Below, one piece after another: positions 1 to 64,000 of a stretch of 64,000 nt of DNA. The notes beneath the pieces were generated by a model that saw only the letters and a list, made by a program, of their open reading frames with translations, made no database searches and was not told the origin of the DNA. Location: the IMG/VR virus record IMGVR_UViG_3300020048_000100; one strand, 5' to 3'. Made by a program: the position numbers and the translations under genes. Source of the stretch: an uncultured virus (IMG/VR IMGVR_UViG_3300020048_000100) (taxonomy: Duplodnaviria > Heunggongvirae > Uroviricota > Caudoviricetes). Every line of letters starts with the position of its first letter. Positions within the stretch are counted from its first letter, which is position 1.

Positions 1-19
1 TATTTTTTCAACTTCCTTT

Positions 20-613
20 TTAAATGTCTAATGTTTTAAGTAATTCTGTATTTTTATCAATGTTAATAATTATATTATATAATTCTGGTGAATAGATATA
101 TTGTATTAGATTTTCATTTTTACTTTCAACTAATATTTCATCTTTTATAAAATCATTTATAAAAACATTCTGGTATACAGTACCTTCTTTCAATGTTGTA
201 ATACTAATTTTAGAATTAACACTTATCAATCCTTTTTTTGTTTCTTGAACATCAAAGTTTTTAGTGAAAGAATTATAAACTTTAATAACACTTTTTCCAT
301 ATACAGCAATTTCAACAAATCGATTAATAATCTTTTTTCTTAACTGGAATGAATCACATTGAACAGACCATTGATCTGTTTTATAATAAAATCTAATTCT
401 AACCCAACCTAATTTTAAAATATTTGTTAGTATTTCATCTCTCTATTTTCCTTCTGTACCAATTTTTTCATTGTATTTATCATGTATTTCTTTAATTTCC
501 TATTGAGTTAAATTAAATAATTCTGGATTTGAAAATACAAAATCTATGTGTTTTTTAAAACTTATATTTATAATATTATTTTTATTATCTATCCAAAATC
601 CATTTTCTAACAT
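20..613 (-). CDS. Hypothetical phage protein (TAG read-through)
   Basis: ATG at 613 is in frame with track ORF 20..229; GTEGK*RDEI...GWVRIR; ends TAA. Confidence 0.75.
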
Positions 614-652
614 ATATGTTTAACACCAGCCTTTCCGATTAAAAATAAATGA

Positions 653-675
653 AAAGGGGGTTATAAACCCCCTTT
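653..675. terminator. Hairpin terminator after HU gene
   Basis: aaagggggt-tataa-acccccttt inverted repeat. Confidence 0.6.
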
Positions 676-677
676 AA

Positions 678-1022
678 TTATTCTGAAATTTCATCTCTAT
701 CAATATGAGAATCTAAAAATTCCTTCTAAAATTTTGTAGCTGTAAATTTCAAAACTTTCTTTTCTGGAATTGTAATCTTTTCCTTAGTCTAAGGGCTAAA
801 CCCAGCACGTTCTTTTCTTACAACAATCTTAAATCTACCAACTGATCCAAAGATAAATTTATCTTCTGTGTCCTTTTTTTGAAGCCATTCATAAAATACT
901 TCATCATACATATCTAATATTTCCTCAGCAAGTTGATTTGTTACCTTAACTTCAAATTCATAATCATCAAATAGACTTTGTACCTTTTCTTTAAATCTCT
1001 AAATAACATCTTTCTTAATCAT
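678..1022 (-). CDS. hup: HU/IHF-family DNA-binding protein
   Basis: FGSVGRFKIVVRKERAGFSP*TKEKITIPEKKVLKF is the HU beta-arm motif; 3 in-frame TAG; RBS upstream; ends TAA. Confidence 0.85.
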
Positions 1023-1048
1023 AATTCAATCCTCTCTCCTTTTTTTAA

Positions 1049-1408
1049 TTACTAAATTGAATAAATTAAACAATCATTAATTAAAATTTTGCTTTCACTT
1101 AATATTGAATCTATTAAATTACATAAATCTTCATTGGATAAAGTTAAAAATGGTTTTTTACAATAATTATTATGTAAATCAAATATAATATCTATATCAA
1201 AAAAATAATTTATTTTTTTATTATACAAATAATTTTTTGATATAATAGTTATTTGTAATATAAAATTATTATCTATTTTAATTATATATAACTCCTATTT
1301 ATCAATATTATTTATATTTCTAATACAAAAATTTTTAAATATATTAAATATAACAAAATCTTTAATTATTATATTTAATTTATTTTTTAATTCTAACTAT
1401 ACAACCAT
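1049..1408 (-). CDS. Hypothetical protein
   Basis: ATG GTT GTA TAG..., RBS gaggtg upstream, ends TAG-TAA. Confidence 0.55.
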
Positions 1409-1518
1409 GTTTAATAAATCACCTCTTCTAAATATAATAATTTATTATCTGTTTGATCTGTTATTTTTATTTATGCTGATAACTTAATTAAATTTCTTTG
1501 TTTTTTATAAATCTTTCA

Positions 1519-1547
1519 ATTATACAGTTTTTATTTTCATTTGTCAA
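1519..1547 (-). promoter_or_regulatory. sigma70-type promoter (leftward)
   Basis: TTGACA-17 nt-TATAAT with extended TG on the minus strand. Confidence 0.8.
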
Positions 1548-1608
1548 GCCCCCAGTATGTAACAGTTTTGTAAATCTTTTTATATTCAAAAAAAAATATT
1601 CAAAAGAC

Positions 1609-1637
1609 TTGACAAATATTTTTTTTTATGATATAAT
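1609..1637 (+). promoter_or_regulatory. sigma70-type promoter driving tRNA-Ile and downstream genes
   Basis: TTGACA(1609)-17 nt-TATAAT(1632), extended -10 TG. Confidence 0.85.
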
Positions 1638-1653
1638 CCTTATGAAAATGAAA

Positions 1654-1730
1654 GGTAGCGTAGCTCAACTGGTTAGAGCGGTCGCCTTATAAGCGACAGG
1701 TTGGAAGTTCAAGTCTTTCCGCTACCACCA
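1654..1730 (+). tRNA. tRNA-Ile (anticodon UAU)
   Basis: Acceptor GGTAGCG/CGCTACC, D arm GCTC/GAGC, anticodon stem GTCGC/GCGAC with loop CT-TAT-AA, T loop TTCAAGT, encoded CCA. Confidence 0.93.
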
Positions 1731-1766
1731 AATATAAAATCCAACTAAAATTTAGGAGGTAAAAAA

Positions 1767-1967
1767 ATGAATGAAATTACAAGAGAAGAATTTTTGCAAA
1801 ACCAAAATGATCTTTGCAAAAGAAAAAATATCCCATTTTTTATGCCATATAATGGTATTTGTTTTTCTTGTCACAATGATATTATACCTGAGCTAATAAA
1901 AAGAGGTAATGATGGAACTCATTTAGTTACAGGTTGCCCTATTTGTAATAGATCATATGATGAATGA
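1767..1967 (+). CDS. Small zinc-finger-like protein (TAG-free)
   Basis: CFSC...CPIC; RBS aggagg; ends TGA. Confidence 0.8.
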   Translation: MNEITREEFLQNQNDLCKRKNIPFFMPYNGICFSCHNDIIPELIKRGNDGTHLVTGCPICNRSYDE

Positions 1968-1995
1968 TTAAAAAATTAAAAATGGGGGTATATAA

Positions 1996-2277
1996 ATGAT
2001 TATTATCAATGATTTTGAAAATATAAAAAAGTTTGATGGGCTTGAAATGGTTTTTCTTAAACATAACACAACTCAAGAAGATTTTGTTTTAAATAAAAAA
2101 ACTGGAAACATTAAAAAAATAAAAGTTAGGAAATATCCAAACCCATGTTTTATTGGAATGTATTCTTATGAAGAATGCAAAAATATTTTTAATAGTATTA
2201 AAAATATCTTAGGACAAGGTATTGAAATTGAAGAGGTTGGTTATGGATTTAAAATCAAAAAAATAACAACAAATTAA
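1996..2277 (+). CDS. Hypothetical protein (TAG-free)
   Basis: Track ORF with RBS ggggg; ends TAA. Confidence 0.75.
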   Translation: MIIINDFENIKKFDGLEMVFLKHNTTQEDFVLNKKTGNIKKIKVRKYPNPCFIGMYSYEECKNIFNSIKNILGQGIEIEEVGYGFKIKKITTN

Positions 2278-2299
2278 AATTTAAATATTGGAGGATAAA

Positions 2300-2938
2300 A
2301 TGGAAAATAAGAATAAGACTATTGATTTCAAATTATGTATTTATAGAACAGCTTGTAAGTTGGAAGTATTTCCAACTATGGATTTAAGTGGAATTAATTT
2401 TTGTATTTATCCATCTAATCCGAATAAAACTACACAATATTCTACATATAATTATAAAGATGGAGAAAGAATCAGATTGAATTATGAAGAAGTAGAAAAA
2501 TTAAATATGTTTTTTGTAAATAAATTTCATCTGCATTCAGAAAGAAATTTAGAACTTCAAAAAACTTCATTAAGTGACACAGAAAAGTTTTTTCATAAAT
2601 TTCAAAAAGGAAATATTAGTACATCTAAAGCTTTTACAATTGGGCTTAAAGTAAATGAAAAAACAAATCAAATACAATATGTATTTACAATTAAAAATGT
2701 AGAAACAAATAAAACGTTTTATATTTATTTAGGTTTACATGAATATAGTATGATTAACAAATATTGCGATACATTTAGACAACAATATCAGTTATTGCAA
2801 TATATCAAATATAGTGAAACTTATAAAGAAAAAGTTGGAAACATTACTGAGTATGAAGAGTATTCTCCAGAGATGAATCAAGAAGGTTCTGAAAATAATT
2901 ATGAAACAAAAAATAATACATCAGATATGGGGTGGTGA
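2300..2938 (+). CDS. Hypothetical protein with acidic C-terminal tail (TAG-free)
   Basis: RBS ggagg before ATG 2300; tail ...TSDMGW is reminiscent of ssDNA-binding proteins; ends TGA. Confidence 0.7.
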   Translation: MENKNKTIDFKLCIYRTACKLEVFPTMDLSGINFCIYPSNPNKTTQYSTYNYKDGERIRLNYEEVEKLNMFFVNKFHLHSERNLELQKTSLSDTEKFFHKFQKGNISTSKAFTIGLKVNEKTNQIQYVFTIKNVETNKTFYIYLGLHEYSMINKYCDTFRQQYQLLQYIKYSETYKEKVGNITEYEEYSPEMNQEGSENNYETKNNTSDMGW

Positions 2939-2942
2939 TTTT

Positions 2943-3650
2943 ATGAATAAAATGGATGAAGTTGTTATTTAGTTTAATGTTGATGATTTAAAAGATTATG
3001 AAATATTGAAAAATTTTGATGATAATAGTGAATTTTATTTAAAGAAATTTAATAAGGAAAAACTGCAAAAGATTTTTATTAAAATGGGTAATGATAAAAA
3101 ATTATACAATATGAAGAGAGGGGATTTAGAAAATAATCCAAAATTTAGGCATTTGATTTAGTATTTTTTGGTTATTGATAAAAACACATCAGAAGTTGTA
3201 GTATACAAAAGAAAGAAACCAACTGAAACCAGACTTGTAGATAATTGCAGTATTGGTTGGGGTGGGCATATATAGTTAGAAGATTAGGAGTGTTTTTTTA
3301 ATCCATTAAAAACAATTGATACTCTTTTATTACGAGAAATGGTGGAAGAAATTAAAATTACTTCTAACAAAACCGCATCTAATAATATTACAGTTGATTG
3401 TGCCAACGATGTATATGTGTTATAGACAAATGATAATGTTGGGAGTGTTCATTTAGGTATAGTATATTTTATTAACGTCAATGAAATAAAAAACTCAGTT
3501 GAATCAAATGAAGAAGAGAATATTATTGTTGATTATATCAAGTTTGATGAATTAAAAAAGAAAATAAAAAATAATGAATTACAATTAGAAAGTTGGTCTA
3601 AAGCAATTTAGATGAGTGAAGAAATCCCAAATAGTATTTACAAATCTTAA
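2943..3650 (+). CDS. NUDIX-family phosphoesterase (COG4112-like)
   Basis: ETRL..CSIGWGGHI, LLREMVEEI, VGSVHLGIV, LESWSK; several in-frame TAG; ends TAA. Confidence 0.8.
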
Positions 3651-3677
3651 TTTTATTTTTATAAGGAAGTTTTAGTC

Positions 3678-4925
3678 ATGGATTAGATAAACATAAGTAA
3701 TCAATATATATTTCCAGAAGAAGAATAGAAGGGGTTAATAGTAAAATATAAAAAATATAAGCAAGGATTAATTGAATAGATTTAGAATGATAATCAATTA
3801 AAAATTGGGCTATTGACAAACAGAAAGGACGAGATAGAAGCAAAATTATATATAATAATGAGAAGTTTATAGATTGTTATAATAAATAAAAAAGTAATGA
3901 AAAAAGATGAAAAATATTTTAATTCTAAAACAAATTTAATAGATGGTGATTAGCAAATATTTGAAGATTTGGTAATACATTCAGTACAACAGATGTTTGC
4001 ATATATTGATAAAATAGATTTAAAAAGAAAGTTATATTCGATTTTATAGAAAATTTAGAACAAATAGTCTTTAATACATTATTTTAAATTTTATGCAGTA
4101 AAAAATACTATTTTTATAACTGACAATAGTACAGAATTTGAAGAAGATAGTGATTTTGAGTATATGTTAGATAAATTGTATTATGAAAAAAATAAAAATA
4201 CTCACAATGATTTTTTTGATGAATTAACACAAGAATAGATTATGGAAATGGAACTTGATGAAAATAGTATTTTAAATAAAAAACAATTAGTATAGAAAGA
4301 AACAAATATAGCAAATTTAAAAAAAATATCTGATATGAAAAACTATTGCGGAAATACAAATTGGGTTTATAATTTTGAAATATTTGAAAAAGTAGATAAA
4401 ATATTAAAATATGGATTTTGTGAGGACTTCAAAGGAATATTGATTAAACTTTATATCATAAATGTGCTGGTCTATGAAAATATAAAAAGATATAATAAAA
4501 ATCTTAATAAATTTACAATTCTTATGGAATCAAAAACTAAATATATTAAGACAAAATTTAATTTGAAAACTGGATTTGAAAAGATAATTAAAATATTTAT
4601 ATCTGATTATCTAAAAAAAGACCCATTTATCTATATAGGTTCTAAAGCAGTATCACTATATTCATCTCTAATCTTATATTTGTTATTGATAGAAAATAAA
4701 ATACCAGCAGAATAGTTTACAGAAAATGAAATTAAAAGTATGGCAAATATGAGGCATGAATTATCAGACATAACTCAATTTTTAGTTTAGGAAGAAGTAA
4801 AAAATAAATTTGATTTTAAAACATTAGTTATGAAATTTAGTTTTTCTTTATGTAAAGAACAAATTGGTAATAAATTAAAAATAAGTTATGTATTAAAAAA
4901 CAATGGGGATTAGGATGTATTATGA
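3678..4925 (+). CDS. Hypothetical protein with a possible sigma-factor region-2-like N-terminal half
   Basis: Frame includes track ORF 4335..4715; FEDLVIHSVQQMFAYIDKIDLKRKLYSIL*KI*NK resembles sigma region 2; ends TGA. The ORF is well supported, the function is tentative. Confidence 0.55.
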
Positions 4926-5101
4926 TAAAGATCAAAAATATGCAAAAGACTTGGGAATTGTTAGTAAATCAGAAATTCCAGAAGATGTAGTGTGGGATAA
5001 GCATTTGTACTCTTGTAAATCAAAAGATAATGAATTTACTTGGGTTTTAGAAGGAAATAATAATTATTCAAATTGATTAAAAAATAGAAGGATGTGATTT
5101 A

Positions 5102-6313
5102 ATGTAGAGAAGGAAGTAGAATTAGAATAATAATGAGCAACCTCAATTAACTGAATTACAGGCTGAATTGATGGAATATGTTGGATTCTTAAAAAACCAA
5201 ATGCCATCTTAGTTTTTATTATCTTCAAAAGAGAATATTATTAAAACAGGATTTTTATTATATGATGAAATAATTGGTGGTATTCCTTTAGGAAAATATA
5301 TTTTAATTAGTAGTCAAGAGGGTTGTGGTAAAACTACATTAATGGTACAATTATAGTAGGCACTGCAAAAACAAGCATACAAGACAATGTATATTGATAC
5401 AGAAAGTAGTATGTCTGAAAGACGAATGAAAGAACTTGGCATGGATGTTAATAAAACAATTTATGTTGTGCCAGATTGTTTGGAAGATTAGTATAGATTG
5501 ATGTGGGAAACAATGAAGCAAAAAGAAATTAAAGAGGATGTTTCACCATTTGTATTTTGTTTTGATTCTAATACATAGACTCCAATTAGACAAGAATTAG
5601 AAGATGATGCTTTATCAGATAAACAACCTGGTCAAGTAGCAAAAGTAAATAGTCTATAGTTGAAAAAACTAATTAAACCTTTATAGAGAACAAATTCAAC
5701 CTTAATTATGATTAGTCAAGTAAGAGATAAATTAAATTTGGGGTTTGGATAGAGTTTTGGACCAAAAGATACAACAACTGGTGGTAGATAGCTAAAATTT
5801 TATGCTCATCAAGATATTGTATTGTAGCCAAAATCTGATGGAACAATGGAAAAAATGGAAATAGATGGTAAAATTATTTCTATTAAATAGAGAAAGAACA
5901 GGATATAGAGCCCAAATATTGAATTTTACATGTAGTTAGATTTTAAAAATGGATTTTCTGATTAGATTTCTAACTTTGTATATTTATCAAATCTTAAAGA
6001 ATCAGATTGGAAAGATTAGAATTTTGAATATATACCATTCAAAACAACTGGTGGTTGGTATGAATTTAAGTATGAAGATAAATATGTAAAGAAGTTTAGA
6101 AGTAAAGAATTTCCAGCATTATATGAAACAGATGAGGAATTTAATAAGTATGTAAAAGAAATAATTTTGCAACACATTCATCAAGTTCATGGTAATTCAA
6201 TGTATGAAGAATCTATTGAAGAAATTGTAGAAGAACAAATTGAAGAATCTACCAATGAATTATTTAACGAAACTGTTACAAAACCTGAAGAAACAGTTTG
6301 GGAAGAAAAGTAA
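5102..6313 (+). CDS. recA: RecA/UvsX-like recombinase
   Basis: GGIPLGK, EGCGKTT, YIDTES, FDS, ISQVRD, TTGGR*LKFYA, KNRI*SP, TGGWY; ends TAA. Confidence 0.92.
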
Positions 6314-6372
6314 TTTTTTTACGTCTTAATAAGAAAGGAAGTTAATTTAATTAAATATTTGGAGGTTATTAA

Positions 6373-8211
<1,839 letters not shown>

Positions 8212-8236
8212 AATTAAGTAAGCTAATGCAAATTGT

Positions 8237-8268
8237 AAAATGTGGGATTTTAATCCCACATTTTTTTT
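8237..8268 (+). terminator. Intrinsic terminator after dnaK
   Basis: tgtgggatt-tt-aatcccaca followed by a T8 run. Confidence 0.8.
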
Positions 8269-8273
8269 AATAC

Positions 8274-8302
8274 TTGACAAATCACTTTTTTTATGGTATA
8301 CT
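8274..8302 (+). promoter_or_regulatory. Repeated sigma70-type early promoter
   Basis: TTGACA-17 nt-TATACT; near-identical copies at 14818, 16445 and 18237. Confidence 0.85.
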
Positions 8303-8343
8303 ATGTCTGTGAAAGAAAGAAAAAATTAGAAGGGGTTGATTAA

Positions 8344-8952
8344 ATGAAAATATTGAAAGATGGTAGAGATTTAAACAATTCTGTATTTATTGTTGAATCA
8401 CATGAAGTAGATTCAAATGGTAATTTTTTAAAGTTATATTTTGAAAGTACAAATAATTCTAAAAGAAAAATTAGATTGGTTGATAATAATAAAGAATATT
8501 TGATTAATGTTGGAGAATATCTTGATAAAGATTATAATTTATATGTTGAACTTAAACTTTTGCTTTGGATTAAAGGATTGTATCATATTTTAGTTAATAA
8601 TATTAAAAATAAAAAATACAATTCAAAATTAGAATTAACTGACGCATCTGTTGAATCAATTAAAGAAGTAGATTTAGTTGAACATATTAAAATAATTACT
8701 AAGTATGGTTATTTTGATGATATTTTAGTAGAACCTTTAAAAATTACTACCCAAGAAATTTTAGATATTATAATTAAAAATGATTATAGTTTTTATGGAT
8801 CAATAATTTCAAAAAATAAATTGTTCATAATGCTAAATGATTATATGGAAATAGATACAGAAGTGTATGAAGCTTGTGATAAAGATTATTTTATTGCAGA
8901 TGTTGGTTTGGAAGATTCGTTAGAATTCCTTTTTTTAATAAGTAATAATTGA
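8344..8952 (+). CDS. Hypothetical protein (TAG-free)
   Basis: 202-aa track ORF after the promoter with RBS; ends TGA. Confidence 0.8.
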   Translation: MKILKDGRDLNNSVFIVESHEVDSNGNFLKLYFESTNNSKRKIRLVDNNKEYLINVGEYLDKDYNLYVELKLLLWIKGLYHILVNNIKNKKYNSKLELTDASVESIKEVDLVEHIKIITKYGYFDDILVEPLKITTQEILDIIIKNDYSFYGSIISKNKLFIMLNDYMEIDTEVYEACDKDYFIADVGLEDSLEFLFLISNN

Positions 8953-8973
8953 TGAAATTGAGTTAAGTTAAAT

Positions 8974-9300
8974 GGGGGCGAAAAGGGTTCGACACGTTTG
9001 ATGAAATTAGTATTTTCATGGGTGTTTTGAATACTACACTAAAAAGTATTCACAAAAATTAAACGACAAAATTAAATCTTTTTTTACCACCAAATTTAAA
9101 AAATCATCAAAGCCTGTATTTCAGCAAGTTTACCAACCTGTTTAGATGTAGGCTTGAGTTACAAGTAATAAAAAAATCTTAATTCATTTTATTCTACATT
9201 AGAGGATTAAGAACTCCCGAATAAAATGTAGATAACCATGTAAAACAAAATACTAATTGAACAAGGGTGGACGTGGGTTCAATTCCCACCGCCTCCACCA
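8974..9300 (+). ncRNA. ssrA: tmRNA
   Basis: 5' GGGGGCGAAAAGGGTTCGAC; 3' GTGGGTTCAATTCCCACCGCCTCCACCA; acceptor stem with G3.U70; internal tag frame 9065..9157. Confidence 0.95.
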
Positions 9301-9331
9301 TTTACTTTAAAATGTAAAGAAGGTGGTTTGT

Positions 9332-9604
9332 TTGCAAGAACAAAGTTCAGTTTTAAATACACTTAATTTACTTGGTAATGAAGATGCAATCGTTCTAATA
9401 ATTACAAAAGAGGGATGTAGTCAATGTACAAAAACAAAGGAAATATTAAGAACACAAAACATTGATTTTATGGAAGTAAACTATGAAACTTTATCTAAAA
9501 CTTAGTTGATGAAACTCTATAATTTTAGAAAATCCAATAACATAGAAAGAATAACATTACCTATACTAATATTTTCAAAAGAATCAGAATATTGGGTTTT
9601 TTGA
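9332..9604 (+). CDS. Glutaredoxin/thioredoxin-like protein
   Basis: ITKEGCSQCTKTK CxxC motif and ITLPILI cis-Pro motif; TAG read-through; ends TGA. Confidence 0.75.
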
Positions 9605-9628
9605 TTTAAATTTACAGGGGGAGATATT

Positions 9629-9772
9629 ATGTATATTGTAACGTATAAAATTGGAAACAAAAGTTATGATTATCAAATCAAAGCAAATACATCAAAAGAA
9701 TAGAAGCTATTAGCAAAAAAAGAACTAAAAGTATCAAATAGTGAAATTCTTGGTGTTATAAAATAGTCCTAA
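9629..9772 (+). CDS. Small hypothetical protein
   Basis: RBS agggggag; KANTSKE*KLLAKK; ends TAA. Confidence 0.65.
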
Positions 9773-9853
9773 TCTAAATTTTAAATAAAAATGGGTGGGA
9801 ATGTATAAAAAATCCCACCCTTGAAATTATTTTTTTATAAAGGAAGGTACTTA

Positions 9854-11032
9854 ATGAAGATATAGATTTTATCTGATTTGCATTTAGATTTGAATAGAAA
9901 AAAAGAAAAATAGGAATTACCAATTACATTTTACATATTGTATAATCAGATACAAGTTATACTTAAAGATAAACCAGACCTATTGATTTTGAATGGTGAT
10001 CTAATAAATAATTAGTAGAAATTAGATATTACTATATTAAATTTTCTTTCATAGATATTTTCTCATATTAATAAAATCAATCCACAATTAAAAATAATTA
10101 TAAATCAAGGTAATCATGACTTAGTATATTTAAATAAAAATTTACAAAATTATGGAAGTTTTATAAACATATTTAAAAACAATATAAATGTGATACCTAT
10201 TATTAATTGTAGAAAAATAAAAGTAACAAACGAATTAAATTTATTTTTTATTCCATATGGTCAAGATAAAGAAGAAGTGTATAAATTCTTAGAAGAAGAA
10301 AAGAATTTTAATTATGGATTGTATTTTTTTCATCATGATATGGATATTATGCACAATAATTATGGAATACAAACTTAGAATAAATCTAAGATTTTAGAAC
10401 TTGATATAATAAAATCTATAATAGATAAACAAAATAAAGGTTATCATCTTATAAATGGGCATTATCATTATCATACAGAACTTCCAAAATATAATTTAAC
10501 TATATGTGGAGGTCTTAGTTAGAATACTTATTCTGAAAAAATAAATAGTATTGTAGATGTGGATTAGTTTTTTGGTTGGAATAGATTCCTATTTTTTAGT
10601 GAAAAAGATAAAAATATGGAATTCATTCCATAGGAATATAAAATTTGTACGATATCTTACAAAAATTATATTAAGTTTATGGAAGAATATACATAGTTAA
10701 AAAATTTAATATATGAAAAAGCAGACAAGCAATTTTTTCAAATTAGAGTAGAGAACAATATAGAAAACGTAGATGTAGACTATAATGATTTAGATTTGAA
10801 AATTAAAGAACTTGAATCAATGACTAATGTATTAGAATAGAAAAAAATACAAGGTGGAAAATTATTTGATATTATCAATCAAAGCACAAACAACAAAGAA
10901 TCAGCAAACAATAAATCATTTGATCTGCAAGAGTATTATAAAAAATAGATAAAAGAATCTATTGCTGGTACACCATTAGCTAAGAAAACAGATTCAGTCA
11001 TAAAAGAGTTAAATCTAATATTTCAAACATAA
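9854..11032 (+). CDS. SbcD/Mre11/gp47-like metallophosphoesterase nuclease
   Basis: MKI*ILSDLH, NGDLIN, GNHD, HHD and NGHYH motifs; ends TAA. Confidence 0.85.
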
Positions 11033-11076
11033 TTGGGTTAAACACTAAAAAAATAATAAAGGAGTAGTGAGTTTCA

Positions 11077-11352
11077 ATGGAAGAAAACAGTATTTTACTT
11101 ACAAAAATTTCAGATTTGGAAAAATTGTTAAATGATGGTATTGTGATGCTTAAAGATTTTTTGAAAGATGAAGAAGGGTCAAAGCTATCTTCTTGGGCTA
11201 TTTCAGGTTTTTTGAATCATTATACCCAATAGATTCAAAAAGGGTTAAACACACTTGAGATTGTTAGTATTACAAAAGAAGAATATTAGGAATTGAAAAA
11301 AGAGGCAGATGATGAAGCAACATAGCCATTGGCTGACATTAAGCAAGACTAA
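11077..11352 (+). CDS. Hypothetical protein
   Basis: RBS ggag; 3 in-frame TAG; ends TAA. Confidence 0.7.
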
Positions 11353-11390
11353 TTAAAATTTTAATTAAAAAAGAAAGGATGTGTAAAAAA

Positions 11391-11603
11391 ATGATGAAAT
11401 TTCAAAAAGTAAATTCTTCAAGCATTTCAGAACTTGGTTACGATGAAGAAACTAAAGAAATGATTATTTTGTTTATGAATGGTACAAAATATTCATACAA
11501 AGAATTTCCAATAGAAGTTTACAAAAATTTGTTATTTGCTGATTCAAAGGGGGCATATTTTTCAAGATACATAAGACCAATTTACAAATAGCAAAAAATT
11601 TAA
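11391..11603 (+). CDS. KTSC-domain protein
   Basis: VNSSSISELGYD...F.NG..Y.Y...P...Y..L..ADSKGAYF..YIR; ends TAA after one TAG. Confidence 0.9.
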
Positions 11604-11624
11604 TAAATTATTAAGGTGGGATAA

Positions 11625-12878
11625 ATGAATATTGATAAAATTATGAAAATCGAGGTGAATCATTAGAAAATAAAAGAATATTTGAATGAAAGCAAGAATA
11701 AACCAATAAATGAAATTTTAGAATCTAATGAAATAAAGGAATTAAATTCATATTTAAACAGTCAAAAAATTTTTGAAGGAAACACTAATCAATATGAAAA
11801 ATATATCAAAACCCCTACTGGAAATAAATGTATTTTATAGGAATAGTAGGGTATTAGCAGAATATTGGATAGAATTGAAAAATTCTGTTTTTAGGGTGTA
11901 ACTTAGTTTAGAGGTAGTTTCACCTATCACGTAAACACTATCAGAAATAAAGAGCTAACTAATTTTTTGAATGAAATAATCGCTCCAATGGGGTATAGCA
12001 AATCAGATTTTGGATATTACAAAACAATGGGTAGATGGGCTGAATGTGATGATGAAACAATTCCATATAATCAATGCCCAGATAATATGAAAAAATCTAC
12101 ATTTGAAGAATCATTTGTGTTTATAAGAAGCAATGAAAAAGTAAAAATTTGGGATTTTATTTATTAGATGGTTTAGCTTGGAAAATTAGGTGAGCAAGAT
12201 AGTGTTGTATTAGGACTAACATTTGAAGAACAAAAAGAAATTATAAACACAAATTATAATGTACCATTTTCAAAATCTATATTTTAGAAATATGTCCAAG
12301 AATAGGAAGCACATCTATCAATACTAAAAAATATAGAACAGAAAGAAACAGATGAAAAAACAAAAAATAAAGAATTGGCAGATAAAGATAATCCAAACAA
12401 TTATCATGGAATGTTTAGTGGAATGAGAGTACAAGAAAAATATGAATTGGATCATGATAGAATAAATAATTTAATAGACCATTTTCCATCTCCAGATGAA
12501 CTTAAATCATTTGTTGAAAGTATGTTTGATGAAAATAATACAAGAAATTTATATTTCTTTTATTTCCCACGAAATACAGAAAATGAATTTAGCACATTAG
12601 GTAGAAATATTACATTGAGTGAAATTGAGCAGGCTTTTTCTATGCTAAGAGGTAGTGATAAATCTAAAAATTTAGGTAATCCAAATTATAAAAAAGACAA
12701 AAGAGAATGGTATAATTCTAAATCTATAAAAGGAAAAATAGACAATGATTAGGTTACAGAAGTTCCTTTTTAGGTGAAAGAATGTAAATATTTTGAATTA
12801 CTGGGATTTGAAGTACCAAGTGCAAAAACATCATTAAGTAAGTTATAGTTTAAGCACGAAGGAATACTATATAAATAA
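11625..12878 (+). CDS. Conserved hypothetical phage protein
   Basis: Joins track ORFs 11967 and 12375 in one frame; GISRI...T*FRG...EESF...EQDSV; ends TAA. Confidence 0.75.
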
Positions 12879-12893
12879 TTAATTTAAATTATG

Positions 12894-12915
12894 CCCCCTT
12901 AATTGGGGGTTTTTT
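12894..12915 (+). terminator. Intrinsic terminator
   Basis: ccccc-ttaatt-ggggg followed by a T run. Confidence 0.7.
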
Positions 12916-12938
12916 ATTTAAGACAAAATAAAACAAAT

Positions 12939-12949
12939 TTGATTAAGTT
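12939..12949 (+). promoter_or_regulatory. Putative phage late-promoter motif TTGATTAAGTT
   Basis: Same motif upstream of genes at 43832, 62090 and 63915; variants at 20188, 43161 and 62733. Confidence 0.55.
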
Positions 12950-12991
12950 AAAAGTAAAAAAGAATAACTAAGTAAATTGGTGGTGATTACA

Positions 12992-13288
12992 ATGTTAAGT
13001 GATGTAAAAGTAAAAGAAGGAAGTTTACACAAATAGCTTGGTTATGGAGAAGATACAAATTTATAGGAAATTGCGTCTGATGAACTAATAAGTAGATAGA
13101 AAAAATAGATAAATTCAGATAAATATTCTTACAAAAACATCATAAGCAAAATAAATTGGTAGAGAAACATTTCAAAAGATTCTGCATTTTCTAACAAATT
13201 AACACACATTCTTTCTGAATTAAAAAAATGGAACGAAAAGACCACAGTAAACAAGGAATCCTCAATTGTAAATGATTTATTTATTTAA
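12992..13288 (+). CDS. Hypothetical protein
   Basis: VKEGSLHK*LGY; RBS ggtggtg; ends TAA. Confidence 0.7.
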
Positions 13289-13354
13289 TTATTTTTGTTT
13301 TAATCGGATGCAATTCCACTAAAAAAAACTTATGTGTAAAGGAGTTGTTGTTTT

Positions 13355-14752
13355 GTGCTAAAAGAAATATAGAATGTGGTAGTTGATACTAATGTATTAT
13401 TGGAAGGAAATTCCAAATTTTGGAAGGTGATTACAGGCAAAGCAAAGTAGACAGAATCATTTTTATCTAATCCATTTTTAATTGATAAAGAAGTAAAAAT
13501 ATGTGTATTGCAAATTGTATTAGAAGAATTAGATGGGTTAAAAAAGAATTTTACAGATAATGTAGGATACTATTAGAGAAAGACAATTCAAAAAATATAT
13601 TTAAGTTTAGAAAATATTAAATTTTTGCAAGATGATAAAGACAATATAGACAATAGATTTACACAAATAAATTAGGATAATATCATATTAAATAGTATTT
13701 TAGAAAAACAAACAAAAACTGAAAATGAATCATTCATTTTATATACTAATGATATATAGTTATTATTAAAATAGAAAATGTATAATGTACAAACAATAAC
13801 TGATATTGAAAAGATTGATATTGATAAAGTAAAAAACAATGTTTCATATTTAAACTTAGATGATGATCTATCAAAAGAAAAGATGGATTATATAAATGAA
13901 TTACTAACAAGCAAAACATGTGATTCTAATTTCTTACATATTAAAAAAGGATATACACTAATAGAAAGTAAATCTTCTAATTTATATATTCCTGTTAAAA
14001 ACACCTGTGATAATAATAAAATCAATATTATTGATATTACTAATTCTTTCCATCATAATAAAAGAACTAAAAAGATTATGCCTAAAAACAATGAACAATA
14101 GATTTTTTTAGATGCACTAATGGATGATAATATTAAAATAATTACTTCATTATCTAAGTCTGGAACTGGAAAAACACTATTATAGTTATATGCTTAGATA
14201 CAATTATTATCATTACCAGAAAATCTAAGAAAATATAATAAAATCATATATGTTGTAAACCCATCTACATCATAGTCAAAGCATAAAGAACTTGGATTTT
14301 TGCCAGGAACACGTCATGAGAAGATACTTCCTTTTATGCAAGGGATTTTAGATAACTTAAATTATTTATTTAATGATGAAATACCAGAAGAATATAATTT
14401 AGAACTTGTAGATAAGACTAATAGTTTTGAGATAAGACCTATAAATCATATTAGAGGAAGTAGTATTGCTAAATCACTTGTTATTCTCGATGAAGTACAA
14501 AATCTTACAGGATTAGAAATCAAAACTGTATTTTCTCGTGTTTAGGATTCTTGTAAGTTTATATTATTGGGCGATGTGAATCAGATAGATGAACATATTT
14601 CATAGGATTTTACAGGTATTGTAAGACTTATTAGTCATATGAACAAGCATACAGAAAAATTACCTTGGTTAAATATTCAATTGAAAGAATCTATCAGGTC
14701 TAAATATCTTGAAGCCCTTAGTGATTATTTTGATGATGTATTTGATGAATAA
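13355..14752 (+). CDS. phoH: PIN-domain PhoH-family ATPase
   Basis: VVDTNVLL, VLEELDGLKK, TND (PIN domain); SGTGKTLL*L, LGFLPG, IRGSS, ILDEVQN, LGDVNQID; ends TAA. Confidence 0.9.
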
Positions 14753-14766
14753 TTAACTTAGTGCCT

Positions 14767-14800
14767 AAAATAACCCCTAAATTGGGGTTATTTTTTTTTT
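14767..14800 (+). terminator. Intrinsic terminator
   Basis: aataacccc-taaatt-ggggttatt followed by a T run. Confidence 0.75.
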
Positions 14801-14817
14801 AAATTTATAAAAAAGGC

Positions 14818-14846
14818 TTGACAAATTACTTTGTTTGTGGTATACT
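14818..14846 (+). promoter_or_regulatory. Repeated sigma70-type early promoter
   Basis: TTGACA-17 nt-TATACT. Confidence 0.85.
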
Positions 14847-14885
14847 ATATATGTGAAAGAAATAATAAGGTGGTGAATAAGCAAC

Positions 14886-15155
14886 ATGGTTGAAAACATA
14901 GATTTATTTGAAAAAATAAATAACATTCTTCAAAAACATGGGTTATCACTTAATAAAGCTAAAAATTGTGCAATTAAAAATCAACATAAAGAAAAATTAT
15001 TTTTAGGTGATGATTTCTATGTTTTATGGAAAAAATCTTTTAATGATGAAAATCGTGGTAGCTCAGAAGAAATATTGTTTAGGAGTAAAACATTAGAACC
15101 AATTGTTAAATGGATGAGTGAATTTATTCCAATGGAGGAATCAAACAATGGATAA
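14886..15155 (+). CDS. Hypothetical protein (TAG-free)
   Basis: Track ORF with RBS aaggtgg; ends TAA. Confidence 0.75.
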   Translation: MVENIDLFEKINNILQKHGLSLNKAKNCAIKNQHKEKLFLGDDFYVLWKKSFNDENRGSSEEILFRSKTLEPIVKWMSEFIPMEESNNG

Positions 15156-16389
15156 TTTAGGAATGTCAATACAAGCTGTAAGAACACCAATATTAGATAC
15201 ATCAAAAAGTAAGTTTACAACAAATGATTTCTTAGATTTTATTAAAAATTCTTTACATGGAATGAAATTTGAACAAGATACAATAGTTTGTATTACAGAA
15301 TCTCTTCTTGCAAGGGCACAAAATAATTATGTAACTATTGATGATATTGCCGAAGATATTAATAAAAAATTTTACAAGCAAATAACGAATAGAAGTATTG
15401 GACTTTTATTTCCTATTTTGAGTAGAAATAGATTTTCAAATATACTAAGAGGTGTTTGTAAAAGCGGAATTAAAAAATTGTATATTCAATTTGATTTTCC
15501 GAAAGACGAAGTAGGAAACTCCATTATAGATGAATATGATGATTACGATGAGGAATGCAAAAATAAAGTATATTCATATGGCGAATTTATTGAAAAATTT
15601 GGGAAGCACACACATAAATTTACTGGTGTTAACTACGTTGATTATTATAAATCTATTATAGAAGAATATAATATTCAATATGAATTTATCTTTTCAAAAA
15701 ACCCAATGACAATATTTGAATATTCATATAATGTTTTAATTTGTAACTTTAGAAATTATGAAAAATTATATAATAAATTAAAGAAAACAATATATAGTGT
15801 ACTAACATTAAAAGATATTTGTGATACAAAAAATGATAAAACAGGCTATAATGAAAAATATGGATTACTTGGGTCTAATAAAGTAGGAGAAGATAAATTA
15901 AAACTATTCCCGAGAGAAGTAGATAAAGAAGGAAATAGATATGTAGAGCTAATAAAAAATATGATTGACTCTAATCTAAACACAAATACTAAAGAACACT
16001 ATAAAATAGATGTTATGATTTATGGTGATGGATCATATAAAGACCCAGATACAGAAATTTGGGAACTATCTGATCCTGTTGTTTGTGTTGATTATACAGA
16101 TGGATTAGAAGGTACTCCAAATGAGTTAAAAATTAAATATATTGCTGATGAAATTACTGCAGAAGATAAAGAAGAAAAAATAAAAAACATGATAAAAGAA
16201 AAAGATAATCTTAAAGGAAAAATGGAATCACAAGGAACAACACCAAGAAGATATGTAAATTTGATAGGAAGTTTATGTGATTTAGTTTCTGGTAGTGGAG
16301 ATAAAGGTACACCAATTATTTTGATTCATAATTATTTCAAGAATTATTCAGATGTTATAGATAAAAAAAGTAAATATTTTATGTTATAA
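15148..16389 (+). CDS. F420-0:gamma-glutamyl ligase-like (CofE-family) protein (TAG-free)
   Basis: ITESLLARAQ, LSRNRF, GLLGSNK, YGDG.YKDP...WEL.DPVV, GTPNE, QGTTPRR, CDLVSGSGDKGTP; RBS ggagg before ATG 15148. Confidence 0.85.
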   Translation: MDNLGMSIQAVRTPILDTSKSKFTTNDFLDFIKNSLHGMKFEQDTIVCITESLLARAQNNYVTIDDIAEDINKKFYKQITNRSIGLLFPILSRNRFSNILRGVCKSGIKKLYIQFDFPKDEVGNSIIDEYDDYDEECKNKVYSYGEFIEKFGKHTHKFTGVNYVDYYKSIIEEYNIQYEFIFSKNPMTIFEYSYNVLICNFRNYEKLYNKLKKTIYSVLTLKDICDTKNDKTGYNEKYGLLGSNKVGEDKLKLFPREVDKEGNRYVELIKNMIDSNLNTNTKEHYKIDVMIYGDGSYKDPDTEIWELSDPVVCVDYTDGLEGTPNELKIKYIADEITAEDKEEKIKNMIKEKDNLKGKMESQGTTPRRYVNLIGSLCDLVSGSGDKGTPIILIHNYFKNYSDVIDKKSKYFML

Positions 16390-16398
16390 AAATAACAC

Positions 16399-16426
16399 AA
16401 ATAGCCCTTAATTGGGCTATTTTTTT
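16399..16426 (+). terminator. Intrinsic terminator
   Basis: aaatagccc-ttaatt-gggctattt followed by a T run. Confidence 0.75.
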
Positions 16427-16444
16427 AACTTATAAAATAACTAC

Positions 16445-16473
16445 TTGACAAATCACTTTTTTTATGGTATACT
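16445..16473 (+). promoter_or_regulatory. Repeated sigma70-type early promoter
   Basis: TTGACA-17 nt-TATACT. Confidence 0.85.
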
Positions 16474-16512
16474 ATGTCTGTGAAAAAAAATAAAAGGGGT
16501 GGGCAAAAAATA

Positions 16513-16800
16513 ATGTGGATAAAAACTGTTGATGAAAATTATGAATACAATAGCATGTATCTGAATATGGATAGTGGAATGTTTTTTGTTTTAGCATTGG
16601 ACAATTCAGTTTTATATTTGTCTTTTGGTTGTAAAGGCGAAAAAACAGAAGCACGAACAATTTATAAAAGCACAAATTCAGAAGAAATATGCAATATTTA
16701 CAAGGCACTTATAAAAAATGTAGATGAGTTACTCAATGATGGAGTGTCTTTTATGGATTTTCAAGGGATGATAGAGTATATCCAAAGTCATAAAGCCTAA
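16513..16800 (+). CDS. Hypothetical protein (TAG-free)
   Basis: Start taken at the ATG after RBS ggggtggg, because the track start lies within the promoter; ends TAA. Confidence 0.7.
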   Translation: MWIKTVDENYEYNSMYLNMDSGMFFVLALDNSVLYLSFGCKGEKTEARTIYKSTNSEEICNIYKALIKNVDELLNDGVSFMDFQGMIEYIQSHKA

Positions 16801-16821
16801 GCGAGATTGGAGGGGATTTTA

Positions 16822-17082
16822 ATGTATAAATGTCCAAATTGTGGAGGAAAGATCGTTGCATACTATTCAATTCCAGAGGTAGCATATATATATGACATTA
16901 CATCAAAACCAGATATAAATGGTTTTTTAGATAGGGAATATCTTGAAGATGAATATATCTTTAAAAGCCTAAAAGAGGTATTTTATGTTTGCATATGCTA
17001 TGACTGTGGCGAAGAGTTTCCAGCAAATTCGTTAGAAGAATTTGGAAAGAAATATGCACACTTATGGGTGGATGTAGATTAA
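16822..17082 (+). CDS. Zinc-ribbon protein (TAG-free)
   Basis: CPNCGG...CYDCG; RBS ggagggg; ends TAA. Confidence 0.75.
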   Translation: MYKCPNCGGKIVAYYSIPEVAYIYDITSKPDINGFLDREYLEDEYIFKSLKEVFYVCICYDCGEEFPANSLEEFGKKYAHLWVDVD

Positions 17083-17111
17083 ATCTTAAAAATAATGAAG
17101 GGGTGATTTAA

Positions 17112-18215
17112 ATGAGAAAAATATGTTATGTGCAAAAAGTAGAGCAATTAATACCTATTGATGGAGCAGATCAAATTGAAATTGCAAAAATAAAAGGTTG
17201 GAATGTAGTAGTTCAAAAAAACAGTTTTAATATTGATGATATGTGTGTATATTTTGAGATTGATTCTTTTATTCCAAAAGAAATCGAATATTTTTCTTTT
17301 TTAAGTAAATACAATCCTATTAAAAAAGATTTATTTGGTGAAGAAGGATATGTCATAAAAACTATTAAACTAAAAGGAGTTATTAGTCAAGGATTGATTA
17401 TTCCTCTTAAAGGGCTTATTGATAATAAACTTTTAGAAGATAGGGAATATAAAATAGAAGAAGATGTATCAAGCCAATTAAAAGTAAAAATATATGAAAG
17501 ACCAGAAGAAAGGGGTTCAAATAATTTTGAAAGCACAAATCAACCATTTCCTACTTTTATCCCAAAAACAGATGTAGAAAGATTACAAAATATTCTTGAA
17601 TATTTTGAGGAATTAACAGAAATGAGTTTTGAAATTACAGAAAAAATAGATGGAACAAGTTGTACTATTTATTATTATAATGATGGTAATACTATTAGTA
17701 AAGGTGTTTGCTCAAGAAATTTAAATGTAACAGATTCAGATAATATCTATACATTTGTTAATACAAAATACAGAATATTGGATAAATTAGAAAAATTAAA
17801 TAGAAATTTAGCTATTCAAGGTGAAATTGTTGGACATGGAATACAAAAGAATCCATATCAATTAAATGAATTACAATTTTATATATTTGATGTTTATGAC
17901 ATTGATAAAAAAAGATATTTATTTCCAAAAGAAAGAAGGGATTTAATAAATACGTATTTTGATACATATTCTATAGGTATACCTGTAAAACATGTTCCTT
18001 GTGTTTCTCTGTACTCTTATGTATTTAAAGATGTATTTAAAACAATGGATGATGCACTAAAATTTGTTAATACAGAATTGAAACATTCTAAAATATCTCA
18101 TTTGTGTAAAACAATTGAAGGTATGGTTTTTAAAAGTAATACTTTAAGCAAATATGGAGATAGAATTACTTTTAAAATTATAAACAATAATTACTTATTA
18201 AATGAGAAGGATTAA
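17112..18215 (+). CDS. RNA ligase, Rnl2/DRB0094 family (TAG-free)
   Basis: N-terminal PIDGADQIE...GWNVVV...YFEIDS...GVISQGL; TEKIDGTS, QGEIVG, FYIFDV, EGMVFK, FKIIN. Confidence 0.9.
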   Translation: MRKICYVQKVEQLIPIDGADQIEIAKIKGWNVVVQKNSFNIDDMCVYFEIDSFIPKEIEYFSFLSKYNPIKKDLFGEEGYVIKTIKLKGVISQGLIIPLKGLIDNKLLEDREYKIEEDVSSQLKVKIYERPEERGSNNFESTNQPFPTFIPKTDVERLQNILEYFEELTEMSFEITEKIDGTSCTIYYYNDGNTISKGVCSRNLNVTDSDNIYTFVNTKYRILDKLEKLNRNLAIQGEIVGHGIQKNPYQLNELQFYIFDVYDIDKKRYLFPKERRDLINTYFDTYSIGIPVKHVPCVSLYSYVFKDVFKTMDDALKFVNTELKHSKISHLCKTIEGMVFKSNTLSKYGDRITFKIINNNYLLNEKD

Positions 18216-18236
18216 AAAAATAAAATAAATACCTAC

Positions 18237-18265
18237 TTGACAAATCACTTTTTTTATGGTATACT
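18237..18265 (+). promoter_or_regulatory. Repeated sigma70-type early promoter
   Basis: TTGACA-17 nt-TATACT. Confidence 0.85.
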
Positions 18266-18309
18266 ATGTATGTGAAAGAAAGAAAAAAACAAAAAAAGGA
18301 GTGATTTGA

Positions 18310-19416
18310 ATGAAAACAAACATCAAAAAAACATTTAAGGGTAAAGAGGTAAAAGACTTTTTATCAACTTTCAATGTTGTAGAAACTAAACAAGAAAATG
18401 GTATGTATACTCTTAAATCTCCAATTGAACAAGTTACATTATCCCCTATTACTGGATTTACCACTGCTGATGGAAGTGTTATTAAATCAAAGCAAGATAA
18501 ACATGTTCTACATACAAATTTTTTAAATGAAGATGAAAGAACTTGTATTATTACGAGCAAATATGAACCAGTTCTCTTATCCAGTCTTATTAAAGAACTT
18601 CAAGATGTTGTTGAAGAGAACAATATGCTTGATCTAATACATACATTAACAATAAAATCAAATGGTCAGATACTGTTTGATTTAGAAAATGAAGAATCAA
18701 AAATGACTCAGAAAAGTGTTAAAGATTTTGTAGTATATAAAAATGTAGAAGAAATTTATAAAGAATTAGTAGTAGATGGGTCAGATAAACTTATTCATGA
18801 AGTAGATTTTGGAAAGTACAGACCATCTTTTATGCTTACAAATTCAGTAGACGCAACAAAGCCAGTTACATTAAAAATGGGTATATTTAGAATTGTATGC
18901 TCAAATGGATTGATTGCATATCCAGAAGGATATAGAGATATTCAGGACTCACTTACAAGAGTAAAACATATGAAAGCTAAAAAAATAATGGAATCGATTA
19001 GAGAAAAATTAGGACTTATTCCTGCTCTTTATAGTAATTTTGACAATTCAATAATCAATGGAGAAATTGAATTTAATGAAATAATTAAGAAAGACTTGCA
19101 TTTCTGGTTGAATGGATATTATAGTGATATTGTTGATCCTATTCAGAATAAAAAAGATTACCTCTCTGAAAGAACAAAAGAAACTGCAAAGAAAGGAAAA
19201 GAATTGGTTAGTGTTGTAATTGATTCATCAAGAAATATTATGGATTTTGAAAACTTGACTTCATATCTATCTAAACCAGAAATAACTTCTAAATGGGCTT
19301 CTGGAAAAAAAGAAAATAGAGATGTAGATATTAAAGGATTGACTGATGTAGTAACAAAGTTTATTCCAGAATTTAGAGCAATTACGTTCAAAAAGTTAAA
19401 TGCAATGACAAAATAA
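18310..19416 (+). CDS. DUF932/DUF945-like protein (TAG-free)
   Basis: LTNSVDATKPVTLKMGIFRIVCSNGLI...KH; ends TAA. Confidence 0.7.
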   Translation: MKTNIKKTFKGKEVKDFLSTFNVVETKQENGMYTLKSPIEQVTLSPITGFTTADGSVIKSKQDKHVLHTNFLNEDERTCIITSKYEPVLLSSLIKELQDVVEENNMLDLIHTLTIKSNGQILFDLENEESKMTQKSVKDFVVYKNVEEIYKELVVDGSDKLIHEVDFGKYRPSFMLTNSVDATKPVTLKMGIFRIVCSNGLIAYPEGYRDIQDSLTRVKHMKAKKIMESIREKLGLIPALYSNFDNSIINGEIEFNEIIKKDLHFWLNGYYSDIVDPIQNKKDYLSERTKETAKKGKELVSVVIDSSRNIMDFENLTSYLSKPEITSKWASGKKENRDVDIKGLTDVVTKFIPEFRAITFKKLNAMTK

Positions 19417-19456
19417 TAATCCTGTTTAGACTAATCACAATTATTCAAAAAAAAAT

Positions 19457-19517
19457 ACCCCATCAAATAAATAGATGGGGTTTTTTCTTAAAAAAATAAG
19501 GGGGATAAATTACCCCC
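19457..19517. terminator. Tandem hairpins at a convergent gene junction
   Basis: accccatc..gatggggt followed by a T run, and gggggataaattaccccc. Confidence 0.65.
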
Positions 19518-19538
19518 TTGCTATGATTAAATTTAGTA

Positions 19539-20150
19539 TTATTTTACGTATTTATCTATATCTAACTAAATATAACTTGTGCCATCAAACAAAATAGAAA
19601 TAACGTCCAAATAAGTCTATGTAGTTGACAAAGTGAGTGTTCCACTTCCTCCTGCCTATTTTAACGATGTTCCCCAAGTAACCAAATTAGTTCCAGTTGC
19701 ATCCTGTAAAAGATAAAGGTATAAAGGCTGATACGCTGTCTATGTATTTTCAAAAAGCAATACTGTCGTTGTCTAAGAAGTCAAATTTACTTTTTGAACA
19801 TTTGAAACATCCCAATTAATAGTTACAGTCTATTCACCAGTTGTTGGGGTGTTTACAAATGGCTACCCATATACAGGTACAACCTACATCGTTAGGGTAA
19901 AAAAGTTTAAATTCTTTTCTACATAATATTCCAAAACATTCTTTTCCTAAGTTGTAAGCCAAGTTGGTGTTCCCATAAGTGTTGTAAAAGTATAATCAGT
20001 ACCAGCAACCAATGGGAGAGTTCTTGAGCCACTCAGTTGTACATTTAGGTTTGTAACTGGTTTAAAGCTTACCAAATTTTCAATCTAACCAAACATACTA
20101 ACCATCTAAATCAAAATCAACTATGACTACAAAATAAATTTTTTATTCAA
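19539..20150 (-). CDS. Signal-peptide-bearing protein with a phage fibre-type C-terminal domain
   Basis: TTG start, MNKKFIL*S*LILI*MVSMFG*; C-terminal LLQDATG...TWG...GG...LST...DVISILFDGTSY; ends TAA. Confidence 0.7.
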
Positions 20151-20228
20151 GTTAATCAACCCCCTATTTTTTGAAAACATAACAATTAATTTAATCAAAT
20201 TTTTTTATAAAAATTATTTTATTATACA

Positions 20229-20648
20229 TTAATATACATTAACATTTGGTATATATTGTATTTTATGATCACCATTATGATATTTATGAATTACACATTT
20301 TATATAATATGAAATTGAATCATAAATTATATTTTGACCATATGTTGATGGAGTTAATCTAAGTCCTATTTGCTAATAATTTGGTTTTCGATTTATTTTT
20401 TTTGTTAACATTGCATTTGCTTTTGTATTTATTTCAGTGTTTGAACTCCATTCTTCTGTTGTACCAAAAGGTTTAACATTTCTTGAATATTCCCATTTTT
20501 GAACACTTGAAACATCATATGCTACTTTGGTTTTATTTTGATTTTCTTTAATTTTAGTAATATTGTTTGTTATAGTTCCACTCCACATTCCACTTATTCC
20601 AGGTTGTATATCATGCGGGTTATCTCCAATATATTCTTTTATTCCCAT
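20229..20648 (-). CDS. Hypothetical protein
   Basis: Track ORF extended through TAG to TAA. Confidence 0.7.
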
Positions 20649-20765
20649 AATATTACCCCTTTAATCCAATAATTACACACATTAAATTAGTATTAAAAAT
20701 ATTTGGGTATTGCTCATTCATTATAACAATACCCAAATAATTAAACTTTAAATTAACAAAAAGAA

Positions 20766-20957
20766 TTAATACTATTCTACATTGGAAACATAAGATAATT
20801 TATTATCTACTAATATTTTTTTAATTACATATGTAATCTGTTTTTGTCCTACTGCAACATAATATCCTGATTTTATTGTTCTCTACGGAGTTAATCTTAT
20901 TCCGTCACTATTTTTAGAATCAAATGGTTGACCCTGTTTCTGTTTATTACCCAACAT
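20766..20957 (-). CDS. Small hypothetical protein, paralogous to the C-terminal part of the 20229..20648 protein
   Basis: GIRLTP...KLSYVSNVE versus GLRLTP...KIQYIPNVN; ends TAA. Confidence 0.6.
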
Positions 20958-20971
20958 ATGCAATCATCTCA

Positions 20972-21760
20972 TTAGTTAGCTTGCTAAAGTGAATCTGCAG
21001 TTTTTGTAGGACTGTTCATATATCTTGCCCAGTCTTTATCTTCAAAATATCTATCACAATGGAACGTGACAGAGCAATCTTGTAAACTACCCTGATCATT
21101 ATAATCATTTCCAGGCTCAGATATTGTTGTTGGCCATACACCATCAAAAATAACCTAACGAGTAATAATATTTGGTAAATCATTAGTGTTAAATCCAGTT
21201 TGTGTATCTGTTTTAATTTTTTCAAGTAATTTTTCAATATCAAGCATTTCTGTGTTATTATCAAAAAATACGTTTGGGTCTACTTCTAACTTTATAATTA
21301 ACCCTTTGTATTTATTCTAATACCCAATATTGTTTGTTACTGGGTCATTTGCAAGTTTTTGCCAGTTTTTAAACAATCGTGTAATAGGAGATGTTACATA
21401 TTCACGGAAAGGAATTGTAATAGAATCAGTATATATTCTTTTTCCAGACCAATGTATTTTACTATTAAAAAAATGACTATCGGTATTTACTGATATTTGC
21501 CAACTAACATCTGGAAAAGACTTAGTTGAAATAGTTAGTAAATCCGATAAATTATCTGTTTTTGTCAAAATAGATTCCTATGGATTCTAAGTTCTGGAAA
21601 GAGATTTTCCTATTGAACCTTCACCTTTTATCCCCTATGTAGATACACCATTCATACCTGGTGGTAACTAATATAACGCAATAAAACTAAATTTTTGTTT
21701 AGGTTGTGCAAATTGTGAAATTGAATAATCTGGAAATCTAATTGGACCCCAATTAGCCAT
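20972..21760 (-). CDS. Tail tube protein (T4 gp19-like)
   Basis: KSFPDV, IHWSGKRIYTDSITIPFRE, FKNWQ, FDGVWPTTIS, SVTFHCD; directly downstream of sheath genes; ends TAA. Confidence 0.8.
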
Positions 21761-21819
21761 ATTTAATACCTCCTAATAAATTTAATAAATTATGTTTTTA
21801 ATTTTTTATTATAATATTA

Positions 21820-24081
21820 TTATTGAACAGATTCCCCATTATATTCTTCTCCAACACCCTATTGATAACTTCTAACATAGAAGAATAACTCTACAAATTC
21901 TAAATACTTCATAGGTTTAAAATATACTGTAAGTAACACCATATTATTATCCAATAATTGCAAACTTGTATCTAAATGAATTTTGTATTCGTAAATCTAT
22001 TGCTTTGTTACATATTCATTCATAATATCTGACTATTTAGATTGAATACCAATAAAAGTCTACTCGACAAGAGGTTCAAATAAAAACTATCTCATCTATT
22101 TTGAAACACTAAGCTCAATAGATATAGCAGTTCTTCTCTACGTTAATCTCTATAATGTAGATAATTTATCATAATGTGTCTTTTCTTCAAATATAATAGT
22201 ACTTGGGGTATAATAAGGAAAATAACGAAGACTATTTATATTTCTATCAGATAAGTAATCTTGCTGTGAATCTATTAATCTATTTTCTATAATATCCTAA
22301 TTAATAATTCCACCATGGTTAATACCCTAAATAGGAACCCAAGGGTCTTTTACATACTACTTTTTAAGAACTTCATAAGACTAAGGAATTCTTATCCTTT
22401 CACTTAAATCTGTATGATATATCCAAGGAAAATAAACCTATGTATAACTTCCTTTAATATCAGAATATAAGTGATCTACTGACAACTACTATTCACTAAC
22501 TGTATTAACATCCTAACAATCAGTAAACTAAACAATTGTTTTTCCTTTCTGAATAATTTTATCATTTAAAATATTAACAAAATCATCTAATCTCATCTTT
22601 ATACCACCTCAATCATTAAAATAACTGTGTTTATTTAACCCCATTGTAGCAATATAAGAAATATTATAGGATTCTGGATTGTCAATTTCAAATTCACTAA
22701 TTAGATCATCTATAATTTTACTAAAATCTGGATTCATTGATTTAGGCTAATTATAGAATGAATTACATTCAAGTGGATTAAATATAACAGTCTGCTACAC
22801 CTAATCGTAGTATTTATAATTATTATAGAAATTATATCTACTTTGAATATCATCTTGCCCCTAACAAATTGGGCATTGCGAATATATTTCTTGCACCTAA
22901 TTTGCTTCTTCCCCAAGCCTAAAAATCTAAGTATTTGCTTCATTCTACTAAGTAACATATGACATAACTGGAACATCTAATTCTTCTGTAACTGGGTCTG
23001 TTTCTCCATCTGGAATATAAGTAACTTTAAGGACAGTAGTAGTAATATCCAATCCATCTTCGGAGAAAATTAAATGAATTTTATTATCCTATAATGTTAC
23101 ATAATAATCTTTTTCAATAGTAAAAGTTGTTGCATCATCTGTTGTTTTTATAACAATGGGATCAGAACTCATTGTTTGTGTAGGAGAAATTGTCATTGTT
23201 GATGGATTTTGATAAATATAAATAAGTTCAATATATTTAGAATCTGTATTGATTGAATTAACTAACTATTCTAATGAATCCTATACAAAAGATTCATAAG
23301 ATTTAAATGAACCATTCATTTGTCTTGACTATGAAATTTGCTCTTCAACAATACCAATTTCCTAATTCCATGTTGCATATATATTATCAAAATACAATTT
23401 AATACCAAAATCTTGACCAAATAGTCCAGGTTGCTTTGCATTAATAGAAAACTATTCGTACTAATTTGGTGTTGTATAATTTTGTGTTGTTTCTGTATTT
23501 GTATCTAATCTTGTATATGTAATTTTTAGATTAGCACCAGTAACAAAATTACTAAATTTTAAAAGTGTAATTCCATTTAATGCTAAATTATAATCTGTAT
23601 TTAGTATATAAGTTACAGTCTACTAATCATTTTGAACTGTAATTGGTTTTGTCATATCAACATTATGTTTAAAAAATATAGTAGGATAAAATTCATACTA
23701 ACTCACTTGTTTGTAATATTCAATTGAGTTATAACCTTGTTCTGGGTGCTATTCATCTTTAAGATGTGGATAAGCAACACGAACAACATACATAGGAATT
23801 GAACCCTATAACATGTACTATAAATACTAAGACAAGTAATCATACCCTTTCTAAGATTCAAGTACATCAGGTATAGAACCAAAAGTTTCTGTAAACTGTC
23901 TTTTTGAAGTAATTTCAACTGGGGTATTCTGTGGACCCCACTCTGTATCAATAAAAATTAATGTTTTTCCAATGTCATTTGTTTTAATATATGGTTCAAC
24001 AATAGAATCATCAATTTCTATCCATTTTACGGCTGGCATACCAAATTTAAAAATTGGTGTGGATATATGCTTATACTACAT
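21820..24081 (-). CDS. Tail sheath protein (paralogue 2)
   Basis: PAVKWIEID, EWGPQN, FTETFG, AKQPG.FG, YFPW, PWVPI*GINHG, YFKPMKYLEFVE; ends TAA. Confidence 0.85.
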
Positions 24082-24109
24082 TAATTGTTCACCACCTTAT
24101 TTTATATTA

Positions 24110-25663
24110 TTAAAGAGTCTAAGAATAATTCTTTACAACAAATCTGATTTCAATAAATTCCAACTATTTAACTGGAATAAATCTGATTTTTATAGGTAAA
24201 TAATTTCTCTCAATAAATTCTGGTCTAATATCTAATTCAAATTGATAATCAACAATTCCATTTTGCTATTGTACTTCTGACATAAAAGCTGTAATTGAAT
24301 TTGAAATCTAAGAAAAAGTAGCTTGATTCATAGGTTCAAACAAAAATCTTCTCATTCTTTCCTAAATTGTTGTTTCAATATATATCTAAACCATTCTCTA
24401 ATTAATTCTTGAAAGCTAACTATTTCTCATATAATGGGTTTTTTGACCCCAAATATAAGTTCCTTGACCCTAAAATTTAACAATTGGATTTACATTAGCA
24501 AGATACATTGTATCTCCTTCAAGTTTGTTTAATATTGATAATGGTTCTTTTGCTATGTTTCCTCTATTTAACCCAGCCATCTATTCCCAAATATATCCAC
24601 CAGATTCTAATACATTTAAGAATATTTCCATAGCATTAACAGATGGAGGATATGGGATAAATTGAAAATTGGTAGTTGTATCTAAAACCCAAGGATGGTA
24701 CAACTACAAATAACTTGCTTCAAGCCCAACTTTATAACGATAAGTATATCCATAGTGCTAAGCACCCATATCTCTATTAACAATTTTCTACCATTTTTCC
24801 CAACCTTGTGCTGGAGAACCATCTTCTTGCACAACATCATCATTTCCAACACCCAAATCTTCTGGAATAATTTCTGATAAAATTAAAAAATCTTTTCGTG
24901 AATACTACAAATCAACAAAAGAATTTACTTCTGAACTACTAAATTGCCCCTAAGTTACTAAGAAATTAAACCTAAATTCATATGGATTCTATAAAATTTC
25001 AGGTGTGATATATGTTGTTGGATCAATTCTCTAACTGTTTTTACCATTCTAAAGTTGTAACTAATTTGTACTTGATCTTGTAATCAATTCCTAAAAAACT
25101 TCTGGTGTTAAATCAGCTTTTGAAATAGTTATATAATTTGAAACATTGTTTGTAAATGTAATCAAATCTTCAATAGTTCTTGCAGTAAATGTTTCAATTA
25201 ATTTAGCTTCGTAAGAATTAGATTCTTTAATATAAACATCGAAAGCATAAATAATAGACCTAATCATATAAAATTTAACTTGAATTTTGTTTCCAAATGT
25301 ACCACTATATTTCTACTAAATAGGTACATATGTTTCAGAATTTAAATCTAATTCATAATCCTAAATATCAGTTGGAATATTGGAACAATTTAATCTAAAG
25401 CACAATAAGTTACATTGTCGCGAAGATAGCCTATACTACTAATCAAAAGAAATTTCATTAAGCTAATTAACATCAGTTGGAAGTCCAAATGTATTAATAA
25501 ATTCTTTTGTACCTTGTGTAATAGTTGTATATTTTGGTCCCCAATCAGATTGGAAAAAAATAAGAATTGTACGAGCATGAGTAATATTAATATCTGGTAC
25601 AATTGATTGGTCAATTTCATGTACTTTTACACCAGGGCTTATAAACAATCCATTTCTCTACAT
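24110..25663 (-). CDS. Tail sheath protein (paralogue 1)
   Basis: FISPGVKVHEID, WGP, FG.P, YHPW, PYPPS, WE*M*GLNRG, NPIV, WGQKT, LSRIN, FLFEP, PVK*LEFI; ends TAA. Confidence 0.92.
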
Positions 25664-25716
25664 ATTTTTCGTACCCCCTTTTATAAAAAAGAAAACGTAA
25701 TACCTTTTTATTTATA

Positions 25717-26709
25717 TCATCTAATTTTATATTTTCTGATTGATTCAACTGATTCAGAGTTAAACTAATCATTTTCATAAATTTCAATGGCATTTTTAAT
25801 ACCTAAATCAATATCAAGTCTTAATAAATTTGCACTTATATTAAACCTTGTTAGTGGTATAAAATCAAATTTGAATTCGTATCTTTGCTTCTACAAATTG
25901 TATGTTTTTTTATCCATTTCCGAAACATGTGAATACTATGTCCATTCTACATAATAATTTATACAATAAAATAAAGGAAATATAAATTTATCCTATATAC
26001 TTTTAAAAGGCTCATTTGAATTTTTTATTAAAGTATCTAATTGTATTATATACTATGATTTTACTTTTTTATTTAAAAATATTTTTGTATTAAACATCTA
26101 AAATAAACTTTGTAATTCTATATTGGTTTCCTATATTATATCCATTGTTACTTTCTAAGATGAAGATATAGCATCATAGTATAGAGTTGGAAATATTTTA
26201 TCTTTTAATTTTTCCCTTGTATATTTTGGATCATTCTAAAAATAAAGTTGTTTATATGCATCTATCAAAAACTGCTTTGTTTTTGTACGAGTATCCTACA
26301 TAAAATATGATGATTCTGTTCTATACGGAATCTATGAATTCAAATTTTCTGTCTATGGCATTTCTTCCTAACTTATTAAAAATAATGGTAATTTCCTATC
26401 TTTTGTATTTAATCTTGAAGCAAAGTTTACCTATTCATGAGGACTTTGAATTATTACCTGCTATTTAGGGTCAAAATTATATCCAGATAAATATTTTTTT
26501 AATAAATTTATAATAAATGATTTTATACATTGGTAATCTTCTATAATGTAATTTATGTACAAAGGAGAATCAAATAAGAAATAATCTTTTTTCTATGTAA
26601 AATGAGTATTCAATGAATTTTGCCTATGATGTTTAATATTTATTAAATCTAATATATAATCATTTAGAAAAGATTCTGATTCAAAACTCTAAAAGTCCAT
26701 ATTTGCCAT
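25717..26709 (-). CDS. Putative tail completion/terminator protein
   Basis: TAG-rich ORF between neck and sheath genes; function inferred from position only; ends TGA. Confidence 0.5.
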
Positions 26710-26715
26710 TTTTAA

Positions 26716-27261
26716 TCAATCCTAAGTATTATAAATTAAAAATTCTGTCCACTCATATACATTTCTAATATCAATATTATTAAATTCCATCCATTTTAAA
26801 AACATTGGAAAAATATATAAAAATACAGTATTAGTATATTTACTACACATATTCATACTTTGAGTTATAAGACCAGAATACTTTTTATTTTCAAAATTTA
26901 AAATATCTTGTTTATTATTATAATCTACAAGTAAATTATATGATGTGCTTGCTTTTGATTTTTGGAAAATGAAATTAAAATCAATATATGTATTATATAA
27001 ATTTTGATTAGCTTTAGAATTATAATTAAAATACTTAATATAGTCTTCTAACTTTTTGAATATATACATTATATAAAACTACTAAAATGAATTTATTAAT
27101 AATCTATTTTCGTCTTTATCTTCCATAATTTTGAAATTGAGTTTTATATTATCACATACTTTTGGTAAAAACCCAATGGCTGCAATTTCAAAATCTTGAT
27201 TGTTTGATAGCTTAATAAACTCTTCAAACTTTGTAATCTAATTATTAAATACTATTTTCAT
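26716..27261 (-). CDS. Hypothetical protein
   Basis: Extends track ORF 26722..27069; ends TGA. Confidence 0.65.
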
Positions 27262-27280
27262 ACTTTTCACCCAATTTTTA

Positions 27281-28105
27281 TTATTTTAAAAGCCAATCTT
27301 TAACAATGTCAACTTCTTCTATTAAATTTTCATTTTCAACAGTTTTTTCTATATAATCAGAATCGGGTTCTTTTTCCTATGGTTGATCTATTGGAAGTTT
27401 CCCATTAGTAATTTCAAATCTTTTTTCTTGTTGGTTTTCTAAATCTTGAAAATGAGTTTTATCTGGGAAATAGTACTCCCATATAGTTTTAGATATTGTT
27501 GTTAAATTTAATCTTGAAATATTTAATGTATACATCGTTATATTTTTTTTATTTATTTTGTCATACATAATATGGTTTTCTGTAATTTGACTAACAATCC
27601 AAAAATCATCAGGGTCTATTGGGTCTTTAAATACATCTCCTGGTTTTATAAGATAATCATTTGGATATAAATCTTTAATATAAATTACTTGTAGGTTACT
27701 TTCATTTTGGATATCAGTTTGTGTTTTGGCTGATTCTTTCCATACAACTTTTAATTTTTTCAATTCAAAAATACTTGTAAAATGCTTATTTTCCTATGGT
27801 ATATTATTATCTAATAAATACTATTTATAACTATACATTTCTGCATTGTCTTTATTTGAAATGGTATATTCTTTATCTGATAATTTATTTGTTGTCATAA
27901 ATGTATCTTCTAATAAACACCAAACATCAGTTACAAGCTATTGTGTTTCATTAAACTATAAATAATTTAACACAGCATCATTTACATAACTTCTTTGTAA
28001 TAAATCAGAAACTGTATGCAAATTTTCTGTTGTGTATATTTGAATATTACTGTCATTAGTTTCATTAAATACATATGGGAAATCCTATCTTGTATTTTTC
28101 TACAA
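27281..28105 (-). CDS. Putative neck/head-completion protein
   Basis: TTG TAG start with RBS; IKPGDVF...FWIVSQI; position upstream of sheath genes; ends TAA. Confidence 0.5.
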
Positions 28106-28131
28106 AATGTATCACCAACTTTTTTAAAAAA

Positions 28132-31100
28132 TCACAAATCAAGTTCATCATAAGTTATGTAAATTATATAATCAATAGAACCTATCTATTCATAAGTTAT
28201 TTCTGAAAGTATTACACCAAAATCTGTTTTTGTATTTTCTAAAATAATTTCTCCAGACTAACTATTATTTATATATAAATTACAATTTAAATCTGATTCT
28301 TGTAATAAAGAAAACCCATTATTTGTTAAAAATGTACTATCCACATACATTTGTGGAGTTTGATATATATTTGTAGTTTTATAATATAAAGTGCAGCCAA
28401 CAGTTGGTTTATTAGTGGACACGTAAACTTTAAAATTTTTAATTTTTTTATCTTGCTATAATTTTTTACAACGTATTCTAAACCATCTTTCAAAAGATGT
28501 TTTTATAGATGTTTCTGTAGTTGGTATTCGTATTCTATTTCCTATAACGGAACTTAATGGTGAAGAATCTTTTCCAAACAAAGGCAAAAAATTAGTTTCA
28601 ATTTCTGTACCTGGCTAATCTCCATATGTACATAATATATCAAGTTCTGTTGTTTGCTCAATTGTAAAATTAGAAAAATCAATAATAGTGGTTTTTTCTA
28701 TTTGTGTTGTAGAACATGGATTTGTCTAAACTACTTTTATCTAATATCTCTAAAATTGTGTAAATGTATAATCAATATAAGGATTTTCTAATGGCATTAA
28801 ATTAATTTTTACATCTTCACTTTCTGTAATAAGATAAACATTATATTTAATATTTGTACCTTGTGGTACCGTCCATCTTATTCTATAAGGGGTATTTAAT
28901 ACTATTATTGAAGTTTCTATTGGTGTTACAAAATTAATAATTCCATTTAAACTTGTACAAGGAATTATTTTATTCTATTGTATTGTTAATGTATTAGATT
29001 TTATTTCTTCTAATGTGCATGAATTTATCTATCCTATTTGAATTACATAGTCTTGTATGTTCTAAAATTTATAAATATATTTGTTAGTATATAATGGTTC
29101 TGTTAATACATTTATATTATTTATATATATATTATATAAAACACCAGTACCATTACTTTCTTCAAATTTAATTTCAATTTCTTGGTTTTGATAAATATTA
29201 GTATTTATTGTCGGAAAAATAATAGTAGGCTATGTTTTTATTGGTATACAAGCAACAGTTGTAACTTTTGTATTAGAATCATTTATATTTGTTGTATATT
29301 CTGTAAAATTACAACCAGAAATAACATCTTCATTCTTCTAATAAACCTTCCATTGATACTAAGTATTTTGAGTAAGATTATCAACTGTAAATTCTTTTGT
29401 GCCTCCAACTTCTCCTGAAACTAATGATATCCACTATTCAGAAGATTGTTGTTTATAATATACTTGAAAATAAGTTATTGAATCAATATTAAAATTGATT
29501 GTAAATTTATTATGCTATATTAATGCTGTTCTTAAATTAGTAATTATTGGCTATGGGCAATCACCTACAGGTTCTTCTTCTGTTATACAAGTTGTATTCT
29601 AAGTTACAGAAGAAGTTACTGTACATATATTGCAATTTGTTGATTGATTTGACTATTCTACTATCCAAACATATTCAGTTTCTGCAACTAAATTTGAAAT
29701 TGTATAATATTTATCACCAGAACCACTTGCATTTGAAACCCAAATTAAATCAAAAAGAGTATCTGTTGATTTTTTCTATTTTACACTATGTGTTGTAGAA
29801 TTTTGCAGATTAAACGATATTGTAATTGACTAATGATTTATAACAGTTGTTGAAAAATTTGTTATTTGTGGCTCTTGACAAGTTAATGCTGCTATTAAAT
29901 TAAATGTTTTACTTTTATTTCTAATAACTGAAGCTATCTATAATGGTAAATTAAATGTTCCATTAGGCATAAATTTTGCCCCCCCTAAACTAATAGTTTC
30001 TATTTATAGAAATTATTCTTTTGTTGTAAATTTCCATATTTCACTTTCTACTTTACCACATTCATTTTCCTAAACTACTTTCCAATAATATTGTTTACCT
30101 TTTTCTAATGAAAACTAATTATTTATAAATTCATCATATTGCAAACATAATGTACCAGTTTTTATACTATTATGTAATTCAGATGTGTTTATTTTAAGTT
30201 GCAAAATACAATAATTTGTTATTGTATTATAAAAGGTTAGATTACTACTATAATTACCATTTATCATTATATTATTTTGCAATGGCAAATTTTGCAAAAC
30301 TTTCATTTTATTACTTAATATATTCTATCTTTTCGGTTCTGTATATAATACACTATTAGAAAAATACATTTCTATAAAATTTACATAGCTATTAGAGAAA
30401 TCTAAATATAATCGTAAATTACTAATGATTGTTGATAAACTTATATTTTCCTATTTAAAATATATATATCTTTCATAAGATAAAGAATAATTTCTTCTTG
30501 GCTAAATTAAAGGAAATAGGTATAATAAACTTTCATCATTCTAAATATTATAAGATGAAAATACAAGTTTTTTATTTTCTATTTTTTCGTCTTCGACATC
30601 AGTTGTATATTTACAATACATTGACATAGTCTATTTATCATAATCTTTTATAGTTAAAATAGTAGATGGGTTTTGATTTTCATCTAAATATACAGTATAT
30701 TTTATAGGTTCTTTTCCAATACTTTTTTGCCATCGTAATGCAATATTTTCTGCATCAACATTTATTTCATTATTCTAAGGATATGGATTTTTTGGAGAAA
30801 TTGGAATTAAACAATCTTTCTAAAAAGATGTTTGAAATCTATTTGTTTGATTTGATTTTGTATCACCACAATAATTTCTCTATATAATATACCATTCATA
30901 AATTGTATCTTGCTCTAAATTATCTATTAAATAGCTATTTACTTGATTGTTAGATTTTGTGCAATGAAATTTTATAAAATCAGATTTCTTAATATATATA
31001 TCATAGAATGCCTATCCTTCCTAATTTTCCCAAACAAGTAATACACTATTTGATAAATTTGCTGCTAAATTGCTTGGTGATAATAAATTAAAATTAGATG

Positions 31101-32742
31101 GGTTTTCTGTACAATCCTATGTTTTAAAATAATAAGTTTGTGATGAATGAGATAAGCCACAATCATTTTCCTAAATAACTTTCCAATAATAAGTTGTATT
31201 TCTATTCAATTCCTATATTGTATAGGAAGTCCCTTGCAAATTTTGTATTTTATTAAACTCTGTTAGATTTAGGTTATCACCAAAATATAATTGATATTTA
31301 TTCTATTTTTGGGATACGTTCCAAACTAATGATACATCTTTTAACTATATATTTATTTTTGCATTTTGTGGAAAAATTAAAATTGGAGTAGATGGTATTT
31401 CTAAACATGAGAGTGTTATAAAAGAAATTATATTAGATTCCTAATAACCACATTCATTATACTATATAATTTTTATATAATATGTTTTATTAATATCTAA
31501 AGTAGTTTTATCTATTAAATATGAATTTGTATTTACTACATTCTGCTAATATTTATATAAATTATTATTTGAAAGACCAAGATATATATCATAATACATT
31601 GTATTCTATGAACCAGACCATTGTATTTCAATATCTTCTAATATGGATACAGTATTATTTAATTCTGGTTTTATTATAATAGGAACTATTGGCTACGAAT
31701 TACAAGATTTAAGTCTAAAATAATGTATAGGGCTTTCTAATGTTCCTTTTGAATTTTTCTAAATTACCTTCCAACCATGTGTTTGTGCATAACTATCAGA
31801 TTGCAAGCAATCACTTTTTGTATATAACAAAATATTTTGTAAATAAAAATATTTATTTATTATATTATTTTGTTGAAAAATCTGTTCTTCTATAAATGTT
31901 TCACAATCATTTTGATACAATAACTTATAAATTATTATGTCATAATATTCTGCATTTTCCTAATTCCAGTCAAATGTTATATTCCAACTAATATTTAATT
32001 GGTTATATTGTGGAGTTAAAAGCTGAATATTTGTTGGTGGTTCAACAAATTTTTCAACTTTAAAGTATGATACCTAAGTTGAATATGTATTTATATCATT
32101 TACCTAAATTATTTTCCAATAATAAAAAGTATTTGAAATTAAATTTTGCATAAAATATGTTGTATTTTCGTAATTATCTTCCACCAAATCTTGCTCAGTT
32201 AGTTCACTATTTACTCCAATATATATTTTAAAATATTTCTATTTTTGCTACTACCAAATTAAAGTGGTTGTATTTGAAATTATACTATTATAAGTTGGCT
32301 AAACAATAGAAACAGTTGGAGCTTGATCAAATTCTTTTGTTTTATAATGTACTATTGGGGTATCTTTAATTCCACAATCGTTGATCTATCGTATAACACA
32401 AACATAATTTGTATTTAATACACCATTAAATGTATAAGATAAGGTATTTGAATCATTAGTTTCATATACTAAATCTAAAGATTCTTCCATAAATCCAATA
32501 AATACCAAATATTTTGTAACATTTATAAATTCTGAACTCTAATCTTCCCATTCAATAATATGTATTTTATCTATATTACTCTAAGTATCTTCAATATTTA
32601 AAATACTAAAATCACTTGGTATTAAGCAATCACCAGTTTTAAAATAAAATACATCTGATGTTATTTCATTACTATTTGATTTTTTAACTATTTTCCACTT
32701 ATATATAGAAGATGGGTCTAATAAAAAATCATTGTTTGCCAT
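28132..32742 (-). CDS. Large fibronectin type III repeat protein (about 1536 aa)
   Basis: Repeated P.N.......W....Y.IY.G...YYWKV.*.N.CG...S.I..F.T units; frame spot-checked; ends TGA. Confidence 0.75.
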
Positions 32743-32751
32743 AAAATTATT

Positions 32752-35700
32752 TCACACCCTTTTATATGTAAACTCACATTCTTCTAAATTTTCCTAAATC
32801 TTTTTATACTAACTATTTCCTTTCTATAAATATATATCATATTTTTTATTTATTATTTTTTCTATATTTTCTGATATTAAAGGATTCTAATCTATCTAAT
32901 TCAAGTTAATGCCAATTTCCTATAATATTTCTTGTGGGAAAATATTCCCACAAGATTCAGTATTTAATATATATAATTGCTGTTTTGAATTTATAAATAA
33001 TATATAATGGCTGAATGTTGAATATTCAATAACATCATATGCTATTGGAGTAAAACAATTATCTGGTGTTGTATTCCATTCATCTCCAAATATATATAAA
33101 CAATTATTTATATCTAAAAACTAAGTATAATCCATTTGGCATTTAACTGATTTAATATTTGTCTATATTGGTAAATCTATATCAAATATTATCAGGTTAG
33201 ATGATGATACAAAAGGGTTACATTGATGATTTTGATTACAACCAAATATATATAAATTATAATCAGAATCAATAATCTAAGTGTGATTATTTCCAATTGA
33301 AACATCTATAATATTATTCTAAATTTGAGTTGACATATCTAATACATATTCTGACATATTTACACCAAGTGAACATATGTAACAGTCATTTGCCCCAACT
33401 ATATATAAATTATAATCTAAATCTATTATCTACTAAGCATAAAACCATCCAATATTTGATTTTTTCTAATTTATAAAATATGGTTCATCTAAATTTAATT
33501 CAATTATTGTTTCTACTGGTGTATTTTCTGATAAACTCAATATATAATTTTCATTATATCCATACATATATAAGTTATTGTTTTCTGTAATAAAAGAGAT
33601 AATATTTAAATATCCAGATGTTGCATCTACATCAATAACATTTTCCTGAACCTAATCTATAAAATTCATTCTTGGGGTTTCACAATTTCCTGGTATTATG
33701 CATTTTCCAGTACATAGAAACTCGTTATTTCCAATAGCATATAATTTATTTTCATAAGTTAAATAAAATGCACCATACCACTAAGTAATAACTTTTTTTA
33801 TATTTTCCTAAAAATATATTTTTCTAAACAAATTATGATCTTTTAATGTCTACTTACTATTTTCATAAAATAAAGGATTTATAGCACATGCATCTGTTGT
33901 CCAATTATTACCAAGTCCATAAAGTCTATTATCATTTGTAATATAATGAAATCCCCAATATCCAATGCCTTTTTCTGATATATGTTTAATTTTATTATTG
34001 GGTTGTTTTAAATATAGGTTATACTCTTCAAGTGGTCCGTGAAATGTATTTTTATATGCAGCAAAATTGTTATGAAAATTAAGTATTGGATAGCACATTA
34101 ATCCACCACAATTATGACAACCATAAGTTATAAGTTTGTTTTGATTTGTAACAATAACTACATGATCAGAAATATTCTAAATTTTACAATTCGTAAATAC
34201 AATATTCGACTATGCATATGGGTAAGATTGGAGAATACTGCCATGTGTAATTTCTGTTATTGCATGCTAAATACTATCAGTATCTATATAACAATTTAAT
34301 CCCAAACTTTTTACATTTTCCTAAATTTTTGTACCATCTATTTTATATAATTCATTATTCATATTAAGATAATATAATAACCCATCTTTATTTAATGTTA
34401 CGTCTTTTATATTTGACTATAGCTCAGAGTTTGAATTTATTAAATCTTGTAGTATATATAATTTATCATTATTTGTTATAATATATATATTAGTTAAACC
34501 AATTTCAGTATCACCTTGCTAATTTCTATACTGCATAATTTTTTTAATATTAATAGCAATCGGATTAACTAAATCAAATAAAAATATATTATTACTATAC
34601 TGATTTGCCAAATAATTATTATTTGGTAAAGTTACACCATTAGAATCTATAGTTCCAATAATAAATAAATTACTATTATTATCTAATATCAAAGTTATGT
34701 TTGGATAACAAATCTATTGTCTTACATTATTCATTGTGGGTTGTAATTCTTCTGAAGGTAAAACAAGTATATTGCCATTTGTTCCACCAGTTATTGTATC
34801 TATTAAAAAAGGTACAACAGAAAAATAAAAATTTCGACCAGTTATATATAATTTATCATCTAAATCTATATACTAACATGTAAAATAGCCAACATTAGCA
34901 TATTTTACATTTGTAGCATATGGTATTTTGTTTATAAATTTAGTTGTTGAATCATATGAAACTCCTTCTGGGTAATCAAACGTTGGATTATCTGGGAAAA
35001 ACCCAAATAAATATAGTTCATTATCAGAGTTTATATAATATGTTCCCATTCTATTAAATTGTATTCCAGCATCTAATACGTTTGTATTAATTAATCCTTC
35101 TGGGTCTTCATCAATATCTGTATTTTGCCAACTAAATAATAATTCACTTGTTTCAAGAATATTTAAAATAGTATTATTATATGGAACTTTTAATAAAAAT
35201 GGGGATAACTAAATAGTATCAGTAGTGGTTTTAAATGTAAAAGGCTCGCTTTCTATATAGTTACATTTGTTTTTCTATCGTATTTTCCAACTATATGTGG
35301 TATTTGGTTCTAACTAAAAACTTTTTATATTATATGTAAAATTATTAGTTACTAAGTTGTCTTTAATTTTTATAAAATTTTCAGATTCTTTTTGTAATAA
35401 AAATTCATACTAAACCTAATTAATCTAAGACCATTCAAACTATAAGTTTTCTAACTATTGATTAACCTAATTATTCTAAGGAAATATATTATAAAGTGAA
35501 CCTATAATTTCTGGATCATCACACTATGTAATAAAAGACTATTCATTTGATATAATTACAGTTTCATTTGTATAATCTTCCTATATTATAACCTAATAAT
35601 ATCTTGATAGCATATCTAATTTTTCTTCTTCGTTTAATATATAGTTATACTCAGTATTTGTAGTATAAACAAGTAATTTTGCATACTTATCTTCTGGATG

Positions 35701-37128
35701 ATAGAACCAATCATCCCCCCAAGTCTTTGCCATTACCTAAAAAGGTAATTTTAATAAAAATACTTTATAAACTATCAAATTTCCAATATTTGATGAAAGC
35801 TCCCATGCAAAATTAATAATTGTCCTACTAATATCTATTGAATTTGCCTAAGGTGAAATTAAATTTAATACAGTATTATTACTACCTAAGTCTAACACAT
35901 AATTTATTAGAATTATCATTGGGGTATATTCATTATTTTGTGATTCAATAATAAACATAGATAATTCATTATCTGTTTTCCATGCACGAGGCTAAGATTC
36001 TATATTTTCTCCAAAACAATTATTATTTAATAATTTAGTTAATACATTATGTTCAATTGGTATTTTTATATCCTATGCAATACCAATTCCAAGGTTATAG
36101 CTGCTATTACATCCCCAAGTAAATACCTAATTATTGTCTTCTTTAATTGCAAAAATAGAATTTGAATACTAAATAATATCTTTCCAAGAAGTTTCACCAA
36201 GTTGAATTGGTGAATATATATAATCATTAGATATAATACCAAGTTCAGAATTCCAATTATAACCCCAACCAAATAATTTATTATCTGATTCTCTAATTGC
36301 TAAAACAAAACCCGAACCAACCTATATTTTTTTCCAAGAAGTTAAACCAATTTGAATTGGTGTATATATAAATGAATCAATAGTATTCCCTATCCCAAGT
36401 TCCCCATAATAATTACTGCCCCAACCAAATAATAAATTATTTTCATTAGCCAATGCAAATGTTATTTCACTGTAATTTGAATAAATAGTTTTCCACTAAG
36501 TAGTTCCGATTTGTATAGGGGAATATTCTATTGTACTCGAATAACCCAAACCTAAATTATTTTCTTCATTATAACCCCAACCAAATAATATATTATCATC
36601 TAATCTAATAGCAAATGAAAAATTACCATAATGTTCATATGTATATACAGATTTCCAAGATGTATTCCCAATTTGTGATACTTCAATGTAATCGCCAATA
36701 GCTACATCTTGCATACCCAACTATCCACTTGAATTTTCACCGCAACCAAATAATTTATTATCCTCATTTCTAATCTATAATACATAATCTTGTGTCTAAG
36801 TAAAATCTTTCCATTGAATATCTGAAAATTTACGTGGAATAAAATAAAAAGAAGATGATAACATATTTAGATTATAATAATAAGTTCCAGTATACCCCCA
36901 AATATGTAATATATTATTATAATCTAATGCATATATATTATATCCATTGCGTACAATTTTTTTCTAAGTTATATGATATGGGTGTTTTGCAATATTTTTA
37001 AAATATGTAGTTTGTGGGCGATTATCAATCCCTAATAAATAGTTATAATTATACCCACAAAAAAATAAATTAGAACTGGTTGGTGAATATATTAATTTAT
37101 ATTCAATATTTATTAGTATTTCAGCCAT
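32752..37128 (-). CDS. RCC1-repeat plus FN3 structural/receptor-binding protein (about 1458 aa)
   Basis: Repeats LFGWG.N..G.LG.G....SPIQIG..SWK; two FN3 units; a second degenerate RCC1-like block; ends TGA. Confidence 0.8.
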
Positions 37129-40000
37129 TTATATCCACCTCAAAAAATATTTTTATTTTTTTCTATTTAACCTTTTTAAGATTATACTATAAATTTACTT
37201 CTAAAATATTTGTGTTTATATTAAGCTAACTAAAAGATTGCTCAGATATATTTATATCATTAAGAATATCTAAATTTTTAATATAAACTTTTTTATTTAT
37301 AAATAATTGTTTTGTATCCAATTCTATTGGTATATACTAAGCAATTCGTTTTAACATTTTTATATTATCTTCAAAATAGAATCCACATATTGGAATATAT
37401 CCTTCTATATTTGTAAAATTTTTTATTATAATTGGCAATGTCCCTTCTATTTTAGAATAAGTAATATTATTAGAATTAAAGTCTTTAAATATTCTATTAG
37501 AACTTAATTGACCAAAATATAATAAAGGTATATCATATATCTATAATTTTAATTCCATATCAGTATATCTATCAATTTTATTTATACCATGAATTTTTGA
37601 AAAGAATGGTAAATACACTATATTATCTATTTCATAATATTTAAAATAATCATTAAAAATAACATTTTTTAATTGCTCATCAGATTGTATAACTAAATTA
37701 CTATTTATATTTTGGTAAAATCCAAATTCTTTTTTATATATCCATTGAGTACCATTATTTGTATATCCATTTAATACATTTATTACAACAGTTGAATAAT
37801 CAAATTTTTGATAGACTAAATTATTATCTATATATTTAAATATACCATTGGTATTTGTATTCTATTGATTTACTAATAATACTAAATCATTTTCATTTAA
37901 TTTTATACCGTCTATATAAATTATATTATACTATTCTGAATCTAATATTTTCACATTATTTTTTGTACACTATACAACTTCAATATTTTTTTTAATATTA
38001 TAAAATTTTCTATGATTTAATAAATCACTATTTGATACAAATTGATAATAACTAAAATCAAGATACATATATTTATAATTATTTAATATTAAATTCTCTT
38101 TATCTAAATTAGTATTTTTATAATACATAAAAATTGAACACGATGTGTATTGAATTATACCACATACTAAATTGGATAACGTATCATCTGAACTATCATA
38201 TGTTTTTATAAATCCGTACACATTATAATTATCTTGCTCCATATCAAACCCAATATCTGTTAGATATTCTTTTATATTATTTTTATTAAACTACTTGTTA
38301 TTATTTTCTATCTATTTATTTAACATATGATTTATGTTATTAAATAACTAAATTTCTTTATTTACAAATTGCTCTTCTTGCTTATACAAATTCATCAATA
38401 TTTTTTTAGATTCAAGTGATTTTGGGGTATATAGTAATTCAAGTATTTCATTTGTTGAAAATTGTGCAATTGGATAATCATATAATAACGAAAACTAATA
38501 TTGCTTGTGCTATTTTGTTTTATATATTTCTGATTTATAAAAAATAGAGTAGTCTATTTTATTTAATTCATCCTATATAAAAATTGCAAATGTAAATGGT
38601 ACTATACCTTTCTATAACTCAAAATCTTTTTGCCTAAAATTTTTAAATCTTTTTCCATAATCTATTGTTATATTTTCATTCAATTTTCTTTTTCCAAATA
38701 TTATTATCTTTTTTTCTAATATGAATGGTGAAACTTTAAAATTTTCATATAAAAAATTCGGCTGAGTGCCTTTAATAAGTGATATTGGAAAATTTGAAGA
38801 AATATTAAAAATAGATAGATTTTTTAATCTATTATATATAGTGTTATCTTTAATACTAAATGATTCTATCATTTCCACATATGTATCCCATACAGATTTT
38901 GGGGTTTTTAAATAAAAATATTTATTTGAGTAAGTTATTTCATTATGGGTATTAAATTTTTCCTATGATAGAGAAAAGTCATCATATTCTTTCATTTCTA
39001 TATTTTCAAAAAAAATGTAAAGATTACTATTGTTACTAACTAATTCACTAATAGCTTCTTGTGTTATAAAAACAACAATATTTCCATCAATAAATTTATT
39101 AAGTTCATTTTTCTATATTAAAATATTATAAAACTATGATAAATCTTTCAACTAAGTTAAATTTAATTTTAAATTCTATAGATTCTATTTGTGCATAGCA
39201 TTTAATATAGAAAAAAAGTAAAACTACTATTTTGTTTCATTAGTATTTACTAACTCTAAAATTTGTTCTAAAAGCTGTTCTTTTATTTCTACTAAATCTA
39301 TTGTTGAACAATACTTATACATATCTAAACATAAATTTTCCTATGTTTCATAACCATTTAAAATAGAGATATCTCTTAATTCATCTTGCCAAAGATACAT
39401 TACATCGTCTATATTATTATATTTCCATAGTAAAATAGTTTGATTCTAATATGGATTTAATGAATCTTTTGGAATAAATAATTTATATTCATTTGGAATA
39501 CTATTGTTATATATTTTATAATATTTAAATAAACTAAATAAAAATTCATTTTTAGTGGAATCACCAATTAATTTTACTTGGCATTCATCACCAAAAAAAG
39601 TCTATAATTTATATTCACCAAACTTTCCACTTTCATTTTTCATATATAAAGCTATTTTTTTTATATCTTTGAAATTATTATAATTATTTACAATATTTGT
39701 ATTTAAAAATTTAGAAAGTTCTAATGATATATCTATGTAATAACTGTTATTTGGCTCAAAATAAGATAAATGATTATATTTCAAAAAATTACTATTTATT
39801 TCAAAATAATTTGAATTTTTATCATACTATATTTTTTTTAAATTATTTTCATATTCTTCTATATCTTGGACATTAAATGGAATTACAAAATAAGAACCCA
39901 TTATATTTTTCGAATTTATATTGTTTATTATATTAAAAAACTTAATATTATTTTTATTTCCATATAATACATATTCTAAATTGAACAATTTCTAATTCAT
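37121..40000 (-). CDS. Large hypothetical virion protein (about 959 aa)
   Basis: Joins three track ORFs in one frame; IDGIKL..NDLVLLVNQ....NGIF motif seen in phage structural proteins; ends TGA. Confidence 0.65.
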
Positions 40001-40007
40001 ACAAAAT

Positions 40008-43000
40008 TCACCATTTGTAATAGAATGTTTGTGACTATTGTTTAATATAAAATTCCAATTTTTCCAATTTTAGTAGTTGTAATTCATTAGTTATAATATT
40101 ACTGCTTATGATCTTAGATTTGTTTTCAAAAAAATCCATATTGTAAAAACTGTTTATATTGAACTGAATAAAGTATTCAATAAAATTAGTATCTTTTAAT
40201 GTAGAATCAAACTAATTTATATAACTATAATTTTTAAAATTTGATAATTTATTTATATTTAAATCTTTTTTTTCATTTAGAATATAATTATTCTACTAAT
40301 AAAATTGACTTTCTTTTATTTCTGTGTTTAATTGATTAAGTAATTTTATAAAAATATTAGAATTTGATGTAGAAAGCAAAATTCTATTTTTATTGTATAT
40401 TTCATTTAAAGATGTATCATACATATATTGTAATTTGGTAAAATTTATTAAATTCATAAAATTACTGAATGTTATATTAAACTTAAATATTAAACTACTA
40501 TAATCATTCATTTCAAATATTTCTTGCTTTAATTTATTAAATATTATAGGATATACAGTATTTTTTTCAACTGTAAGCGTTGTGTTGTATTGAGCAGTTG
40601 ATAAATATGTATTTGCAACAATCATTCTATAATATGTTAATGAGCTAAGCTTTTCAAGTTCTTGTAAAGTTTTGTTATTTATTTCATTTAATATATATTT
40701 TGATAGTATAAAATTTGTTGTTTTTTGTTGTAATGAAAGATATATATTATATATGTCATAATCTTGCAAAAGGCATTTTAATATATAATGTATTTCAAAT
40801 TTTGGATCATAAAAACAATAATCAGAAAATTTTACATCTTCCCAAATCAATTCGGGAGTATCGAGTAATTCTTCTTCTATATCATCTATTGATATATCTT
40901 TTTCTTCTAAATCGTAAAACTTAATAAAATTTTTATCTATTTCTATGGTATTAGTATTATAATCAATTGTGCCCTAAATATTCTAAGATATTGATAGGAA
41001 ATTATCATCAATAATTTTAGTAATCCATTCCTCATCTTTTAATGGTGTGCTCAATGTATTTTTATCTAATAAAATATCTTCCATTGTTTTTTCTATTAAA
41101 TGTTCTCTAATTTTATCAAATATTTCAAATTGATTTGTGCCACTCTATACTAACTCAGTTAGATATTCATTTAGTGTTAAAATTTGATTATAAATTTTAC
41201 CATAAATATATTCTAAATTATTTTGAGAATCCTATTGTTTATCATAATTTTTTATTAATATTCCTATTTTTGAGCACTACTAATTTATATAGTCTACATA
41301 TTTATTTGGCTCAGGATATACAAATACAAGTTCTCCATGATGATTATCATATAAAATAATATCATCTAAATTTTTTGGTAATATATGTATTTTAAGTGTT
41401 CCTTTTCTTAATCTAAAATTCTTTAATATTCGTAGACTAAATTTTAAAACATTGTCAGTTGAATCAATAAATTCAAATTCATTATAAGTTTCATTTGTAA
41501 TAACTTTATCATAGTCTATATCATATTTAATATATTGTAAATATTTTGAATTTCCAATTATAGAATCTAAAAAAACTTTTCTAATAAATAAATTAAATTT
41601 TTTTATTGATGACTGTATAAACCCTATTTCAACATCTCCATAATATAACTTATTTTCCTAAAACAATATATTATATTCTATTTGTTGATTTCCAATATAT
41701 AAATATCCAATGTTTTTTAATGAAAACTAAGTTTCATCTTCATCTATGTCAATAGAATAATAAGTTATTAAATTTATAGTCTATTGTGTAACCTTTGTAT
41801 TATCTATTAATACTTTTTTATAATAAATCTTATTTTCAAATTGATATAATTTATTTAATATATCTAATTTATCATTATATAATGAATATTGATATTCCAT
41901 TTCCTATACTTTACTAATATTTTCACCAACTGGAATATAATATAACTGACAATTTTCATTTAATCTGCCACAAACATCTGGTTCTCCAAGTAAATCGTGA
42001 AAAATGGTAAAGTTAATTTTACCTTTTAAAAATTGTTCTACCTAAATAGTAAGATTATATAATCTTTGTATTCTTTCATTGCAATTATATAGATTTAACA
42101 CAATAGAATTGTAATTATAGTTATCTATTAAAAACGATATTTTATAAAAATAAGGATCATATGACTTCTCAAAATGGTCATTGGTATCTCTTAATTGATT
42201 AAAAAATAAATTAAAATTGAATGTATTATTTCCATTTATATAATCAATTTTACTTTCATCCATAGAAGCCATATATAACATTTCTATATAATCATCAATA
42301 ACTTTTTGTATTTGATTAGATGTTAAAGTCTTTTGATATTGAGTTATAATATACTATTTCCATAATATTGGTAACACAATCTATGTTTCTAAATCATTAA
42401 GATTTAAACTCTATATTTTAAATACATTTTCTATTAAAAATTTAATAAGCTAATTACCTTCATTTCTATAAGAATCATTAATTCTTTTTAACATTTCTTT
42501 TTGTGTATCTTTCTACTATACAACTACTAATGTAGAAAAATAAATATTTTCTAAATCATCTTTAATTTTATTATGTAACTCTTTGTCATAGTTAAATTCT
42601 TGATTAGAAAAATAAGTTTCCTCAAAAGATTCAGTATATGGTGTATTAGACCCTTTTATAGAATATATATATCTTTGAAATCTTAAATATAGTTCTGTTG
42701 AAGAAAATCTATCTATTTCTAATATATTATTATTCTACCAAAAAGGTTTTGTTTTTAATGAAAGATTTATTAAAGATGAATTCTATTTATCATGTATTTC
42801 AAATGTAGTATCTTTCTTAACATATCTAAAAAATTCAATAAATGGTAAAAATTCATATCTAACAACAATACCAATTTCAGGTTGTACAACAAAGAAATCC
42901 TAAGAATATTTCTTAAAAAATTCTTCATTTTTTGTATTTACAAATTGATATGTATATTCATATCTTTGAGTTTCCTATAAGGATTCATTGATATTCTTTT

Positions 43001-43124
43001 TAATTATTTTAATTCTTGATGAAAAATTCTTTATATTAGTGGATAAATTTATATTACTTGTTATTTTAAGTAATTCATCATCACCAATCACTATTTTACT
43101 TGGTACATTGAAAGATGAACTCAT
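40008..43124 (-). CDS. Large hypothetical virion protein (about 1038 aa)
   Basis: Joins track ORFs 40296 and 42042; RBS ggggg; ends TGA. Confidence 0.65.
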
Positions 43125-43252
43125 GTTATTGCCCCCAAAAATTATTATTTCTTTCTTCTTAATTTAATCAGTTTTTTTCTGTTTTTCTACATTTAAAAAA
43201 ATAATCCCAAATTTAATTGGGATTATTTAACTTGTATTTTAAATATTGGGTT

Positions 43253-43799
43253 TTAATACCAATAGTGTTTTAACCTTGGGCATTGAATGATAACATATTC
43301 TATATCAAATCCAAACAAAATTGAACCTGTATAATCAGATAAAGAATATTGCAAATTATAGTTTTTAATTCTTGTAAATGTCCCATCTATAGTATACTCA
43401 AGGTTAAAACTATTTTGATAAATTTTATACAAATTAAATGTTGATCCACTTGTTATTAAAATATCTAAAAATTTAGTATAATATTGTAAATCCTAAGATA
43501 AAATATCTGTATCTATTAATAAATAGTTTGTATTTATTGGTAAAGTATTAAATTTAATAATTTTATAATTTGTTATAAATTCTAACTAATTTGATTCCTA
43601 TTGTAACATATAAATCTAATTTAGTTCAATTTGTTTACTAATAATTATATTAAATAAACTGGTTATCTAATTATAGTTAATAGTATTTACAAGTTTAAAA
43701 TTCTAAGTAATAGTGTTACTTTTAAGTTTAATAATTTTATAATTTGTTATAAAATTGTCCATATAAATTCTACCCCCAAGAATATAAAAACGTCTACAT
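43253..43799 (-). pseudogene. Deletion remnant of an RCC1-repeat gene; downstream ORF 43253..43762 may still be translated
   Basis: Start M*TFLYSWG*NLYGQ (compare M*NNLYSWGRNLYG at 59626) stops after about 20 codons; a 169-aa ORF continues in another frame. Confidence 0.5.
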
Positions 43800-43896
43800 T
43801 TATTTTCACCACCAATATTATTTGCATGTTTAACTTAATCAAAATTATTCTTTTTTTTTTACTAATGTATAAAATAAAACCCCAAAATTAAGGGGG

Positions 43897-44610
43897 TTAT
43901 AATTTTTCAAAATATGTTAGTAATTCATCGGGCTTAACTTTTTCTGGGGATGTATCATATAATTTAATCCCTATATTATCATATGATCTAACAATTAGTT
44001 CTATATTTCCAATACAATTTATACTGTTTATTGTTATAAGGGAATTTATTATTTTAATACAATCTAAAATTAATTTAATTTTATAATTACTATCTGCATA
44101 TTCTGTTAATTGTATAGCATTTATTATATTAGTTAGCCCAGAAAACAAATTATTTGCTATATCAAATGGTAAATTCCAAAATTGCAATACAGATTTTTTG
44201 AATTCTTCATCGTTATAATTATTTTTATATCTATATATATCAAAATATTGTATTGTATTTAATCCTATTTTGTATATATGTACACCAGTTTTTTCAGCAA
44301 CCTAAAACCATCCATTCCCTATATATGGAAATCCGAATATATATTCGGAGTTAAAACTATTATACAATTTTTCTTTTAATAAATCATTTATAAATTTAAT
44401 TGGGTTATTTAATATAAATTTTAATAAATTATAAGAAGTTGATCCGTATACTGCCTTAACCCATTGTAAGAATGGGTCTGAAATATCTTTTATATAACTA
44501 TTAAAACTGTTTTCCATATATCCAAAAAACGTTTGCATATTATCGTATGTCACTAAAAATATATCTCCAGCCTTTAATATTTCACTATATTTCGTATTAT
44601 AAGAAAGCAT
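43897..44610 (-). CDS. Hypothetical protein
   Basis: Two track ORFs joined through TAG; ends TAA at a hairpin. Confidence 0.7.
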
Positions 44611-44616
44611 TTAAAA

Positions 44617-44913
44617 TCACTTATCCTTTCTTTTAATTTTTAAGTAACATACGTTATTAATATTATCTTTGTATATGTCTATTAGTTCGTATTGCCATTT
44701 AAAAGTTAATAGATAATAATAATACTAATCTGATAAACTATCAGTATATAATATTACAATTTCAGTTCCATCATCTAATAAATAGTTTTCTAATATTTCT
44801 ATTGGTTGAATTATTTGTTTAGGTGTAGTATATATAATACCACCCTATATTAGAAAGGATGCAGTCTAAACAATTATTGTATATTTTAATATTGAAAACA
44901 CATCAAAATTCAT
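44617..44913 (-). CDS. Small membrane-anchored protein
   Basis: Hydrophobic N-terminus YTIIV*TASFLI*GGIIY; ends TGA. Confidence 0.6.
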
Positions 44914-46514
44914 ACAATAAATTCACCGTCATATTCATCATTTTTATTTATTTCTTCTAAATGTATATTTGTTGTTTCAACTAATTTTCCATCAATATTA
45001 TTTCCTAAATCTGGATATATAAATGATCTGTCTAAATATGGATATGTTTGAGTATATAGTTTATTATTTGTATTAAAAGACTATAAAAATGATAGTTCAA
45101 ATTTGTTTTTATATATTTTAGTAAATAAGTCATCTATTGAATTACAGTTTTCATCCTATATTTTAGAAATATCTATTTTGAATATGATATTGCTTGCTTT
45201 AAATTTCAAATTTTTATTATTTTTCAAAGAATTATTAATAGGTACATGTTTTATTAAATCAAGTTGTGATTTATCTACACTATTTATATTATTAAAATCT
45301 TGTTGTATATTTTTTTTATAACATTCAATATATGCAAATTCTTGATTGTATCTGAAATAATATAAAATTAATCTATTTTCTTTTTGCTAACTATAAACAC
45401 TGTTTATATCTGGTGTAATATATAAATACATATAATTTTCATTTTCAAAATAAGATTGATAATACTATGATGTATAGTATATATTTTTCTTTTCTCTTTC
45501 CCCATTTATAAATGGAGAATATATATCATTCTCTTCAAATTGTGGTTCTGTAAATTGAATGATTTTATCTTTGTAATTTATTATTTCTAACTAAATTTCT
45601 ATAATATCATTTAATTCTATATCATATAAACATATAAAATTAAAGTTAAGTAGCTACCATTTTTCTTTGTATAACGTAACTTCTTGTACTTCTTCAAATA
45701 TAATTAAGTTTTGATTTATGTTTTTTATAACTAATTTAAATAGACATTTTTTATCTTCAAATACTCTTGTTTTTATTGTGTAATTAAATTTTTTTCCAGA
45801 TTTTAATTTAAATTTGTTTCTTATATATAATTTTGAATTTGTATTAGTTTTTGGAATTGCTTCATAAATACTTTGCTCAGTATAATTTGTTAATTTTTTA
45901 TGCGAAGTTAAATACCAATTATTTTGTGTATTCCAATTTTCCCATTTATCCCACTATATCTAACTGTTCTAAATTGTCTATATTTGATTATTTGTTTCAT
46001 TTAATGACTAACAAAGTAATGGGTTAAACTATCTTTTATCTTGATATAAATAATATTTCGAATCGATATAACCAAAAGAAATTAGTAAAGTATCTATATT
46101 CTAAGTTAATTCACCTTGAAGTGGCTCAAAAATATCAGTTTTGATTATCTACTCTGGGTCAGTATGAAAATCAATAAACTTTTCTGTTACTTTTAAAATA
46201 TCATATTGCCTATTTTTTGATAAATTATAAATACTCTTTGCAGATGTTATACAAATATCTTTATTTTTCAAACGTATATCATTATATGGTATATAGAATC
46301 TATATATATAAGCTCTTATTTTTCTTATGTTAGTATCATTTAGAGTGGTTCTATAATCAATAACAGTATCATTTATAGTTATAACTGAGGTATTTTGTAT
46401 TATTCCAAATGGGGATGCTGGATTTATCTTTGCTTTTTTATCCTAAGTTTCTATATGTAATTGATTCATTACATTTTTTTTATTGTTAGTATATAAGAAT
46501 ACTGGAACATTCAT
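44910..46514 (-). CDS. Hypothetical baseplate/tail-region protein
   Basis: TAG-rich ORF; ATGA overlap with the next gene. Confidence 0.6.
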
Positions 46515-46531
46515 TTTTTAATCAACTCCAA

Positions 46532-47575
46532 TTAAATTGTTGCTCCATTGATTTCCTAAATTACCTTATCATTATATATACAACTTGCTGGTATATTACT
46601 TGTGTAATATTTATAATTATTTAAGAACATTAGTGTATACCCATCTGATATATTTGCTAATGTATTTGATTTTTTATTCAAATTATTATTCTATGTTACT
46701 TCAATTGTTATATTTAATTTATAATCAGTTAATGTAATTATTTTTTCTGAATTAAATATTTGCTTACTCTATGTTTTTTTTATATTTGGTATTATTTTAT
46801 TCGGAATATTTTTGAAGCAAAATTCTAATAAAGATTTTAAAATATATCTATAATTTATTTGATCGAGTTTTGTATATTCAATATCTATAAAATTTTCCAT
46901 TACTGGTGTTATTATATCGGATATATTTATTTCATACAATTCAAATAAATATGGTTTTTTTACTAAAATATTTAACAGCATCTATTCTGAATTATCTATC
47001 AAATTTTGTGGTGTTGTTATGTAATCTCTATCATAATCTATTGTAATATTTAATTTATTGAAAGTAACATTTTTATTATATACTGGTGTTAACTTCTATT
47101 TTACATAATTTATTCTTTGAGGAATAAAAACAGTTTCTAATGCTGGACTAACATATTCCCATTGAAACTAATAATCATATGAAACTAATAGTTCATCTCT
47201 ATATTTATTTGTTTCATCAAGTAATAATTTGTTTTCTGGCTAACTCATAAATGTTATTGAATTGTAGTCTGAATGAAGTATATGATAAGTTCTATTTAAT
47301 TTAGTATTATATATACTTCTCTAATTAATAATTATTTTATCTTCATTTATATTTAAGAATATTAATTTATTTATGTATTCACTTATATTTTCAACCTTAA
47401 CAAAATTCAAATTTTTTATATTAATAGTTTCAGTATAAGAAACACAATTAGATAAAATATAAGGAGTTATTCCAATTCTTTTTTTTATTGGAATTTTTGA
47501 AAATAATAGTATATTATAAAAAAAAGTATCTTGCATTTTCTATATGTCTTCGTAATTTATGTTGTCTAATATCAT
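46532..47575 (-). CDS. Hypothetical virion protein
   Basis: Joins track ORFs 46769 and 47321; ends TAA. Confidence 0.6.
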
Positions 47576-47591
47576 TAAGAATCACCAGTAT

Positions 47592-48230
47592 TTAAATAAT
47601 TTTAGGAGATTGTATCTTACTTGAAAATTTTATATTTAATTTTCTTTGATATAATGTTCCCAAATTTTTCTCTTTGATTAAAAACAAATTGTTACATGGT
47701 ATATCATATATAATCCCAAATGTTTCCTAATCTATTTTATTAACATCTGTATCATTTACTGTAATATTATAATTTATTTCGTTAATATCTAAATAGGGTA
47801 TAAATTTCAAGTAATCATTTGGGTCATAAATAGATATTTTTATTTTAAAAAAAGTATTTATAGGTAATAATATTTTTGGTATTTTATATAAAATTTTATC
47901 TTGTATTTCCTATTCAGTATAAACTAAGTTTCCATCCTAATCAAATATATTTACTTTCATTGTCTATAACTATATAAATTTTGTTACATCAATAATATCT
48001 ATATCTGTTACATTAGGATACTAAAAATTATAAATGTGTTCCCACATATTTAACTTATATAGTTTAAAAAATTCTTCTTCAATAGATTTTTTTGTTTTAT
48101 ATTTTATTAGTATTGAATTTAATTCATTTTGTATATCTGTTTTTATTCCATTATTTATCATACTTAGTTTTTGGATAGATTTAACTTTTTTATTTAATTT
48201 GTTAATAAACAAATAATAAGTATATTCCAT
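47592..48230 (-). CDS. Hypothetical protein
   Basis: RBS aaggag; extends the track ORF; ends TAA. Confidence 0.65.
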
Positions 48231-48247
48231 TTATTTTACTCCTTTAA

Positions 48248-49891
48248 TTAGTTAATCAAAGTAGGCTAAGGTATTTCAGAAGAATTAAAAACTAAGTTTA
48301 TTGGCCCACCAATAAACATAATTGTAAAAGACTACATTGGGGTATTTTCTCTTTCCTCAACCTATATTGGAGATAATGTCCTACTACCAGTTTCATCAAT
48401 TGGTATAATTCCAATATCAAATGATACAATATAATTTTTATTCTAATTTGGATAAGTTATATTATCAATAACAATATCATAATATGGATCATTAGTAAAC
48501 CATTCTCTATTTTCATTCTAATCTATAAATTCAGACGTTGGTATTTCAAATGAATTTGGTGTAATTATTGGTATTATTATAAAATCACTTGTATTAAAAT
48601 CATTTACTGTATCCATCTATAATTTATACGCCTAATTAAATTCATTATACCAATCAGTAAAATCAAAAGTTAATCTATATAGTCCATTATCAACAGTTTC
48701 ATCTTCTATTATACTCTATTTAGAAAAACATGTTCCAGTATAATAATGCTAATAGGAAATGAATAAGCTACCATTAATATTTTTTTGAGTTAAAAAATCC
48801 TAATACTGTTTTGACTATATGTGAGTTTTGTATTTTGTATTGATTTCATTTGGTTTTAATACAAAATCATCATGAAGCCTTGGAATTCTCTATAAATCTT
48901 GCACATCTACTGATGTTGTTTTAATATATTTTGAGTCGTGATTATGTGTTTGTATTACATATGTAACTGTATCATTTAAATATTTTAAAGTCTATGCATG
49001 TTTTAGTTGATTTGGTAAAACATCTGGTTTTAATTGCAATGAACTATTTTCATCCATCTAATCATCTTCTGTTCTTGAAATATATTTGGGATGAAGTTCA
49101 GTTATTTTCAATATTGTTGTATCATCAATATATTTTTTAGTCTACTAATGTAAATAATTTACTGGTTCATTACTTAATAATATATGATTTAATATTGTAC
49201 CTTCCCCACTACCATTGTATTCACCATTTATAGAAATATATTCTGTATGGAAATGATAATATTTTGATTCTATTTTATTTTTAAAATATTTAATATTCTA
49301 CTAAATATTTGGATTAACCTAATAGTTAGATATATCTTTTAATAATAATACACCTAACATTTCACCACCAGTTTTTTTCAAAAATATATTAGTTATATAC
49401 GACGGATCAAAATATAATTTTAAATTATTTTCATTTTCATCAATAATTTTAAATTTTTTATTTTGCCTATCATATTTTATAATTTTGGTTTCTTTGTAAT
49501 AATCAACATTTACATTAAATGAAATACTCTATGAATCTACAAGTTTTTGGTCTGCATTTATTTGTATTTTATTATTAGATATACCAATACTATTTGATTC
49601 TTGGGAAGTAATAATATCTGAATTTATAAATGTAACATCATTCTATTTTAGTATATTCTATTGTGATTTAGTTTGATTTTGTAGATTTTCTATTAAAAAA
49701 TTATCCTATTTTATATCAGATTCAACAATTGAACTTTCATACTATATTATATTTTTCTAATTTATATTATTCTAAATTAAATCACCACGAACTAATATGG
49801 ATTCATTCTTGTTTTTTTCTATATTGTTTTGTTTTAATAATTTATTGTCAAATCCAGTATTCTTTAATAATTTAAACGATTGCTTATTCAA
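48248..49891 (-). CDS. Tail-fibre-like protein C
   Basis: KKTGGEMLG, H**TKKYID, HNHDSKY repeats; C-terminal F*IMFIGGP; ends TAA. Confidence 0.7.
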
Positions 49892-50514
49892 TTTAACTCA
49901 CCCAATTTCTAATAAAAATTTAATGGTATTATTAATGGCTTAATCAATTGTATATTAGTTGGTAATAACTTTATGTAATGAGTACCAGTATATTCAGAAG
50001 AAATATTTAAATTTATTGTCATATTGTTATTTATAAAATCTGATTTACTAATAAATATAATAGGTTTGTTTAATAACTATGAATCATCTTTTATTTTGAA
50101 TGTTTTATAAAAATTTATAAACTAAACATCTGACAAATCTTCATATTGTATTTGCAAATTATATTGTTGCCCAACATATAATATTTCTGAATCTATTTTA
50201 TAAATAAATTTTGGTCTGTAATAAAAATCAAGCAAATCTTTTATATATAAAAAATTATCAAAATTATTTAATAATTTATTTTCAATATTTTTTATTTTAC
50301 TTTTTTTAAAAATGTTACTCATTTCATATGATGTGTATACAGATTTATTACATGCTTTATTATCAATAGTAGAAATAGTTTTTAATTTTATTGATATAGA
50401 AAATGATGTATTATTAATATCTGTACCATTTGTAATTATTAAATAATTCATTATTATATTATATGTACTATCTGTAAAAATATAGTAAACCTTAGTTGGC
50501 TAATTTAATTCCAT
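49888..50514 (-). CDS. Hypothetical protein
   Basis: Extends track ORF 50122; TTGA overlap with the next gene. Confidence 0.6.
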
Positions 50515-50515
50515 T

Positions 50516-52159
50516 TTAAATTTTTACGCTATTGTCTAAAAAATCAACAAATGAATCATAATACTTGAACTAATACCCAATAGCTCCACCTATTAAATAT
50601 ATTCTAAAGTTCTAAAAATATCCAGAAGTTGCATAGCTTAAACTATAATTATTTTCTATATCATATATAATATCCTAAGAATTTAATTGCATATCTATAA
50701 TATATCTTTTTGATTCATCTGGATAATTCCACTTACCAAAATTAAATTTAGATTGCCCATGATAGCCTAAGTGTGGATATGAATTAATTTGATTACCTAT
50801 GTTCCAAGTATTTTGTAACTATTTGTTTGGTATAACAAAGTCTAATAAAGTTATAATTGGGAAAACAATAAAATTAGTAGTTGATAAGTTTAAATTTATT
50901 TTTTGTTTATAATACTCATACCAACCTGTTAAATCTATTGATGCTATTGTTTGCCCTTCGTTAATTGAATTACCTCTCATAAAATCATAATACCCAATAA
51001 ATAATTTACCATAATTTGGTTTTTTTATTTTATCTATATACTATTTTATAACAGAATCGTTTGAATTTAATATTATATTATCTATATTATCATACGGTGT
51101 AGAATAATACAAATTAGAATTTACAACATTTTTGAATTTATCTGTTCCAGTTATAGTATCACCAGTAGCTGATAAATTTGTTTCTTCCCACAAGTAATCA
51201 TGATTATGATACTATTGTATATTTACTACTTGCTTTAATCTTATAAATTCAGAATTAATATTCTAATCTTTACCCAAAGTAAAATAATTTTCTTTAATTG
51301 GATAATTTGGTTCGGATTCTGATTCTTTTAATAATACATAATCCTAATTATGATTATGATTTGCAAAAATATTATATTTCTAATTCTAATATTCTAAATT
51401 CTACTAATGATTATTTTGTATGGGCTATTTTAATAATCTTAATGTACCGTTTATCTAAACTTCTTTTTCTATTCCATTAAATTTAAGATTTGTTGTATTT
51501 TCCATATTTCTTCCAGTATAACTTATATATTTAGTATCATGATTTAACCCAGAACTTGAAGAAATATAATTATCTACATATTCTTTTGTTACCTATGAAT
51601 ATAAATTATTCTAAGACATCCGTTGCAAAATTACATAATCAACAGTATCTCCTGATTTATCTACACAACTATAAGAAAAATCAGTTATATCAGAATCAAA
51701 TTCAACTTCTAAATAATTGTTTGATTCATCTTTCTAAACAAACTATTGTAAATCATTATCCCAACCTAAAAACTAAAATTTATCTTTAGAATGAAAAAAA
51801 TCAAAACCAAAATCTGGCTCTAATATAAACTCATTTCCAAAATTAAATATAATTTTATTCTATCGTATACAATTTTCTTTACTTTCAAATTTAATTGTAT
51901 TTAAATATGTATAATCTTCTAATAAATTCAGTATTGAATTAACTATCAAATCTATATTTATTTCAATATTACAATTAAATATAGAATTATTTAATTCCAT
52001 TGTATTAGCAATTATCTAATCTAATGGTGAAATACCAATTTTCTAATTTTTTAATATATATATATTACCTGAATCAAAGGTTATATTTTTCTAATATTTA
52101 AAATTAAAATAAGACTATTTAACTAAATGTACATTTGTATTTTTTAATAAATTAGACAT
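50516..52159 (-). CDS. Tail-fibre-like protein B
   Basis: HDTKY, HNHDY, S*TGDTITG; C-terminal YILIGGA; ends TAA. Confidence 0.7.
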
Positions 52160-52173
52160 AATTTTTCACCAAC

Positions 52174-54048
52174 TTAAAGTTCTATTGTATAATCATCAAA
52201 ATTTGGATTAAAAATATTTGTTGTTTCATTTTGGCAATACAATGTATTTAGTAAATTAAATTCGTTATAAAGTGAACTTGGAATTCTTAAATCTCCATTA
52301 TTATTTGTATCACTATTCCAATTTTCTATAAATAAAGGCTAAGGTCCACCAATAAAATATATTCTAAAATTTACATATCCTGATGTTTGGTTAGACTATG
52401 CATACGTATTTCCTTCTTCTATTTGATTTATTCCAAACTATCCAAGACGCAATTTAAATTTATACATACACTTTATTCCTTCAATTAAAGAATAATAATA
52501 TGGTTTACATATTTTATAGTTTATTAATTTATTTGTTCCTATACCTATTCCATCCTAACCTTTATATTGCCCTAAATTTGAATTTGTAAATCTTAGTGTT
52601 TTATATGTCACAATAGGAAAAATAATATAACTATTTGCTTTACCATAAATCTATTTCAATTCTTCTGGAAGTAACTGATAATAAGCATTAAACCAATTTT
52701 CAAAATTAAAATCATATTCATACATTTGACTAACCCAACCAAGATTTATATCTGTAAACTATAATTTGAAAAATCCATTAAATAATTTACCAGATATTAA
52801 ATCTACATATTCTTTATTGGCAAAATCTTTTTCTCCTTCTGATGTAAATCGTGGAAGATTTTTTAAAAATATTTGCCCATTATATTCAACATAATTTGAA
52901 TCTTCTAAATTTTTTGTTTTAAACAAATAATTTGTATGATTATAATTATAAATATCTTGCTATTTTTTATCAACATCATATTTTGTCTACTATCTATTTT
53001 CCTCTGCCATTGTTAAAGCATCAAGATTAACATATTGTTTTTTATTTATTATTAAATTATTACTTAAAATTCCACCTGTTCTATTTATATATAGTGAATC
53101 ATGATTGTGAGATTTTATTTTGTTATCCCAAGTTTCTTTATTTATCTATATTTTTTTATCAGATGAATCCCAATCTATCTGATAATTTAAATTTAACATT
53201 GAATCATTTATAAATTGTCCACCAGTTTTTTTCAAATATACATCGTCATGATTATGCTAACCTATTGTAACGTTAAAATTATGTGATAGATAATCTATAT
53301 AACCTTTAGTAACCTAATGTTTATTATTTGTTATACTATTTTTTATTATTAATTCGCCACTCACATAACTACCAGTTGTACTTATAAATTTATCTTTATA
53401 ATTCTACGGAGAATAAATAAAAGGAACTAATTGATTATTTTTATCAATACAATAAAACTACCACCCTTTATTACCATATTTCCAAACAAACTTTGGTGTA
53501 TTTGTATTATTTTGTATTTCAAACCCAATTTCTGAATTATCATTTTTTGCATTTATATTCAAAAAATCATTTAATATTTTTATATTATTTACTAATATAC
53601 TATTCTACTTTAACTATTTAGTGTTTAATGATTTTAAGAATCGAGTTCTAATTTTACTTTCTATCTATTTTGTAAAATCATTAACTCCTCTCTATACTAA
53701 TGTATATAATGTTGTATTCTAATTAATGTGTGTATTTCCAGTTATTAAAATATTATTTGAAGTAATAGACAAGACTCCAGGCACAGTTAAACTTTCATAT
53801 GTTATAAAATTTTTGTTTTTCCATTTCTAACAATCAAAATTAAAAAATCTTAATGCTAAATAATTACTAAATTCTGGGGTTTCATATTCTTTAATAATTT
53901 TGAAAAATATAGGCATACTACATCTATATAACAAGTAATCGTCTGAATTATATTGAATATTTATGTTTGATGCAATATTTGGAATAAATTTATGCTAAGT
54001 ATCTTCAATATTTATAAATGAACTAAATAAGTATGTATTTTTCTACAT
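52174..54048 (-). CDS. Tail-fibre-like protein A
   Basis: H*VTKGYID, HNHDDVY, KKTGG, **TKYDV, FANKEYVD; C-terminal F*IYFIGGP; ends TAA. Confidence 0.7.
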
Positions 54049-54087
54049 TATTAATCACAAACCTTTAAAAACATGATGTGTAAAATA

Positions 54088-54354
54088 TCAACCTAAAACT
54101 AACTACATTTTTATAATTTCTTTTTTTGTTTTTTGCTAACTCCATGTATTTGCTGTAGTTGTTTTTGAATCACTGCTTTCAGAATATTTCACCAACAACT
54201 CTTGAGAATTTTTTTTGACATACAATTCGTTTGATGTATCATCAAATACTATTTCTCTTTCGCGAACATCTGTTGGTAACAACTGCCTATCACTTATTTT
54301 TGTTCGTAATTTAATAACCTAATGATCATATATAAAACAAGGATTATTCTACAT
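54088..54354 (-). CDS. Small virion protein
   Basis: ATG TAG start; C-terminal KM*LVLG; ends TGA. Confidence 0.6.
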
Positions 54355-54380
54355 AATATTTTACCCCCCCAAAAAAAAAA

Positions 54381-54698
54381 TTATAGTTCGATATATGAAA
54401 TAGTAACTGTTATTCCAGGTTCATTAGCAATCTATACCAATTTATCACCCTGTGATAAAATTAGTTTTTCTTGCTAAAAAGGTAATGTATCTCCCTATGG
54501 AATTGGAAATTCTTTTATTAAAACATTTGAATCATTCTAAATAGCTACGCCAGAAGGAACTGCATATAAACTAAACTTTTTTTCTATTGATAAATTAGTA
54601 TTACAAAAAAATAGAGAAACAGAAGAAACTTCTTTACCAGACTATATTGGTCCAAGTATTGTTGTAATACTTGTTTGAATTTGAGTATTTATTATCAT
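54381..54698 (-). CDS. Small conserved phage structural-region protein
   Basis: FCNT...LYAVP...IP*GDT...EKLILSQGDKL...TISYIEL; ends TAA. Confidence 0.7.
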
Positions 54699-54723
54699 AT
54701 CAAAAATTACCCCCTTAATTTTT

Positions 54724-55914
54724 TAATTCAATAAAATATGTCTATCCATCATATATAATTTTTAAAATATTTACAGCATTCTAAGATATATCAAAAGTAT
54801 TTTCTGTATTATTTAACCATTTTATATTACTATCTTTTAATGTTATAGTATAGTTACCAATATTATTTTGTATTAAAAACAAAGTCTATTCAAATCCATA
54901 ATTTATATCAGGGCAAATAAAATATAAATCAAGATTTTCATTAATAATTAGTTTTTGTATATTACCATTAGCCCAATCTATAAAAACAGAACTCATATCC
55001 ATTTCATTTTCTACTACCTTATATCCAAATATATTTTCAACTTTTGATGGTGTATCTGTTTTCATAATTTTATTTGATTTTTTTTCATATGTTAAATCAT
55101 GGTTATGAATTGGTGTTGATAATCTATTAACATAGAAATATAAAATATCAGATATATTTAAATATTGCAAATAGTCATAATCATTATTATAATAGTTACA
55201 GTTTAGAGTTATATCATCAAAATTTATTGTTTCATTCTAATTTATCGTAATATTAGTTTCTTTTTTAATAATTCCAATCAATTCAAGCAAAGATAAATCT
55301 ATATTTTCATCATCTGTAGATTGGATAATATTTAATATATTATTTATTTCTGATTCAATACTATTTTCTGACAATTCAATTTCATAAATTGAATATTCTT
55401 TATTTCCAATATGTTTTAAAAAATATAAACTATTCTATGCTTTGTTTGTATAACTTGATGAAATTGTAAATATTAAATTTTCTATAACAGATTGTTTTGA
55501 TAAAAATCCAGTTATTCTGTATAAACTTGTTTCAACATCTTCTATTATTTCTACAAATTCACATGGCTAAGTAAATGTCTAATTATTATTATTTTTTGAT
55601 AACATAAAATAAGTTTCATTTCTTGATATATTATACAACTCTATAATATTTTCAAACATTGAAAACATTGGCAAATTAAGTTTATTCCAAGAAATGTTAA
55701 TAATATAATACCCATTTTCTATTATATATGTAACCAAATCTGTTTTATATGGAGTTATTATTGAAAATTGCTAATTCTAAAAATATTTAATATTCGTAAC
55801 AAATTGTTTATGTTGTGATAAAATCTATAAATGAAACAAATCAGTAATACTTGAATTTAATAAACTTCTTGATAATTGACTTCCATTATTATATAGTTTA
55901 GGTATTGAACTCAT
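54724..55914 (-). CDS. Tail-associated protein
   Basis: HNHD motif; C-terminal IDWANGNIQKL...YDG domain like the 19539..20150 protein; ends TAA. Confidence 0.6.
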
Positions 55915-55915
55915 T

Positions 55916-58900
55916 TCAAAATTCCACCCCAATCCAAGAAAAAAAACTTTCGTAGTTATACTAACTTAATGAATTTTTTTCTTTTAATACATCCCTGAGA
56001 AAAATTGTATTATGCTATTGTGACTGGTATTGACTTTTCTAAAATACACTGCTCATTAAAACTAAATTTGAATAAATATTAGAACCATGCTCAATCAAAT
56101 TACCTTCCAAATCTTTAATTTTTATATCATTATAATTCCTTAATTGTATTTTATCGCCACCAATATTAACAGAAATTATATTATCCTAATATACTTTCTA
56201 TTCGTGAACATTTATAAATGCTATATTACATGATGTATTTGATATAAAATTCAATTTAATTTTTTCAATATCCAATAAATTAGTTATACTAAACAATTCA
56301 ATATAAATATTGTTTAATTCTCTATCCATCTTATAAATTAAATCATATTTACCTATAAAACTGGTTTCTAATATATATTCATATATTATAATATAATTTA
56401 ATTCACCAGCAGAATTAAATTTATGAAATAAATAAAATATTCTAATATTAGAATCTTTATTATATAAATTATATTTACTATATTTATCTATTAATCCACC
56501 ATCAATCAAAAATGAGTCTGAATTTAATGTATCTATATTATTTCTAAAATAATAATTATCTGAATTTCCATATATAAATGATTTTAAAGGATTAATAGTA
56601 ATGTCATTTGTTGAAATATATTTACTTAGTTCTTCTAAATCATTATCAAACTACTTCTAATCAAATACATTATAATAAGGTGAATTGAAATAAATATTTG
56701 AAATATATCTACCATCAACATGCATTAACTAACTGTTATAATCATCTATATTATTAAATCTTTTTCTATTTAGATAAGGTTCTAATTTATAATTAGCAAC
56801 TATGTGTTCTTGACTAATTTCAAATTGTGTAAATAAATTACAATTTATTCTATTGTATAATTCAGTTTTAATCAAATTATTTATATTTATGTTTTCAAAA
56901 TGTGAAAATACAGTATCGATTTTATATAAATTAGTATCCTAAATATCTCTAAATATAACTTTTTTTCTATTGTCATCTAATAATTGTATGGATAAATTAA
57001 AACTATCCTATACTTTTTGTATTTCCTAAGGATATATATATTTATCTAATTTCTAATAATATTCAAGCTACCATTCAGTTAAATAAAATTTATTTGGAGT
57101 ATATAACACCATAATCTGTTTCAAGTTCTATATTTTTAAAATTGGATTATATTTTGATTCAAGTAATACATTAAAATTATTTTTGCTTAATGCCTACATA
57201 TCAAAGTTAAAAATTATAGGTATTAATTGATTTGTAACTTGTGGTAAAGATATGATAAAATTTTCATTATAATATGTATCTAAATATAAATGCAATATTT
57301 TTTGCAAATTTATAAATTTAAAAAGATTTCCTGTAGATTGCTCAATATCATATATTTCTAAATGTGTAACATCCTATAAATTTTCTTTTAGAGTTACTTT
57401 TAAATGATAATCAATTTTATAATTTCTATATATACTATATTTATTAAATGTAGAAATAAGTTCATATTCCTAAAGTTGTATTTGCTTATATTTTGTAATA
57501 ATTGTACACGCTTTAGATGAATATAGAATACTAATATTTTTTATTATATAATTTTTAGAAACAATATCAATGAATCTTAGATAATATATTTTATTTAATA
57601 TATTGCATATATTTGGAAATTCTTTATTGAAAACTAAATTGAATATTGTAAAATTATTAAATGTTTTATTTTGAATCGTACACTATTTTTCCAATATATT
57701 TATGTTTTTATTTTTTATAGATTTAAAGCTAAAATTAAACTCCAATATTTTTCTATTTGCTAAAATAAAATTAATATTTATAAAATCAAAGTTATTTGTA
57801 TTTCTAATATTTTTAAATTGTACAAAATATGTATTAGATTTATTTATAATTCCATAATATAATATATTAAATATATCAATTACTGTAATATTTTTAATAA
57901 TTTTAGAACTAAAATTAAACTGTTTTTGTATATTTTTTATTAGTGTATAAGCAATACTACTTGATGCTGTTGATCCCTATGTTCCACCATTTATTTTAAC
58001 TGTTCCGTTCCCTGTTTTGTTAAGGTTCAACTAATATGAAATTGGAGTAAATTGAGCAGTATAAGTTGTCTACTACTATGGCATATTAAAAGTATAAGTC
58101 TAATTGCTTGATACTAATGTTCCACCATTGTACCAACCATTAAACAAATATCCAGAATTTGGTTCTGCATATATTGTAGTAGATGTTTCAACTTCAATCT
58201 AATAAGTTATTAAATAAGTGTACCAAGAATTATTATTTACTTTAACTCTTCCAGTATTTGGAATTCCAATACCAAGTGTTAAATCTCTTTTTTTTATAAA
58301 TTTTGCAGTATATGTTATCTATGACTAAGGCATATTAAATGTATAAGCCTAATCGTTTGATACTAACGTTTCACCATCGTACCAACCAATAAAAACATTT
58401 AATATACTAACAGGAGTTGGATTTGCTGTTATTGTAATTGAAGTATCAGAAACAAAACCACTGGATGCAGTCTAATCCTAAGTACCACCATTTATTTGAA
58501 CTGTTCCAACTCCAGTACCAGCAGTATTTAAATTTAGTTGATATATTTGTGCTTCAATTCCAAATGAACTTTGTGAACCCTAAGATACATAGTTCCAAGT
58601 TAACTAATCATTAACTAATTTTGGTATATAAGGTTCATAATATCCAGCAATACCCAACTGGTTAAAATTATTGTTTCCCCAAGCATATAACTAATTATTA
58701 TTTTCTAATATTGCTAAAGTGTGATACCCATTTTCCCCAAATCCAACACTCACTTGTTTCCAAATACTATTACCTATTAAAGTTGGGGAAGTTTTATTAA
58801 CTTTTGTTCCATCACCCAATTGACCAATACCGTTAAGTCCCCATGTATATAAATTTCCATTTATATCAAGTGCCTAACACATATACTTCTACATATTGCA

Positions 58901-59626
58901 TGATATCTATTTCCAATCAGATGTTCCAATTTGTGTTGGAGTATATCTATTATTAGTATCGCCAAGACCTAAAACACCATATTCATTATATCCCCAAGAA
59001 TATAATTTATTATTACTTGCTATTCCAAAAGAAGCATAATACCCCTAAGAAATATATTTCCAAGTTGAAACTCCTATTTTTGTCTATATTGTTACTGAAG
59101 TGGAAGTTGATCCTATACCAGCTTGCCCATAACAATTATTACCCCACTAATACAAATAATCGTTTTCGTCTATAGCTAATACAGCACTATCAAACGCACA
59201 TGATACAGTTTTCCAATTTGAAGAACCAATTTGAAATGGAGTATATGTTGAACCTATTGTTGGATGTGTATATATTATATAATTATTATACCCCCATGCA
59301 AATAATTTATTATATTCATCTATAGCAATACAACTTGGATAATTATAAGCACTTACACACTATACAACTTGCTTCCAATTAGATGTTCCAATTTGTGTTG
59401 GAGTATATCTATCAGTAGTATCTCCAAGACCTAAAACACCATATTCATTATATCCCCAAGAATATAATTTATTATTATTTTTTATTGCAAATCCAGAAAA
59501 TATCTAAATATTTACCTATTTTATATCAGTAAGACCAGATGCTGTTGGAATAGTTACAGTCTATGTATTTCCATTGCCCAACTACCCATATAAATTTCTA
59601 CCCCAAGAATAAAGATTATTCTACAT
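55916..59626 (-). CDS. RCC1-repeat plus InlB-B-repeat (Flg_new-like) protein (about 1236 aa)
   Basis: About seven LYSWGYN.YG.LG.G...TPTQIG...WK repeats; F.GWY.G...VS....YTFNMP.....Y.A.F units; ends TGA. Confidence 0.8.
58911..59477. repeat. Near-identical about 105-bp direct repeat pair (58911..59015 and 59373..59477)
   Basis: 4 mismatches; offset 462 nt. Confidence 0.85.
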
Positions 59627-59645
59627 AAACCCTCCGTAACTCTTT

Positions 59646-62048
59646 TTAGCAACTCAGAGAATTATATATTTCAAAACTTGCAAATGTTTCTGATATAATA
59701 TCTTCATCAAACTAAGATTCCTACTATTGATTATATTTCTATTTATAATTTAATAATATACACTGTGTATTATTAGACTAATTAAAAGTCTTTACAATTT
59801 TTATTCTGGAATATGTTGTATCAATTATTTGTGGAACTGGAAGAACTGTATCTTTAACTGTATATAATGGTAATATAGTATAATCATACTATATAATTTC
59901 TTCTTGTAATTTTATATTTATTGGATTCTACATTATAAAATTTTCAAACTCTAATGTTTCATTAAATATTTCATTAGTGCCACTTTTAATTATTTCCCCA
60001 ATCTGATTTTCAAATAAGAATAGATTTAAAGAATTTGATATAAAATATTCTTCGTTTGAATTTGTAGATATTGGTAGTAAATACTATGTCTTTATTTTTT
60101 TTGGCTTATTCTAAATAATTTGAAATTGCAATGGTAATATATCATTAGATTCCAAAGTATTTTCTATAATAACATCAAAAGATTCTAAAAACTTTTCCAT
60201 ATTAACATTTATAATGCCATTTACTTCTGATATTGCAGTTAATATATCTATTAAATTTATATTTTCATAAATATTAAATCTATTATTTTCTATTTTAGAA
60301 TACTGATCTAACTTATCTTTTAGATTATAAAATATTGAATTTATAGATATTTTAGAATCCTAAAATATTTCTATTGGATTTTTACTATATATATAATAAA
60401 TTTTATTACTCTAAAACTAAACATCCATTGTCTATATTATATTGTTTTTTAATTCTTGCTGAATATTATATTTTTCTTTTGTATAATTAAATTTAGATAA
60501 TATTATTGGGTCTTTGATTAACTCAGAAGATAATATTTTACTTCCTTTTGGCAAATAGAAATTTCTTAGATTATCATCTTTAAATAACTAAGGGCAAATA
60601 TATAATCTATTTTCTAACCCATTAACATATGATTTATTTTGTATGTATTTATAAGTTGAAGTCTAATTAAGAGAATCAGAAAATCCTCTGAGGAAATATT
60701 TTAAATAATTATTTATGTCATTTATTGTTACTATTTTATTTTTCTATTTAATATATGAATTAAAATTATGTTTTATAGACTCTATTTTTTCCTAATTTCT
60801 CCCAACAACTACATTTTCTTCTTGCTTAACTATAATACTTAATGGGCTATAGCCATAATACTGCATAGATTCATTTGTATTTTGTATATTTAATAAATCA
60901 AATAAATATATTTCTGTTTTTTGATTTTGTAATTCTTCCTATGTTAAATAGCTCTTTGTATTGAAATTGTATTTTATTTTTATTTTTTGAGGGATAAACA
61001 ATCCTTTTATATTGTAATCAGTATAATTATTAAAATCAACATAATTCAAATATATTTTATCATTTATTAAAATTTGAGATTCAAGACCAACATATCTGTT
61101 TACTTGCCCTAATATCTAATTCTAATTTTCACCTTTTGTTTGATAATACTATAAAAATAATGGTAAATCATTCTACTTTATTTTATAACCATTATTAATA
61201 TCATCACCATTTATTAACTCAAAAATATTTGTTATTTCATTATAACTAAGAGTTATATATTTATTTTTAATATAAGAATCATAATCTGATACATGATACT
61301 TACTATTCTAAATAGTTTCTACATTCTTAAATGTATCATATAAATACTCAGTAATATTTCTATTGTTAAACATATATTCAATTTTTGTTTTTGACATTAT
61401 TTTTAGATCTAAATAAAGTCTTTTGAAATCATCTATATAATGATCTTTGATTATATAACCTTCTGTTTCTGATAATATATTATTCCTTGATAGTTCTTCC
61501 AAATTTGGATTAAATGGTTTAATAACCAAATGCATTTGTATAAACTAAAATATATTACTTCCATTTGTGGATGCCATTCTGTATGAATAATATTCATTAT
61601 TTTTTCCAAATTTATCCATTGTTCTTGTAACAAGAATTGAATTTTTATTTAGCCAAATATTGTTATTCTAATCAATGACTCGTAATATCAGAGGTGGAAT
61701 TATAAAATTTTCTATTTCCAGCATATTTAATTGTATCATTGATTTTGAATCAAATTTTAAATTTAAATTAACTTGCGAAGGTATACCAAAATTCTTTTTA
61801 TATCCATATTGACTTAATAATAATTCTATTTTATCATTATTCTATGTTGCAATATAAAAATCTGAAACCTATTGCTCAAATTGATTTGATATTAATACAG
61901 TTATATAACTCTATATATCTGTTATTAAAGACTATGAATCCTATTGATTAAAATCAATATATTTATATTTATCATAATTAGATTTTAAATATTCAATAAT
62001 CTATTCTTTAAGAAAATATGGATTTACTAACTCATTAGGCTATGGCAT
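59646..62048 (-). CDS. Baseplate wedge subunit (T4 gp6-like)
   Basis: IDFN...FYIAT...LLSQYGY at the N-terminus; GRN*EKIESIKHN...IVTINDI; ends TAA. Confidence 0.75.
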
Positions 62049-62089
62049 ATTTTAACCCCCAAAAATACTGCAATTTATTTTTTACAAAT

Positions 62090-62100
62090 AACTTAATCAA
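62090..62100 (-). promoter_or_regulatory. Putative late-promoter motif heading the tail/baseplate operon
   Basis: TTGATTAAGTT 42 nt upstream of the baseplate gene start. Confidence 0.55.
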
Positions 62101-62127
62101 TTTTAATCTATTTTTTCCATTTAGGTC

Positions 62128-62156
62128 TTGACAAATTGATTTTTTTATGGTATAAT
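62128..62156 (+). promoter_or_regulatory. sigma70-type promoter
   Basis: TTGACA-17 nt-TATAAT, TG extension. Confidence 0.85.
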
Positions 62157-62198
62157 TTAAAACTTGAAAAAAGGAACATAAAAAAGGAGATATCAAAA

Positions 62199-62420
62199 AT
62201 GATTAAAAACTTTAAATTTAGAAATACAAGAATGTATACATTTTTCTTATGTCTTAAATTCAATATAAGAATGAAAATTGGTGAATGTTTATAGATAATT
62301 AAGAAAACTGGTAATTATAAATATGATTTTGATAAAAATGAATGGATAAAAATTAAAAATAATGAAAATTATAATTTTAATGATTCTAAAAATAAAAATC
62401 TTTTAATTAGAAAAAAATAA
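62199..62420 (+). CDS. Hypothetical protein, paralogue of the next gene
   Basis: RBS aggag; one TAG; GNYKYDFDKNEWIK; ends TAA. Confidence 0.65.
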
Positions 62421-62436
62421 AAAGAGGTGCATTAAC

Positions 62437-62721
62437 ATGTTTAAAAATGAAACAATCGCTAAAACATATTTGTATCTACATAATAGATATGGTGATACTA
62501 AATTATATCAATTTTTTATTGGTATATATTTTAAGATAATACATAAAATAGCATTTATTAAATCTCTTAATAAAAAAAGAGGTAATTATAAATATGATTT
62601 TGATAAAAAAGAATGGATTAAAAAAGAAATTTTTTTTAATTTAAATGATTTCAAAAATACAAATAATACAGATTTTGATGAAAAAGTAAATAAAACAAAA
62701 CGTTGTTTACCAATCAAATAA
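62437..62721 (+). CDS. Hypothetical protein (TAG-free)
   Basis: RBS gaggtg; GNYKYDFDKKEWIK; ends TAA. Confidence 0.75.
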   Translation: MFKNETIAKTYLYLHNRYGDTKLYQFFIGIYFKIIHKIAFIKSLNKKRGNYKYDFDKKEWIKKEIFFNLNDFKNTNNTDFDEKVNKTKRCLPIK

Positions 62722-62788
62722 TTTGAATTAATTTGATTAAATTAAATATAAATTTTACATTTAAAAACTAAAATGGGGGGAACTAATT

Positions 62789-63241
62789 ATGGAATCTACT
62801 TTTAATTCAAAAGATGTATTTATTAATAAACTGTTTAATTTTCTTAAAAATAGTACATTTATAAATGATTTTAATTTTGAGAATGATGAAATAAACACTA
62901 TTGATCAATTTGAAAATAGATTTGGGCATAATGTAAATGAAGATGCAAAATTTACTACAATGACAATAACATTAGATACTGGTATTAATTTTGTATTTTA
63001 TAATACACCAGAAACAGATAAATTTAAAGTTGGTGTTTATAGTTATGATTTTCTTTCTAAAAGAAGATATAAACTATTTTATTCTGATACACCAATTACA
63101 AGTGAAGAGTTTAATAAAATACTTATTTTGCTAAAAGATAGGCATTTCAGTGTTGACAATCCAATTAAATCATTGGAAGATTAGTTGTATTTAACATCAG
63201 ATGATGAAACTCCATTGAATGAAATTGAAGAAATAATTTAA
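62789..63241 (+). CDS. Hypothetical protein
   Basis: Track ORF extended through one TAG to TAA. Confidence 0.7.
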
Positions 63242-63264
63242 TTAAATAGAAAGAAGGTTAATTT

Positions 63265-63411
63265 GTGCAAGTAATAGGTGCATTTGTATCTATTTTATTT
63301 ATCTGGTTATTTTTTAATTTTTTAATTTATAAGATTAAAGAGTTGAAGCAACTAAAAGAGGAAAAAGAAAAAATAATTATCCAAAATTTTGTTAACAAAT
63401 ATAAAAAATAA
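63265..63411 (+). CDS. Small membrane protein
   Basis: GTG start, RBS gaagg, hydrophobic N-terminus; ends TAA. Confidence 0.55.
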   Translation: MQVIGAFVSILFIWLFFNFLIYKIKELKQLKEEKEKIIIQNFVNKYKK

Positions 63412-63433
63412 ACCCCCAATAACTGGGGGTTTA
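63410..63433. terminator. Bidirectional terminator
   Basis: aaacccca-ataac-tggggttt-type hairpin between convergent genes. Confidence 0.65.
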
Positions 63434-63440
63434 AATTTAA

Positions 63441-63878
63441 TTATTTATAATCATCTGTAAACATTGTATCTCCATCGGGAAACAGTTTACACTACCAAGT
63501 AATCTTCTTACCATTTTCATCTATTTTTTCATATCCCTAAATAGGATATCTGATATTCATATTACCCTATTGACCAGAAACAGAATCAAAATTTTTAATA
63601 TTTCTATAAAAATATACAATTTCATTTACATTTGCAAATTTAGTATCAAATGAAACAACTTTTCCTGAGTTATGAACTACCTAAAATCCAATTAGTTTTT
63701 TAATTTCTATATTTTTTATAGTTCTTTTAGTTATATTTCCATTTTGTGAATAAAATTGTGGAATAATTTCATAATCTGTATCATTGTTTTTACTATAAAC
63801 CTCAAGCCAACACCATTCGGTATCCAAAAATTTTGGCTATCCAATATAGTTTTCTTGATTAGAATAATCAATATTCAT
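63441..63878 (-). CDS. Hypothetical protein
   Basis: Open with TAG read-through; RBS gaggatg; late motif at 63915; ends TAA. Confidence 0.7.
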
Positions 63879-64000
63879 TTTGAATCATCCTCTCTTTTTT
63901 TGAAATTTATAAATAACTTAATCAAAAAAATCTTAAAAAAATAAAAAAAAAGACTCCTATTTTTTAGGAGTCTAAATCGTCTAATTGCAATAATATAATA

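Follow-up and report, generated by a model that had tools for sequence, protein, structure and literature searches.

The window, by which we mean the whole 64,000-nt stretch of DNA analyzed here, is phage DNA in which TAG is used as a sense codon. Pfam matches in the window comprise a phage tail-sheath C-terminal domain as well as RecA-like, Hsp70, PhoH, RNA ligase, metallophosphatase, and glutaredoxin matches. Under translation table 11, the window contains 37 open reading frames (ORFs) of at least 80 aa, whereas 73 closely packed ORFs of at least this length are obtained if TAG is read through; these include ORFs of 1458, 1236, and 1038 aa with 51, 45, and 25 TAGs, respectively. In a set of 55 ORFs with 19,927 codons, TAG occurs 601 times (3.0%), GCN 304 times (1.5%), and CAA plus CAG 562 times (2.8%); these ORFs end in TAA (39) or TGA (16). 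TAG is present in 45 of the 55 ORFs; in the 10 TAG-free ORFs, which total 2051 codons, 69 TAGs would be expected and none is seen. The GC content of the window is 23.3%. Among the dinucleotides, the observed/expected ratio is 0.85 for GpC and 0.30 for CpG, a pattern that is at odds with avoidance of GpC.

Based on ARAGORN, the window encodes one tmRNA only, and gene positions 92-172 form its tag-coding part (Table 1). The Rfam model RF00023 matches the gene over all of its length (model positions 1-374 of 374) with 97.6 bits compared with a gathering score of 47 (E value, 7.1e-37). The acceptor stem has seven base pairs, including G8976:U9294, which corresponds to G3:U70 and is present in the minimum free energy (MFE) and centroid folds and in the Rfam alignment. 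G3:U70 is the alanine identity pair. The T arm, GGGUUCAAUUCCC, is aligned to RF00023 with the posterior probability '*', and the alignment is poor across the pseudoknot 2-4 region. The z-score of the tmRNA fold is -3.9, with a better fold than that of every one of 100 shuffles. A hairpin lies at the position of helix 5, and its 3' strand is formed by the final 15 bases of the tag, TAG ATG TAG GCT TGA. The original prediction had placed the resume codon at 9065, and the same codon was obtained by ARAGORN and by the RF00023 alignment, in which the consensus resume codon GCa falls on this GAC; neither of the remaining frames has an ending that resembles a tag. Of the bases directly upstream, U9060 and A9061 correspond to U85 and A86, and the spacing from the PK1 hairpin to the resume codon is 12 nt. 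In the text available from PMC2481249, A86 is the chief determinant of the frame, and the PK1-to-resume spacing is likewise given.

Table 1. Features of the tmRNA locus and their coordinates in the window.
Feature	Position	Strand	Basis or remark
Terminator-like hairpin and T run, after the Hsp70 gene	8237..8264	+	Also in metagenome locus L072
Sigma-70-type promoter-like site, TTGACA-17-TATACT with upstream TG, 11/12 matches	8274..8302	+	Kept in L072
TAG-free ORF, 202 aa, ORFan	8344..8952	+	Ends 22 nt before the tmRNA
Phage-encoded tmRNA (SsrA), 327 nt	8974..9300	+	ARAGORN, Rfam RF00023
Acceptor stem, 5' strand GGGGGCG	8974..8980	+	MFE and centroid pair lists, Rfam alignment
Frame-setting upstream bases UAAAC (E. 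coli: UAGUC)	9060..9064	+	Sequence, Rfam alignment
Resume codon GAC (Asp)	9065..9067	+	ARAGORN and RF00023 alignment
Tag reading frame, 30 codons and TGA under TAG=Ala, DKIKSFFTTKFKKSSKPVFQQVYQPVAMAA	9065..9157	+	ARAGORN, translation
Hairpin at helix 5 position	9107..9157	+	Fold; local -16.2 kcal/mol
First in-frame TAG of the tag	9143..9145	+	Standard code, stop; phage code, Ala
Second in-frame TAG of the tag	9149..9151	+	Sequence, translation
GCT codon of the tag	9152..9154	+	Sequence
TGA, tag stop under TAG=Ala	9155..9157	+	Sequence, translation
Acceptor stem, 3' strand CGCCUCC, then ACCA (9297-9300)	9290..9300	+	Folds, Rfam alignment

The tag frame begins with GAC and reads DKIKSFFTTKFKKSSKPVFQQVYQPV-TAG-ATG-TAG-GCT-TGA, with CCT GTT preceding the first TAG. 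Under table 11, the tag has 26 codons, DKIKSFFTTKFKKSSKPVFQQVYQPV, and then stops, so that it ends in ...YQPV without an Ala-Ala ending. With TAG=Ala, the C terminus of the tag is ...FQQVYQPVAMAA compared with ...FQQVYQPV in the standard code; hence, a hydrophobic Ala-Ala degron followed by a stop codon (...QPVAMAA, TGA) is present in the former reading and absent in the latter. Translation reproduced the letters of the original prediction and both of its readings, and its description of the tag as long and basic holds, in that there are 30 encoded residues including six Lys. The two other tmRNA tags that we examined, ADKTELAYAA from the bacterial contig C12 and ANEYIPLAA from the related prophage G402 (both below), also end in AA. 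The codon pattern of the ending, i.e., TAG or GCN, a hydrophobic codon, two further codons that are TAG or GCN, and then TAA or TGA, occurs once on both strands of the window, at 9143, and two times in total in 60 simulated 64-kb windows (0.033 per window); the AMAA ending pattern of the tag exceeds chance. TAG accounts for two of the three Ala codons of the tag, and window-wide for 601 of 905 Ala codons (66%).

In this phage, TAG encodes Ala and not Gln. The Hsp70 gene has 15 TAGs, of which 13 lie in columns that can be aligned with 105 homologues of 62-67% identity; the 15 closest sequences (P0001-P0015) were set aside because at least three of them (P0001, P0009, and P0013) come from this phage, whose TAGs the databases translate as Q. 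Ala is the majority residue in seven of these 13 columns (positions 33, 152, 154, 239, 349, 352, and 356). Specifically, the TAG columns in NEPT-A-A-A-LAYG have Ala in 104/105 and 101/105 homologues, and the TAG column in VGA-A-IQ has Ala in 101/105. At position 107, Ala ranks second. At position 59, which also carries a TAG, Gln is present in 105/105 homologues, which speaks against Ala at this site, and the nearest diverged relative, P0015, has Leu. Alignment of two solved DnaK structures to Hsp70 gives the same picture of the TAG columns. The RecA-like gene has 18 TAGs, of which 15 can be aligned (101 homologues, with the 19 closest, P0121-P0139, set aside); here, Ala is near-invariant (80-100 of 101) in six columns, Gln leads one column, and Arg another. 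Summed over all 28 TAG columns, of which two have Gln as the majority residue, the log-odds are +23.5 bits for Ala, -32.5 for Ser, and -77 for Gln. The values for Gln and Ala do not support genetic code 15 (TAG=Gln). In closer relatives, for which the database translation has Q at TAG, we observed 6-10% "Q" and 0-4% A, and "Q" and A swap within the same columns.

Comparing the amino acid composition of TAG-free and TAG-rich genes separates no reading, and Ala is not set apart from the others by composition because TAG-free ORFs are no richer in GCN, with 1.76% Ala (GCN) compared with 1.50% GCN plus 3.36% TAG in the remaining ORFs. Under TAG=Ala, early proteins would be strangely low in Ala. 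Because a tmRNA tag needs an Ala-Ala ending to work, the tmRNA gene supports TAG=Ala apart from the alignments, and the tag is a witness for this assignment that is independent of them. In the original prediction, the tag had been taken as evidence on the code, and this agrees with the separate protein alignments in pointing to Ala rather than Gln. A consequence is a database error: public protein collections put Gln at TAG, and ~3% of the residues of late proteins would then be wrong.

Of the genomes compared, the nearest to the window is G001, a 1.3-Mb bin. Most of its contigs have ~25% GC and are well translated by table 11, and contig C9 and ~24 smaller ones show the same recoding as the window; together with the window, the recoded DNA amounts to ~160 kb. 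G001 has two tmRNAs, i.e., that of the phage on C9 and a bacterial one on C12 with the tag ADKTELAYAA, a TAA stop, and 174 bits. Judged by co-binning and similar GC content only, it is plausible that the co-binned bacterium is the host. The sole SmpB gene of G001 is on the bacterial contig C3, and both release-factor genes are also on bacterial contigs; no SmpB gene adjoins the phage tmRNA or is present on the recoded contigs of G001 and the window, and no RF2 gene was found on the phage DNA searched.

We infer a tRNA(CUA) as the decoder of TAG. In the window, ARAGORN, including introns and lowered thresholds, returned only noise inside genes, and no tRNA(CUA) was found in the recoded contigs of G001 (~100 kb) and the initial 20 kb of each larger bacterial contig or among the 26 Rfam tRNAs of the whole bin. 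Likewise, across the window and 35 loci, ARAGORN with introns found no tRNA(CUA), and a custom anticodon-arm scan gave 15 AT-rich matches in coding sequence, none of which is tRNA-like. The phage genome covered by these searches is incomplete.

A more distant relative, G402 in IMG/VR, is a prophage of ~107 kb with 28-30% GC between flanks of 41-44% GC. Among the 14 proteins that it has in common with the phage (22-41% identity) are PhoH, the RecA-like protein, and several with structural or replication roles. It has the same bimodal use of TAG and very few GCN codons; six of its TAG-rich proteins have no Pfam match. At 118,483-119,172, G402 has, side by side, tRNA-Ala(UGC), a tRNA(CUA) with G3:U70 and A73, and a tmRNA (Rfam, 204 bits) whose tag, ANEYIPLAA, is written GCT GCC TAA at its end and contains no TAG. 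These are three substrates of AlaRS, and the trio hints that Ala recoding and phage tmRNAs travel together. Searching IMG/VR with a strict pattern for alanine-type CUA tRNAs, we found G402 as the sole match; a looser pattern added one more phage, G403, in which tRNA(CUA) adjoins tRNA-Ala(UGC) and the score cut-off is exceeded by no tmRNA.

The tmRNA of the window is present, with three identical substitutions, in G001 contig C9 and in the metagenome loci L072, L074, and L077. There are, consequently, two haplotypes, the window alone and the other four sequences, which differ at 9106, 9124, and 9184 (three differences across 327 nt). The differences at 9106 and 9124 lie in the ORF, and both are synonymous third positions in the 9065 frame; this counts as a single comparison of two haplotypes, not as four. 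The metagenome scan gave 32 loci, of which 21 were scanned with ARAGORN; three of the latter have a tmRNA, and these are near-identical. The comparison with related phage tags suggested in the original prediction was productive for G402, in that its tag was found to lack TAG; a diverged tmRNA relative with an exchange between TAG and GCN in the tag was not found among the 21 metagenome loci scanned. By blastn, 8900-9400 has no match in the 'phages' collection. In IMG/VR, the tail sheath has no relative, and the Hsp70 query found eight loci at 42-52% identity; in the six of these that were analyzed with Rfam, the single RNA match was to an unrelated permuted tmRNA. Across 401 genomes of the order of G001, the tail sheath was found in G001 only, with four others weak, and a scan of genome contigs gave only 10 weak loci with 28-50% identity over short stretches.

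The ORF immediately upstream of the tmRNA gene is free of TAG, with 6.8 TAGs expected at the rate of the window (P for zero TAGs, 0.0011), and is also TAG-free in L072. It has no match in Pfam, PHROGs, or Atlas and no relative in IMG/VR; four close relatives were the only ones found, and the AlphaFold2 model has a mean pLDDT of 44.7, making it unusable. The order of terminator, promoter, TAG-free ORF, and tmRNA is common to both haplotypes. The promoter-like site is a consensus match only, and its class is no commoner in the region than in shuffles. A contig from an RNA library (run X17, record 22) spans 8335-9298, i.e., from just past the promoter to the 3' end of the tmRNA; RNA-library contigs cover the tmRNA gene, but DNA can occur in such libraries, and these contigs are, therefore, not proof of transcription. 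The tmRNA may be made before the code switch, as argued by the promoter-like site and the TAG-free ORF.

The original prediction of a tmRNA with this frame and with an AMAA ending that depends on TAG is confirmed. Our preferred explanation, which we consider probable, is that this is a working phage tmRNA with a tag that ends in AMAA when translated by the phage's own code. According to this model, the AlaRS of the host would charge the tmRNA with Ala, as suggested by G3:U70 and the conserved tRNA-like domain, and the tmRNA would enter stalled ribosomes together with a host-type SmpB. Translation would then resume at GAC 9065; in a recoded cell, both UAGs of the tag would, as elsewhere in this code, specify Ala, and RF2 would terminate the tag at UGA 9155. 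A rescued protein would thereby gain A-DKIKSFFTTKFKKSSKPVFQQVYQPVAMAA with the usual C-terminal Ala-Ala signal, which would mark it for proteolysis. Where UAG remains a stop codon, a 27-residue tag ending in ...YQPV and without a degron would be added instead. As for the origin of the TAGs in the tag, TAG is the commonest Ala codon of the phage, and this is why they are there; the TAG share of the tag equals that of the window and, therefore, ordinary codon usage explains them. It follows that the code dependence can be a by-product and that a purpose-built switch is not required. Moreover, the G402 tag is spelled GCT GCC TAA, and TAG codons in the tag are, therefore, not shared by all members of the group. 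The simplest reading is that the code dependence of the tag is a by-product of codon usage.

An alternative, which we regard as doubtful, is that the tag is an adaptive gate: early in infection, the tmRNA, expressed from a host-type promoter along with the TAG-free gene, would rescue ribosomes and add the degron-less ...YQPV tag, the AMAA degron would be added once the Ala suppressor is active, and selection would thereby time proteolysis. It belongs to this alternative that the pre-switch ...YQPV tag does not direct proteins to ClpXP or Lon, which also seems rather unlikely to us. The retention of the terminator, near-consensus promoter, TAG-free ORF, and tmRNA in both haplotypes speaks for such a gate, as does the lack of TAG in the neighboring ORF, a property that this ORF has in common with nine others and that fits the early/late model in the available text of 10.1101/2021.08.26.457843; the RNA-library contig spanning 8335-9298 is a weak hint in the same direction. 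However, the promoter is recognized by its consensus only, and such matches are no commoner here than in shuffles; drift suffices to explain a tag with the same TAG share as the window; and the related prophage G402 has a tag that is independent of the code. Of the code-gated rescue proposed in the original prediction, we therefore retain that the degron exists only in the recoded reading and not that the gate is purpose-built, as codon usage accounts for the TAGs.

The substrates proposed for such a gate, i.e., host proteins read through their TAG stops, are also unlikely. Among the 455 ORFs of 150 aa or longer in 629 kb of sequence from the co-binned bacterium, 81 terminate at TAG, and a ribosome that passes these stops would meet TAA or TGA after a median of six codons. 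The ribosomes that tmRNA rescues are those at the end of a truncated mRNA and not those that have made a short extension. Because host read-through yields short extensions and only rarely non-stop ribosomes, this part of the original prediction is not supported. In its broadest form, the gate would make the tmRNA a read-out of the state of the genetic code, adding a harmless basic tag early and the AMAA degron after the suppressor has taken over; we give this little credence. The extension that mass proteolysis of rescued products, mostly those of the host, is timed to the late phase is similarly tentative. If the read-out were true, it would be the first natural change of genetic code that toggles a protein-degradation signal.

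It is considerably less probable that the tag always stops at the first UAG, because release beats suppression or because the tmRNA is made only before recoding, so that rescue by the phage RNA would leave the products unmarked for proteolysis and the AMAA reading would be coincidental. The 26-codon ORF is complete under table 11 and is accepted by ARAGORN, the co-binned bacterium has an RF1-type gene (two PCRF matches), and no suppressor tRNA was found in the window, the G001 DNA searched, and 35 loci, all of which would fit a stop at the first UAG. Conversely, only 0.033 occurrences of the AMAA pattern are expected per window, and yet one is located exactly here, and the ADKTELAYAA and ANEYIPLAA tags both end in AA. 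In addition, late ORFs with up to 51 TAGs would require that release at UAG is almost abolished, from which we infer that the UAGs of the tmRNA are also read. Finally, it is very improbable that the gene is a captured host tmRNA that has fallen out of use and is decaying: an Rfam score of 97.6 bits, below the 174 bits of the co-binned bacterium and the 204 bits of G402, and a poorly aligned pseudoknot 2-4 region could be taken as signs of decay, but the acceptor stem, G3:U70, T arm, PK1 hairpin, and frame-setting bases are intact, the z-score of the fold is -3.9, only three haplotype substitutions have occurred in 327 nt with both of those in the ORF being synonymous, and the tag has an ending that is meaningful in the phage's code.

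The phage tmRNA, in the explanation that we favor, resembles the bacterial SsrA/tmRNA that works with SmpB in its tRNA-like domain with G3:U70, its CCA end, and its PK1 hairpin, in the U85/A86-type bases 12 nt after PK1, and in an ORF that, once decoded, ends in hydrophobic-Ala-Ala. It is unlike bacterial SsrA in being phage-borne and short (327 nt), in having a long and basic tag and resuming at GAC instead of GCN, in having UAG at two of the last four sense codons, and in requiring a non-standard code for its ORF to be complete. Huge phages encode tmRNAs amid other translation-related genes, which were identified using ARAGORN and the bacterial code (Al-Shayeb et al. 2020, PMC7162821). Those tmRNAs are likewise phage-encoded; the tag described here differs in that it needs the phage's own code, and the available part of PMC7162821 contains no mention of tags with reassigned stops.

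In the recoded phages described in the available text of Borges et al. (10.1101/2021.08.26.457843) and Peters et al. (PMC9523058), TAG is read as Gln (code 15) or TGA as Trp, and TAG to Gln and TGA to Trp are the only reassignments that the accessible sections of the former report for phages with a code unlike that of the host. The present phage is like these in that most genes, above all structural genes, have in-frame TAGs, that a subset is TAG-free, and that the putative host uses the standard code. It differs from the TAG=Gln phages in that the amino acid is Ala, and from the published recoded phages in that the DNA searched yielded neither a phage RF2 nor a suppressor tRNA. The word alanine is absent from the portions available of 10.1101/2021.08.26.457843 and of a 2026 jumbo-phage survey. 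A search of the full-text literature, supplements aside, yielded no report of a phage with TAG=Ala or of a tmRNA tag with reassigned stops. UAG is read as Ala in green-algal mitochondria. The codon and the amino acid are the same as here; the difference is that these are organelle genomes and not a virus that switches code in a standard-code cell. The long tmRNA tags of Mollicutes have ~27 residues, and some start with Asp-Lys; their C terminus is AFA, and the constant code of the organism applies to them; they are similar in length to the phage tag, and kinship with it is unsupported here. The literature searched yielded no previous example of a rescue-and-tagging RNA with a product that depends on the genetic code of the cell. 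Ribosome rescue that depends on the state of the code is directly testable in amber-suppressor laboratory strains.

The stretch is contained in sequencing runs from 11 studies, which cover bioreactor, wastewater, digester, activated-sludge, and food-fermentation samples; two of these matches may represent the material from which the window itself derives. In contigs from four runs, the only change inside the tmRNA, among the matches listed, is that at 9106.

Of the closest matches to the window Hsp70 and RecA-like proteins in a public protein collection (P0001-P0014 and P0121-P0124), the three records fetched (P0001, P0009, and P0013) write Gln at every TAG of this phage's genes. In contrast to these records, alignments indicate Ala at TAG; if this assignment holds, ~3% of the residues in the Gln-at-TAG records are wrong. 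The phage Hsp70 is nearest to cellular DnaK proteins (62-67% identity), of which the named ones are mostly from Thermotogota, and its residue 59 is encoded by TAG. This position is Gln in 105 of the 105 homologues compared (AKR-Q-A), while the nearest diverged relative has Leu; residue 59 could be a relaxed site, or its TAG could hint at ambiguous decoding. A DnaJ-like sequence is present on a recoded contig of the bin G001.

The prophage G402 of IMG/VR, a distant TAG-recoded relative that shares 14 proteins with the window phage, has a tRNA-Ala(UGC), an alanine-type tRNA(CUA), and a tmRNA next to each other. Its tRNA(CUA) bears G3:U70 and A73, and all three RNAs would be substrates of AlaRS. 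A tRNA(CUA) also adjoins a tRNA-Ala(UGC) in a further phage (G403), where both lie within a tRNA array.

Three blocks of TAG-free ORFs interrupt the otherwise TAG-rich phage genome. These ORFs, whose products include an F420-ligase-like protein, an OB-fold RNA ligase, and a DUF932 protein, have an Ala content of only 1.76%; they are probably the standard-code (early) gene set.

The ORFan directly 5' of the tmRNA was found only in this phage, with four close relatives of the sequence detected. The version in the metagenome locus L072, which carries the other tmRNA haplotype, is ~58 aa longer, contains a tandem repeat, and ends in a hydrophobic tail; the structure predicted for the window version was unusable (pLDDT 44.7). 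The tRNA-Ile(UAU) gene is co-oriented with the tmRNA/RecA genes in the window and in L072, L076, and L077 and on the opposite strand in contig C9 of G001 and in L073. A segment seems to have been inverted between strains.

Positions of features in the window and in other sequences
Feature	Sequence	Position	Strand
TAG-free ORF block	Window	1996-2938	
TAG-free ORF block	Window	14886-19416	
TAG-free ORF block	Window	62437-62721	
Hsp70 gene	Window	6373-8211	
Hsp70 residue 59 (TAG)	Window	6547-6549	
ORFan 5' of tmRNA	Window	8344-8952	
ORFan 5' of tmRNA	L072	8558-9391	
tRNA-Ile(UAU)	Window	1654-1730	
tRNA-Ile(UAU)	G001 C9	39627-39703	
tRNA-Ile(UAU)	L073	3761-3837	
Giant structural-block protein	Window	32752-37128	-
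Giant structural-block protein	Window	55916-59626	-
DnaJ-like sequence	L129 (G001)	3968-5062	
tRNA-Ala(UGC), tRNA(CUA), tmRNA	G402 (= L060 1171-1860)	118483-119172	
tRNA(CUA), tRNA-Ala(UGC)	G403 (L182)	1001-1156	
Permuted tmRNA	L033	2828-3039	

Both giant structural-block proteins contain beta-propeller repeats of the RCC1/RLD type (PF25390 in Pfam, 190 bits), which are unusual in phage tail or fibre regions. The window as a whole shows strong depletion of CpG (observed/expected 0.30) and only a mild deficit of GpC (0.85). An unrelated viral contig of IMG/VR (L033) has a permuted tmRNA (RF04321, 98.5 bits) ~7 kb from an Hsp70 gene.

Follow-up and report, generated by a model that had tools for sequence, protein, structure and literature searches.

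The window, that is, the whole stretch of 64,000 nucleotides analysed (IMG/VR IMGVR_UViG_3300020048_000100), represents a portion of a low-GC, myovirus-like phage from wastewater with a large genome (155 kb or more). Its positions 14818 to 19416 hold six consecutive plus-strand genes that contain no in-frame TAG and end in TAA or TGA. A terminator-like hairpin closing the upstream PhoH operon (14767–14794, plus strand; 11 pairs, then a T run) is succeeded by a sigma-70-type promoter, TTGACAAAT...TGGTATACT (14818–14846), and by the leader ATATATGTGAAAGAAA. This is a variant of the promoters defined here as class A, which combine the sigma-70-type sequence TTGACAAATCAC...TGGTATACT, with a TATACT -10 box, and a conserved leader; class B promoters have a TATAAT -10 box and no conserved leader. 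Downstream lie a gene of 89 aa without a family match (14886–15155), a gene of 423 aa putatively of the F420_ligase (CofE-like) fold family (15118–16389) and another terminator-like hairpin (16399–16422, plus strand). The second promoter (16445–16473) is the identical class A 29-mer, TTGACAAATCACTTTTTTTATGGTATACT, with the conserved leader; it precedes a small gene (16474–16800), a gene of 91 aa with weak zinc-finger matches only (16807–17082) and an RNA ligase of the DRB0094 type (17112–18215; TIGR02306) with OB and RNA_ligase domains. Since the listed frame of the small gene begins within the leader, as read by eye, translation probably starts at the ATG at 16513, which is preceded by the putative ribosome site GGGGTGGG. 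The same 29-mer and leader recur at 18237–18265, before a gene of 368 aa with a weak DUF932 match (18310–19416), and a minus-strand terminator-like hairpin (19498–19519) stands between the block and a convergent virion operon.

Related units were found elsewhere in the window. The identical 29-mer lies at 8274–8302 (plus strand), behind a terminator at 8237–8264, and precedes a TAG-free gene of 202 aa without a family match (8344–8952) and, in the same unit, a phage tmRNA (8974–9300, plus strand) with two TAGs in its tag frame (...QPV-TAG-M-TAG-A-TGA). A class B promoter at 1609–1637 (plus strand) heads a unit whose first product is tRNA-Ile(UAU) (1654–1730), followed by three TAG-free genes of 66, 93 and 216 aa (1767–1967, 1996–2277 and 2288–2938). 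Another, at 62128–62156 (plus strand), precedes two small genes, one with a single TAG (62199–62420) and one with none (62437–62721), while a third (1519–1547, minus strand) drives genes bearing 3, 3 and 2 TAGs, an HU-like gene among them. The initial annotation had listed the block and the genes at 1767–2938, 8344–8952 and 62437–62721 as free of in-frame and terminal TAG, with the single TAG at 62199 and the leftward promoter at 1547 as exceptions, and the gene table bore out both lists.

Most of the phage is read differently. Under table 11 the window contained 37 ORFs of at least 80 aa, the longest 423 aa; with TAG as sense there were 73, the longest 1,458 aa, and the share of DNA in long ORFs rose from approximately 0.0–0.6 to 0.8–1.4 across the phage contigs. 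Among the 59 non-overlapping ORFs (at least 60 aa) of the window gene table, most had 2.4–6.6 TAGs per 100 codons. When the window was pooled with approximately 95 kb of further contigs from the same phage, 118 of 137 ORFs (about 86%) bore TAG, at 3.4 per 100 codons; the pooled rate was 1,568 in 49,516 codons and the highest count in a single gene was 51. Replication, chaperone and virion genes were indeed TAG-rich, as had been claimed (RecA-like 18, DnaK 15, PhoH 12, sheath 27 TAGs). The 130 complete ORFs stopped at TAA (89) or TGA (41), all readable by RF2.

TAG in this phage apparently specifies alanine and not glutamine, judging from alignments, Pfam scores, composition and the tmRNA tag, which agree. 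Across DnaK and ribonucleotide reductase (RNR) columns, the summed log2-odds for TAG were +38.8 for Ala, -55.8 for Ser and -163.6 for Gln. Alanine scored better than glutamine at TAG in six of seven Pfam domains, and DUF4116 was detected only when TAG was read as A. GCN and TAG together make up 5.2% of phage codons, against 4.6% for GCN in the host-like genome described below. The tmRNA (RF00023, 97.6 bits against a gathering score of 47, model positions 1–374) has a G3:U70 pair readable in the alignment, as in an alanine-type acceptor stem, and its tag ends in ...PVAMAA only if TAG is alanine; the host-like tag ends in AYAA. Code 15 (TAG = Gln), with which the phage had been compared, was rejected for it on these four grounds. 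Of 14 near-identical public DnaK entries of this phage, 13 have Q at all 15 TAG sites and the other at 14; by the evidence here, these residues would be mistranslations.

Nineteen of the 137 pooled ORFs were TAG-free. The six-gene block has no in-frame TAG in 1,446 codons, where 45.8 were expected (P(0) = 6.2e-21 at the pooled rate), and it holds 72 off-frame TAGs (47 + 25), so that the gap is an effect of reading frame and not of composition. All 19 genes together have none in 3,430 codons beside 180 off-frame (107 + 73), a combination that requires purifying selection; their off-frame TAGs per codon were no fewer than in other genes. Against a clean divide, three TAG-poor genes with one TAG each occur elsewhere (43897–44610, 20229–20648 and 62789–63241).

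The pattern TTGACA-N16-18-TATAMT matched seven times in the window, at 1547 (minus strand), 1609, 8274, 14818, 16445, 18237 and 62128, and the fuller pattern TTGACAAAT-N11-TGN-TATAMT six times against 0.04 expected. These sites show the features of sigma-70-type promoters, namely TTGACA/TATAAT-like hexamers 17 nt apart, a TG extension, a gene downstream and a terminator upstream, with terminator-like hairpins directly before the promoters at 8274, 14818 and 16445. Counting TAG by promoter class showed that the partition is real and follows class; however, a consensus TTGACA-17-TATAMT promoter is not predictive by itself, as in other contigs such promoters stand directly 5' of RNR (41 TAGs), a 5'-3' exonuclease-like gene (18), a DnaB-like gene (10) and a primase (8). 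The rule that TAG-free genes follow consensus promoters was therefore too broad, and holds for the TATACT-plus-leader subclass: the first gene was TAG-free after all seven class A copies in the pooled contigs, but after only one of the 20 remaining promoter-like sites, comprising eight of class B and 12 TTGATTAAGTTA motifs (Fisher p = 9e-6, a descriptive value because repeated sites are counted and the classes were drawn up with the data in view). Class A units contain 12 of the 19 TAG-free genes. The TTGATTAAGTTA motif, a candidate phage-specific promoter element, preceded TAG-bearing genes only (12 of 12); one copy lies 27 nt 5' of such a gene (12939–12950, plus strand) and further exact copies at 43831–43842, 62089–62100 and 63914–63925, all on the minus strand.

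The label 'early' is given to the cassettes from their promoter type and is to be taken as putative. TAG-bearing genes also directly follow within such units: 2901–3650, with 6 TAGs, overlaps 2288–2938, and a glutaredoxin-like gene (9323–9604) follows the tmRNA. The partition by TAG content is therefore not that by transcription class. Contigs from metatranscriptome libraries contain parts of the region; being assembled contigs, they are informative on neither transcript starts nor timing. Some of them join class A promoters to the upstream sequence of other cassettes, with loose ends at 8261 and 16434.

A genome bin (G001) contained both a 98%-identical copy of the phage and host-like contigs, the phage-host link being one of binning alone. 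All the host-like contigs were densely coded under table 11. TAG ended 67 of 309 long ORFs (22%), with short extensions beyond it (median 7 codons), TGA ended 11 of 309, and both prfA and prfB scored above NCBIfam cut-offs. The host, as assigned by co-binning, thus likely reads UAG as stop, and the phage would therefore need a switch of code. The standard-code host proposed at the outset was supported by the coding table, the TAG stops and prfA, but no recognisable switch gene or tRNA(CUA) accompanied it. ARAGORN, Rfam and a custom arm scan found no tRNA(CUA) in the window or in approximately 159 kb of related contigs, nor did the Rfam tRNA scan of G001, the phage genome being fragmentary, and the switch itself was consequently unobserved.

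We consider it probable that the TAG-free cassettes are expressed first, under the host code, and that TAG acts as a translational timer over promoter class. Selection would keep in-frame TAG out of a minority of genes, grouped in short cassettes that are each equipped with a strong promoter of the host (sigma-70) type, the conserved leader and a terminator of their own. Because these genes combine a host-type promoter with the lack of in-frame TAG, host RNA polymerase and unmodified ribosomes could make their products as soon as infection begins, ahead of UAG suppression. Genes with TAG, even behind host-type promoters, would yield full-length products only once a tRNA-Ala(CUA) was present and RF1 outcompeted or disabled; they would thus await UAG decoding, which would make the code a timer on top of transcription. 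In virulent phages, early and host-takeover modules are driven by strong host-type promoters, as in the T4 early, SPO1 host-takeover and T5 pre-early genes. The cassettes resemble these modules as clusters of small, fast-evolving genes, mostly without known function, as well as in their near-consensus -35 and -10 boxes, the latter extended, their own terminators and their anti-defence functions, for example RNA ligase and DNA methylase. They differ in that the early set is also marked by genetic code, and other host-type promoters, forming a second set, drive genes whose products cannot be finished under the host code.

The principal alternative is that the TAG-free genes came in recently from standard-code organisms (morons) and are too new to have acquired TAG, and that their promoters mark cassette-wise accessory gain and not timing. 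Several observations favour it: the early region varies among relatives, RNA-library contigs join cassettes in the manner noted above, and a comparison of two strains shows roughly threefold faster divergence in the TAG-free genes (113 of 1,998 codons changed, as opposed to 286 of 16,598 in the other genes), although none of these changes gave TAG. The CofE-like protein (104.4 bits to PF01996, cut-off 25, the matched span containing about 150 extra residues; no NCBIfam model at E 1e-10 or better) is approximately 47% identical to its closest homologues, bacterial proteins of 394 aa with automatic names only. A 91%-identical CofE-like gene in contig L110 has different neighbours; that it too sits among TAG-free ORFs favours early expression under the host code. 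However, the TAG-free genes have phage-like GC (25.0%) and GCN (2.1%), unlike the host-like genome (4.6% GCN). The CofE-like protein is itself very alanine-poor, with phage-like GC, and 13 of its 15 conserved alanine columns have been lost to Ser, Thr, Cys and others but none to TAG; in RNR, for comparison, TAG occupies 16 of 46 such columns. There was therefore ample time to gain TAG, and these genes are not simply untouched imports. DnaK also looks acquired (approximately 65% identity to bacterial DnaK), yet it already has 15 TAGs. Together with the purifying selection required by the frame counts, this makes import unlikely.

The cassettes might instead constitute the switch, a view compatible with early expression under the host code, in which one product neutralises RF1 or matures or charges a UAG-reading tRNA; the candidates would be the CofE-like ligase, the RNA ligase with the DUF932 protein, and the proteins of 202 and 216 aa. 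With as many as 51 TAGs in a gene, RF1 would have to be almost fully outcompeted, and the phage's frequent use of TGA among its RF2-readable stops is set against 11 of 309 in the host-like genome. Both translation RNAs, tRNA-Ile(UAU) and tmRNA, stand directly behind early-type promoters, and for 13 of the 19 TAG-free proteins the matches named neither a family nor a function. The named ones, however, point to anti-defence or takeover roles: the RNA ligase (TIGR02306, 196.6 bits against a cut-off of 151.15; PHROG 968 at 7e-80), a NadR-like kinase domain and a DNA adenine methylase. Profile searches with the TAG-free proteins gave no match to a release factor, aminoacyl-tRNA synthetase or tRNA-modifying family, and a protein model for 18310–19416 had no informative fold. 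Of the two roles the initial annotation offered for these genes, takeover thus has named products behind it and the switch nothing recognisable as machinery, and we regard the latter as a rather poor prospect.

It is very improbable that the true host reads UAG as alanine, with no switch, and that the TAG-free genes reflect, for example, expression in a second, standard-code host. This would accord with the missing phage tRNA(CUA), the incomplete tRNA set of G001 (26 hits, without Ala, Val, Pro, Asp or Phe tRNA) and a host link made by binning; but the dense table 11 coding, the TAG-terminated ORFs with their short extensions and the retained prfA oppose it, and a selected absence of TAG from cassettes defined by their promoters would be difficult to account for if TAG were at no stage a stop. 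A chance or compositional artefact of an AT-rich genome has a negligible probability, for although single short genes (66–108 aa) are not individually significant (P0 0.03–0.12), it is refuted by the block probability and off-frame frequencies given above and by the excess of promoter matches.

Early expression of code-neutral genes under the host code has been modelled before. For stop-codon-recoded phages of standard-code hosts (crAss-like, Lak, Garnet, Topaz, Jade and others), one preprint proposes that early genes keep to the standard code and that the code is switched afterwards, and gives mean recoded-ORF shares of 26–71% (Borges et al., bioRxiv 10.1101/2021.08.26.457843). The present phage is similar in its many genes with in-frame TAG, its likely standard-code host, its preference for TAA stops and a code-neutral minority of genes that would be produced first. 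It differs in that 86% of ORFs are recoded, which is above those means, replication and chaperone genes included; a recurring cassette of promoter plus leader distinguishes the code-neutral set; suppressor tRNA, release factor and synthetase were not found in this fragmentary genome; TAG aligns with alanine and not glutamine; and the tmRNA has TAG in its tag frame. Neither 'alanine' nor 'tmRNA' occurs in the preprint text. Code 15 is reported to have been validated by metaproteomics in crAss-like phages (PMC9523058); there as here, TAG is reassigned and TAA and TGA remain stops, but the residue is Gln and not Ala.

The partition is thus real and of a kind already modelled for recoded phages; the reading of TAG as alanine is what is new. 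No natural code of this sort was found in the literature searched. To our knowledge TAG = alanine is in no NCBI genetic code table. GCN codons are avoided far more by the phage than by its equally AT-rich host, which may suggest that the phage also attacks host alanine decoding or RF1, through one of the early proteins without a known function. Taken whole, the proposition is tentative: a naturally occurring code with TAG = alanine, which the phage would operate as a timed switch while infecting a host of standard code. If true, early cassettes starved of alanine and free of TAG would be made under the host code, about two thirds of the alanine in later genes would come from TAG, and the end of the tmRNA tag (...AMAA), being written in TAG, would cause tagging itself to change as the code flips.

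The window, at 23% G-C, contained 37 open reading frames (ORFs) of at least 80 amino acids under the standard bacterial code (table 11) and 73 when TAG was read as sense, the longest being 1,458 amino acids; these TAG-as-sense ORFs were packed head to tail across the window. Pfam identified a tail sheath (24110–25663, minus strand), DnaK (6373–8211), a RecA-like protein (5102–6313), PhoH (13355–14752), an HU-like protein (678–1022, minus strand) and virion proteins with RCC1 and FN3 repeats, while ARAGORN and Rfam located a tmRNA (8974–9300) and tRNA-Ile(UAU) (1654–1730), the sole tRNA found in the window. Therefore, the window derives from a TAG-recoded, myovirus-like phage. The 130 complete ORFs in the window and extra contigs ended only in TAA (89) or TGA (41), both readable by RF2. 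Since a single phage gene contained as many as 51 TAG codons, RF1 would presumably have to be almost fully outcompeted. In DUF4116-type repeat proteins on two further contigs (L080:2–574, L092:1965–3146), TAG occupied up to 25 of 190 codons.

The initial annotation described six consecutive genes without in-frame TAG from 14886 to 19416 (here called the block), with others in 1767–2938 (three genes), 8344–8952 and 62437–62721. This was confirmed; all of them end in TAA or TGA, and the 1,446 codons of the block contained no TAG where 45.8 were expected (P(0) = 6e-21), although the short TAG-free genes were not significant singly. The window and extra contigs together, after six dubious ORFs had been dropped (window 1498, L042 5948 and 10350, L075 5546, L086 3036, L087 553), comprised 137 ORFs with 49,516 codons and 1,568 in-frame TAGs; 19 of these ORFs (3,430 codons) were TAG-free. 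Off-frame TAGs numbered 72 in the block and 180 in the 19 TAG-free genes, at rates not below those of other genes, and therefore the TAG gap is specific to the reading frame.

The strict promoter pattern TTGACA-N16-18-TATAMT occurred seven times in the window, and a fuller pattern matched six times against 0.04 expected; loosening the -10 box to TATA(A/C/T)T added nine copies in the extra contigs, one of them inside a gene. Two classes were distinguished. Class A is a near-identical 29-mer ending TGGTATACT, with the leader ATGTNTGTGAAAGAA and then a strong ribosome site downstream. Its copies lie in the window at 8274, 14818 (a variant), 16445 and 18237, on L042 at 10387 and on L043 at 3595 and 4124. 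The first gene was TAG-free at all seven copies, and class A units held 12 TAG-free genes. Class B mostly has a TATAAT -10 box and is without the class A leader (window 1547 on the minus strand, 1609 and 62128; L042 76, 6144 (TATACT with a different leader) and 12353; L043 485; L087 553); here, the first protein gene was TAG-free at one of eight copies. The TAG-bearing first genes of class B encoded ribonucleotide reductase (RNR, 41 TAG), an exonuclease-like protein (18), a DnaB-like protein (10, on a contig join judged by eye), primase (8) and small proteins.

A third motif, TTGATTAAGTTA, had 11 matches in the window with at most one mismatch, against 3.46 expected. When the extra contigs were included there were 19 matches, of which 12 lay no more than 80 nt ahead of a credible gene start, each time of a gene that contained TAG; a further four matches were deep in genes and three had no usable downstream gene. 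Copies at window positions 12939, 43831, 62089 and 63914 and at related sites stood 19–74 nt ahead of TAG-bearing genes. The motif is a candidate promoter element of a phage-directed transcription class. In 608 kb of host-like sequence the class A and B patterns were absent and the third motif had one copy. TAG-free first genes thus followed class A at 7/7 copies and other promoter-like sites at 1/20 (Fisher p = 9e-6). This value serves as description only, since the sites are repeated copies and the classes were defined after inspection. Promoter class and TAG content are thus associated, as predicted, but the proposed divide between consensus promoters and the rest does not hold. RNA-library contigs with loose ends at 8261 and 16434 joined class A promoters to sequence found upstream of the L043 cassettes, reflecting either cassette shuffling at the repeated promoter or assemblies that mix cassettes.

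The nearest genome was a bin of 1.3 Mb in 70 contigs (G001), in which the copy of the block was 98% identical. All 70 contigs were sampled, the large ones for their first 20 kb and the small ones entirely. This showed that 44 stretches (608 kb, approximately 25% G-C) were densely coded under table 11, while 28 stretches from 26 contigs (approximately 159 kb) were coded only with TAG as sense; approximately 60 kb of the phage DNA matched the window and approximately 95 kb was further phage DNA. Among 309 host-like ORFs of at least 200 amino acids, stops were TAA in 231, TAG in 67 and TGA in 11 (compared with TGA in 41 of the 130 phage ORFs), and both prfA and prfB were present above NCBIfam cut-offs. 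The co-binned organism, linked to the phage by binning alone, would terminate at UAG if it is the host. ATA was its commonest isoleucine codon (5.8% of codons), and an early-type promoter has the phage tRNA-Ile(UAU) at 1654–1730 as its first product. On one contig (G001:C9), window 1–4923 was inverted relative to 5028–8922, with approximately 940 intervening bases that are absent from the window; the segment may be one that inverts or has been rearranged, or the assemblies may differ here.

Among 401 genomes of the host-like order, a terminase search located the phage only in G001 (25 TAGs within the match); matches in 19 other genomes were distant terminases without internal stops. No relatives were identified in IMG/VR by protein scans and a promoter-pattern scan, or by a protein scan and pattern scan of genome_contigs, from which near-identical records may be missing; metagenome_contigs supplied three short contigs and no complete phage genome. 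Parts of the window were present in 20 runs from 16 studies of wastewater, sludge, lagoon, groundwater and landfill, two of which runs may be the source sample.

Five lines of evidence (DnaK, RNR, Pfam scores, composition and the tmRNA tag) favoured alanine over glutamine as the meaning of TAG. When DnaK was aligned with 106 homologues, seven of 15 TAG sites fell in columns where alanine was commonest (101, 105, 102, 85, 101, 83 and 45 of 106); one site, DnaK 59, occupied a glutamine column (105/106), which counts against alanine and was taken as a substitution. Of the 35 TAG sites in RNR that could be scored in an alignment with 96 ribonucleotide reductases, 16 were in alanine-majority columns, two of them invariant (96/96), and none was in a glutamine column. 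Summed over the DnaK and RNR columns, log2-odds were +38.8 for alanine, -55.8 for serine and -163.6 for glutamine. Pfam scores were higher with alanine than with glutamine for RecA (113.6 and 97.8), PhoH (127.7 and 121.1), PIN (63.0 and 55.0), DnaB_C (102.0 and 94.3), DnaJ (94.1 and 84.4) and DUF4116 (50.6 and no hit), while DnaJ_C went in the opposite direction (122.5 and 124.1). In TAG-bearing genes, standard alanine codons (GCN) made up 1.76%, TAG 3.40% and glutamine 2.9%, as against 4.58% GCN and 2.84% glutamine in the host-like genome. Between strains, only two of 572 TAG sites differed (to CAA and GAG), too few to inform on codon exchange.

The phage tmRNA, for which ARAGORN and the Rfam alignment agreed on the resume codon, has the tag frame DKIKSFFTTKFKKSSKPVFQQVYQPV-TAG-M-TAG-A-TGA. 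This would read ...QPVAMAA with TAG as alanine and stops after ...QPV under the standard code; the host-like tag is ADKTELAYAA. The tmRNA lies in an early-type unit, downstream of a TAG-free gene for a 202-aa protein that had no match in Pfam, PHROGs or ESM Atlas. Contigs of four RNA libraries covered this unit and parts of the block; they give neither gene ranking nor transcript starts, and block parts left uncovered are uninformative. Contigs of two runs (X10 and X18) stopped at 9298, two bases before the tmRNA 3' end, which is a weak hint of the mature end. In three RNA-library runs, the 48 bases that separate the 202-aa gene from the tmRNA (8922–8971) were replaced by 158 others; this is a strain variant.

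The TAG-free genes encode alanine-poor proteins and are not GCN-rich: GCN amounted to 2.1% of their codons, compared with 5.2% for GCN plus TAG elsewhere, without GCN compensation. The CofE-like protein (15118–16389), which has an inserted region, was aligned with 119 homologues, and 15 columns had alanine in at least 60% of them; it kept alanine at two, with serine at four, threonine and cysteine at two each, leucine, aspartate and lysine at one each, and two gaps. Its overall alanine content was 1.4%, against 4.65% in the homologues. Conserved-alanine columns were occupied by TAG at 16/46 and GCN at 3/46 in RNR, and by TAG at 6/41 and GCN at 26/41 in DnaK. Composition does not readily explain the low early alanine, because the host-like genome, which is equally AT-rich, retains 4.6% GCN where the whole phage has 1.8%.

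Named functions among the TAG-free genes were few, and 13 of the 19 proteins had no named family or function, including a 66-aa protein (1767–1967) matching only a PHROG of unknown function. Besides the CofE-like protein, the set included an RNA ligase of DRB0094 type (17112–18215), a weak DUF932 match (18310–19416), a 91-aa zinc-finger-like protein and, in the extra contigs, a NadR-like AAA_28 kinase domain and an MT-A70 DNA methylase; most extra-contig functions were assigned by eye from translations, and Pfam and PHROG profile scans covered subsets. The DUF932 protein had eight relatives among 1.84 billion representatives, and its AlphaFold model (pLDDT 69.6) had no Foldseek match in the PDB at E ≤0.001. 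The best VIA-align score (Z 7.3, rmsd 4.3, 116 residues), to the anti-CRISPR AcrIIA11, was within the background range and is therefore no evidence of a relationship. The window and G001 versions of the TAG-free genes differed at 5.7% of codons, compared with 1.7% for others, and another contig (L110) carried a 91%-identical CofE-like gene among other TAG-free neighbours. In its functions, fast divergence and changing neighbours, the TAG-free set resembles phage genes for early host takeover and anti-defence.

The initial annotation had also supposed that the host uses the standard code and that the phage switches code during infection. That proposal holds in part. The partition on which it was based is real, although the promoter rule needs refining and no recognisable switch component was seen among the TAG-free proteins; the partition most likely reflects early expression in the host's code. 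No credible suppressor tRNA(CUA) was identified in the window, related phage contigs or G001 by ARAGORN (with default settings, and with a relaxed threshold and introns permitted), Rfam at E ≤1, a scan for a CTA anticodon arm with T arm, or folding of nine intergenic stretches, and no phage-encoded release factor was found. The phage DNA was in 26 pieces, often broken at the repeated promoters, and a short tRNA cassette could therefore be lost from the assembly.

Code-neutral early genes are the published start-up model for a recoded phage in a standard-code host, where 26–71% of genes are recoded in clades with such hosts (bioRxiv 10.1101/2021.08.26.457843). The same early standard-code phase is proposed here, but recoding is nearly complete, affecting 86% of phage ORFs, and the few exceptions have sharp boundaries and are marked by a repeated promoter and leader. 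Hence, the early partition is already known in kind; what makes this a new variant is that TAG putatively encodes alanine, that the early genes are poor in alanine, and that the tmRNA tag includes TAG, which makes the tag a code-dependent element of a new type. The text of that preprint mentions neither alanine nor tmRNA. The switch itself is not yet dissected in the published model, and the 19 genes, mostly of unassigned function, are a shortlist for an RF1 silencer or a UAG-decoding starter.

If TAG encodes alanine, a widespread wastewater phage is mistranslated both by current pipelines and in public protein collections, where the phage DnaK carries Q at TAG sites. No NCBI table is known to assign TAG to alanine, and full-text literature searches returned no report of this in a phage among the titles and opening lines of abstracts. 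Alanyl-tRNA synthetase ignores the anticodon, and a tRNA-Ala(CUA) would therefore be the simplest suppressor to evolve; alanine would thus be an expected, yet so far unreported, target of stop codon reassignment.
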